From the NCBI GenBank assembly GCA_950097015.1, contig CATNEN010000001.1:25730001-25794000 (forward strand): a stretch of 64,000 bases of DNA, given 5' to 3'. Below, in pieces: positions 1 to 64,000 of this stretch (position 1 is its first letter; the number at the start of each line of letters is the position of its first letter). The notes under the pieces were generated by a model that searched no databases, was not told where the DNA came from, and worked only from the letters and a program-made list of their open reading frames with translations. This DNA comes from Macrostomum hystrix (lineage: Eukaryota; Animalia; Platyhelminthes). The translations under genes were made by a program, and so were the position numbers.

Positions 1-1556
1 TAGAGCTGCCTGCTGCCGCCGATGCCGGCACGAACGCCAACGACCTCGCCATGCGACCGCCCATCCCGGTGGCTGGCCGGAACCGGACCAGAAAGAGCAA
101 CCCGATGATCCGCCGGCGGCCCCGCCCGAGCCAGCCGAGGCCACCACCTGTCTTTTACATGACTAAATCAAAAGTTACGATATCAACAAACCTATTTTTG
201 CATCAGTGTTTCGAAAATTTTCACCTGTTAGTTGTGGTTTGTAGACTGTCCCTCTCCAAGAGCGCTCCCCGCTCGGGTAGTAGCTACTCAGAAACAGATG
301 TCCTGGCACGTCCGGTCCAACATGACGTGCAGCTTTAAACAGGTCACGGACAATTTAAAATTTATAAACGAAAGTGCACCACCTCCACCCATTATTGGTG
401 AAAAATTTAGGGTCTGCCTTATGAGATGAGTCCCTAAGGCGAGCCAGTTTTCCCAGCCCCTAAGGACACTAGGACTGATCCAGGAGCGCAATTCAATAGC
501 GAAGACACAGCTCATTGCCTAGGGATTAGGGAATCAAAGCTTGACAAAAAATTCCCAGCGAGAGGCACCCAGCCGAAGCCCTGTCTTGCTTATTTCGGTT
601 GCCATAGCTGGGTGGACAGTCCATGTGTCTTCGACGTCGACTATCTGGGAGCTAGGCAAGCGAACAGATATAGGATTACTCCGTAGTGTACTCACACTGT
701 ACTCATTTGCCAGCTTGTGTATACTGAAACATTTCTGAAGGGGACTGACACTGCAGTTCCCTCCGCGCAGCCGACACCCATGTTCTGAAGGGTTAATGCC
801 ATTGTGCTAAAGGAACTGAGCAGACCAGACGAGAGGAAAAAGGACGTTGAAATGAGAAATCCGATATTTTAAGAAACTGCATTTTTCCAGCTAAATATTT
901 TTGCTACAAAGTTTATTTTCACCAAATTGGAAACAATCGAAAAAACGGACGCCTAACTGTAACGAATCGTCGAAAAAAAGTGAAAATGTTGTCATTTTGA
1001 GCTACGTTCGTTAAGACAGCTGGCTCAATGGGGTCTCAGAAAAACTAAAAAGCTACATAAAAATAGGGGAGTTAGATCGGTTGAGAATACCGATTTTTAG
1101 CAAATTTGGTTAGCCAAGAAGCAAATTTGATAATAAGCATAATACCTTCCGACCTGCGGTTTAAAACTGAAAAGGCGAATAATTTATCAGGCTTATAAGA
1201 TTTGGTTTAAACTATGGTTTAAAAACACAACAGGCTACAGGCAAAGCAAGGCATAAATATGCTTACTACAAATCTAGAATTTGTGTACTAAAAAGATTAA
1301 TGAAAATTGTGCACGAACTACCGTTGGTGAAGAAATTGAAGCAGAAAAACACTTCTTCAGCGAGTTAAAAGGGCCCAAAATAAGACAAAGGGATTTACGG
1401 TTTTGTAGCTCTTTTATAAAATTCTGGACTGATAAAAATTGGAGCTATTGTCTTGGGGTAAGGGCAAATGTCATTTGGAATTCCTTACCGAAGGAATCGG
1501 TAGGAGTACATTGTCTTTAATGTGTCTTTCATTGTTGGCAACTATGGTTAGCTGCT

Positions 1557-3110
1557 CTATGGATTGCTGCTATGCAGAGCAGCAGTGCTAACCAAGAAAA
1601 ACTTCTTGTGCGTCTCCACCGTCCAGCTAGACATCTGCTGCGCCTGGCTTATTCCGTTCAGCCGGGGCTCCCTGAAGCCGCGAACCATGATGAAATTGAT
1701 CCTGTTAATCATCGAGACCACGTCCTCTTTGTGCGCGAACTTGTGGAGGGTGGTGCAGAGGGCTAAGATGAAGCGGCTGCCGTAAGGGCTGCAGAATCCT
1801 TGTTGGCCAGGGGCTGTGCAATGAGCCACAATCAGCCCACTTTGCTGCGGAATCACTTCCTGCAGAGGGTCCAGCAGTGGGGCCCCATATAATCCGCCAA
1901 CCATGCGTGCTAACTGCGCCATATTGCAAGCTGCTTCTGACTTTCTGGTCTCCGGGGTCACAGGCACATCTCGGCAACCCTGAATGATTACCAGCCTTGG
2001 CTTAGCTCTGACATTTTCCCCGGTTCTCATCAAGTTGATAATTTCGTACTCGCTCACTAGTCCAACACCTGCGCCATTGTCATAGTCGATGCCGCATATT
2101 CCACCCAGACGGCCGTGGGACATGATGACGAGAACACATGCTTCTCCATGTTCAGTTGTGTTAGCGAATGCCGACACTATGGCGTGAATTTCATCAGCAG
2201 TTTTGTTGAACTTCTCTTCCACGGTAAAGCTCATGAGCTGAAAAACGTGCTTTAAATTCTCATAGTCACTTATGCTAGACAATCTGTCATCAAGATTGTT
2301 ACGGAAGGTCATGTTGTGGATGATGAGCGCATGCTTCGTTGCTCGTGGTGGCTCACAGTAAACTAGATCGGCTGGAGGATCTTCGGAGGCCTTCAGAGTT
2401 TTGACAGTTTCTGGATCCAGCGCCTTGAGATGAGCGCCCTCGCCAAACTCTTTCGCCAGTTCTTTGTGCAGCAACTTGACTACCGGATGAGGCGCGTGAT
2501 ACTCATCCAACAGTCCATTGACAGATTTGATATTGAACTTTACGCTCTGCTCCTCAGTAATTTTGTATTGAATCAGGTGGCCAATTCCTTTGGAGAGCCA
2601 ACATGTTTCCTGCACTTCTCGCAAGTTGCGTACGAAATCCAGGGCCAATTTCCTGGTCTCGACGGCGATGCTCAGAATGGCCGAGTTGCGCAGCTTTTTT
2701 TTATTTTGGACCGGCCACTGCTGATTCTCGCAGTCGGCAGATTCAAAATTGTCACAATTTGAAATTCTGCAGTAGATCAGCAACTTCTGGACCGATTCGT
2801 CCACCTTCGAAAGCACTGTTGCAGTTTGGTCCAGCTCGCTTGCGCTTTTGTTGTCCGTCAGGACGAGGACAACTAGCTTCTTGACGCCCTTGGCGGCGGT
2901 GGCAGTGATTTTATCCTGGATGTCTTTGGCCTCCTTTGATTGGTCATATTCGATGCTGAAGCAGCAGTTGATTAGGTAAATCTCGTATTCTTCTAGTTCT
3001 TTCTCCTTGGCCGTCGAGAAGATGATAGCTCGGTAGACTTCAGATTCTCCACCGATGCTAGACGTGCCTGAAGGTTTATGGGATTCGGTATTTGACTTTC
3101 TAGTTGGCAC
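1557..3110 (-). CDS. Caspase-family (peptidase C14) protein, large terminal coding exon, with an N-terminal caspase-like pseudo-domain
   Basis: 517-codon ORF. The C-terminal half has ALIIHN, R..S..D, VLVIMSHG (catalytic His), KPRLVIIQGCRD (catalytic Cys), GSRFI and terminal KKFFL. No ATG occurs near the ORF 5' end, so the true start lies in upstream exon(s). Candidate small exons: 3381-3416 and 3511-3540. Confidence 0.9.
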   Translation of the reverse strand: MPTRKSNTESHKPSGTSSIGGESEVYRAIIFSTAKEKELEEYEIYLINCCFSIEYDQSKEAKDIQDKITATAAKGVKKLVVLVLTDNKSASELDQTATVLSKVDESVQKLLIYCRISNCDNFESADCENQQWPVQNKKKLRNSAILSIAVETRKLALDFVRNLREVQETCWLSKGIGHLIQYKITEEQSVKFNIKSVNGLLDEYHAPHPVVKLLHKELAKEFGEGAHLKALDPETVKTLKASEDPPADLVYCEPPRATKHALIIHNMTFRNNLDDRLSSISDYENLKHVFQLMSFTVEEKFNKTADEIHAIVSAFANTTEHGEACVLVIMSHGRLGGICGIDYDNGAGVGLVSEYEIINLMRTGENVRAKPRLVIIQGCRDVPVTPETRKSEAACNMAQLARMVGGLYGAPLLDPLQEVIPQQSGLIVAHCTAPGQQGFCSPYGSRFILALCTTLHKFAHKEDVVSMINRINFIMVRGFREPRLNGISQAQQMSSWTVETHKKFFLVSTAALHSSNP

Positions 3111-3926
3111 TTTCAGATTGAAACTGCAGGTACGGTAGTACGCTCGTTTATTTGTAATGTAACCAAACCTTACAATGGCAGCAAAATAGTAATTGATACC
3201 CGTAAGTAATAAACGGGTACTTAATTAAGCGTTGCGTAAATCTTCAAATGTATTCTGTACTATAAGATAAAACAGCCAAATTTCTTAATAAATCACTAAA
3301 AAGCTAAGGTTGGATTTTTTTCTTTGCGGCTGTCGTTCGTATCAGAAAAGCTTTTAAAATTCATTGCGCCTCAGTCTCACCAATGGGTTCCTGTTCGCTT
3401 GGCTGCTCCGATGCTTCTAAAATATATCAAATGTTTACAAAAAATCAATGTCTATTTGTCAAGTAATACACTTCACTGGATTCTGAGTGCATTGCAGAAA
3501 ACAAACTTACGCTCCTCAGATAATTTAACTTGAGCGTCACCTGTAGAGGTTAGTGTATTCGATACTTCACTACGAGTATCGCAGAATTCACTAATCGTAG
3601 CCATTTCCAAAGCTATAAATGAAGAAATATTTTCAGACCGCTGATTGCCTCGCTCAGTTTTGCCAAGTGCAACCCATTATATAGCGGCGCATATTGTCAG
3701 TGAAGCCAATGAGATCTGTGCTCATTGGAGTGAGGGCTATACGCAATCGAAAAGCAACTCTGGCACCCACAATCAAAGCGCAGGCGACTCAGTCATGCGA
3801 GCCGAAATTCTCAGATGTCTGCTGGCTTGTCACGAACATTTGTAACCTATCTGAAAAGTGTGTAAACTGTAAGAAGGCTGGCTGTATGTGCTCTTTAATT
3901 TTTATTATTTCTTTAGTTTGAATAAT

Positions 3927-3949
3927 TGACGTCACTCTCCCTGACGTCA
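3927..3949. promoter_or_regulatory. Tandem CRE-type palindromes (TGACGTCA x2) upstream of the caspase gene
   Basis: Perfect TGACGTCA at 3927-3934 and 3942-3949, about 0.8 kb 5' of the caspase ORF on the minus strand. Function not shown. Confidence 0.3.
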
Positions 3950-4083
3950 TTCGCTTTTAATAATGTGTACCAAGTGCGAGTGTTCACTGCTATACAATGA
4001 GACAGTCAGGGCTGATGAACACAACGCTGACTGCGAATCTGCTGCCATCAAATAGTGCGTCCATGCGCACCGCTAGAACGGGG

Positions 4084-4660
4084 TGTCACCTGGTAGTAGT
4101 GATTGTCACCTGTTAGAAGTGATTGTCACCTGTTAGAAGTGATCGTCACCTGTCAGTAGTGATCTTCACCTGTAAGTAGTGATTGTAACCTGTTAGTAGT
4201 GATTTTCACCTGTTAGAAGTGATTGTCACCTGTTAGAAGTGATCGTCACCTGTCAGTAGTGATCTTCACCTGTAAGTAGTGATTGTAACCTGTTAGTAGT
4301 GATTGTCACCTGTTAGAAGTGATTGTCACCTGTTAGAAGTGATTGTCACCTGTTAGAAGTGATCGTCACCTGTCAGTAGTGATTTTCACCTGTAAGTAGT
4401 GATTGTAACCTGTTAGTAGTGATTTTCACCTGTTAGAAGTGATTGTCACCTGTTAGAAGTGATCGTCACCTGTCAGTAGTGATTTTCACCTGTAAGTAGT
4501 GATTGTAACCTGTTAGTAGTGAGTGTCACCTGTTAGTAGTGAGTGTCACCTGTAACTAGTGAGCTTATGCTTGTTAGAAGGGAGTTTAAGCCTGTTAGAA
4601 GGTGAGGTCACCTGTTAGAAGGCAGAGTCACCTGTTAGAAGTGATTGTCACCTCTTAGAC
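4084..4660. repeat. 20-bp minisatellite (gattgtcacctgttagaagt), TCACCTGTTAG family
   Basis: Direct tandem copies visible; degenerate at the 3' end. Confidence 0.95.
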
Positions 4661-5300
4661 AGGATTCTAATTCTTTTCTCAACTAAATTAGTTAGCTATT
4701 TCATGGGTTTATTTAGCTGTATAGTTGGCTGTTACTAGGAGATTTTGTTACACCGATAAAGGACAGTTAATGTTACGTAAAAGTTTAGACTAGATTCTAG
4801 AAATTTAAGCTGGTTTCGGCTAGTTTAAGTCCAGTCTAGCACACTGGCCATCTCATACAAGAAGTTACAAATTGAAAGAACTCGGCTGCATAAATCTTTG
4901 AATAGAGCATCTAACAATGAGAACACCCTGCAATTCTATTTAGTCCTACCAGCTTTAACCAGGGCACAATATTATTTAGTTTTACTTTTATTCAACGCGA
5001 AACTGCTGGCAATAAATTCTCTGCGGAGGTGAGGTGGGCGCGCACTGGGGTTGAAGCTTTCTTTATTTCCAAAGTTGAAATTCCTAGTCTATAAGAAGTG
5101 CAACCAGAGTTCAGACAGAAACCAGAAGCCTGTGTTACCAGTCCTAAATTGCCAGCTAGAACAACTGGAAAACAAGCAGCCCCAGAGTAATACTTCAGGA
5201 CAGTCTCACAGCTCATAGAAGCCTACTTAGTGGCTCTTGAAGTTTTATGAATTTTCGCCTAACCGCATTAGAATTTAAGGGTGTTTCGAATCGGTCAAAA

Positions 5301-6397
5301 CTTGTTAGACAGGAGTGTCACCTGTTAGATAGGAGTGTCACCTGTTAGATAGGAGTGTCACCTGTTAGATAGGAGTGTTACCTGTTAGATAGGAGTGTCA
5401 CCTGTTAGACAGGAGTGTCACCTGTTAGACAGGAGTGTCACCTGTTAGACAGGAGTGTCACCTGTTAGACAGGAGTGTCACCTGTTAGACAGGAGTGTCA
5501 CCTGTTAGACAGGAGTGTCACCTGTTAGATAGGAGTGTCACCTGTTAGATAGGAGTGTTACCTGTTAGATAGGAGTGTCACCTGTTAGATAGGAGTGTCA
5601 CCTGTTAGATAGGAGTGTTACCTGTTAGATAGGAGTGTCACCTGTTAGATAGGAGTGTTACCTGTTAGATAGGAGTGTCACCTGTTAGATAGGAGTGTCA
5701 CCTGTTAGATAGGAGTGTTACCTGTTAGATAGGAGTGTCACCTGTTAGACAGGAGTGTCACCTGTTAGACAGGAGTGTCACCTGTTAGATAGGAGTGTCA
5801 CCTGTTAGATAGGAGTGTCACCTGTTAGATAGGAGTGTTACCTGTTAGATAGGAGTGTCACCTGTTAGATAGGAGTGTCACCTGTTAGACAGGAGTGTCA
5901 CCTGTTAGACAGGAGTGTCACCTGTTAGACAGGAGTGTCACCTGTTAGACAGGAGTGTCACCTGTTAGACAGGAGTGTCACCTGTTAGACAGGAGTGTCA
6001 CCTGTTAGATAGGAGTGTCACCTGTTAGATAGGAGTGTTACCTGTTAGATAGGAGTGTCACCTGTTAGATAGGAGTGTCACCTGTTAGATAGGAGTGTTA
6101 CCTGTTAGATAGGAGTGTCACCTGTTAGATAGGAGTGTTACCTGTTAGATAGGAGTGTCACCTGTTAGATAGGAGTGTCACCTGTTAGATAGGAGTGTTA
6201 CCTGTTAGATAGGAGTGTCACCTGTTAGACAGGAGTGTCACCTGTTAGACAGGAGTGTCACCTGTTAGACAGGAGTGTCACCTGTTAGACAGGAGTGTCA
6301 CCTGTTAGATAGGAGTGTCACCTGTTAGACAGGAGTGTCACCTGTTAGACAGGAGTGTCACCTGTTAGACAGGAGTGTCACCTGTTAGACAGGAGTC
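5301..6397. repeat. 20-bp minisatellite (cctgttagataggagtgtca), TCACCTGTTAG family
   Basis: About 55 near-perfect copies; the variant pattern recurs at 480-bp spacing. Confidence 0.97.
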
Positions 6398-6736
6398 AAG
6401 CAATATCACCTTCCACTTTAAACAGTTTCCACTTTAAACCAGTTTTTTAATAGCGCCACTTTAGTCTCAATTCGCCACCCTGAAGCTATTCATTATAATT
6501 TGAATGCATTTAATAAAAGGACATATTCTAGTTAGATGTGAATATGAAAAACCCTGCAGTTAAAAAACGCTTTAAAGGATAAGAAGATCTGCCCCGACTT
6601 TTTATTACAGTGAGTAATGTGGCTCCTGCAGGCTTGCCTTTCTTACATTTTTTCTTATTCTCTATCATGACACCCAAAATGTACAGGTTCAAACAGATAA
6701 TGTGACATGAGCAATTTTATAAATGCGGAGTTCCTA

Positions 6737-7710
6737 CTTCGATTCTAGCATTAGTTCCAGCTTCGATTCCAGCATTAGTTTCTGCTTCGATTCCAGCATT
6801 AGTTTCATCTTCGATTCCAGCATTAGTTTCTGATTCGATTCCAGCATTAGTTCCTGATTCGAATCCAGCATTGGTTCCTGATTCGATTCCAGCATTAGTT
6901 CCTGATTCGATTCCAGCATTAGTTTCTGCTTCGATTCCAGCATTAGTTTCTGCTTCGATTCCAGCATTGGTTCCTGATTCGATTCCAGCATTAGTTTCTG
7001 CTTCGATTCCAGCATTAGTTTCAGCTTCGATTCCAGCATTAGTTTCTGATTCGAATCCAGCATTAGTTCCTGATTCGATTCCAGCATTGGTTCCTGATTC
7101 GAATCCAGCATTAGTTCCTGATTCGAATCCAGCATTAGTTCCTGATTCGAATCCAGTATTAGTTCCTGATTCGAATCCAGCATTAGTTCCTGATTCGAAT
7201 CCAGCATTGGTTCCTGATTCGATTCCAGCATTAGTTCCTGATTCGAATCCAGCATTAGTTCCTGATTCGAATCCAGCATTAGTTCCTGATTCGATTCCAG
7301 CATTAGTTCCTGCTTCGAATCCAGTATTAGTTCCTGCTTCGAATCCAGTATTAGTTCCTGATTCGAATCCAGCATTAGTTCCTGATTCGAATCCAGCATT
7401 AGTTCCTGATTCGAATCCAGCATTAGTTCCTGATTCGAATCCAGCATTAGTTCCTGATTCGAATCCAGCATTAGTTCCTGATTCGATTCCAGCATTAGTT
7501 CCTGATTCGAATCCAGCATTAGTTCCTGATTCGATTCCAGCATTAGTTCCTGCTTCGAATCCAGTATTAGTTCCTGCTTCGAATCCAGTATTAGTTCCAG
7601 CTTCGATTCCAGTATTAGTTCCTGCTTCGATTCCAGCATTAGTTCCAGCTTCGAATCCAGTATTAGTTCCTGCTTCGAATCCAGTATTAGTTCCTGCTTC
7701 GATTCCAGCA
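6737..7710. repeat. 24-bp minisatellite (attagttcctgattcgaatccagc)
   Basis: Tandem copies; explains the spurious ORFs 6734-7753 and 6871-7713. Confidence 0.97.
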
Positions 7711-7726
7711 TAGGGCCACTACATAC

Positions 7727-8040
7727 TATGACCCGCTGCCAGCGAGGAGGCAATTCTGCCTATTTCACTGACTCCTGAGCGCACACGCACACAGATACCG
7801 AACGCAGGCACACGCTCACGCAGGTCTGTACAACTGCCCTGACTTTCACATTGTCAGGCAGTGTACACTTTCACTGTGCCTGAAGGTCGGCCCTCAAGGG
7901 CACAAATTGCACGACAACCCCCCAAGCCTTCTCTCCACGGCTGCGCCTCAAAATAAATGTGGCCTCGCCTCGATATCGAGCTCAGGGGCCTTGGTGTCAG
8001 AGCTCAGAGGCGAACACGTTAGCCGCTCTGCCACCGACCC
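7727..8040 (-). mobile_element. tRNA-derived SINE, family A, copy 1
   Basis: Minus strand begins gggtcggtggcagagcggctaac (A box) and has gagctcgatatc (B-box-like). Body is homologous to 9882-10181, 31525-31761 and 53905-54163. Confidence 0.8.
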
Positions 8041-9881
8041 CCTTGAAGAAGAGGTAACAGGAGCACTCAATCGGGTAGAATGAGGTAGAATTAATGAATA
8101 TAATTATGGGAGAAAAAATAATGATACAATTGAAGAAACTATCATTATACCTTCATTTCGGTAGATTTAGTGTAGATTAGTCAAGCAAACGTAGTTTTAA
8201 TCAACATCAACACGTTCGTAATAATTATTTTATTCAACGCATCGGAAATCAAGACTTATGCTCTTCCAACTTAGTCGAGCAATAATTAAGCGACCAATTA
8301 TTAAAGTCTCTATAAAATCATCATCTTCATCTTCATCTTTAAAAAATTAAAGATAGACTAACTTAGATTTCCCAATCGAACAGGCGATTTGAATCTGACA
8401 TTTTGTTTTTCAACACAGCAAACGAGTATGACACAAGACGACACAATAACACAATTTTGTTCTTCGAAACAAAATGATTGCGTGAATGTTCTGACGATGT
8501 AAAAACATGTGAACATGTGAACAAGTAAAACTTGATTTATATTTTTTCTTCCTAAAATACTTTGCGTGCAAAAAGACAAATATGTCTTAAATAATAAAAA
8601 TTACAGATATTAATTGTTATAGTGACGTTATAAAAAATTGTACCATTGATTTTCAAAGAAACATTATAGGATATTGTCTGAGTTATCGTGGCTTCCTTAG
8701 CTACTAGTTTTCTGGACCTTTTGGACTTTACAAAAGAGAAAATGAGATAATAATTGATTTTCTGTTCACTTGTGCTTAATTTTCTGTATTAAAAGCATAC
8801 TTTATTGTCTTCGTCTGTTCCAGAGTTTTCTTGTAAATGTAAATGTAATTTAATTTTTTTTATAATCTAGTGTCTATATAAATTTACTTTTAAAAGTTGT
8901 TTTCGTTTTTTATCTTAAGGTAAAAATAAGCCCTGTACTGAAGGTTTTACAATTGAAAGTAAAAATTTATAAAAAATCCCTAATAACTTACTTTTATATA
9001 TGTCTCATATAATTGGAATTTAATTGTAAAAAGAAATATCAAGATGTACACAGAAGTCATGATTAGCTTGTTATGTAGCTCATATGATTATAAATTTATG
9101 ATGGTAATCAACAGCAAGAAGAAAGCGGCAACACTATCTATGTTTACTGTAAAAAATATTTCACTAACTAAATAACTAGCTCACGCATTGTCTTTTCAAT
9201 ATATGAGCATATAACACTTATTGCAGTAAAAGAGCACTTGCCAACATCTACTTTGTAAATGCAGAGTTTTAAAAAGTTAGATCCAGCTAGACAGGATTTT
9301 CACCTGATAAGACAGCAGTTTAACATACTACACTGAAGTCAAGCCATTTTGCCTTCAAGTTATCGGTAAAATAAGTATAGTCACTATGCATATTCTATGG
9401 TTAAAAAGCACCTGACACTTTAAGGTTTTATGCTACGCCTTACAGCTTCCTACGTTTTTTGTTTAGTTAACTTTAAAATATAAAAAACAATGCCCCTACC
9501 CACCTTGTCTTTTGAAAATGCACAAATTCTGAGTTAAGGACATTTTTTCTGGCATTTTATCTTTAAAATCTGTTTAAGAAATTTCTGGGTTTATTATCAT
9601 ATCGAAGTTAATTACTTTTTCTTTTTTGTGCACTTTGTGCAAAAAGTGAGATTTTTATTGCAAAAAAATTAACCATCCTATTTTTAGTTTTGTATTAATA
9701 TGTAGAAAAAATCCTTAATAGCAGCACATTGCATTAAACAATTTACATTAATTGCTTGCCATTTGATTAGAATTGCAAAGCAATTTAGATCAGCAGTGAA
9801 AAATCCAGGCTTAAACTATTTCTGCTAGTCACTCTGTAAAGTATAAAATAATATCAGGTATTGTAATTTAATAATAATAAT

Positions 9882-10181
9882 GGGGTCAGTGACATAGTGG
9901 TTCTTGCATTTGCCTTTTGCACCTGAGCTTGATTCCTTGACACGTCCACAGGTATTTCGGGCGCAGATGCGGAGAGAAGGCTTGGGGGCTTGTCGTACAA
10001 TTTGCGCCCGTGAGGGCCAACCTCCAAGGCACAGTGAAGCGTACACTGTCTGACGATGAGAAAGTCAGGGCAGATGTACACACCTGTGTGAGCATGTGCC
10101 TGCGTACAATATCTGTAATCGTGTGTGCTCAGGAGTCAGCGAAATGGGCAGAATTGCCTCCTCGCTGGCTGCGGGTCTAGT
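9882..10181 (+). mobile_element. tRNA-derived SINE, family A, copy 2
   Basis: Shares ggcttgggggcttgtcg, ccaaggcacagtgaa, gtgtgctcaggagtcag and gcagaattgcctcctcgctggctgcgggtc with the other copies. Confidence 0.8.
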
Positions 10182-11011
10182 GTCACCAAATGATGTGCCA
10201 TTGCCCGCAGCCCTCCAGCAATTCTTTGTACTATTGTAATAATAATTTTTTGTTTTATCCAATATGCACTCTTTAGTGTAAAAAAAGGTTATATATTTCA
10301 GGAGATAGAAATGACTCGAATGTGATATATGCTCAGTACTTGAATTCTATACTTGGAGTCACAAAAAGTCATAGTTAATTACATTCAAATTGCTACTTAG
10401 TCAATGAAGCGTGCATGAACTTTCTAGTTCTATTGAATGTATTTAAATGGCACTGTAGCTCTCGGAGCTAAGTCTTGGTCGATGGCATTATTGCTGTCTG
10501 TCCAGCCCCAGACCAGATTAACTGACGGAAACCAGTTCACAGACTGTAAAGTGAAAGTTCTTCCAGCAGTGTGCGCTCCACCCGGGGTTCGCGACAGCCA
10601 ATGGTGGATACGCAATGTGCGGCGCCCCCGCTTCCTGATGTCCCGAAAGTTTGCGGGCATTCATACCTGACGAGCATTTCTACCTGCCCTCAGCTGCTTT
10701 CCCCCTTTCTGTCTCTAGTCTGGCCCGATACAAACCATGGGACCGGATCGGGAAAACTTTTCGTACCCGCCGTAGCGCGCAAGTGGCGTGACGAGCTAGG
10801 CCAGCTACTGGAACTTTCAATTATCTATTTGTTACCTTGCAGTGCGTCAAAAGTAATTAGCGGACGGTGATAAGAGAATAAGAGATAAGATAATTCTAAG
10901 AGAAATATTGTCTATCGGAAGCAGGCAGTGCTGCACCATTTACTATAGGGAAAGCAGGATAACTCGCAGAGCGCGGGCTTACCGTGCCGCAGAGCAGGTT
11001 CAGGTATCAGC

Positions 11012-14000
11012 ATGGCAGCCGTAGCAGCATGGCTGCCATTCGCACGGGCTGCAGCCATAGGCTGGGTGCCGGTCGCTCAGGGCCCGATGCCACCTCCGCC
11101 TGTGCGCGGTCGTGACTGCGGCAAATCCGACGAGAAACTGGTGATCAGCGTCTCAGGTAGGAAGTTTGTCACCTGGCGCAATACTCTGGAGAAGTATCCG
11201 GACACTCTGCTAGGCAGCGACGAGAAGGAGTACTTCTATGACGACGATGCAAGGCAGTATTTCTTCGATCGCGACCCGGATCTGTTCCGCCACATCCTGG
11301 CGTACTACCGCACGGGCAAGCTGCACTGTCCCAAGCACGAGTGCATCACGGCCTACGACGAGGAGCTGGCCTTCTTTGGCATTATGCCGGACATCATGGG
11401 CGACTGCTGCTACGAGGAATATCGTGACAGGAAGCGCGAGAACAATGAGCGTCTGATGGACGACAAAGACTCGGATACGGAGAACAAGATGCCCAACACT
11501 ACGCTGCGAGAGAAGCTGTGGTGCGCTTTTGAGAACCCCCAGTCCTCCACAGCCGCGCTAGTCATCTATTACGTCACAGGCTTCTTCATCGCCCTCTCCG
11601 TGTTGGCCAACGTTCTGGAAACCATTCCGTGCGGCATTGTGCCAGGAACCCTGTCCAACCCGGCGTGTGGCGATAAGTTTTCAGAGGGCTTCTTCTGCCT
11701 TGACACGGCCTGTGTGCTGATCTTCACTGTGGAATACGCCGCCAGGTTCTACGCTGCGCCTTATCGATTAAAACACATGCGGGCCGTGATGAGTGTCATC
11801 GATATCGTGGCCATCCTGCCCTATTATATCGGCCTGTTCATGCCCGATAACAAAGACCTCAGCGGCGCTTTTGTCACCCTGCGCGTCTTTCGAGTGTTTC
11901 GCATCTTTAAGTTCTCCAGGCACTCCATGGGTCTGAGAATTCTGGGTTACACACTGAAGTCGTGCGTCTCAGAGCTGGGCTTCCTGCTGTTCTCCATGAC
12001 CATGGCTGTCATTATCTTCGCCACGATCATGTTCTACGCTGAGAAGAACCAGCCCAAGACTACCTTCGTCTCCATCCCTGCAGCGTTTTGGTACACCATC
12101 GTTACCATGACGACGCTTGGGTGAGTCGTTCGAAATCGTCCTTTTTTGTCGTTTGAGGCACAAAAAAGGGTTTTTTATCAACTCATAATTACCTAAATTT
12201 TCCTACACTGACGCTCAGAAACATTATTTATTTATCATGAAAAATTTGTTTTCTTGCATGCCAGCTTTGAGTGTATAAACAGGTTTCCTAGCTTGCTCGC
12301 GCCTTGTCTATAAATAGATTGATTATATTCGTGTTAATTCGGTTAGCCCCTTTAAGGCTTTGCGTATAGCCTGCCTGCAGCTGACAGTAATCCAGTAGCA
12401 ATAATAGTGGATGCACATCTATTCACCCTGCTACACGCAGATGAAATCTCAGTAAAACTAGAGGCTCGCTGTGATGAAGCTGTGAGATTTATTCACCCGG
12501 CCCGCTCTCAGAATCCCAGAAATTCCTCATCTAGGAGGTGGGAAGTAAGGATTTGGCACGGCAACCCGCATCAGTATCTGAAACTCAAACAGTAGGGGGG
12601 CATGCATTGGGGCTTACATGCCGCTTGAATCAACTGTTGCCTCGGCTAGGAGAGATGGGGCCCGAACAGAGGCTTATTCGGACACACTATGCGGGATCTG
12701 ATTTATGAGCATAGTCCTGCGAGAAAAGTAGAGAAAAGATCCTTATTAATCCGCGTGATGTGCTTTCATTTTCCCATATCGCTCTGTCTCACCTCTGCTA
12801 CGGGAGGTAGCGAGTCATGTGTGTGCGTGAGCTGCGATAGTAGCTATATTGAGGGATGGTAGAAGGGAGGACTGGCTGCCGCCGCCTCATATCCCTGCTC
12901 TCTCTCTCTCTCGATATATTGATCGATGAGGCAAACGCTCTGGGGAATATGGGAGATCATGCTCTCTCCCTCCCTTATTCCCATGCACCTCCGTGTGTTG
13001 CTTCGCTCCCAAGCGCACGTTTGCCGTCCCGCCTCCTCCGCTGCCAGTCCTCTATGCTTAAACCCTCATTAACTGGCTTCCAGTTTCTCGCCCCGCGATT
13101 TGATACCTATGCCGCTAACTGTGTGCAACCCCCCCTGCTGATGTGAAGAGTTGCTGGAGTGATGGAGACAGCTGTGAGGCTGTGGCCTCAATTAATTCAA
13201 AGCCTAAACATCTGACTGCCTGTCCCATCTCAGCTAATATTTGAGCACCTGCTGTGCGCTTCACTCCTTTTTGTTGGCTGAGTTTTTGGTTCAAATCAGT
13301 CGGTTATCGTAGTGGAGAATGTGGCACCATTTTGCTAGTCACTGAGGGATACAGAACATTGGACAGTATCCAACTGAGGGATCAGTATGATACCGATCAT
13401 ACACTTCAGGGTCAGAAGAATGTATCAATCATTCACTTCAGGATCAATAGAATGTATCAATCATACACTTCAGGGTCAATATAATGTATCAATCATACAC
13501 TTCAGGGTCAGAAGAATGTATCAATCATTCACTTCAGGATCAATAGAATATATCAATCATACACTTCAGGGTCAGAAGAATGTATCAATCATTCACTTCA
13601 GGATCAATAGAATGTATCAATCATACACTTCAGGATCAATAGAATGTATCAATCATTCACTTCAGGGTCAGAAGAATGTATCAATCATTCACTTCAGGAT
13701 CAATAGAATATTTTATTGACCAATCATTCACTTTATGGTTAAATACTTTAGAGTCACTGTATGTTCTCAAAGGATTATAAGACCAAGGAGCATAAGCAAG
13801 AAAATCTGGGTTTCTTGTCGGTTGTATGTGATTTTCTACTTTCTTAAATGCAGGTAAGAAAGCAATTGTCATTCAATGCCAGTTTCCCTGAGAAAACAAC
13901 TGCTGCTTGTGATTACAAAAAATTGTCGTTACTAGCTTTCTCTGCTTCTAGGGAATTTCTTCTCGGGATTAGAGATCCATTAGTAATCCTAGAATGAAGG

Positions 14001-17000
14001 AAAACCCAGTCTACATTTTCCTAGAATGGCAAGGAAAGCTTGTTGAATTCGGGACTGTCCGTCAAATTTCTAAGGAAATTCAGCCTATCCTACCAGAGTT
14101 ACCTGAGACTGCAGGAAGATTAGATGGAGCTAGATCTCTGCTGGAGACAATTTGTAAGCAAATCCTCCGATTTAGAAAATCCAGGTCGCGTTCACTTCTG
14201 TGATTGACATTAACGGTTTCACACCCGTTAACCAAACGGAAAGCAGGTCAGTTTTCAGCTGAATTATACAAATTTGAAACCGTTAGCTCAGCCGCATAGC
14301 AACACGGAGCTGCAAAGTGTGACAGCTGAACATGCACTTTCATGCGCTAAAGTTTCCCTTTAGAGTTTTTTCAAAAACGCGAAATTTGTCAAACCCACCT
14401 ACCCGCCTCCGCGGCTGACTTCCTGACTGTGTGGGGCGAAGGCGCCTCATTTTGGGGGAAATGTCATACACGCACCAGCCCCTGTGTTGTCGTGGCTTTC
14501 TCCCCGTCCTGCGTCCCCTCTATGGCGATATTTAGTGGCTATGGAGGCGACTACCGAGACTTTCAGGCTGTCCGTATGTTGCTCTTTTGTTTTATTACTA
14601 TTCAGCCAATCAGCTTTCTGTTTCACTTCTCTCCCAGTGCTGCATGCTTCACAACTTTTGTCTGACTTCATTTTCGCAGTTGTCGATATTGTGTTTCAAA
14701 CTTTCAACAGTCTGGAAGCGGTGGGTGGAGCATCGACTTTTTATGAAGCGTTCTTCAACGCACGAGTACTTTAAACCTCGCTTAAAGTTTCATTGTGCTT
14801 TTATATGTTTTGCCTAAAACTGCGCAAAATATCTCGTGGCAGTACTAAATCCCGTATCCGCATACCCTATTAAGCTTACAGATCTCTGACATATCAAACC
14901 TAGATCAAGCTAAATCCTAGACCCCAATTCCCGATCCAACTCCCAGAATCTGATCCCACATCCTGCATCTTGATCCCACATCCTGCATCTTGATCCCACA
15001 TCCTGCATCTTGATCCCACATCCTGCATCTCTGATCCCACATCCTGCATCTTGATCCCACATCCTGCATCTCTGATCCCACATCCTGTATCTTGATCCCA
15101 CATCCTGCATCTCTGATCCCACATCCTGTATCTTGATCCCACATCCTGTATCTCTGATCCAACATCCTGCATCTCTGATCCCACATCCTGCATCTCTGAT
15201 CCCACATCCTGCATCTCTGATCCCACATCCTGCATCTTGATCCCACATCCTGCATCTTGATCCCACATCCTGCATCTCTGATCCCACATCCTGCATCTTG
15301 ATCCCACATCCTGCATCTCTGATCCCACATCCTGTATCTTGATCCCACATCCTGCATCTCTGATCCCACATCCTGTATCTTGATCCCACATCCTGTATCT
15401 CTGATCCAACATCCTGCATCTCTGATCCCACATCCTGCATCTCTGATCCCACATCCTGCATCTCTGATCCCACATCCTGCATCTCTGATCCCACATCCTG
15501 CATCTCTGATCCCACATCCTGCATCTTGATCCCACATCCTGCATCTCCGATCCCACATCCTGCATCTCTGATCCCACATCCTGCATCTCTGATCCCACAT
15601 CCTGTATCTCTGATCCCACATCCTGTATCTCTGATCCCACATCCTGCATCTCTGATCCCACATCCTGCATCTCTGATCCCACATCCTGCATCTCTGATCC
15701 CATACCCTGCATCTCTGATCCCAAATCCTAGATCTATGATTCTAGATTTCTAAACCCTGATCCTACATTTCATTTCATATATATTAGTGCATATTAACTT
15801 TTCTTGAACTCTTGTCTTTGTCTTCGAGAAAGACTTGTGTTTTACTGTTTTCTTCAGTTCTAACTACTCTCTTGGATGACAAGTGGTAATTGTTCTCCTC
15901 ATTTCACTCACCTAATTTGTGATCGTTGGAGCAAAAGACAAATTATAAAAGATTTAAAGGGCCAGAACCGGTTTGGCCCCGACTTTCCAACCTTATTAAC
16001 ATTTACCTTTCCCCTGCCGCGGGCGGTGCAAAAACGTGAAAAAGGGAAAAAGAGAAAAATTAATGGGCCCTGGCACACTGGGCAGCAATGTCCGTAATTG
16101 GTTTGCCATTCTGGCCCAGTCAGCCCACTTACTGTGCGCAGCTTCGAGGAAAAGACAGTGCGAGACGCGCGCAGTTACGACACCCTCACAATGCCTTTTG
16201 AAGCCTTCGGTTCTGCCTTCCCTTTGGACTGAGGAGCCGCAGATTGGTCAAAAATATTTCCAGGCCTGCATTCAAATCTCTCTGCAGCGAAGTTGTTAGT
16301 TTCGGAGATCTTTGAAGCAAAAATATGACGATTCCAGGGGGACTGGAAGAAAGACAGGAAAAGGTTAAAGCTGGAACGGCCCTGTGCTATGCTCCGTGTG
16401 TTCCAGCTGGAATGGCCCTGTGCTATGCTCCGTGTGTCCCAGCTGGAATGGCCCTGTGCTATGCTTCGTGTGTCCCAGCTGGAATGGCCCTGTGCTATGC
16501 TCCGTGTGTCCCAGCTGGAATGGCCCTGTGCTATGCTCCGTGTGTTCCAGCTGGAATGGCCCTGTGCTATGCTCCGTGTGTCCCAGCTGGAATGGCCCTG
16601 TGCTATGCTCCGTGTGTCCCAGCTGGAATGGCCCTGTGCTATGCTCCGTGTGTCCCAGCTGGAATGGCCCTGTGCTATGCTCCGTGTGTTCCAGCTGGAA
16701 TGGCCCTGTGCTATGCTCCGTGTGTCCCAGCTGGAATGGCCCTGTGCTATGCTCCGTGTGTTCCAGCTGGAATGGCCCTGTGCTATGCTCCGTGTGTCCC
16801 AGCTGGAATGGCCCTGTGCTATGCTCCGTGTGTTCCAGCTGGAATGGCCCTGTGCTATGCTCCGTGTGTCCCAGCTGGAATGGCCCTGTGCTATGCTCCG
16901 TGTGTCCCAGCTGGAATGGCCCTGTGCTATGCTCCGTGTGTCCCAGCTGGAACGGCCCTGTGCTATGCTCCGTGTGTTCCAGCTGGAATGGCCCTGTGCT

Positions 17001-20000
17001 ATGCTCCGTGTGTTCCAGCTGGAATGGCCCTGTGCTATGCTCCGTGTGTCCCAGCTGGAATGGCCCTGTGCTATGCTCCGTGTGTTCCAGCTGGAACGGC
17101 CCTGTGCTATGCTCCGTGTGTTCCAGCTGGAATGGCCCTGTGCTATGCTCCGTGTGTCCCATCTGGAATGGCCCTGTGCTATGCTCCGTGTGTTCCAGCT
17201 GGAATGGCCCTGTGCTATGCTCCGTGTGTTCCAGCTGGAACGGCCCTGTGCTATGCTCCGTGTGTCCCATCTGGAATGGCCCTGTGCTATGCTCCGTGTG
17301 TTCCAGCTGGAATGGCCCTGTGCTATGCTCCGTGTGTCCCATCTGGAATGGCCCTGTGCTATGCTCCGTGTGTTCCAGCTGGAATGGCCCTGTGCTATGC
17401 TCCGTGTGTCCCATCTGGAATGGCCCTGTGCTATGCTCCGTGTGTTCCAGCTGGAATGGCCCTGTGCTATGCTCCGTGTGTTCCAGCTGGAATGGCCCTG
17501 TGCTATGCTCCGTGTGTCCCATCTGGAATGGCCCTGTGCTATGCTCCGTGTGTTTCAGCTGGAATGGCCCTGTGCTATGCTCCGTGTGTTCCAGCTGGAA
17601 TGGCCCTGTGCTATGCTCCGTGTGTTCCAGCTGGAATGGCCCTGTGCTATGCTCCGTGTGTTCCAGCTGGAATGGCCCTGTGCTATGCTCCGTGTGTTCC
17701 AGCTGGAATGGCCCTGTGCTATGCTCCGTGTGTTCCAGCTGGAATGGCCCTGTGCTATGCTCCGTGTGTTCCAGCTGGAACGGCCCTGTGCTATGCTCCG
17801 TGTGTTCCAACTGGAACGGCCCTGTGCTATGCTCCGTGTGTCCCAGCTGGAATGGCCCTGTGCTATGCTCCGTGTGTTCCAGCTGGAACGGCCCTGTGCT
17901 ATGCTCCGTGTGTTCCAGCTGGAACGGCCCTGTGCTATGCTCCGTGTGTTCCAGCTGGAATGGCCCTGTGCTATGCTCCGTGTGTCCCATCTGGAATGGC
18001 CCTGTGCTATGCTCCGTGTGTTCCAGCTGGAATGGCCCTGTGCTATGCTCCGTGTGTTCCAGCTGGAATGGCCCTGTGCTATGCTCCGTGTGTTCCAGCT
18101 GGAATGGCCCTGTGCTATGCTCCGTGTGTCCCAGCTGGAATGGCCCTGTGCTATGCTCCGTGTGTCCCAGCTGGAATGGCCCTGTGCTATGCTCCGTGTG
18201 TTCCAGCTGGAATGGCCCTGTGCTATGCTCCGTGTGTTCCAGCTGGAATGGCCCTGTGCTATGCTCCGTGTGTTCCAGCTGGAATGGCCCTGTGCTATGC
18301 TCCGTGTGTTCCAGCTGGAATGGCCCTGTGCTATGCTCCGTGTGTTCCAGCTGGAATGGCCCTGTGCTATGCTCCGTGTGTTCCAGCTGGAATGGCCCTG
18401 TGCTATGCTCCGTGTGTTCCAGCTGGAATGGCCCTGTGCTATGCTCCGTGTGTTCCAGCTGGAATGGCCCTGTGCTATGCTCCGTGTGTTCCAGCTGGAA
18501 TGGCCCTGTGCTATGCTCCGTGTGTTCCAGCTGGAATGGCCCTGTGCTATGCTCCGTGTGTCCCAGCTGGAATGGCCCTGTGCTATGCTCCGTGTGTTCC
18601 AGCTGGAACGGCTCTGTGTACATTTTGCCATTTCATCTCTCTCTCTCTTTTCAAATTTGTGTCTCTGATCTGCCCATAGTTGATTCCTAGCAAAGCTGCA
18701 CTACATGCTCATGCATCTTCTCTCTCTTCAATCCGGTATCTGTCCATTGTTCATTCATGTTCAAGGGTGACCAATTCAAATATTCATAGGGCTAATTGCG
18801 TCTATTGAATTAATTTCCAGCTTTTGAACGAATTAATTTGCAACATTGTTGGCTCAGTATTTCTCTGCCATATTTCTCCACTGCATTTTAGGTCAATTAT
18901 ATCATCGTATTTTATTCAAACTGAAATCCTGACTCAGATTATGAAACTGTGCTATTTAATGGGTTAGAAACGAACTTGAAAATCCGCCTGACATTACCGA
19001 TAGATTTTTTGCATTGATACTGTGGTCTGCAACAGAATTGGTTGAACTCCTGCTGCACAGTCTGTGACAGAATTGGTTGAACTCTTGCTGCACAGTCTGT
19101 GACAGAATTGGTTGAACTCCTGCTGCACAGTCTGTGACAGAATTGGTTGAGCTCTTGCTGCACAGTCTGTGACAGAATTGGTTGAACTCTTGCTGCACAG
19201 TCTGTGACAGAATCGGTTGAACTCCTGCTGCACAGTCTGTGACAGAATTGGTTGAACTCTTGCTGCACAGTCTGTGACAGAATTGGTTGAACTCTTGCTG
19301 CACAGTCTGTGACAGAATTGGTTGAACTCTTGCTGCACAGTCTGTGACAGATTTGGTTGAACTCTTGCTGCACAGTATGTGGCAGAATCGGTTGAACTCT
19401 TGCTGCACAGTCTGTGACAGAATTGGTTGAACTCTTGCTGCACAGTCTGCAACAGAATCGGTTGAACTCTTGCTGCACAGTCTGTGACAGAATTGGTTGA
19501 ACTCTTGCTGCACAGTCTGTGGCAGAATTGGTTGAACTCCTGCTGCACAGTCTGTGACAGAATTGGTTGAACTCTTGCTGCACAGTCTGTGACAGAATCG
19601 GTTGAACTCTTGCTGCACAGTCTGTGACAGAATTGGTTGAGCTCTTGCTGCACAGTCTGCAACAGAATCGGTTGAACTCTTGCTGCACAGTCTGTGGCAG
19701 AATTGGTTGAACTCCTGCTGCACAGTCTGTGACAGAATCGGTTGAACTCTTGCTGCACAGTCTGTGACAGAATCGGTTGAACTCTTGCTGCACAGTCTGC
19801 AACAGAATCGGTTGAACTCTTGCTGCACAGTCTGTGACAGAATCGGTTGAGCTCTTGCTGCACAGTCTGTGACAGATTTGGTTGAACTCTTGCTGCACAG
19901 TCTGTGACAGAATTGGTTGAACTCTTGCTGCACAGTCTGTGACAGAATCGGTTGAACTCCTGCTGCACAGTCTGTGACAGAATCGGTTGAGCTCTTGCTG

Positions 20001-23000
20001 CACAGTCTGTGACAGAATTGGTTGAACTCTTGCTGCACAGTCTGTGACAGAATTGGTTGAACTCTTGCTGCACAGTCTGTGACAGAATTGGTTGAGCTCT
20101 TGCTGCACAGTCTGTGGCAGAATTGGTTGAACTCTTGCTGCACAGTCTGTGGCAGAATTGGTTGAAACTGTTGGACAGAACTCTTGTAGACCCCTTGCAC
20201 TCATTTTCGCATGCTAATTACTGCGAAACGGTCTCCCATGCCTTGAACAAAATTGCAATAGTGTAATAAAGTCTCGAGCAAAGAAATATTTTATATCTCT
20301 AGAGCAATATTTCGGTCGGCAATGATAATTAGACTAATTAAAACAATGGCATGTGGTTGTGCTGATTGAAGTGTTTTTTATCTGACGCTAGGGAGACGAG
20401 TTGCGAGCAAAGGTTGTACTTTATTCGATGACCTATTTCAGTGCTTTGGCTAAACCACAGACTGTGTGGTTTAGTCTGCACGAAGGGCTGTAGGAGGTCT
20501 GTTCCTGCAGGGTTGCCGCTCTCAGCAGCAACGGTGGATTTCTCCCAGGAGAGAGCGAGTAAGGGAGAAGAGAGAAGAGCCGGATGGGCTCTGTTTGATT
20601 GCCAATAAATCAATGCTGTCCCATGGTTGCTATGGTTGCTAAGCCAACTGAAAATGCCGATGCTGACATGTCTGCGGGAGTGGCACATCAGTTTGCTTAG
20701 CTCTCTCCGGTGCATAAACGCTGTGGAATTCGATTCGCTGCTTTGTAGGGCCAGTAGGCTGCAGCGACTTCTGATGTCAGTCAAGGCAATGAGTCTCCGT
20801 GTTGTCTCACATCGATCTCACGTTTCTGTCTCTTATGCCTGTGTCCGTTCTCTCCTCTCCGTTAGATCAAGGTATCGACTAAAGTTGCTTGTCCTGCAAA
20901 GCACACTGCAGCAGATCTTCACATTTGAGCAAGATTCTTCAATAAGAATACGTTCTGTATATTACACCAATCTGTGTATGTACACACAGATACTATTTCT
21001 AATGGTTTGTTTGCAGATCTGTCAGGGTTGTTGGATTAGTATAATTAGTATCACCATGATAACTGAGTATATCACAATGATACCTGAGTATATCACAATG
21101 ATACCTGAGTATATCACCATGATACCTGAGTATCTCACCATGATACCTGAGTATCTCACCATGATACCTGAGTATTGAATTCCTTGTTCTAAATATCAGG
21201 TTTTTAGCCTATAAAAGTCTCCACAAACATTTTTTTTGTATTACACCTGCCCAATTGGGTCAGATGTGCAGCCGACAGCACAGCCGCAGCTAATGCGCGG
21301 CGCATCTGAAGGCTGCGTACAGCTGTTCAGTCCATGGACTGGGGGGACGCCACACCCACCTTCAATTATCCCAGCTGATGCTGGTACCCATTTAACAGCT
21401 GGGTGAACTGAAGCAATGCAGAGTTAAGTGTCTTGCTAAAGGACACAAATTGTTCAGGGGAGTCGGGAATCGAACCCCCGACCTTCAAGTCGTGAGTCCG
21501 ACGCCCTAACCACTAGGCTACAACCACTCCTCCACAAACATACTAGCATTCCATTTCCACCTCAACTAGCTACGGCGACATGGTCCCATTGACCATCGTG
21601 GGCAAGATCGTTGGCGGCATTTGCTCACTGTCCGGCGTGCTTGTGATCGCCCTGCCCGTGCCTGTTATCGTGAGCAGCTTCTCTCGCATCTACCACCAGA
21701 ACCAGCGGGCTGACAAGCGAAAGGCCCAGAAGGTGAGCTGTTTCCTGTTCGCAGCCTCCGCTCCATCAGTTGTTGTTGTTGCTGCTGAATAAGACCAGCT
21801 CGTGTGTTGTGCACCTCCGCAGAAGGCGCGCCTGGCCCGCATCAAGATGGCCAAGAACGCCTCCGGCGCCGCCTTCATCAGCAGCAAGAAGCGCGCTGAA
21901 GAGCGACGCCGCGCCCAGGCGGAGCTGCTGCAGGCGGCGGCTGATGCGGCGGCCGCGGAGGCGGTCGAACGCGGCGGCGGGCCCGAAACGGCGGCTCAAC
22001 ACTTTGAACTGCCCGACGATACGGACGTATTCGAGCTCCAGCACCATCACCTGCTCACCTGCCTGGAGAGAACTACGGTGTGTGGCCACCTGCCAGTCAC
22101 AGAATCGACAAATGCGTCCCGTTTATGAAACTTTCCCTTTTCGTTTCTAAACCTGCTTCCTAGTTTTAAAGGTGAAGTTCTTTCTGCTTTTCACTTCACT
22201 GATAATCAATAGGCATGATCAGCTTAGCAGTCCTCACGAATACAGGTTCAAGCAGTCTAATATGCACTCTAGTGTCTTAGAATTATGTGCCATTCTGCTG
22301 TTTGCTGAGGTCGGAGCCTATCCTTCCTTGCTTGCACTTTAGAAAAGGTACGAAGCTATTTTTAGACACCTATTCAGATAGCTTATTCTGAGCGCGAACC
22401 GTATTCTTCATCCTTGTCCCAGCTCAGTGTGAGCAGCTCTGTGTGAGCAGCTCTGTGTGAGCAGCTCAGTGTGAGCAGCTCTGTGTGAGCAGCTCTGTGT
22501 GAGCAGCTCAGTGTGAGCAGCTCTGTGTGAGCAGCTCAGTGTGAGCAGCTAAGCTGAGCTGAGAAATAACAAAAATAAGGATCCTCAGATGACACTCAGG
22601 TGACACTCTCAGATCCTCAGGTAACTGACACTCTCAGATCCTCAGGTGACACTCTCAGATCCTCAGGTGACTCTCAGATCCTCAGGTAACTGACACTCTC
22701 AGATCCTCAGGTGACACTCTCAGATCCTCAGGTGACACTCTCAGATCCTCAGGTAACTGACACTCAGATCCTCAGGTGACACTCTCAGATCCTCAGGTAA
22801 CTGACACTCTTAGATCCTCAGGTAACTGACACTCTCAGATCCTCAGGTGACACTCTCAGATCCTCAGGTGACACTCTCAGATCCTTAGTCGAGTTTCGGA
22901 ACTGTAACACCGAGACCTATTTACTTTTTGCGAGAAAAGTCGGTTACTCTGGTTGCACTTTTCTGCAGGATCGCGAATTCATAGAAATCGATCACCTGCA

Positions 23001-26000
23001 TCACCATCAGCTGCAGCAGCAGCAGCAACGGCAGGATAGGCAGCTCAGGCAGGTGAGCGGCAGCAGCAGCGGAGGCGGCGGTGGCAACTGCTCAACCTCC
23101 GCTGAGCCAGGTGCAACATCAACTGGGGGCCGAGGCGACGGTGAAAACAGATTAGCGCCTTACGCCGACAACGGCGAGGACATTGTCGATGACGAGGGCA
23201 CCGGTAGCGATGGCAACGGCGAGGTGGAAGCCGCCGACGGCTGCTGTCCGAGGCGTCGAAGTCGGCCACGCGGCAGACGGCGGCGACGCCGAGACGAAGT
23301 CAGAGAGGGTCGGACTCATCTGGTGAGCTTCGAGGAGTTGAAAATCGACACTAAATCGGCTTTCTATTGTGAAATATACCTTGCCGCCACCTGCTAATTA
23401 GTTTAGATAAGGGGATGAGTTGGGTAGATAAGGCAATGAGTTGAGTAGATAAGGCGATGAGTTGAGTAGATAAGGGCGATGAGTTGGGTAGATAAGGTGA
23501 TGAGTTAGATAGCGGGTCTAGAATAGATAATGAGGTGAGAATGGTAGATAGATAAGCAGGTGAGGAGGGTAGATAGATAAGCAGGTGAGTAGTATATTTA
23601 GATAAGCAGGTGAGGAGGGTAGATAGATAAGCAGGTGAGGAGAGTAGATAGATAAGCAGGTGAGAAGGGTAGATAGATAAGCAGGTGAGAATTGGGTAGA
23701 TAGATAAGCAGGTGAGGAGAGTAGATAAGGGTTGTTAAGGCTAAACCAGCTATTTTACCTTTCCTTGCCTGCTTGCATCGCATAATAGATAGCGTTTCAG
23801 TTGTTATGCATTTATGTCATCACGCTGACCTACTTAATAAGCCATTGTTGATTAATATAGTCGCATTTAATAAAGGGAGTGTTTTGCATGACAAGTAACA
23901 TTGAGCACCAATGACTATAACTTTAATCTAATTAAATTTTAGCGTAAAAATGTATACGTCACAATCAAACCTTTACCATTTAAATAGCGTATTTATTTTC
24001 TTTATTACACTACTTTTTAAGTTATCTACGTCGTAGTAGTGCGTTTTAAATAATTTAGCGAGTTAATTTCATTTAATTTTATTTGTCGCTATTATTTCTT
24101 ATTTGTAGCTTCGTCAGTTCCGGGTAAGCATTCGACAAATTTATTTTAATTTGCCTATTCTTTTATTTCGCAACGGATTCAATTGGGTGTCCGCTTTTAG
24201 TTTCTTTAACCTTGGAAAGGGCTGGCTTTTGTTTAGTTCGACTTTTGATTCTCGCAAAATCTGCACCAATCCTACTTATAGTAGTTGACCGAACTGCTTA
24301 GCAAGCCCATAGCTCGTATCTGGTTGTAGTTAAATGTTCACTCTCTTTATTTTTAAGCTTAATGCGTTCTAAGTTACCTTTGTATTCAGTTCAGTGTGAG
24401 TAGATGTTCGATAATATTCTTTTCTGACACATTCCATTCTGACACATTCCATTCTGACACATTCCATTCTGACACATTCCATTCTGACACATTCCATTCT
24501 GACACATTCTGCTCTGACAAATTCTGTTCTGACACATTCTGTTCTGACACATTCTGTTCTGACAAATTCTGTTCTGACACATTCTGTTCTGACACATTCT
24601 GTTCTGACACATTCTGTTCTGACACATTCCATTCTGACACATTCCATTCTGACACATTCTGCTCTGACACATTCTGCTCTGACAAATTCTGTTCTGACAC
24701 ATTCTGTTCTGACACATTCTGTTCTGACAAATTCTGTTCTGACACATTCTGTTCTGACACATTCTGTTCTGACACATTCTGTTCTGACACATTCCATTCT
24801 GACACATTCCATTCTGACACATTCTGCTCTGACACATTCTGCTCTGACAAATTCTGTTCTGACACATTCTGTTCTGACACATTCTGTTCTGACAAATTCT
24901 GTTCTGACACATTCTGTTCTGACACATTCTGTTCCGACACATTCTGTTCTGACACATTACATTCTGACACATTCTGTTCTGACACATTCTGCTCTGACAC
25001 ATTCTGTTCTGACAAATTCTGTTCTGACACATTCTGTTCTGACACATTCTATTCTGACACATTCTGTTCTGACACATTCTGTTCTGACACATTCCATTCT
25101 GACACATTCCATTCTGACACATTCTGCTCTGACAAATTCTGTTCTGACACATTCTGTTCTGACACATTCTGTTCTGACAAATTCTGTTCTGACACATTCT
25201 GTTCTGACACATTCTGTTCTGACACATTCTGTTCTGACACATTCCATTCTGACACATTCCATTCTGACACATTCTGCTCTGACACATTCTGCTCTGACAA
25301 ATTCTGTTCTGACACATTCTGTTCTGACACATTCTGTTCTGACAAATTCTGTTCTGACACATTCTGTTCTGACACATTCTGTTCCGACACATTCTGTTCT
25401 GACACATTACATTCTGACACATTCTGTTCTGACACATTCTGCTCTGACACATTCTGTTCTGACAAATTCTGTTCTGACACATTCTGTTCTGACACATTCT
25501 ATTCTGACACATTCTGTTCTGACACATTCTATTCTGACACATTCCATTCTGACACATTCTGTTCTGACACATTCTGTTCTGACACATTCCATTCTGACAC
25601 ATTCCATTCTGACACATTCCATTCTGACACATTCTGTTGACACATTATTTTAGTTACAACCATTAAATTCCCCATATTTTTTAATATGATTTTTTTGTAA
25701 GCAAAGCTTCAATTAACGCAGCTGTGATAGTAAATATTACGAATTACTGTATCAGCGGTATTACTGTATCAGCGGTATTACTGTATCAGCGGTATTACTG
25801 TATCAGCGGTATTACTGTATCAGCGGTATTACTGTATCAGCGGTATTACTGTATCAGGGGTATTACTGTATCAGCGGTATTACTGTATCAGGGGTATTAC
25901 TGTATCAGCGGTATTACTGTATCAGGGGTATTACTGTATCAGCGGTATTACTGTATCAGCGGTATTACTGTATCAGGGGTATTACTGTATCAGCGGTATT

Positions 26001-26818
26001 ACTGTATCAGGGGTATTACTGTATCAGCGGTATTACTGTATCAGGGGTATTACTGTATCAGCGGTATTACTGTATCAGCGGTATTACTGTATCAGGGGTA
26101 TTACTGTATCAGCGGTATTACTGTATCAGCGGTATTACTGTATCAGCGGTATTACTGTATCAGGGGTATTACTGTATCAGCGGTATTACTGTATCAGCGG
26201 TATTACTGTATCAGGGGTATTACTGTATCAGCGGTATTACTGTATCAGCGGTATTACTGTATCAGGGGTATTACTGTATCAGGGGTATTACTGTATCAGG
26301 GGTATTACTGTATCAGGGGTATTACTGTATTACCACACGAGTCTTTTAAACACACATTTAATTATGCAGCCTTCATGACTTTGACACTGTAGCAAATTTT
26401 CTGAATCTTGAGTTAAACAGAGTTTTATTACATTTTTCTAATACTTGGCAGTCTGATTGTCCAAACACTTTGTTACCTGCTGGACTTATTTAAGTTAAAT
26501 TAGCGAATTATAACAAATGCTTAACATTTCAGCCAGCCAAAGAGGATTTAGAAGAGATTCATGATGTCAACCGTTTTAACTCCAGAAGCCAGGGTAAATT
26601 TATTCTCTACTAAAATGTTTTACTTTCTACTTTTAAGTAGAGTGGTTCGTATTAGTAACATGTGGCGCCATTGAACGTACGAGTAAAATACAAAATGTGT
26701 TTAAACGTTTTCAGGAGGCTACGGCGGCGATAGCACCACGGTTGCCATAGTAACCATGCCGTCCGGATCCGGAATCGACCTAGACCCGAATAGCAGCCGG
26801 GAGAGCAGCTCCCTGTGA
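11012..26818 (+). CDS. Shal: Voltage-gated K+ channel Shal/Kv4 (KCND family), multi-exon
   Basis: Exons read by eye: 11012-12120, 21570-21732, 21823-22077, 22969-23322, optional 24109-24123, 26533-26593, 26715-26818; all GT-AG and phase-compatible. Diagnostic motifs: N-terminal [15 protein letters not shown]1 with HX5CX20CC, S4 [15 protein letters not shown]|YGD filter split by intron 1, [26 protein letters not shown]-terminal -SSL. Confidence 0.97.
13395..13710. repeat. 32-bp minisatellite (two roughly alternating variants) in Kv4 intron 1
   Basis: atcaatcatacacttcagggtcagaagaatgt / atcaatcattcacttcaggatcaatagaatgt. Confidence 0.93.
14948..15723. repeat. 20/21-bp minisatellite (ctgatcccacatcctgcatct) in Kv4 intron 1
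   Basis: Tandem copies with a 1-bp length variant. Confidence 0.96.
16369..18612. repeat. 36-bp minisatellite (agctggaatggccctgtgctatgctccgtgtgttcc) in Kv4 intron 1
   Basis: About 62 copies; open in most frames, which explains the 750-780 aa ORFs. Confidence 0.98.
19025..20166. repeat. 35-bp minisatellite (aattggttgaactcttgctgcacagtctgtgacag) in Kv4 intron 1
   Basis: About 32 tandem copies. Confidence 0.97.
21049..21175. repeat. 21-bp minisatellite (atgatacctgagtatatcacc)
   Basis: About 6 copies. Confidence 0.9.
21290..21528 (-). mobile_element. tRNA-derived CORE-type SINE (family B)
   Basis: Minus strand: tagcctagtggttagggcg (A box), gggttcgattccc (B box), then tgtgtcctttagcaagacacttaactc...cagctgttaaatggg resembling the MIR/CORE domain. 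The 3' boundary is approximate. Confidence 0.8.
22420..22550. repeat. 14-bp minisatellite (agctctgtgtgagc) in Kv4 intron 3
   Basis: About 9 copies. Confidence 0.92.
22580..22888. repeat. 21/25-bp minisatellite (gatcctcaggt[aact]gacactctca) in Kv4 intron 3
   Basis: Tandem copies with a 4-bp indel variant. Confidence 0.92.
23405..23730. repeat. Purine-rich degenerate minisatellite (gtagatagataagcaggtgag...)
   Basis: Two related degenerate units of 22-30 bp. Confidence 0.8.
24422..25645. repeat. 15-bp minisatellite (ttctgacacattctg) with 450-bp higher-order duplication
   Basis: About 81 copies; rare variants (ttccgac, cattacatt) recur at 450-bp spacing. Confidence 0.97.
25743..26330. repeat. 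17-bp minisatellite (attactgtatcagcggt)
   Basis: About 34 copies with a c/g variant. Confidence 0.97.
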
Positions 26819-27793
26819 TTTATTTCCTTCTGGGGATTCGGGTTGTTTGTGTCCTAGAATGTGAAGTCATGAATTTGTTTTGAACTTGAATAGTTGAGAA
26901 TCCTAAGTCCTGGTCCTCACACGCCTGGCACATTGTCCTGTGAAGTATTTCATAACCATATATTATTATTATCATTATTATTATTATTACTTTTCCTGCA
27001 CCAATCCAAGTAAGCTCTAATATCACCTGCCTGTTATGAGTGAGTCTTTTCACCTGAGCATTTTCAATGATTTCTGTTTCCCCTGTTCTATACTACTTGT
27101 GGCAGTAGTGGAATTGCTAATTGTTTAATATCTAGTCATTTAAACTATTTTCGAGTTATTTTAATTATATTTTTTCCTGATCAAGTACAAACTGTTAAAT
27201 CCTCACATTTCTCATTGTCTCATTGTTTTGAATCTCAGTATTTGTAAGTGACGTCACCGAAGCTGGAAGACTCTGCTCTGAATGACGCTGTGAAAGTTTG
27301 CTTTGAAATTTAAACATTTGTCTTCATTTGAACATATTTTATTTAATTGACCAATTTCAAAGCTGTTGCTTTTTCTAAGATTCATATTCTTTTTTATTTT
27401 TTAGCATGTCTGTGTAAACTACTTGTCAGTAGTGCAATTAATGCGTTATTAATCGCTATTTTACTTTACCGTTTACTTTTTAGAGGTATTTTATTTATAT
27501 GTAGTGGTAATTTTCCACATATTTTGAGTATTTTTCATTGTTTAGATATTTTTTCATTATTTTCCAATGAGCGATCCAACATTTTGTTTGTTTTTTCGTT
27601 TTCAGCTTTGATTTAACTAATGTTCAGGTGTTTATATTTAATTTAATTTAAAAGTTAATTGAATTATTTTTATCATTAATTATGCTCAAAAGCGGCCAGT
27701 ATATCATAGTTTCATGATTTCTATTGCTTATCTAGAGTTTAACAGATAAATAATTTACGTTTGTATGTTTTCTGTTGCTTGCAAAATCAACTA

Positions 27794-28071
27794 GGGCAAC
27801 CCTCAAGGGGCAACCCTCAAGGGGCAACCCTCAAGGGGCAACCCTCAATGGGCAACCCTCAATGGGCAACCCTCAAGGGACAACCCTCAATGGGCAACCC
27901 TCAAGGAGGCGACCGTCAAGGGCAACCCTCAATGGGCAACCCTCAAGGAGGCAACCCTCAAGGGGCAACCCTCAATGGGCAACCCTCAAGGGGCAACCCT
28001 CAAGGGGCAACCCTCAATGGGCAACCCTCAAGGGGCAACCCTCAAGGAGGCGACCTGTCAAGGGCAACCCT
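27794..28071. repeat. 14-bp minisatellite (gggcaaccctcaag)
   Basis: Tandem copies. Confidence 0.93.
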
Positions 28072-28492
28072 CTTAGGTGCAGAACCCCTGCGAAAGCCGC
28101 GAAGGGCAAACTTGCAAGAGACAAACATTGAAGGTCAGCCCTTATCCTAAGGTACTAGCAGTCTTTTGTCGTGAATTCTTAGCTCTTTCACTATTCAAAT
28201 GCTAAATTCTAGTCTCAAAATTTTTTGCGAAGCATTAACTTATTTTACCCGATAGAACCGCTGTGAGCCCTGCAAGTTTTCGTCTTTAACCAGCAGGTGT
28301 GAATGCCTATCTCTCTGACAGTCTTATTTGTGAAGCATTTTCCCTTCATATATGTATCAAGTAACTCTTGAAAATTATCTGTCAAATCTTGAATTTCTTT
28401 AAATTGTGATCTGAATGACCTTTTGATGCACCTATTGCACCTTGTACAACGTTTAATTTGTTCATTTAAACAGAAAGGATTCGCTTTCACTA

Positions 28493-29652
28493 TGTGAGAC
28501 AGTAGGGAAGGGAGAGTGAGACAGTAGGGAAGGGAGAGTGTGAGACAGTAGGGAAGGGAGAGTGTGAGACAGTAGGGAAGGGAGAGTGTGAGACAGTAGG
28601 GAAGGGAGAGTGTGAGACAGTAGGGAAGGGAGAGTGTGAGACAGTAGGGAAGGGAGAGTGTGAGACAGTAGGGAAGGGAGAGTGTGAGACAGTAGGGAAG
28701 GGAGAGTGTGAGACAGTAGGGAAGGGAGAGTGTGAGACAGTAGGGAAGGGAGAGTGTGAGACAGTAGGGAAGGGAGAGTGTGAGACAGTAGAGAAGGGAG
28801 AGTGTGAGACAGTAGGGAAGGGAGAGTGTGAGACAGTAGGGAAGGGAGAGTGTGAGACAGTAGGGAAGGGAGAGTGTGAGACTGTAGGGAAGGGAGAGTG
28901 TGAGACAGTAGGGAAGGGAGAGTGTGAGACAGTAGGGAAGGGAGAGTGTGAGACAGTAGGGAAGGGAGAGTGTGAGACAGTAGGGAAGGGAGAGTGTGAG
29001 ACAGTAGGGAAGGGAGAGTGTGAGACTGTAGGGAAGGGAGAGTGTGAGACAGGAGGGAAGGGAGAGTGTGAGACTGTAGGGAAGGGAGAGTGTGAGACAG
29101 TAGGGAAGGGAGAGTGTGAGACTGTAGGGAAGGGAGAGTGTGAGACAGTAGGGAAGGGAGAGTGTGAGACAGTAGGGAAGGGAGAGTGTGAGACAGTAGG
29201 GAAGGGAGAGTGTGAGACAGTAGGGAAGGGAGAGTGTGAGGCAGTAGGGAAGGGAGAGTGTGAGACAGTAGGGAAGGGAGAGTGTGAGACAGTAGGGAAG
29301 GGAGAGTGTGAGACAGTAGGGAAGGGAGAGTGTGAGACAGTAGGGAAGGGAGAGTGTGAGGCAGTAGGGAAGGGAGAGTGTGAGACAGTAGGGAAGGGAG
29401 AGTGTGAGACAGTAGGGAAGGGAGAGTGTGAGACAGTAGGGAAGGGAGAGTGTGAGACAGTAGGGAAGGGAGAGTGTGAGACAGTAGGGAAGGGAGAGTG
29501 TGAGACAGTAGGGAAGGGAGAGTGTGAGGCAGTAGGGAAGGGAGAGTGTGAGACAGTAGGGAAGGGAGAGTGTGAGGGAAGGGAGAGTGTGAGACAGTAG
29601 GGAAGGGAGAGTGTGAAGGAAGGGAGAGTGTGAGGGAAGGGAGAGTGTGAGG
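28493..29652. repeat. 24-bp purine-rich minisatellite (gggaagggagagtgtgagacagta)
   Basis: About 48 copies. Confidence 0.97.
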
Positions 29653-30074
29653 AGCCAGTGATAAGATAGTATTTTATATTTCACCTGAGCGCACACCATA
29701 CTACTGTAAATGCTCGCAGCTGCGAAATCTACCCAATTTCTAGTCCCAATTCGTCAGTGTTGAACGCGCCTTTGCTCTGTGTTTTCCTACAGTCAATAAT
29801 TCATTAACTCAGCTTGACCTTGTGACTATGAAATTAAAATACCAAGCTGCAGTATGATCAATACTAATAAATGATTGTTACATGTTATCCTACACTCTAT
29901 GACACTTCTGTATGACCGCATTTTGACTGGACATTTTAGCAGGACATTTTGTTCTGGACTTAGTTTACATTATTTTCTACTGAAATTTTAAACATAGGCT
30001 TTGTGGAATCAGGGTAAAGAGACATTCTCACTAAATCTCTGGCGAATCTTATCTAATCTCTCCGAATCACTTGC

Positions 30075-30752
30075 CGATCTCACCCTGTCTCAATCAATCT
30101 CTAGCTAATCTCACCTAGTACCAATCAATCTCTAACCAATCTCACCTTTGTCTCAATCAATCTCTAACCAATCTCACATTTGTCTCAATCAATCTCTAAC
30201 CTATCTCACATTTGTCTCAATCAATCTCTAACCAATCTCACATTTGTCTCAATCAATCTCTAACCAATCTCACATTTGTCTCAATCAATCTCTAACCAAT
30301 CTCACATTTGTCCCAATCAATCTCTAACCAATCTCACCTTTGTCTCAATCAATCTCTAACCAATCTCACCTTTGTCTCAATCAATTTCTAGCCAATCTCA
30401 CATTTGTCTCAATCAATTTCTAGCCAATCTCACCTTTGTCTCAATCAATTTCTAGCCAATCTCACATTTGTCTCAATCAATTTCTAGCCAATCTCACCTT
30501 TGTCTCAATCAATTTCTAGCCAATCTCACATTTGTCTCAATCAATTTCTAGCCAATCTCACCTTTGTCTCAATCAATCTCTAGCCAATCTCACATTTGTC
30601 CCAATCAATCTCTAACCAATCTCACCTTTGTCTCAATCAATCTCTAACCAATCACACCTTTGTCTCAATTAATTTCTAACCAATCACACCTTTGTCTCAA
30701 TTAATTTCTAGCCAATCTCACATTTGTCTCAATTTATCTCCATCCAATCTCA
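30075..30752. repeat. 32-bp minisatellite (tcaatcaatctctaaccaatctcacatttgtc)
   Basis: About 21 copies, ending about 35 bp before the SDR start codon. Confidence 0.95.
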
Positions 30753-30786
30753 CCGCATCTCCATCCCTTGCAGTCCAGTGTGCGGC

Positions 30787-32313
30787 ATGTCTCTCCTGTG
30801 TCAGCTGTGCAGCATCCCAGTGTCGTGGGTCGCCCTGGTCCTCATCGTGTCCTACCTGGCCTACCAATTCTACGACAGGAAGCGCCGAGCCAGGCGCGCC
30901 GATGTTCCCGACGACTGGCGCGCGGTCCTCGTCACTGGCTGCGACAGCGGCTTCGGTCGACTGCTGGCCACCCGCCTGGCCGGCAAGGGCTGGCTGGTGC
31001 TGGCCGGATGTCTCAGACAGGCCGCGGTGGAGGAGCTGTCGGCCAAGTGTGACGCTAACCTTCTACCGATTCGCATTGACGTCACGGACGTTGACTCGGT
31101 GAATGCGGCCGTGTCCAAGGCTGACGCAGCGCTGAAGGAGCGCAGGATGGCCGGCCTGTGGGGCCTTGTCAACAACGCCGGCGTCAGCGGCAGCCGGGTC
31201 GGCCCGGCAGAATTTCTCAGCGCCGAAGACTATCAGCAGGTGTTCGCCGTGAATGTGTACGGCATCGCCAGCGTGACCAGGGCCTGCCTGCCGCTGATGA
31301 GGCGCCTGCCTCGAGCCAGGCTTGTCAACATGTCCAGCATCTTCGGCCGGTACGCCGTGCCCGGCACCGCCGCCTATTCCGCATCCAAGTACGCTGTTCA
31401 GGTGAGCTGCGGGTGGGCTGGGAGCAGCTGGCAGTCCTTGAGTTCACCCAGCTGCGAAATCGGTACCCCTGGGCTTTTAAACTAAATATTTTCAGGAGCG
31501 CTGTGGGCGCTGGTGCACCATCTTGGCTGTGGTGGCAATAGAGCCGCAGCTAACGAGTTATAATGTATTTGCCTCTCGCCCCGAGGTCTCTGAGTTCGAT
31601 TCCGCGGCGAGGCCACATTCATTTGGGCTTGGGGGCTTGTCGTGCAATTTACGCCCTTGTGATCCATCCTCCAAGGCACAGTGAAAGTGTACACACCTGT
31701 GTGAGCGTGTGCCTGCGTACGGTACTTGTGAGCGTGTGTGCTCAGGAGTCAGCTAAATGGGCGCAGTTGGTCTACTGTCACTACATAGTGTGCGCGTTGC
31801 ATAATAGTCTATCTGCTATCTATCTACGAGCATTATCTAGAGAGAAGTAAATTGGATAGACGGAGCTCGAGTCCTAGAACCCTTCAATACGCTGCATCGC
31901 AGGCCCTGAGCGACTGCTACCGCCGTGAGCTGAGTCAGTTCGGCATCCAGGTGGCCTGCGTGGAGCCGGGCTTCCACCGGACCCCCATCACAGACAAGGC
32001 CGCCCTGACCCGCGCCATCAACCAAGGCTTCCAGGAGGCGCCACAGCAGTTGCGCGACGCCTACGGCGAGTCCTTCCGACAGGAGAGCGTCGAAAGACTG
32101 GACGACTTGCTGCGGTTCTGCTCGGACAGACTGGACAAAGTTGTTGACGCCTACGAGGAAGCCCTGACCTCCCAGCACCCGCGCTGTCGCTACATGGTGG
32201 GCTGGGACGCCAGGCTGCTGTACTGGCCGCTGTCTGTGCTGCCCGAGTGCGTTGGCGACTTTCTGGTGGCCCTGCGGCTGCCCAAGGCCGCCGGGGCTAG
32301 GAAGGCCAAGTAG
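30787..32313 (+). CDS. Short-chain dehydrogenase/reductase, RDH/HSD17B6/BDH1-like (SDR9C type), two exons
   Basis: Exons 30787-31401 and 31903-32313 (CAG|gtgagc ... gcag|GCC). N-terminal hydrophobic anchor, TGCDSGFG, GLWGLVNNAG, NMSS, YSASK, VEPG, RYMVGWDA. Confidence 0.93.
31525..31761 (+). mobile_element. tRNA-derived SINE, family A, copy 3 (in SDR intron)
   Basis: B box gagttcgattcc; homologous body with internal deletions. Confidence 0.78.
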
Positions 32314-32322
32314 GGCCTCCCT

Positions 32323-34088
32323 GAAGGGCGAGAATAGGAATTCTGGGAAGGGCGAGAATAGGAATTCTGGGAAGGGCGAGAATAGGAATTCTGGGAAGGG
32401 CGAGAATAAGAAGGCTGGGAAGGGCGAGAATAAGAAGGTTGGGAAGGGCGAGAATAAGAAGGTTGGGAAAGGCGAGAATAAGAAGGTTGGGAAGGGCGAG
32501 AATAGGAATTCTGGGAAGGGCGAGAATAGGAATTCTGGGAAGGGCGAGAATAGGAATTCTGGGAAGGGCGAGAATAAGAAGGTTGGGAAGGGCGAGAATA
32601 AGAAGGTTGGGAAAGGCGAGAATAAGAAGGTTGGGAAGGGCGAGAATAGGAATTCTGGGAAGGGCGAGAATAGGAATTCTGGGAAGGGCGAGAATAAGAA
32701 GGTTGGGAAAGGCGAGAATAAGAAGGTTGGGAAGGGCGAGAATAAGAAGGCTGGAAAGGGCGAGAATAAGAAGGTTGGGAAGGGCGAGAATAAGAAGGCT
32801 GGGAAGGGCGAGAATAAGAAGGATGGGAAGGGCGAGAATAGGAATTCTGGGAAGGGCGAGAATAGGAATTCTGGGAAGGGCGAGAATAGGAATTCTGGGA
32901 AGGGCGAGAATAGGAATTCTGGGAAGGGCGAGAATAAGAAGGCTGGGAAGGGCGAGAATAAGAAGGTTGGGAAGGGCGAGAATAAGAAGGTTGGGAAAGG
33001 CGAGAATAAGAAGGTTGGGAAGGGCGAGAATAAGAAGGTTGGGAAAGGCGAGAATAAGAAGGTTGGGAAGGGCGAGAATAGGAATTCTGGGAAGGGCGAG
33101 AATAAGAAGGTTGGGAAAGGCGAGAATAAGAAGGTTGGGAAGGGCGAGAATAGGAATTCTGGGAAGGGCGAGAATAGGAATTCTGGGAAGGGCGAGAATA
33201 GGAATTCTGGGAAGGGCGAGAATAGGAATTCTGGGAAGGGCGAGAATAAGAAGGCTGGGAAGGGCGAGAATAAGAAGGTTGGGAAGGGCGAGAATAAGAA
33301 GGTTGGGAAAGGCGAGAATAAGAAGGTTGGGAAGGGCGAGAATAAGAAGGCTGGGAAGGGCGAGAATAAGAAGGTTGGGAAGGGCGAGAATAAGAAGGTT
33401 GGGAAGGGCGAGAATAAGAAGGTTGGGAAGGGCGAGAATAAGAAGGATGGGAAGGGCGAGAATAGGAAGGCTGGGAAGGGCGAGAATAGGAAGGATGAGA
33501 AGGGCGAGAATAAGAAGGTTGGGAAAGGCGGGAATAAGAAGGTTGGGAATGGCGAGAATAATAAGGTTGGGAAGGGCGAGAATAAGAAGGTTGGGAAGGG
33601 CGAGAATAAGGAGGCTGGGAAGGGCGAGAATAGGAAGGCTGGGAAAGGCGAGAATAGGGAGGTTGTGGAGGGCGAAAATAAGAAGATTGGGAAAGGCGGG
33701 AATAGGAAGGCTGGGAAGGGCGAGAATAGGAAGGCTGGGAAGGGCGAGAATAGGAAGGATGAGAAGGGCGAGAATAAAAAGGTTGGGAAAGGCGGGAATA
33801 AGAAGGTTGGGAATGGCGAGAATAAGAAGGTTGGGAAGGGCGAGAATAAGAAGGTTGGGAAGGGCGAGAATAAGGAGGCTGGGAAGGGCGAGAATAGGAA
33901 GGCTGGGAAGGGCGAGAATAGGGAGGTTGTGGATGGCGAAAATAAGAAGATTGGGAAAGGCGGGAATAGGAAGGCTGGGAAGGGCGAGAATAAGAAGGCT
34001 GGGAAGGGTGAGAATAAGAAGGTTGGGAAGGGCGAGAGTAAGAAGGTTGGGAAGGGCGAGAATAAGGAGGTTCGGAAAGGCGAGAATC
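32323..34088. repeat. 24-bp purine-rich minisatellite (gggaagggcgagaataagaaggtt / ...ggaattct)
   Basis: About 73 copies starting about 10 bp after the SDR stop; the 3' part is degenerate with a 264-bp duplication. Confidence 0.97.
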
Positions 34089-34426
34089 TATATAAACAAA
34101 AATGACGATAATAGTATTTTAATCAACTCTTCAATCAACAACACTGAAGTGCTTCGTGATAATTACAAACCTATTTGTCAGTAATCTACTAGTAGTCTTG
34201 ACAATCGGGCTAAAGTTAATTTTAAACAAAATTATATTAAGATTTTATTGCTATTTTTTATATTGATTTGCTTTTCTACACGTGCAGTTTTCTGCTGGTG
34301 GTGCTAGTGACAACAAAGTCTGGGTTCCTTACATAAAATGTTTTTAATAAAAAATTCCGCTTAGTATACTGATCTTGCTTCACACAACTAACTAGGCCAA
34401 GTTGAACAGTTGTATTTTGTTATTTA

Positions 34427-34487
34427 AGTGGCCTAGTGGTTATAGCATCGTACTCATGCCATGAAGGTCGGGGGTTCGATTCCCTAC
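34427..34487 (+). mobile_element. tRNA-like head fragment of SINE family B
   Basis: gtggcctagtggttatagc...gaaggtcgggggttcgattccc matches the head of 21290-21528; no acceptor stem. Confidence 0.65.
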
Positions 34488-35058
34488 TTTTCTGTAACTT
34501 TATTTGTCCGACATAAGTGTCAACGTGGAAACGCCAAACGAGTAAAGAGCGATTACGAACAGCCTCCTTAACAATTGACATCGTCACAAAACTTAGCTAC
34601 TTTGCGCTGAATACAAAAAAATTGGAATTTTGAAGCACTTAAAGTATTGTACAAGCGCATCAGAAAATGCCAATTTAAGTACCTAATGCGTAAAACTACA
34701 CAACACATCATAGCAACATACCTGAATGCTTATAACGCTTTACCGCTTAATCAGGCTCATTAGCCTCACGGACGGAAATAATTTCAATTTTTTAACAAGC
34801 ACTTTTACGAGCTATAACCAATTGAGACTGCAAGTGACAATGCCAGAAGAATGCCTACAATGTTTCCATCACTGCAACCTGCTAGGAGGAGAATTTGTCA
34901 TAAATTATGCAATAAGTCTTGAGTACTACAAAGCACCCAAGGCGACGCCGAAAGCCAGCTGCTGTGGTGTCCCGCGACTGGATCTCTATTAATACGGACG
35001 AAAGATGGGGAAATTCTGCATGCTAGACAAAGCATTCGGCTTTATTTACTCTCTGTAG

Positions 35059-37567
35059 AATTGTTTCCTAAGCAGGGTGGCATTCTCACTGGCGCAGTCT
35101 CAGCTGCACTCCTGTTCTGTGTGGCTGCCAGGACTGTTGAGCTCTCCTACATCGGCTGCTTCGTTGACAGCTCAATCAGGGACCTGAACGGACTGAGTGG
35201 CATCAGCAGCATCGGTGGACTCGCCGTCATAGCCAGTCGCATCGACTCAGCCAGCAACTCGCGTGAGTTCTGCAGCAGCGTCTGCTCACTGGGCGGCTTC
35301 GCCTACTTCGGCGTGCAAAACAGATTGAACTGCCTGTGCGGCAACTCATTCGGCCCATATGGAAAAGTTAGTGACAGCGAATGCAACATGACGTGCACTG
35401 GAAACCCGCTGCAGAAGTGCGGATCAGCTGGAGGAACTCATTGTTTGCCCTCACAACAACAACAACATAGTACGCTGTCAGAGTCTAGTACAGGGAGCGC
35501 TTGAGGGCCTGGGCGCGAACGAAGGCCGCGCCACCGGCAGAGTCCGGAGCGCCAGCATCATCCAGCAGGCAGTCGACGTAGCGCCGGGTGCGCGCCTGTC
35601 CTCGCCGGTAGGGTGCTTGTACCGTGAGCAGCAGGACCTCCTGCACCGGCTCTGGGCAGTACGACTCGGCGCGGATGACATGGCCTGCGAGCTGGAGTCG
35701 CCGATGGCGCAGAAGTTCACTTGGCCGGGCCAGGCCGGCGCGGCGGTAGAGTGCCGCATTGGAGACTCGCTGGTCGCCGATCTTTAAGGCAGCGCGCAGC
35801 AGGCCAGCGTACACGGCGTCGACCTGATGTTAAAGCGAGTCCGTCAGCGTCCAGGTCTCGGCGTTGTACAAGAGGACGGTCTCGATCACCGCCCGGAACA
35901 ACGCCGCCCTCTGACGGTCAGGTAGGGCCTCGGACTGCAGAACGGTCCTCACAGAACGGAAGGCCGCCCATGCAAGCCCGCGGCGACGCCGCAAATCGTC
36001 ACAAGCGTCGGGTACCAGACCGCCGAGGTAGACAAACTGCTGGCATCTTGGGAGCTCAGTTGCCTGCCCGTCAGCGCCTCGGCAGTAAATTGCAGCCTCG
36101 ATGTCGCCCGGCACGCAGAGCACTACGGTCTTCTGCGTGTTGACCACCAGGCCTACGCTCGCCGCAGCGCCAACCAGCCTGTCCAGCTGGCGCTGAGCGC
36201 CCTCGACGGTCGAGGACAGCAGGGCGAGATCGTCGGCGTAGCCAAGCACGCTGAGCCGTTTCTCCGGTTGACGTCGACCCACGCGTCGCCGCAGCTGAAG
36301 GCCATCGTTGTCAGTCGGAAGAGCAGTTCGCAGCACCCAGTCAAGCACTAGGATGAACAGGAACGGCGCCAGCGTATCCTCCTGGAGCACCCCGGAGGAT
36401 GTCTCGAAGAAGTCCGATAGGCCGTCCTGAGTTGACACAGCAGCAGTTGTGTGGCAGTACAAAGCCATGATGGCGGACACCAGCTGCTCTGGCACTTTGT
36501 ACGCTCGAAGCACCAGTGGGAGCGCGGCCCTGACGACCGAGTCGAATGCCTTCTTGAAGTCGATGAAGACTACAATCAGGTTCAACTGGCGAGTCCGCGC
36601 CTCCTCGATGACAAGGCGAAGAGCTAGGATCTGCATCACTGTGCCGCGATGAGGCCGGAAGCCGTTCTGCTCGGGTCGCAGATACGGGTCCAGCACGGGC
36701 TGCAACCGCGATAGCAGCATCCGGTTAAACAGCTTCGCAGCGCAGGACTGAAGGCAGATCCCTCGGTGCTCCTCTAGCCTTGTGGTGCTCGGCTTCTTAG
36801 GAATAGCGACGATTCGGCGGACGGTAGAGCGGATCTCGCACTCGTAGGTCGCAGATGAGTAGCCGATGGTCGGACCGCAGAGCCAGCGGCGTGATGGTGC
36901 GGCAGTTGATGGCGCGGCGGCGCTCCCGGAAGCGCACAAGCACGTGGTCGAGCTGTGCCAGCCTCCGTGTTGCGTACCGGCCGCGCGCGTTCCGCCGTCT
37001 TCGTTTGCAGCCCACGAAGGTCGCGAGCCTGCCAGGTGGCTTGCGGAAGCGGGTGTTGGCCGACACCATGTCCTGCCTCTCCAGGAAGTCCTCCAGCGCT
37101 TCGGTATTGCCGTTCTCGCGGGGCGTAACAAACAGCGATCACTCGGACCTACGCGGAACTGCGTTCAGGTCTACGAGGACATCCACTGTGTCTCGCTGCG
37201 CCATCGCCTCCACGTGCACCGAGAGTTGCTCGAAGAAATCTTGAGCCTCATCGGGCCGAGTGGCAGGGGGCGCGTAGCCGCATAAAAGGCGAGCGTTCCG
37301 GCCGCGAAGCCGGACGTCAACCCGAAGTAGCCGAGGGGACAGGGAGACGCAGCGACAGCTCTGCTGCAGCCTCGGTCCGATCAGCGCGCCGACTCCTCCA
37401 CGACCACGATGGTCCGCTGATGAGTAGTGTAGAGTCCATCCGGCACCCAGGTCTTCGCAGTGGAGCCCTGGTTCCGACCTGATGGACACCTCTTGCAGCG
37501 CGATGACATCGCAGCTCAGGTCGTGCGCTAGCTTCGCCAGCAGTCCTCTCCGCCCTCACCTACCTCT
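35059..37567 (+). pseudogene. WSC-domain protein exon interrupted by an RTE LINE
   Basis: Hydrophobic leader, then YIGCFVD...FCSSVC...FAYFGVQ...CLCGNS...ECNMTCTGN...CG. A -1 frameshift precedes WRNSLF. The exon resumes after the LINE at 37560-37567 and ends at a gtgagt donor. Confidence 0.8.
35455..37551 (-). mobile_element. RTE-clade non-LTR retrotransposon, copy 1 (5'-truncated, internally deleted)
   Basis: APE endonuclease (DVIALQE, RGGVG, YAP, SDH) and RT (QNGFRP, FIDFKKAFDSV, YADD, YLG, LLYNAETWTL). (TTG)n tail; TSD GCCCTCAC at 35447-35454 and 37552-37559; stops and frameshifts. Confidence 0.93.
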
Positions 37568-37675
37568 GTGAGTAACCATTTTTTGTAAGAACCGAGACTA
37601 AAGCATGAACCGAGACTCACGAGCAAAGTGCTCATATTAAATAGTTGCGAAGAGAGCGATCGCTGCGACACAACC

Positions 37676-37801
37676 CGATGGGGTGGCGTGCACTCGCGAG
37701 ATGTACACGCATGAACACTAGCAACTAGCTTGCAGAGAGTTGTGCGGACTTCATAAGGCCTCACTGTGAGATATTCAACACTATCTATAGCCATTATATA
37801 C
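37676..37801 (+). repeat. About 125-bp dispersed direct repeat, copy 1
   Basis: Nearly identical to 50638-50767. Confidence 0.9.
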
Positions 37802-37957
37802 ATATTTTACTTCCAGGAGTAAAATATTTTATCAAGCTATCAAATTAATATCACCAAGTTTTTTAGTCGACTAGGCAAAAGGTTGAAAGATTATTTGAGT
37901 GTTTCATACACAAGTTCTTTAGGAAACAGGGAAGCCAAGTGGTCAATAGTAAAACAG

Positions 37958-38403
37958 TGGTCCAGGGGGAAGCCAGTGGTCCAGAGGGAAGCCAGGGTCC
38001 AGGGGGAAGCCAGGGATCCAGAGGGATGCCAGGGATCCAGAGAGAAGCCAGGGTCCAGAGGGAAGCCAGGGTCCAGGGGAAGCCAGGGTCCAGGGGGAAG
38101 CCAGGAGTCCAGAGGGAAGCCAGGAGTCCAGAGGGAAGCCAGGAGTCCAGAGGGAAGCCAGGAGTCCAGAGGGAAGCCAGGGTCCAGGGGGAAGCCAGGG
38201 GTTCAGGGGGAAGCCAGGGATCCAGAGGGAAGCCAGAAGTCTCGAATGAAGCCAGGGAGCCAGGGAGAAGCCAGGGGTCCAGAGGGAAACCAGAATTCTT
38301 GAAGGAAGCCATGGGTCAGGAGGAAAGCCAGGGGTCCAGAGGGAGGCAAGGGGTCCAAAGAGAAGCCAGAGTGATCTGGAGGGAAGCCGAGGTCAGAGGG
38401 AAG
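37958..38403. repeat. About 19/20-bp degenerate G-rich minisatellite (ccagagggaagccagg[a]gt)
   Basis: Tandem degenerate copies. Confidence 0.9.
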
Positions 38404-39575
38404 CTTTAAATATTTGAGACCCTTATTAGAAAAAAGATATAAAAAGATAAGCCTAATAACAATGCACAAAATTGGTCTTAGCTAACAAATAATTTGAATA
38501 ATTGTAACAATAGCAACATTATACAGGCCATATATCATTGTTTTCTAGACTACAACTAGGCCCCTTGTTACAGCTAGTTATCCTAGCTTGTTATATTGTT
38601 TTATAAGCTTCTTATAGCTTGTTCTCCTTATTTATCCTTATCAGCAATTTTTATCTTAGCTAGGCCAGATCTTAACAGCGTATGTTACCTGTGAGCCTTT
38701 GTAATTTATTTTAATAGCTATAATTATTAATTTAGCCTAGCCTAGCCCTAGTGCATAGTTTATTTAAATAAGTTCGAATTCTTGAAACCAGACCAGAAAC
38801 CAGAATTCACCCGTTAGTTCAGAGCATACTGTGAGATATTACCAGACGGGTTCGGAGCGGGCATGAAAGCGCGATTTAACCGCGTCTAGACGCCATCTTT
38901 TTACGATATCTTTTCCGTCTAGACGGTAGGTCATGGGGTGGCTTCCAATAATCTGACAAAATCTAACTTTAACAGTAGGACTACCAAGCCATTTTGCCGC
39001 CCGTTTTTATTCCAAGGGGGGGGGAATTCCCCCCTGAGAACATTTTTTGGCAGCACCTGTAAGCTAACCGCGTAGGGTGATGACTGATTGGTTGACAGAC
39101 TAGGCGATGGTGTACTGTAGTTGAGCTGCGCCTCAAACATTGAATATCTCGACAGTCTGAAGATCTGGCGACTCGTTTCTTTTTCCAGAAGATGCGCAGC
39201 AAAAAGTTGACCCGTGTTCTTGAGTTTCGTGTGCTTGCATTGTTCCGTTCGGGTGCAGCAAAAAACATTGTTTGTTTGGAAAAACTTCCCCCACCCTTGG
39301 TAGTTATACTTTTAATAACTTTTCTAAGAAACGAAGTGTCCCGTCCTTCTTCTAGTAGTCCTTAAGGGCGGGCTGCCGTTAGTTTCAACCTCGTTTTAAC
39401 ATGCGTAGGCTGACTACAACGAGTCGGCCCGCGAAACTTGTCTATGGTAATTTCGAAGCATTCCGAGAGACGCGTCTATCTTTCTCAAATAGAGACGGCC
39501 ATAGTACTCGTGCTCCTGTGTAGCGAATCTGCTCTGTTAAAATTGCTTGCACTAGATCTTGACACAGACTTCAAG

Positions 39576-42500
39576 ATGAGACGATTCCAAGAAATAAAAG
39601 AAGAGAAAGTGCTTCCTAACTGGACACCACAGGAACTGAAGAAAATTGCCAAGGTGTATAATAAGCAAACATCGTCCATTTATTATCTGGACCTAGAGTT
39701 ACCAGAAAACCGCTCAAGGAGCCATTCGGAGACCTCGGAAAGTACTTGTACAACTGAAGTGAGCTCGAAGCCAAATCGAAAATTTTCCTTCACTTGCCTG
39801 AAAAACCCAGACAATATTTTGCCAGCTCTCACACTGTTGTCAATGATTCTTGCTGTGCCAGTTGGTCTCTCGATTCACCGACTGGAGCCCAGCGAACTGA
39901 CTGTCGAGCTTATCGGCTTACCGGGTGAATTGCTGATCAACATGCTCAACCTGATGGTTTTTCCGTTGCTTTTCTCTTCACTAGTGTCCGGTTCGTGCTT
40001 GCTCGTGCTTTTCTGTTTGATCATTTTTACTTTTAGCTCAGAACGTAAGTGAGCAAGCAGTCGAACAACAGTAGGGTTTGGGAGTGGGAGAAAACTTCTA
40101 CTAGGAAGTGGGGGTTTTGCAGCCAATTATAAATGAGCAGGGTTAGAGGTAAGAGGAGACACTCCCTGAGGACTGGGGTTGTTGCAGCCAATTATAAATG
40201 AGCAGGATTAGAGGTAAGAGGAGACACTCCCTGAGGCCAGGGGTTTTTGCAGCCAATTATAAATGAGCAGGGTAAGAGGTGAGAGAAGACACTCCCTGAG
40301 GCCAGGGGTTGTTGCAGCCAATTATAAATGAGCAGGGTAAGAGGTGAGAGAAAACACTCCCTGAGGCCAGGGGTTGTTGCAGCCAATTATAAAGCATCCG
40401 GGAGTTAGAACCTTAAAACGCTATAAAAAGAGCCAAAATACGAGCGTCCAAACACTCGTAAGTGTCCAAAATTGACCTCTCACTTTAAATTAAAACGCCA
40501 GGGTTCTCTAATCCGAAGATAAAATCTATGAACCGGATTTCCGTCTTCATGCTTTTTTACTTCTTCTTCTCGTGCTTGGCTGCTGTGGTAATCGGCATCA
40601 TTCTAACGGTCATTATTCAGCCAGGCAATAACAATCATTTGAAGAAACATTTTCCGGCCAGAGGCTACGATATCTCTAAAAGGCAAAGCATCGAAGTGCT
40701 TTTAAATATTCTGAGCCTAATACTGTGCGTTTCGAATAATCTAATTAACATTTGATGTTAAGAATATATTATAAATCATATCAAACCATCGTATGAATCT
40801 CGCAGCGACTAGAATAAAATAGCAATCCAAATCCCTTGATACCTTCTACATGGAGTAGATTAGCAATACAAATCCCTTGATACCTTCTGCATGGAGCAGA
40901 TTAGCAATCCAAATCCCTTGATACCTTCTGCATGGAGCAGATTAGCAATCCAAATCCCTTGATACCTTCTGCATGGAGTAGATTAGCAATCCAAATCCCT
41001 TGATACCTTCTGCATGGAGTAGATTAGCAATCCAAATCCCTTGATACCTTCTGCATGGAGTAGATTAGCAATCCAAATCCATTGATACCTTCTGCATGGA
41101 GTAGATTAGCAATCCAAATCCATTGATACCTTCTGCATGGAGCAGATTAGCAATCCAAATCCCTTGATACCTTCTGCATGGAGCAGATTAGCAATCCAAA
41201 TCCCTTGATACCTTCTGCATGGAGTAGATTAGCAATCCAAATCCCTTGATACCTTCTGCATGGAGTAGATTAGCAATCCAAATCCCTTGATACCTTCTGC
41301 ATGGAGTAGATTAGCAATCCAAATCCCTTGATATCTTCTGCATGGAGTAGATTAGCAATCCAAATCCCTTGATATCTTCTGCATGGAGTAGATTAGCAAT
41401 CCAAATCCCTTAATATCTTCTGCATGGAGTAGATTAGCAATCCAAATCCATTGATACCTTCTGCATGGAGTAGATTAGCAATCCAAATCCCTTGATATCT
41501 TCTGCATGGAGTAGATTAGCAATCCAAATCCCTTGATATCTTCTGCATGGAGTAGATTAGCAATCCAAATCCCTTGATACCTTCTGCATGGAGTAGATTA
41601 GCAATCCAAATCCCTTGATACCTTCTGCATGGAGTAGATTAGCAATCCAAATCCCTTGATATCTTCTGCATGGAGTAGATTAGCAATCCAAATCCCTTGA
41701 TACCTTCTGCATGGAGTAGATTAGCAATCCAAATCCCTTGATACCTTCTGCATGGAGTAGATTAGCAATCCAAATCCATTGATACCTTCTGCATGGAGTA
41801 GATTTGCAATCCAAATCCATTGATACCTTCTGCATGGAGCAGATTAGCAATCCAAATCCCTTGATACCTTCTGCATGGAGCAGATTAGCAATCCAAATCC
41901 CTTGATACCTTCTGCATGGAGTAGATTAGCAATCCAAATCCCTTGATACCTTCTGCATGGAGTAGATTAGCAATCCAAATCCCTTGATACCTTCTGCATG
42001 GAGTAGATTAGCAATCCAAATCCATTGATACCTTCTGCATGGAGTAGATTAGCAATCCAAATCCCTTGATATCTTCTGCATGGAGTAGATTAGCAATCCA
42101 AATCCCTTGATACCTTCTGCATGGAGTAGACTAGCAATCCAAATCCCTTGATACCTTCTGCATGGAGTAGATTAGCAATCCAAATCCCTTGATACATTCT
42201 GCATGGAGTAGATTAGCAATCCAAATCCCTTGATACATTCTGCATGGAGTAGATTAGCAATCCAAATCCCTTGATATCTTCTGCATGGAGTAGATTAGCA
42301 ATCCAAATCCCTTGATATCTTCTGCATGGAGTAGATTAGCAATCCAAATCCCTTGATATCTTCTGCACGGAGTAGATTAGCAATCCAAATCCCTTGATAT
42401 CTTCTGCATGGAGTAGATTAGCAATCCAAATCCCTTGATATCTTCTGCATGGAGTAGATTAGCAATCCAAATCCCTTAATATCTTCTGCATGGAGTAGAT

Positions 42501-45500
42501 TAGCAATCCAAATCCATTGATACCTTCTGCATGGAGTAGATTAGCAATCCAAATCCCTTGATATCTTCTGCATGGAGTAGATTAGCAATCCAAATCCCTT
42601 GATATCTTCTGCATGGAGTAGATTAGCAATCCAAATCCCTTGATACCTTCTGCATGGAGTAGATTAGCAATCCAAATCCCTTGATACCTTCTGCATGGAG
42701 TAGATTAGCAATCCAAATCCCTTGATACCTTCTGCATGGAGTAGATTAGCAATCCAAATCCCTTGATATCTTCTGCATGGAGTAGATTAGCAATCCAAAT
42801 CCCTTGATATCTTCTGCATGGAGTAGATTAGCAATCCAAATCCCTTGATATCTTCTGCATGGAGTAGACTAGCAATCCAAATCCTTTGATACCTTCTGCA
42901 TGGAGTAGATTAGCAATCCAAATCCCTTGATACATTCTGCATGGAGTAGATTAGCAATCCAAATCCCTTGATACATTCTGCATGGAGTAGATTTGCAATC
43001 CAAATCCCTTGATACATTCTGCATGGAGTAGATTTGCAATCCAAATCCCTTGATATCTTCTGCATGGAGAAGATTAGCAATCCAAATCCCTTGATATCTT
43101 CTGCATGGAGTAGATTAGCAATCCAAATCCCTTGATACCTTCTGCATGGAGTAGATTAGCAATCCAAATCCATTGATACCTTCTGCATGGAGTAGATTAG
43201 CAATCCAAATCCCTTGATACCTTCTGCATGGAGTAGATTAGCAATCCAAATCCCTTGATACCTTCTGCATGGAGTAGATTAGCAATCCAAATCCCTTGAT
43301 ATCTTCTGCATGGAGTAGATTAGCAATCCAAATCCCTTGATACCTTCTGCACGGAGTAGATTAGCAATCCAAATCCCTTGATACCTTCTGCATGGAGTAG
43401 ATTAGCAATCCAAATCCCTTGATATCTTCTGCATGGAGTAGATTAGCAATCCAAATCCCTTGATACCTTCTGCACGGAGTAGATTAGCAATCCAAATCCC
43501 TTGATACCTTCTGCATGGAGTAGATTAGCAATCCAAATCCCTTGATACCTTCTGCATGGAGTAGATTAGCAATCCAAATCCCTTGATACCTTCTGCATGG
43601 AGTAGATTAGCAATCCAAATCCCTTGATATCTTCTGCATGGAGTAGATTAGCAATCCAAATCCCTTGATATCTTCTGCATGGAGTAGATTAGCAATCCAA
43701 ATCCCTTGATACCTTCTGCATGGAGTAGATTAGCAATCCAAATCCCTTGATACCTTCTGCATGGAGTAGATTAGCAATCCAAATCCCTTGATATCTTCTG
43801 CATGGAGTAGATTAGCAATCCAAATCCCTTGATATCTTCTGCATGGAGTAGATTAGCAATCCAAATCCCTTGATATCTTCTGCATGGAGTAGATTAGCAA
43901 TCCAAATCCCTTGATATCTTCTGCACGGAGTAGATTAGCAATCCAAATCCCTTGATATCTTCTGCATGGAGTAGATTAGCAATCCAAATCCCTTGATACC
44001 TTCTGCATGGAGTAGATTAGCAATCCAAATCCCTTGATATCTTCTGCATGGAGTAGATTAGCAATCCAAATCCATTGATATCTTCTGCATGGAGTAGATT
44101 AGCAATCCAAATCCCTTGATACCTTCTGCACGGAGTAGATTAGCAATCCAAATCCCTTGATATCTTCTGCATGGAGTAGATTAGCAATCCAAATCCCTTG
44201 ATACCTTCTGCACGGAGTAGATTAGCAATCCAAATCCCTTGATACCTTCTGCATGGAGTAGATTAGCAATCCAAATCCCTTGATACCTTCTGCATGGAGT
44301 AGATTAGCAATCCAAATCCCTTGATATCTTCTGCATGGAGTAGATTAGCAATCCAAATCCCTTGATACCTTCTGCATGGAGTAGATTAGCAATCCAAATC
44401 CATTGATACCTTCTGCATGGAGTAGATTAGCAATCCAAATCCCTTGATATCTTCTGCATGGAGTAGATTAGCAATCCAAATCCCTTGATACCTTCTGCAT
44501 GGAGTAGATTAGCAATCCAAATCCCTTGATATCTTCTGCATGGAGTAGATTAGCAATCCAAATCCCTTGATACCTTCTGCACGGAGTAGATTAGCAATCC
44601 AAATCCCTTGATATCTTCTGCACGGAGTAGATTAGCAATCCAAATCCCTTGATACCTTCTGCATGGAGTAGATTAGCAATCCAAATCCCTTGATATCTTC
44701 TGCATGGAGTAGATTAGCAATCCAAATCCCTTGATATCTTCTGCATGGAGTAGATTAGCAATCCAAATCCCTTGATACCTTCTGCATGGAGTAGATTAGC
44801 AATCCAAATCCATTGATACCTTCTGCATGGAGTAGATTAGCAATCCAAATCCCTTGATACCTTCTGCATGGAGTAGATTAGCAATCCAAATCCCTTGATA
44901 CCTTCTGCATGGAGTAGATTAGCAATCCAAATCCCTTGATACCTTCTGCATGGAGTAGATTAGCAATCCAAATCCCTTGATACCTTCTGCACGGAGTAGA
45001 TTAGCAATCCAAATCCCTTGATATCTTCTGCACGGAGTAGATTAGCAATCCAAATCCCTTGATACCTTCTGCATGGAGTAGATTAGCAATCCAAATCCCT
45101 TGATACCTTCTGCATGGAGTAGATTAGCAATCCAAATCCCTTGATACCTTCTGCATGGAGTAGATTAGCAATCCAAATCCCTTGATACCTTCTGCATGGA
45201 GCAGATTAGCAATCCAAATCCATTGATACCTTCTGCATGGAGTAGATTAGCAATCCAAATCCCTTGATATCTTCTGCATGGAGTAGATTAGCAATCCAAA
45301 TCCCTTGATACCTTCTGCATGGAGTAGATTAGCAATCCAAAACCCTTGATATCTTCTGCATGGAGTAGACTAGCAATCCAAATCCCTTGATACCTTCTGC
45401 ATGGAGTAGATTAGCAATCCAAATCCCTTGATACCTTCTGCATGGAGTAGATTAGCAATCCAAATCCCTTGATACCTTCTGCATGGAGTAGATTAGCAAT

Positions 45501-48500
45501 CCAAATCCCTTGATGCTTACAATACAGAGTAGACCAATAATAAATAAACTTACAGCCTATCTTACTATTTGATTCTCACTGCTTGAAGTGCCCCATTTCA
45601 GAAACATTTTCCCAGATGGTTTTCTTCAAGAAACATTTCACCGAAAAAAAGCTGCTTTTTCTGGCGATAACATTTATGACGATGCGCGGATTAGGCCTAG
45701 ATATTCTGAAGGGATGAACTTGCTGGGTAAGTTTTAAGTATCCTTATATGCTCAGTTTAATAATTGGCCTGTCACTAAGCCGCAACCCAACCCGAATTTC
45801 AGCTTGCGTCAGTTTCTCAATTTTCTTCGGTTCGGTGATAAAACGCTTGTCAAATCACACGGGAGACCTGATTGACCTGATGGTTGCCATCAACGACACT
45901 TGCTGCATGATGGTGCGGGTCATAACTTGGTGAGTCCTTGGTGCAATCTAATGACCAAAAAAGCAACTGACCCAATCTCTAACTGACCCAATCTCTAACT
46001 GACTCAATCTCTAACTGACCCAATCTCTAACTGACCCAATCGCTAACTGAACCATTCTCTAACTGACCCAATCTCAAACTGACCCAATCTCAAACTGACC
46101 CAATCTCTAACTGACCCATTCTATAACTGACCCAACTCTAACTGACCCATTCTCTATCTGACCCATCTCTAACTGACCCAATCTCTAACTGACCCAATCT
46201 CTAACTGACCCAATCTCTAACTGACCCAATCTCTAACTGACCCAATCTCTAACTGACCCAATCTCTAACTGACCCAATCTCTATCTGACCCAATATCTAA
46301 CTGACCCATCTCTAACTGACCCATTCTCTATCTGACCCATCTCTAACTGACCCAATCTCTAACTGACCCAATCTCTAACTGACCCAATCTCTAACTGACC
46401 CAATCTCTAACTGACCCAATCTCTAACTGACCCAATCTCTATCTGACCCAATATCTAACTGACCCATCTCTAACTGACCCATTCTCTCACTGACCAATCT
46501 CTAACTGACCCAATCTCTAACTGACGAAATCTCTAACTGACCAATCTCTATCTGACCCAATCTCTAACTGACCCAATCTCTATCTGACCCAATCTCTAAC
46601 TGACGAAATCTCTAACTGACCAATCTCTATCTGACCCATTCTCTAACTGATACATAACTAACCCAAACCAGAACTGACGAAAGCGTATGAGTCGTGGAAA
46701 AAATACATTTCAAACTTATCTTATTTCAATGCAACGTTTTCAAGGGTTGCCATTTAAACTTCCATCTAACCTCTCACCTCACTAAACCTAGGTACACACC
46801 GGTTGGGGTGTTCTCGATACTGGTGATAACTACGTTGGAAAATCAGGAATTGAGCAAGAAACCAAATACCATAATGGAGAGAGATCCTAAAGGGATATTT
46901 CCACACCTAGGCTACTTCGTACTGACTGTGTTAATTGGCTTTGTATTGCAAACATGCCTTCAGGCATTGTCCTACCTGGTTCTGGTTAACAGGAATCCGA
47001 TCAAAGTTTTTCTGGGCACCTTCCAGGCTTGTGTGACGGCTTTTGGCACCGCATCCTCAGCTGCCACCCTGCCGATCACTTTCCATTGCACTGAGGACAA
47101 GCTGGGCATTGATAAGAGAATCACTAAAATTGTGCTGCCCATTGGTACAACAACAACAACAACAACAAAGTACGCTGTCAGGTTGAAAAGGCAGCGTCAC
47201 AGTGCACGCTTCAGAGCCTGGGCGCGAACAAAGGCCGCACCGCCGGCAGTGTCCGGGGCGCCAGCATCGGCCAGCAGGCAGTCGACGAAACGCCGAGTTC
47301 GGGCCTGGCCGCGCCGGTAGGGTGCCTGCAGCGTTAGCAGCAGCACCTCCTGCACCGGCTGCGGGCAGTAGGACTCGGCGCGGATGATGTGGCCTGCAAG
47401 CTGGAGTCGCCGAAGTCGCAGCAGTTCACTCGGACGGGCCAGGCCGGCGCGACGATAGAGTGCCGCGTTAGTGATCCGCTCGTCGCTGATCTTAAAGGCG
47501 GCACGCAGCAGGCCAGCGTGCGCCGCGTTGACTTGCTGTTCTAGCGAATCAGTCAGCGTCCACGTCTCGGCGTTGTACAACAGGACGGTCTCGACCACCG
47601 CCTGGAACAGCGCCGCCCTCTGGCGATCAGGTAGGGCCTCGGACTGCAGGACCGCCCTCACAGAACGAAAGGCAGCCCAAGCGTACCGGCGGCGACGCCT
47701 CAGATCTTCGCGGACGTCAGGTACCAGACCGCCGAGGTAGACGAACTGCTGACAGCGCGGAAGCTCCGTTACCTGCCCGTCAGCGCTTCGGCAGAAAATT
47801 GCGGCCTCGATGTCGCCCGGCACGCAGAGCACAACGGTCTTCTTCGTGTTGACCAACAGGCCGACGCTCGCTGCAGCGCTAACCAGCTTATCCAGCTGGC
47901 GCTGGGCGTCCTCTACGGTCGAGGACAGCAGGGCGAGGTCATCGGCGTAGCCAAGCACGCTGAGCCGCTTCTCCGGTTGACGTCGACCCACGCGTCGCCG
48001 CAGTAGGAAGCCGTCTTCGTCGGTAGGAAGAGCAGTTCGTAGCACCCAGTCAAGCACCAGGACGAACAGGAACGGCGCTAGAGTGTCCCCCTGGAGCACC
48101 CCGGAGGATGTCTCGAAGGGGTCCGACAGGCCGTCCGGCGTCATCACAGCTGCTCTCGTAGCACAGTACAACGCCATGATGGCGGAGATCAGCTGTTCTG
48201 GCACATGGTACGCGCGGAGCACATGTGGGAGCGCAGCCCTCGCAACCGAGTCGAAAGCCTTCATGAAGTCAATGAAGACAACGATCAGGTCCAACTGGCG
48301 CGTGCGCGCCTCCTCGATGATTCGGCGAAGAGCTAGGATCTGCGTCACTGTGCCACGGTGGGGCCGAAACCCATTGGTACAGCAGTAAACATGAACGCAG
48401 CTGCGATGTACATGGCTGCGTTTGGTGTTTTCACGGCACAGGTTTTTGACATCAGACTTACCTCTGTTCAGATAATAACCGCCAGGTGAGAAGTACTGTG

Positions 48501-50254
48501 TCACCTGTTAGACTAGAGTGTCACCTGTAAGACTGGAGTGTCACCTGTAAGACTGGAGTGTCACCTGTAAGACTGGAGTGTCACCTGTAAGACTTGAGTG
48601 TCACCTGTAAGACTGGAGTATCACCTGCTAGACTGGAGTATCACCTGTTAGACTGGATTACCACCTGTTAGACTGGATTACCACCTGTTAGACTGGAGTG
48701 TCACCTGTTAGACTTGAGTGTCACCTGTTAGACTGAAGTGACAATATCAATGCAAACATTGTTTAAAGACTCATCTCTTACTCAGTTCAACCCAGCAAAA
48801 TATCGCTATATTAATCCGCAGCTTTCTAGCAATGATTGCTTCTGTTAGCACGCCTGGCGTACCTGGTGGCATTGACTTGGCAATAGGAATTGTGGCCTCT
48901 GGCTTCGACTGGCCGTATTGTATTTTGTGTTTTTTTTGGACATGGCCAGTTGGCAGGATAATGTGAGAGTCGCATTTCTCTTTAATTAAACTTTCTACTT
49001 AAGTAGCTCGTAGAAAGGCAGACGGGCTTCCTGTGCTTCAACGCTGTAGTATTAAACAATAAGTCAAGAATATTAAATAATAAAGTTTGACCAGCCAGTG
49101 AAGTCATTAAGACAGCACGAGCATCGTCCGCCCCAACTTTTGTTTTGAACTGAAACGTCAGACCGAAGTCGCTCTTCAGACTATGCACGCTAACCAGAGA
49201 CGACCAACCGTTGTATGTAGACGTCAGTGTTTGACCATGCAGGACCGAGAATAGTTTCATTATGATTTTCCTGAATGGGAACTCTTACTTGAGTCGCTTT
49301 CTACAGTTTTGCTTTGTAGAAAACTGGTGTTTAAGGATCGTTCGTATTTTATGTTTAGAAGAAATGAAGCGAAAAGGAGTGATGTCCTTTGTAGTACCAG
49401 TTACATGCAGTATCCTTTCTCTTTTTAGCTGCAGTGACAACACTTCCAACTGACTTAATATTCTATTTGTTTTCGCTTACAACCTTCAAGATCTTAGCAC
49501 CCTGTGACCCTGTGCGATTATATCAGCAATACCGAGGCCAGAACATTCTTTCCTTGGACCCGTGGCGAAGTGCCCGGATCCACGTCTCATTAGATGAAGT
49601 TCCTCCTTATCGTAGTACCCCTAAGTACCCTAGCTCTAACGCATAGACAATCTATGCAATGTAGCATTTATTTTCTAACTCGTGGATCTCAGCGAATCTG
49701 AATGGATTAAGTCTCATTCTAACTGGTAGGTATCTGTCTTGCAGTGTTAGTAACAAGCGGTCACTACAATCACATACCTCAAAAGCTGACTTACGAGTAA
49801 ATAATACCGTGTCTACACAAATTATAACCCCCAAAATTGCAGAGATAGATTCGGCACAGTCGTCAATGTCATGGGCGATGTCTTTTGTGCCGCGATTCTG
49901 CAGCACATTTGCACATTGGATGAAGAGAGCCCCTCGGAGATTCCGAACAGCGACATGGCTGAGGAGTTAAAAGAAATTGACGAAGGTAAGTTAACAAAAA
50001 AGAATACTTTTTAAATAAGAGTACTAGTTAACAGCTTCTTGCAAATCGTTTGTAGTCTTTGGATCTTTTATAAGATCAAACTGTACATCTGTCTCATCTA
50101 GCTATTCGTCTGTCTGAGTATTTAAGCAATTCTTATTTTAATACATCAGAAACATTCTGATGAATACATAAAATGAACCCGATGCTTTCATGTAACCCCT
50201 GCTATTACATTTTCAGATCCCACTGGTCAATCACCGCGTGGCAATGGCATTTAG
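39576..50254 (+). CDS. SLC1/EAAT-ASCT family amino-acid transporter, divergent (copy A); exon 5 disrupted by an RTE insertion
   Basis: Exons 39576-39990, 40502-40724, 45602-45726, 45803-45929, 46792-47149 plus 48382-48485, 48822-48962, 49843-49985, 50217-50254; phases consistent. Motifs: LPGELLINML..MVFPLLFSSLVSG, IIQPG, NIFP, GMNLL, WYTPVG, TAFGTASSAATLP, LPIGTAVNM, PGVPG, DRFGTVVNVMGD. Confidence 0.88.
40115..40393. repeat. 65-bp tandem repeat (4 units) in SLC1 copy A intron 1
   Basis: gcagccaattataaa recurs at 40119, 40184, 40249, 40314 and 40379. Only one unit is present in copy B. Confidence 0.9.
40820..45514. repeat. 41-bp satellite array (tagcaatccaaatcccttgataccttctgcatggagtagat) in SLC1 copy A intron 2
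   Basis: About 114 tandem copies over 4.7 kb. Confidence 0.98.
45965..46650. repeat. 16-bp minisatellite (aactgacccaatctct) in SLC1 copy A intron 4
   Basis: Tandem copies with variants. Confidence 0.95.
47150..48369 (-). mobile_element. RTE-clade non-LTR retrotransposon, copy 2 (5'-truncated, RT only)
   Basis: Open RT ORF (FIDFMKAFDSV, QGDTLAP, YADD); (TTG)n tail; 12-bp TSD CCCATTGGTACA at 47138-47149 and 48370-48381. Confidence 0.95.
48499..48742. repeat. 20-bp minisatellite (gtcacctgtaagactggagt), TCACCTGTTAG family
   Basis: About 12 copies; related to the arrays at 4084 and 5301. Confidence 0.93.
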
Positions 50255-50637
50255 AGTCACCAAAACAGAGATAATACTGTGGTTTTTGCGAAAATGTCTG
50301 TACTTTTTAATACGTATGTTTGCCGCTTTCTTTTAATTCTCAGTGAAATACACAAAATGCTCGAGCACAAAGCATTATCGACACTTTTTCTTGCTTGTCG
50401 TCAATATTCTTATCATAATATGACAATTATAAATAGGTGCATTCAATTTTCAAGAAAAAACTAAATACCTATTAGTATTATATGCCCCAAACTTGAATTT
50501 AACAAGGTAGCATATTTGCGCAACACTCTACCTACAACTTAACCGAGGAGCATTGAAGCGCATGCACTAAAATATACTTACATGATTTTCTTTAAAAATT
50601 ATTGCGTTTTTAATGTAGTACGAACGATGGGGTGCCA

Positions 50638-50767
50638 CCGATGGGGTGGCGTGCACTCGCGAGATGTACACGCCGCATGAACACTAGCAACTAGCTTGCA
50701 GAGAGTTGTGCGGACTTCACAAGGCCTCACTGTGAGATATTCAACACTATCTATAGCCATTATATAC
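50638..50767 (+). repeat. About 125-bp dispersed direct repeat, copy 2
   Basis: Nearly identical to 37676-37801. Confidence 0.9.
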
Positions 50768-51070
50768 TCGTAATTTTACTAGGACTGACGATTAGCAAAC
50801 TCCAAATTATATTTAGTGCCTTCGCTTAAAAGTTACGTAATTTAGTTAGACATTTTAACAAAAGCTGCACGTAAAATCAAATAATGGAATGTTCATGACG
50901 AAAATTGGCACTAAAAAACTTAGACAACGAATTTCATTTGTTGAACAGTGGAAAATAAAAATTAATTTTACTTTTGCCACTGACAAGAGTTATTGAGCTT
51001 CTGTAGTGTAAGCTTGTTTGTCCTTCTATCTCCCCGTCTCCCCGTCCTTCTATTATTATTCAGTCCTTAT

Positions 51071-52114
51071 TGTGTATTTTGAGACGTGTGTGTTTTTTTA
51101 GCTAAAAATTACCCACGCCAAGCCGGGCCGGACCAGCCGGGGAACGGACACCTGGGCTACAGTCCCGGCCAATCAGCGAACGACCCCGCCTCACTACCTG
51201 TCGGCCCTCGGCAAGAAGCTACCCCGGGGCTCAGAACGGCGGTCGCAAGTCTACTGTGATTTGTCGCCTTGGCTCAATTGGCTAATTTGGGGTTAAAATA
51301 ACTATAAAAGGAAGCGTGTTTTTGCAGTGACTTTTATCGTTCTCTGCAATTCGCCTCACACTGTGAGAAGCACGTGCAAGCTAGTCCACTTTGTTTTGTC
51401 TCTCCCCGCCCGACCACGCTACGCTTGTTCAGTTAGGTAGCTTTCGGCGCTACGCGTCTTGAGAGTGCGCCGCTGACAAGGGTGGTCTAGATAGGCGCTT
51501 GTTGTCGAAGTCAGTACGTGCTCTCTTCGGAGACTCCGCCGTCAGGCAGAAGGAGTGCCAACCGATAGGATCTGTCGGGGCAGCGCTGAAAGCAGAGACA
51601 ACCGGAGCCTCTCGGGAAGAGTAGGGCGCGGATGTAGGCCAGTTTAAGTAAAAATTGTTATATCCAAATTGTTAGACCAGACTTGCTTCTCACTGTGAGC
51701 ACGCTATAATTTATTTCCGTGTGAACATCCTTATTCTGTCAGTATAACTTTTAAGTCAAGTAAACGATATTCAAAGTAATTCCTATTCGTATCTGGAATC
51801 TTAGTCACAGCCGATTAACTCACTCCTAATCAAATTATTCGAGTCTTCGCGTTCATACTGTGTTATTCTTTTTCATTGGGAGTTTCGCCGGGCCGGAGGA
51901 CGACACACGGGTCTCATCGCTTATCTATTCCGCTTCGCTCGCTACCACAGTCTCTAACGCTATTTAATTCCAGATTTCCCTGCTGCTATTGAACCGATTG
52001 GTAGGACACCGACCCCGGTGAATAGTGAATAGTCGCTAGCTTTAAATACCTCACGCTCCAGCTAGGACATTCATTTTTATTACACTTGCGTGTCGTGTCT
52101 CCTAAAATGTTACG
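51071..52114 (+). mobile_element. Possible solo LTR or other interspersed element (about 1 kb)
   Basis: GC-richer island beginning TGT with imperfect inverted termini (tgtgtattttgagac / gtctcctaaaatgttacg) and internal TATAAAAG at about 51303. No clear TSD. Confidence 0.3.
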
Positions 52115-53624
52115 AAAACAATGAAGGAAAACTGCAGTCACATGAGTGTTTAGCTCTGCTTTTCAGAGCTAGAGCAACTGAAAATAAATTTAAAACAAAT
52201 GTGGCTTAGAATCATTTTCAAGCCTGTTTCATAACCAGACGTTTTCAAATAAATAAATAATGTAGCACTTCTGGTTGAGTGGTGGATATTAAGTTCAAAC
52301 AAAGTTTCTTGATGCATGCGTTCCTGGTTGTTCGGTTTTGTAAACATCTTCCTGTAGGCTTTCTGTTAATATTACATTTATTTCATTAAAAAAGTCCACT
52401 TTTAGCTATACGTTATCCGCTTTTCCAGCCTACTTATACAGCCTGCAGATATTTGAGTAACATACTTTTATTACAACATTTGCTTTATAAAATATGCAAT
52501 TAAAAAATTAACTGACTGACAATGATGTTTCGATCTCTTTCTGTTTGTCAAGCAGGCCCTGACGAATTGTTGACAGCTGTAGCATGATGGCATCCTGTCG
52601 CGAAGTCGGCGAGTCCTTCACCAGTCCCGGATGACATATGGGGTCATGGCGTCCGTGGATCGATACGGCCCAGGAATGGGAGGAAGAAGTTCGGCGAGCG
52701 TTCGCTGGGGAGCGTGTGCGTGTGGGACAAAGAAACAGCTGCCCCTGTGTTAGCAATCTCCCAGCGTTTCTCCCTCTCTCCCCATTCTGCCCCATTGTGC
52801 GCGCTGCTTGAATTTAAATACACTGGAAGCGAGAGGCAGAGCTTCGCTGCCGCTTTTCATGTGACTCCGGAGTCCACACAGAAACGGGCCTCTGGCCCGT
52901 GGAGCGTTTATCTCTCTGTTGCTGTGGCAGAAGGTAACAGGAAGGCAAAACTTTCCTGTTATAATGGGCCTCAGGGCAGTGGCTTTTTTATCTTGATTTA
53001 GGTATGCTTTCTATGAAGTACACAAACTTTCTGTTAATTCTGTGCTTTCCTGTGTCATTAAATACACACTTTTGTCATCAGCTGTTAGGCTTTTGAAATT
53101 TCGAACAGTACCTGCCACTTTCTCTATGAATTTATTTCTAATTGGAACATAAACAGACCAATCGCATCTAAAGAGAATATGAGTTTCGCTCTCTACCTCG
53201 AATAAGTTTATACATTTCCAATTAGTTTTATAATTTTAAAGTGAATTTCTGATATCTAACTGGCATTTCGTCTCTGAAGGTGCCAGGAGACCTTCTTAAA
53301 CCAAGCCAGTCTGCCGGATTTCATAGCCAAGAATGACGCCCTGCGCGAGAACCTATTTATGATGATCGTGTGCATCACGCTGCGAATTCCGCTATTCGTT
53401 GTTGGCAAGCCTGGCAGTTCCAAATCTCTGGCCAAGACCATTGTTAAGAGCAACATGCTTGGCAATGATTCTAAGCACGAGCTTTACCAAGCACTACCGG
53501 GAACTCACATGCTCAGCTTCCAGTGCTCGCCTTGGAGCACATCCGACAGCATCATCAAGACATTCGCCCAGTGCTCAAGACTGCAGGAGGAGAAGGACCT
53601 CAGCAAGTGAGTGATTAGACTCGA

Positions 53625-53775
53625 GGCTTCTAAGAATATGGGGAAATAAGGTTTCTAAGAATATGGGGAACTAAGGTTTCTAAGAATATGGGAACTAAGG
53701 TTTTCTAAGAATATGGGAAAATAAGGTTTCTTAGAATATAGAGGAGCTAAGGTTTCTAAGAATATAGGGGAACTA
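53625..53775. repeat. About 25-bp minisatellite (aaggtttctaagaatatggggaact)
   Basis: About 6 degenerate copies in the RNF213-like intron. Confidence 0.85.
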
Positions 53776-53904
53776 ATTTTCCTATTCATATGGGGAAAAC
53801 TTTCTAAGAAAAGAGCAATAAAAAAACATATGAAGTGAATCTTTTTAAGATAATAGGAATATTGTTTATAAAAGTCTATAGGAAACGAATTGGGGGATGA
53901 AGCC

Positions 53905-54163
53905 AATGTCAAGCACACCGGTTAACGCGTTTGCCTCTCGCACCAAGGTCCCTGAGCTCGATTTCGTGGCGAGGTCACATGCATTTTGCATATAATTTAC
54001 GCCATTGAGGGCCAACCTCCAAGGCACACAGTGAAGTGTACACTGCCTGTGTACACTGCTGATGACGAGAAAGTCAGTGCAGATGTACACTTGTGTGCTC
54101 AGGAGTGCTCAGAAGTCAGAAAAATGAGCAGAATTGCCTCCTCACTGGCTGCGGGTCTACTAT
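53905..54163 (+). mobile_element. tRNA-derived SINE, family A, copy 4
   Basis: Homologous to copies 1-3; the head is partly eroded. Confidence 0.78.
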
Positions 54164-54646
54164 CGCTAACTATGATTATAGTTGCCTATAGTTACCATAG
54201 GAAACTGCAATTTATGATTAATATTACCCTCCTCAATCAGGTTTGTCTGTGTCATCATTCTGGACCAAATCGGCCTAGCCGAGGACAGTCCCAGCATGCC
54301 GCTGAAGACGCTGCGTCCGCTGCTGGAGGACGGCTTCATCGACGGGGACAATCTCACTCCCGATCAGAAGTTGCGCAAGAAGATTGGCTTCATTGACATC
54401 TCTAACTGGGCATTGGATCCCGCCAAGATGAACCGGGGTCTCTATGTGCAACGAGACGTGCCCAACGAAGAAGAGCTGATTAAAACAGCCAAGGGTATCT
54501 GCGGCGGTCGAGACAATTGCGTCAGCCATTTGTTGGAACCGCTGGCCAAATTTCATCTGGCAATTTATGAGGTTGGTTGCTTACAATTATGTTGCGTTTT
54601 TCAATACATATCTGCAATTTTATAAGATCTAGCCAGGTAAAATTTA

Positions 54647-55803
54647 GCTCGCACCGGCGGGACACAGCGCCTGTGAGGTATGAGTCAGTCCAGGCCCACG
54701 GTAAAACGACGATTTTACCGTCGCTTTGTTTAAATAATTATCTATGAATAAATAAACAAAAATGAGCTTCATCAAGCTTCACGAGCTTCAACCCCGTGAA
54801 ATTCACTGCTTCACCGACGGTTCGTAAATCAACTCGGTCTCTGGTTTCGGCTACTGCATTATGTCCGGAGGGAAAACTGTGGCGACCTTGTCCCAGCACA
54901 CCGGTATAAACTCTACCGTTCTCCAGAACGAAGTTCTCGCCATCAGCTCCTGCGCCCTGGAGCTGATCAATCAAAATGTCCACGGAGCAGAAATTGTCCT
55001 CCACTCGGACCTTGGATCCATGCCCTTGGACGCACGCACACCTGCTCGCGCACAGTCCTCGACTGCGTCGCGCAACACAATCGCTTAGGGACCCACGACA
55101 AGGTGTCCCTAAGTTGGATTCCAGGGCACTCTGGCCACCCTGGTAACGAATTGGCCGACAGCCTCGCCAAGGCCGGTTCAACGGGTTCGCTTTTTGGCCC
55201 CGTGCCTGCGGTCTCCACCCCTACCGCCGTCGTCACCACTCGGATTAACCATTGGTTGGCCTCAAAAGCACAAAGACAGGTGGATCAATACCGCCGATTG
55301 TCGGCAGTCTCGCGCTGCTGTTCCTTGTCCCTCCACTGCCCTTCGCAAAGCCCTGCTTGGACTTAACCGCAGGGACATCAGGGCAGTCACCATGGCCCTC
55401 TTTGGCCACGGCTGTTTCGCCAGGCACCGCTTCATGCAAGGCAAAATCCGCAGTGAGGAGAGCCCTTTCTGCCTCTCCTACGTTGAGGATGCAGAGCATT
55501 TTATTTGCGACTGCCCCGCCTTCACTCAGGACCGGCTCACCTATCTCGGCCCAAACCCGGATCTCTCCGACGTTTTCAGGCCTGATAACATCTGCCAGCT
55601 CGTCCGTTACCTAAGGGCCACCGGGCAAGCGACTCTCCACCTCCTGGACTCTCCGGAGGAGGACCGCGCTGCGGACGCCGGCATCACGGATCCCCCTGCG
55701 CGACACCGCAGCTTTAGTTGCCTGTGGTCGTCAGGAGCTAGCGGAATGGGCGGCAACGCCTCCCCGCTGCATCCGAAGGATGACTTCTGCAGCTAAGTCA
55801 AGT
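54647..55803 (+). mobile_element. Non-LTR retrotransposon remnant with RNase H and C-terminal zinc knuckle (LOA/R1/I group)
   Basis: FTDGS, TVLQNEVLAI, SD, WIPGHSGHPGNELADSLAK, GHG, C..EDAEHFICDCP. (AAGTC)n tail; TSD CAGGTAAAATTTA at 54634-54646 and 55804-55816; stops and frameshifts. Confidence 0.88.
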
Positions 55804-56935
55804 CAGGTAAAATTTAACGTTATAAATCAGTAGAAACTGATCAGTAATCAGTTAAGTCAGTAATCAACTGATGAATTAAAATTTCAATTTTTTTGCAGAA
55901 TTGTCTTTTTCCCCGAGAGTCTTAATGCATTTTTCGATACATATCGGCTTAAAATTAACTTTCAGGATTGACTGTCAAATTGTCAAATTTTCTAAGTGAA
56001 ATTTTCTAATCAATTTTAACAAATATTTTAATAAACGTGCTTATCTTTCTCCAGGCCTGCACAAAAATCTGCAAGGACATCAACCGCATTAAGATTAGCA
56101 TGGAACGCGGCGAGACAGTGGTCTTAATTAACATGGACTCACTCTACGAGTCATTGTACGACGTGATGAATCAATACTACGAGATCTGCGGCGAAGATCG
56201 CTTTGTAGACTTGGGCCTCGGCACCCATCGTCTAAAGTGCAAAGTGCACAGGAATTTCCGCATTGTAGTCATCGTCGAACGGGACACTGTCATGAACAAA
56301 TTTCCCATTCCACTAATCAATCGAGTGGATAAGCATAGACTGTCCTGCGAGTAGTTGCTAAGTGAATACGACTGAAATCTGTGCTCAAAACTGTTGGATT
56401 GGGCTAAAAGCTTCCTACCCTCTTCTGGTAGCAGATTGCAGCAATCTTCAATCACCACTGCCAGGCTTTTGAACACAGTATTTGTCGGCTATCACGAAGA
56501 TCCCTACTGTTGGAATATTCCCAGCTGGCCAATGCGGAGCGAGTGCGGCCTGTTCAATTGGCTCTGCTGGCCGCTTGTACACCAGAGAGTCTGGTGCGAT
56601 TGGACCAGACACCGTTGGAGTCTCAGAAGGAGGACCTGAGCCGGCTGTATCATCGTGACGATCAACACTCCGACATTGAAGCACTCTTGAAGTGTCGCGC
56701 CTACGGTAAAAAGAAGTTTGTCCAGGTGAGAGAGAGAAGCAAAATAACCAATTCATCGATTCTTTATCAGCGATTCTGATATTGATCGCGGCTAGACTGC
56801 TTTCACCATAGTCATTTATCGATTGAGATACTGTTGGTTTTAGGATTCTTGAGATCTCAGTTAAATTATGTTTTTTCTAAATAAATATCAGTTATAAGTT
56901 CGCTTTATAACTTTGCCGATGGTGAGGAGCAGATT

Positions 56936-57130
56936 TACACACCCTGCGTACCTGTGTACACCCCTATGTACCTGTGTACACACCCTGTGTACCTGTGTAC
57001 ACACCTGTGTACTTTTATCCACACCCTATGTACCTGTGTACACACCCTGTGTACCTGTGTACACACTTGTGTACTTTTATCCACACCCTATGTACCTGTG
57101 TACACACCCTGTGTACCTGTGTACACACCT
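56936..57130. repeat. About 20-bp minisatellite (gtacctgtgtacacaccct) with about 61-bp superperiod
   Basis: Tandem copies. Confidence 0.88.
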
Positions 57131-57572
57131 GCGATTGTTTCCTTAGTGTACCTTAGAGTACCGATAATGCCATTCTTCTGAGCCATAAAGTGTGTAATGA
57201 GCATGTTTCGGGCGTACGGCTATTCAGTCCACGGACAGGGGAAACCGCATACACCCTTAACAGTAGAAACACCACGGGGTATTTCAAATATCCGTATTTT
57301 TCTCATTTCTGTATCAACCAGTCGCCATGAAAATCCTGTTAACGGTTACAATTTTCCGCTCTATCCGATGCGACAACTTCCAGAATCACAAAACTATTCT
57401 CGTCGCAGTGTTTGGTGGCAAAATCCACCAATAAGCATAGTTATTTTTCTGCTCACAAAATTTCATGATGTAGCTCTAGCTAGCTTTGTCGGCTATTATT
57501 ATTTATTATTAAATTATTAAAACAATATGGATTCTCCATAGAGGTTAATGCTGAGCAATGTTAGTTGTCCTT

Positions 57573-57613
57573 GACCTTCAAGTCATTAGTCCGATACTCT
57601 AACGACTAAGCTA
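57573..57613 (-). mobile_element. tRNA-like head fragment of SINE family B
   Basis: Minus strand tagcttagtcgttagagtatcggactaatgacttgaaggtc matches the head of 21290-21528. Confidence 0.55.
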
Positions 57614-57796
57614 ATGAGCGGAACTACTGTTAAGTAGTATGATCCATGTGTAGCGGTTCTAATCCGATAATTTCACTGCGTACTCAATTAAATACTATTT
57701 TTCAGGCCCTATTTGAGACATTCTGCGAACAGCTCAACGACCGCAAGCGTGATCTCAACCAAACTCGAACCCGGGCCCACTGGCTAGCCCGAATTT

Positions 57797-57957
57797 TCGG
57801 ATGTTCGGATGTACATAGTTAGCGGATGTTCGCTACACAGTTAACGGATGTTCGCTACTTAGATAACAGATGTTCGCTACATAGTTAACAACCAAGTTAA
57901 CGCTAGTTAACAACAAAGTTAACGAAGTTAACGACAAAGTTAACGAAGTTAACGACC
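57797..57957. repeat. Short degenerate tandem repeats (cggatgttcgctac / aaagttaacga)
   Basis: Two adjacent small arrays. Confidence 0.7.
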
Positions 57958-58207
57958 AATTTAAACTTTTTCACCTTCAGCTCGTGCAACTGTCAACTAT
58001 GCGAAGACTAAATCCACAGCATTGTGGCTCTGAGCTGCGGAGATCAGCTCTGCGGTCGATGTCTTCTTAGATCGCTGGCTGCTGCGGCATCCAAAAAAGA
58101 TGGATGCCGCGTCTCGTCTGTGCTTCGGCAATCCGAGGCAGAGCCCGGAGCCTAAGCTGTGCGCGCATCTTCTGAACTCGGTTACTCGGTAAGCACTCCG
58201 TCTGTAG

Positions 58208-58880
58208 CAGTGACGAGTCTATGGAACAGTAGCTAGTCTATAGAACAGTAGCTAGTCTATAGAACAGTGACTAGTCTATAGAGCAGTAGCTAGTCTATAG
58301 AACAGTGACTAGTCTATAGAACAGTAGCTAGTCTATGGAACAGTAGCTAGTCTATAGAACAGTAGCTAGTCTATAGAACAGTGACTAGTCTATAGAGCAG
58401 TAGCTAGTCTATAGAACAGTGACTAGTCTATAGAACAGTAGCTAGTCTATGGAACAGTAGCTAGTCTATAGAACAGTAGCTAGTCTATAGAACAGTGACG
58501 AGTCTATGGAACAGTAGCTAGTCTATAGAACAGTAGCTAGTCTATAGAACAGTGACTAGTCTATAGAGCAGTAGCTAGTCTATAGAACAGTGACTAGTCT
58601 ATAGAACAGTAGCTAGTCTATAGAACAGTAGCTAGTCTATAGAACAGTAGCTAGTCTATAGAACAGTGACTAGTCTATAGAACAGTGACTAGTCTATAGA
58701 ACAGTAGCTAGTCTATAGAACAGTGACGAGTCTATAGAACAGTAGCTAGTCTATAGAACAGTGACGAGTCTATAGAAGAGTAGCTAGTCTATGGAACAGT
58801 GACTAGTCTATAGAACAGTAGCTAGTCTATGGAGCAGTGACTAGTCTATAGAACAGTAGCTAGTCTATGGAACAGTAGCT
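58208..58880. repeat. 19-bp palindrome-rich minisatellite (tagtctatagaacagtagc)
   Basis: About 35 copies; 114-bp (6-unit) superperiod at the 5' end. Confidence 0.96.
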
Positions 58881-58929
58881 TCAGGTTTCCTGAACCTTCA
58901 GGCCCACTTAACTTTCAGGCTCCCTTAAG

Positions 58930-59924
58930 TTTCAGGCTCCGTTGGCTGCGAAGAGCGGCTGGCCAGGCGTCCGCAGGCGAGCATCAGTGCCGGCGACGGG
59001 AAAAATGCTGACCTCGGCGCCCGTGTCGACCAGGAAGCGCCGGCCCGTCTGGACATCGGGGATGAGCAGCAGGCTGCTGTTACCGGCCGCCGAGCTGATC
59101 ACTGATCAATGAGCAGGCGGAGGCGGCGGCTGCTCTGCAGCGGGATGCGGCACGGAGGCTGCGAACGGCTGCGACCGGCTCGCCCACAGCTTATCGCCTC
59201 TTGCGCTGCGGCCCGCGGGTCGCTGAAGTCCACAGTGGCCATCATCATCCTGACGTCGGCGGGCAGCTGCTGGCGGAAAAGTTCCTCGAACAGGAGGCAC
59301 GGGGGGATGGTCACCTAGCAGAGCGAGCATTTCGTCCATGAGCTCTGAGGGACGCTTGTCGCCGAGGCCGGACATTCCGAGGAGGTGGCTGGCCCGCTGC
59401 TGTCGAGTGAGGCCAAACGTGCCGAGCAGGCGGTCCTTCAGGCTCTGGTACTTGTCCTCCTCCGGCGGACGCTCCAGCACATCGAGTAGTCGCTCGGCTG
59501 TGATCTGGTCGAGAGCAGCGACTACGTGCGTGTACTTGGTGTTGTCCTCTGTGATTCGCCGCAGAGTGAACTGGGCTTCGGCCTGAATAAACCAGGCCCG
59601 GGGCTGCGAGGCCCAAAACGTGGGCAGTTTGAGTGCAACGGCTGACTCAGTCATTCCTCAGCACGGCTGGGGTAGTCGGGCTCACCAATTTAGTGTCTCG
59701 CAAATGAAATGCAGTGCGCGAGAAAGGGTAAAGTTATTTATTAGTCAAACAGATCTTAAATAGCGCTTCGGAGCGTGGGGAGGTGCGCGAAAGGTGGCGA
59801 GAGTCCGTAACCCCCCGGCTTAGCGAGCCGGTGGGTCGGGTGCACCCACCCCCCCAGCCAGGCGGCCCGGCGTTTGAGTGCATATGCACCCAGAGTCGCG
59901 CCGCGTGCAGACCTGGCCGCCACA
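58930..59924 (-). mobile_element. Ty3/Gypsy LTR retrotransposon, 5' part only (LTR, PBS, gag, protease start)
   Basis: LTR about 59689-59924 (starts TGT, contains AATAAA). PBS TGGTGAGCCCGAC at 59675-59687, one mismatch to the tRNA-Trp 3' end. gag ALKLPTFW...WFIQAEAQF from 59654, frameshifted; aspartic protease FLVDTGAEVS at about 59040; truncated after AANG. Confidence 0.9.
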
Positions 59925-60876
59925 ATATATAATTTATTGGGACATACCTTCAATTTCTGACGAAATATCAGGGAATTGTATGAATCCACATATTTGAACA
60001 CTGGTATGAAAAAAATCATTTGTTTTCTGACCAAAAATATAATAATTTTCTTGAATAATCTAACATCTTTTGATTCAACTGGGATTCTAGTGTTTCTTAG
60101 AAGAAGGCCTGGGATTTCTAAGAAATCAACAATACTTAATTTGATTTGATTATCAGGGAATGAACTAAAATAGATAATTTAATCATTTTAATCTAAAATT
60201 GATTGCCAGCAACGCTTCGGTTTATTCAAGAGATTTTAAATCTAACAAATCTTCGACTTTCCTCTAAACTCGGATGAGATCATTTTTCGTTGCTATCTAT
60301 GAGTTACATATCATTTTAAAAGTATATTTTTACTCGTAAGAAAATTTACTGACTTTCTGTCCCGCTTAAACGCATATCGTACAGGTGCATCCCAACTCAA
60401 TTCGAGCGACTCGATCCCAGCCTTGAGCAGGACCTGCTCAACGAACTCGGCACAAATCTGGGCACCGTGACCAGCCTAGTTGAGGGCACCCTGCTCACCG
60501 TCATAAAATTCCTGTGCATCATTCAGCCGGATGCTCCGTCTAGTCCGGAGCTCGGCGGCTTCGTCACCGACGTGCTGCAAATGCCAGAAAGCGCGCTGTG
60601 GTTTCTCGGCTGATGGGCAGTGGTTTGTATTGGTCGACAGCTTGTTGTGGGTTGGCCATCCATTGCTTTCTAGCCAGCTTATTTTGTTCCCTTGTCCCTT
60701 CGCTTGTTCCCTTTTATAGCCAACTTGCAGCATTTTAGTATATAAGACTAGCATCCGCGCCCCCAAAAAATTAACCCGCAGCTTCACAGAGCCACCTTGC
60801 AGCAAACTTGCAGCAAACTTGCAGCATTTCGTTCACAACAATTGCATCCGCGCCCCTAAAAATGGTTTACCCGCAG

Positions 60877-61551
60877 CTCTACAGTCACCTTGGTGGCCAT
60901 GGGAGCCACTAGTGTGCCCGGCGCTAGACTAATCACCTTGGTAACCGTGCTGATTTCAGTCGACCTACCGCCTAATGACATCTCTCTCATCTTGGCCGTC
61001 GATTGGCTGCTGTAAGCTTAAATCATAAGCGGAAGAGTGAGAAAAGCATTAAAAAGGACTTTTATGCCTATCTTATGATAATTTTAGTATTGTCCACATG
61101 TCATTAACTGTATAAAAACCACGTGGGTAATTTAAGTACCCACCGTTTTTTTCTTTACCTCTAATTATATTCAATGAATTGCCATAAAAAACAGATACAG
61201 TGTCAAACTTTCCCTAAGCTTTCCAAAAAATAATTATATTTCTTGGGTCCTAAAACTTCAAGGAAACGTAGTTTCCTGTCCTTCAACTCCTTGAGATAAT
61301 TGTTCATGCGCCTGCTGTTGGTTCGCTATGCTTACTGCCCCTTGGTGCTTGCATCTCTTAGCATCAACAATAAGACACCTCTAAACAAACAATGCAAAGA
61401 TTGCATTCGTACTTCGATCAATGTACTCGCCGACGCAGTTGGAGCCTGCATGGTGGCCCACTTGTGCAGCGAACAGGTGAAAGAGGACGCCAACCCGATA
61501 AACTATTCGACCGACGCCGCAATCTTCGGACGCCACTGCTTCCGAAATTGA
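60877..61551 (+). pseudogene. 3' remnant (HP2-TM8 exons) of a more canonical SLC1/EAAT gene
   Basis: Exon 60877-61011 encodes GATSVPGARLITLVTVL..VDLP.NDISLILAVDWLL. The next exon from 61398 encodes DCIRTSINVLADAVGACMVAHL, but its acceptor reads caa instead of cag. No upstream exons found. Confidence 0.8.
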
Positions 61552-61971
61552 AGCTCCACCGTTAGATAATGACGATAGCACAACTTTAAACACCATTCGA
61601 TGACATTTTTATTTGATACGTATGGATAAACTTGCTACTGAATATACCTTTTTCTACATGTAAACATGTAAAATACCAATGCATGTGGCTACAATTGAAA
61701 TGCTGCTGCATCTTCTGTGTAGTGTCAAAACTTAAACATTTTTTATTGAAATCTAAAATTTAAATTCAAATGAAATAGTGTATGACGGGATGTCACATGT
61801 AAAATAACGAAATAACGAGTCGGCCCGCGACACTTGTCTATGGTAATATAGAAGCATTCCGAGAGACGCGTCTATCTTTCTCAAGTAGAGACGGCCATAG
61901 TACTCGTGCTCCTCTGTAGCGAATCTGCTCTGTTAAAATTGCTTGCACTAGATCTTGACACAGACTTCAAG

Positions 61972-62914
61972 ATGAGACGATTCCAAGAAATCAAAGAAGA
62001 GAAAGTGCTTCCTGACTGGACACCACAGGAACTGAAGAAAATTGCCAAGGTGTATAATAAGCAAACATCGTCCATTTATTATCTGGACCTAGAGTTACCA
62101 GAAAACCGCTCAAGGAGCCATTCGGAGACCTCGGAAAGTACTTGTACAACTGAAGTGAGCTCGAAGCAAAGTCGAAAATTTTCCTTCACTTGCCTGAAAA
62201 ACCCAGACAATATTTTGCCAGCTCTCACACTGTTGTCAATGATTCTTGCTGTGCCAGTTGGCCTTTCGATTCACCGACTGGAGCCCAGCGGCCTGACTGT
62301 CGAGCTTATCAGCCTACCGGGTGAATTGCTGATCAACATGCTCAACCTGATGGTTTTTCCGTTGCTTTTCTCCTCACTAGTGTCCGGTTCGTGCTTGCTC
62401 GTGCTTTTCTGTTTGATAATTTTTACTTTTAGCTCAGAACGTAAGTGAGCAAGCAGTCGAACAACAGTAGGGTTTGGGAGTGGGAGAAAGCTTCTACTGG
62501 GAAGTGGGGGTTTTGCAGCCAATTATAAATGAGCAGGGTTGGAGGTAAGAGAAGACACTCTCTGAGGAGAGGGGTTGTTGCAGCCAATCATAAAGCATCC
62601 GGGAGTTAGGAGCTCAATATTGCGATCTTAAAACGCTGTAAAAAGTGCCTAAAAGTGTCTAAAATTGACCTCTCACTTTAAATTAAAACGCCAGGGTTGT
62701 CTAATCCGAAAATGAAATCTATAAACCGGATTTGCGTCTTTATAATGGTATATTTCTTCTTTTCGTGCTTGGCTGCTGTGTTAGTTGGCATGATTCTAAC
62801 GGTCATTATTCAGCCAGGAAACAATTACTTAAAGAAAGAACCCGCGGCCAGCGGCTACAGGACCCGTGAAAGCAAAAGCAGCGAAGTGCTAGAAACTATG
62901 CTGGACCTAATTCG
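61972..62914 (+). CDS. SLC1/EAAT-family transporter copy B, exons 1-2 (gene continues beyond the window)
   Basis: Exons 61972-62386 and 62695-62914 are paralogous to 39576-39990 and 40502-40724. Homology begins at 61814 / 39418. Confidence 0.88.
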
Positions 62915-63026
62915 GTGCGTTTCGAATTTTCTGATTAAAATTTGATGTTAAGAATATATTCTAAATCATATCGAACCATCGTAAAATTCTCGCTGGACGA
63001 GAATAAAATAGCAATCCATTGTTATT

Positions 63027-64000
63027 TCCCTTGATACCTTCTGCATGGAGCAGATTAGCAATCCAAATCCATTGATACCTTCTGCATGGAGTAGATTAGC
63101 AATCCAAATCCCTTGATACATTCTGCATGGAGTAGATTAGCAATCCAAATCCCTTGATACCTTCTGCATGGAGTAGATTAGCAATCCAAATCCCTTGATA
63201 CATTCTGCATGGAGTAGATTAGCAATCCAAATCCCTTGATACCTTCTGCATGGAGTAGATTAGCAATCCAAATCCATTGATACATTCTGCATGGAGTAGA
63301 TTAGCAATCCAAATCCATTGATACCTTCTGCATGGAGTAGATTAGCAATCCAAATCCATTGATACATTCTGCATGGAGTAGATTAGCAATCCAAATCCAT
63401 TGATACCTTCTGCATGGAGTAGATTAGCAATCCAAATCCATTGATGCTTTCTGCATGGAGTAGACTAGCAATCCAAATCACTTGATACCTTCTGCATGGA
63501 GTAGATTAGCAATCCAAATCCATTGATACATTCTGCATGGAGTAGATTAGCAATCCAAATCACTTGATACCTTCTGCATGGAGCAGATTAGCAATCCAAT
63601 TCCATTGATGCTTTCTGCATGGAGTAGATTAGCAATCCAAATCCATTGATACCTTCTGCATGGAGTAGATTAGCAATCCAAATCCATTGATGCTTTCTGC
63701 ATGGAGTAGATTAGCAATCCAAATCCATTGATACCTTCTGCATGGAGTAGATTAGCAATCCAAATCCATTGATACCTTCTGCATGGAGTAGACTAGCAAT
63801 CCAAATCACTTGATACCTTCTGCATGGAGTAGATTAGCAATCCAAATCCATTGATGCTTTCTGCATAGAGTAGATTAGCAATCCAAATCACTTGATACCT
63901 TCTGCATGGAGTAGATTAGCAATCCAAATCCATTGATACCTTCTGCATGGAGTAGATTAGCAATCCAAATCTATTGATACCTTCTGCATGGAGTAGACTA
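63027..64000. repeat. 41-bp satellite array in SLC1 copy B intron 2
   Basis: Same unit as 40820-45514 with different dominant variants; runs off the window end. Confidence 0.97.

Follow-up and report, generated by a model that had tools for sequence, protein, structure and literature searches.

Few proteins are known in which a dead caspase domain and a live one share a single chain (coral caspase-X and mammalian caspase-16 are the examples), and almost no biochemistry has been done on them. Separase, a member of clan CD, likewise joins two caspase-like domains in a single chain, one dead and one active; it differs from the flatworm protein described here in being very large, in belonging to family C50, in having helical repeats, and in a packing of the two domains that is not that of the caspase β6 dimer. 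The regulator cFLIP-L acts in trans on caspase-8. In the cFLIP-L/procaspase-8 complex (PDB 3H11, 3H13) it is a separate chain, recruited via tandem DEDs, whereas in the flatworm protein the two caspase folds are covalently joined and no death-fold domain is present.

The caspase-X proteins of the coral Acropora millepora (AmCaspase Xa-d; Moya et al. 2016) combine an inactive caspase domain with an active one in a single chain, and the two were modelled with a β6−β6 contact like that of cFLIP-L and procaspase-8 (PMC4715348). Caspase-X without the inactive domain killed more HeLa cells, indicating that the dead domain restrains activity (PMC4715348). The prodomain of mammalian caspase-16 (Eckhart et al. 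2008) is CASc-like and lacks the intersubunit linker, the Cys, and the His; an intramolecular role has been stated for it as a hypothesis (PMC12292325). It arose by exon duplication, retains clear sequence likeness to its own catalytic domain, and has no biochemistry yet; according to the review from which this account is taken, a CASc-like prodomain occurs in no other caspase (PMC12292325). In Mytilus coruscus, caspases have been annotated with two CASc domains (PMC10967218). A survey of lophotrochozoan caspases described a kinase-like prodomain as the sole unusual one in M. lignano and reported that the FADD/DED extrinsic pathway has been lost in flatworms (PMC11463336).

The DNA analyzed here, referred to as the window, is a 64,000-nucleotide stretch of the Macrostomum hystrix genome. 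An earlier sequence-only reading of it had proposed that one long open reading frame on the minus strand encodes a single-chain tandem of a dead caspase fold and a caspase. This reading frame is real, and the features of its product, in order from the N terminus, are as follows:

1557 to 3110, minus strand: open reading frame of 517 codons, apparently a single large exon; the stop codon is at 1557-1559.
3042 to 3110, minus strand: leader, residues 1-23, predicted to be disordered (pLDDT about 30) and not conserved among paralogues.
2511 to 3041, minus strand: putative pseudo-caspase domain (the N-domain), residues ~24-200, assigned from AF2 models, fold searches, and hhalign.
2349 to 2510, minus strand: interdomain linker, residues 201-254, modelled at low confidence.
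1599 to 2336, minus strand: Peptidase_C14 caspase domain (the C-domain), residues 259-504, Pfam PF00656, E 1.5e-25.

The reading that we favor, with moderate confidence, is that this gene encodes a Macrostomum-specific tandem caspase, made up of a leader, a trimmed dead caspase, a linker, and a C14 domain, in which the dead domain would serve as a built-in partner. The earlier reading had not recognized such an architecture among animal caspases. In that respect it was mistaken, because the same arrangement had been published for coral caspase-X (PMC4715348) and for caspase-16 (PMC12292325), and double-CASc caspases had been annotated in mussels (PMC10967218). The resemblance to caspase-X lies in the order of the domains, N-terminal dead followed by active, and in membership in a lineage-restricted, multi-copy family; however, caspase-X has 721 residues with two Peptidase_C14 domains that are seen by sequence, whereas the flatworm N-domain has ~180 residues, is invisible to sequence searches, and has kept the Cys. 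With caspase-16 the flatworm protein would share a non-catalytic, caspase-like prodomain ahead of an active caspase domain, but the flatworm prodomain lacks significant sequence similarity and retains Cys-Arg, and the flatworm gene is apparently one large exon. The double-CASc caspases of bivalves are likewise invertebrate proteins with duplicated caspase domains in expanded families; they are known from the domain annotation of gene models, sequence searches detect both of their domains, and nothing was claimed about activity or inactivity. What sets the flatworm family apart is thus a dead domain that would be a minimal core, invisible to sequence searches, with its Cys-Arg motif kept. The tandem dead-plus-live architecture appears to be unreported for flatworms, the kind itself being already known.

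The identity of the C-domain is clear. Residues 259-504 scored 90.7 bits with PF00656 (curated cut-off 21.4), and the best PDB sequence matches were CED-3 (2e-15) and caspase-9. Three of its residues bear on activity:

2115 to 2117, minus strand: catalytic His332 (IMSHG), aligned with the CED-3 and caspase-3 dyad.
1974 to 1976, minus strand: catalytic Cys379 (IQGCRD), aligned with the CED-3 and caspase-3 dyad.
1791 to 1793, minus strand: Cys440, at the position of an S1-pocket Arg (caspase-1 Arg341, 'SWR') in the caspase-domain alignment.

The His-Cys dyad (SHG ... QxCRx) is intact, and in the S1 pocket both Arg276 (the position of caspase-1 Arg179) and Gln377 of QxCR are present. With Cys440 in place of the second arginine, however, the window copy lacks the full set of two arginines and a Gln that forms the S1 pocket for P1-Asp. 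Of the 14 other aligned caspase domains of the genome, 11 have Arg at this position, including that of the paralogue L004, and L024 has Lys; Cys is common to the window gene and the pseudogene copy L002. Because of this substitution, the Asp specificity or the activity of the window copy is probably altered, as far as its residues indicate, and its assignment to the C14A fold and family stands.

The N-terminal part (residues 1-240) gave no Pfam or PDB-sequence match, either alone or as a profile; the profile rows obtained for the N-domain were at chance level, as with Raftlin, which scored 16 bits where the cut-off is 29 and appeared in one of five members. No recognizable sequence similarity to the caspase domain was found: BLASTP of the N-domain against its own C-domain detected none, and hhalign of the family's own N profile against its own C profile gave no match. 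ESM Atlas returned no usable match for the N-domain. When 1.84 billion representatives were searched exhaustively with the N-domain by phmmer, just two proteins matched, the one from M. lignano and a bacterial PKD-repeat protein (P0002, E 2e-7); the latter was set aside as compositional, since the match consisted of a short repeated VVLTVTDDSSATD-type stretch. Word-indexed homologue searches found the M. lignano protein only, or nothing. Alignment A3 was also used for a profile search, but the outcome was discarded, as two full-length rows had brought in caspase columns and every match fell on those columns.

The earlier reading had also held that the N-terminal ~180 amino acids are not an all-helical CARD or DED, and this is borne out by both prediction and search. 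AF2 predicted a domain of five parallel strands alternating with helices, with loops shorter than those of a real caspase; there was no Pfam death-fold match, and the six-helix bundle of a CARD, DED, or PYD was absent from the predicted domain. A TIR fusion was not found either, the N-domain having no Pfam TIR match. The elements were β1 (26-32), α1 (37-48), β2 (52-56), α2 (61-72), β3 (78-85), α3 (91-101), β4 (108-116), β5 (143-150), and α4 (153-174), and the same order, β1-α1-β2-α2-β3-α3-β4-loop-β5-α4, was obtained in both AF2 runs, one with the N-domain alone and the other at full length. The mean pLDDT of the N-domain was 53.9, with 60-83 in the core and poor values beyond about residue 172, and the structure searches rest on a single model of low-to-moderate confidence.

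Two structure searches were performed with this model. With Foldseek, no PDB entry reached E<=1e-3; the list was headed by generic flavodoxin-like folds (type II dehydroquinase and PurE), caspases came at ranks 19, 25, and 37, and a TIR domain stood at rank 33 (E 7e-3). In the VIA structure search, clan-CD proteases or pseudo-proteases took all of the first 7 places among representative chains and all of the first 38 among re-aligned entries. Caspases scored 12.2 there against 10.9 for the best non-caspase row, a small gap, and generic Rossmann-like folds scored 8-9. The top 50 included legumain, GPI8, Yca1, a CHAT protease, and the caspase-like GSU0716, and contained no TIR and no separase chain. 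The order of the N-domain's matches mirrors that of the bona fide C-domain. The best structural matches of the N-domain are caspases and pseudo-caspases, and its predicted model has the caspase (caspase-hemoglobinase) fold. The dead caspase fold that had been proposed is thus supported by the clan-CD matches of VIA and by the weak colinear profile signal described below, with Foldseek alone giving nothing at its threshold.

These matches bear on a different reading of the prodomain, namely that it is a generic three-layer α/β (flavodoxin-like or Rossmannoid) interaction domain of independent origin, which would act as a lineage-specific recruitment or oligomerization prodomain in place of CARD or DED. 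Its likeness to a caspase would then be merely that of the common 2-1-3-4-5 parallel sheet. We consider such an origin rather unlikely: the leading VIA entries are clan-CD throughout and free of TIR domains, and profile comparison adds two further observations against it. The first comes from broad profiles of eight N-domains and 30 caspase domains, all from the M. hystrix genome, which hhalign aligned over about 200 colinear columns with E 8e-4 and a probability of 24%. A second comparison (A5 against A6) gave E 0.0035 over β1-β4; in both alignments the Cys-Arg of the N-domain falls on the catalytic Cys-Arg. Taken over these comparisons, E ranged from 8e-4 to 3.5e-3 and the probability from 9 to 24%, values that are weakly above chance and below usual significance. 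The second observation is from a permutation null in which the five β-α units of the N-domain were shuffled and the alternation of strand and helix was kept. The native order ranked first or second of 120 permutations, with a score of 30.3 against 19.3 +/- 4.5, and therefore outscores the permuted units.

Both alignments reproduce the element-by-element pairing put forward earlier, again weakly above chance: β1 (RAIIFS with ALIIHN), α1-β2, α2, β3 (LVLTD with VIMSH), and β4 (LLIYCR with IIQGCR). Also located were the two residues of the N-domain that correspond in place to the catalytic dyad:

2853 to 2855, minus strand: Asp86, at the end of N-domain β3, the place of the caspase catalytic His in the family alignment.
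2769 to 2771, minus strand: Cys114 (LLIYCRIS), at the end of N-domain β4, placed by hhalign on the catalytic Cys of QxCR.

The replacement of His by Asp that had been proposed is confirmed, the window gene having D86/N87 at the end of β3 and none of the aligned N-domains of the family having a His there. Cys114 is invariant in the five-row family alignment A2 and is kept in six of the seven aligned genomic N-domains, the L018 copy being the exception; a Cys without the His makes no dyad. The trimming of the active-site loops, another of the earlier proposals, is seen as deletions in the N-domain, since the alignment gaps correspond to the loops that carry the S1/L1, post-His hairpin, and L3 elements. 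Because the β3 His is absent and these loops are deleted, we infer that the N-domain would be a caspase core, trimmed and incapable of catalysis. On the predicted fold and the profile comparison together, it is likely to be a caspase-like pseudo-protease.

The M. hystrix genome that was searched (220,453,370 bp in 42 contigs) has a very large caspase repertoire, with 81 exon-level PF00656 matches. The N-domain was found in at least nine loci, always directly 5′ of a caspase domain in a frame of ~500 codons. Six copies (L041, L032, L005, L018, L004, and the frameshifted L002) form a tandem cluster at 22.73-22.75 Mb of contig C1; further copies lie on C25 (L024) and on C38 (upstream of L014). 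The divergent subgroup of L018 and L032 was linked to the subgroup of the window gene by hhalign (E 1.6e-5, probability 79%). A tree was built from 23 caspase domains of the genome, rows with <170 aligned residues being left out. All nine rows that carry the N-domain (from eight genomic copies, the window gene counting as two rows) formed one split with support of 100/99, which indicates that the fusion arose once and then expanded.

Searches of related genomes for homologues of the same architecture had been suggested by the sequence-only reading, and one was found in M. lignano (PAA82799.1 / A0A267GBW8), the sole homologue that these searches returned from outside this genome. As judged from these searches, the tandem caspase family is Macrostomum-specific. 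An origin separate from those of caspase-X and caspase-16 is likely, because no homology was detected between the flatworm and caspase-X families and because the exhaustive search with the N-domain found no homologue but the one in M. lignano.

Between the window gene and L004, pN was 0.41 in the N-domain and 0.33 in the C-domain, with pS at 0.77, which is saturated. With pN far below pS, both domains are constrained between these paralogues, and the N-domain is therefore maintained by selection. The copies are not uniform, however: L005 and L041 have lost both catalytic residues, and the closest paralogue of the window gene, L002, is a frameshifted pseudogene against which dN/dS was 0.6-0.7, an ambiguous value.

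[quoted passage not shown] The open frame runs on upstream to a stop at 3225-3227, and there is no in-frame ATG between that stop and Met267, a residue already within the caspase domain. The GTG listed as a start was rejected as an artefact of a bacterial ORF caller. The start codon of the window copy would thus need an upstream exon, and the following motif is a candidate for its junction:

3124 to 3130, minus strand: CCTGCAG, a candidate 3′ splice acceptor for an exon that would begin at 3123 (phase 1).

An acceptor-like motif is also kept in the closest paralogue, as CTTCTAG, and upstream of the motif the conservation between the window sequence and the paralogue decays. These two observations suggest a 5′ exon, bearing an ATG, upstream of the ORF in the window. 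Comparison of the upstream regions of the window gene and the paralogue did not find the ATG-bearing exon; they contain common satellites and a few short conserved blocks. The spliced leader of M. lignano has an ATG at its end (PMC8629364). Donation of the ATG by a spliced leader was rejected here, as the strong acceptors 5′ of the ORF do not share its frame; the sole in-frame acceptor is a weak AAG, with the exon start at 3095.

The window copy could be decaying, and a further reading is that it is a non-proteolytic or decaying paralogue, either a young pseudogene or a decoy without Asp cleavage, whatever the fold of its prodomain. The missing in-frame ATG speaks for this, as do the ATG of the closest paralogue, which is ATC here and in a different frame, and Cys440 in place of the S1 Arg; the frameshift in the sister copy, the two copies without both catalytic residues, and the dN/dS of 0.6-0.7 against L002 are in keeping with it. 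We nevertheless hold it to be doubtful, because a frame of 555 codons is still open at a dS of about 0.2-0.3 from a sister that is already frameshifted, because none of His332, Cys379, Arg276, and the Gln of QxCR has been lost, and because the conserved acceptor-like motif suggests a 5′ exon that would supply the start.

The favored reading, a tandem caspase with a built-in partner, also makes a proposal about how the two domains meet. The chain would run from a short disordered leader through a caspase-like domain trimmed to ~180 residues, with the catalytic His and the substrate-binding loops gone and Cys-Arg kept at the end of β4, to a flexible linker of ~55 residues and the C14 caspase. 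By analogy with coral caspase-X and with cFLIP-L/procaspase-8, the dead domain would pair with the live one over the β6 edge and, so paired, would be the partner that sets protease activity. One residue of the linker offers a means of release:

2415 to 2417, minus strand: Asp232, invariant in the five-row alignment A2 in an x-L/V-D motif; a candidate processing site.

Cleavage at Asp232 could free the dead domain. The full-length AF2 model had a pLDDT of 49.6, too low for domain packing to be read, and the prediction of a complex between the N-domain and the caspase domain gave an ipSAE of 0.00, which is not evidence either way. That the N-domain acts in cis on its own catalytic domain is therefore put forward tentatively, by analogy, and we would lean slightly against relying on it.

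The same pairing might occur in trans: the pseudo-caspase domain would heterodimerize with a catalytic domain on a second chain or on a different member of the family, as cFLIP-L does with caspase-8, and chains or mixed pairs would form among the roughly nine paralogues. The double-dead members could serve only as partners or decoys, and the long flexible linker does not impose pairing in cis; both points speak for such a scheme. The caspase-X data, from the protein lacking its N-terminal domain and from modelling, favor cis, and we regard pairing in trans as quite improbable for the flatworm protein.

How caspases are activated when no death-fold adaptor takes part is a question of current interest, and a third, independently evolved case would make the dead-plus-live design a recurrent one. 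A dead domain of only ~180 residues suggests that the core sheet and the interface are all that must be kept. The family supplies natural variants for comparison: L004 is canonical, the window gene has the S1 Arg-to-Cys change, and L005 and L041 are double-dead. Macrostomum is a tractable flatworm genus with transgenesis and RNAi. The findings also correct two published statements, that of the 2025 caspase-16 review that there is no other CASc-like prodomain, and that of the lophotrochozoan survey that Macrostomum has only a kinase-like one. In the broadest reading, which we advance as a long shot, these flatworm caspases, with the dead domain as a built-in dimer partner, would be adaptor-independent single-chain enzymes, and this family would be a lineage-specific, self-regulating network of proteases and decoys that takes in the two double-dead members and the window copy with its altered S1 pocket, and that could replace the FADD/DED pathway.

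Three satellite arrays lie closely upstream of the 517-codon pseudo-caspase/caspase gene of the window:
window 4084-4658, satellite array of a 20-bp unit, 29 copies
window 5303-6396, satellite array of a 20-bp unit, 55 copies
window 6729-7711, satellite array of a 24-bp unit, 41 copies

At C1:22.75 Mb, the paralogue that is a pseudogene has the same three arrays, in identical order, in its upstream flank. Because both upstream flanks have all three arrays with their order preserved, we conclude that the duplication giving rise to the window gene and the pseudogene covered at least 7 kb. Long "ORFs" at window 6734-7753, with weak Pfam matches to DUF2345/Gp5, were rejected as artefacts of the 24-bp repeat.

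Other features of the window were as follows:
window 11012-12124, plus strand, exon encoding the N-terminal portion of a voltage-gated potassium channel of the Shal type (Kv4), with BTB_2 and Ion_trans domains as well as a Shal-type N-terminus
window 35830-37131, minus strand, reverse-transcriptase open frame (RVT_1)
window 47197-48504, minus strand, reverse-transcriptase open frame (RVT_1)
window 16325-18690 and 28000-34200, low-complexity stretches

Both RVT_1 frames are presumably retroelement copies. In one low-complexity stretch, long open frames occupied several overlapping reading frames on both strands; in the other, GC skew was extreme, at 0.52-0.61 per 2-kb window. The low-complexity stretches also gave Pfam matches to FH1, Gp5_trimer_C, and keratin B2 (24.4-25.6 kb), which appear to be compositional.

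Six pseudo-caspase/caspase genes (loci L041, L032, L005, L018, L004, and L002) stand in tandem at G000:C1:22730900-22749500 in the M. hystrix genome (G000), 3 Mb from the window. L002, the pseudogene paralogue, is frameshifted. In L005 and L041 the C-terminal domain lacks both the catalytic His and the catalytic Cys; thus, each contains two dead caspase folds.

A further copy of the N-domain was located at G000:C38:12920898-12921440 (minus strand; E 2.6e-13 against the family profile), upstream of locus L014 and directly 5' of a caspase frame. One in-frame TAG is present, which could represent an intron or a break.

Several more frames of ~450-600 codons had N-terminal regions (e.g., C2:7348654, C7:2677870, C1:17046266, and C5:4192862). 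Among caspase loci, the front part was Q-rich and disordered in L008 and helical in L019.

Across the whole genome there were 81 exon-level matches to PF00656, a number which indicates that the caspase expansion in M. hystrix is very large, amounting to roughly some tens of genes.
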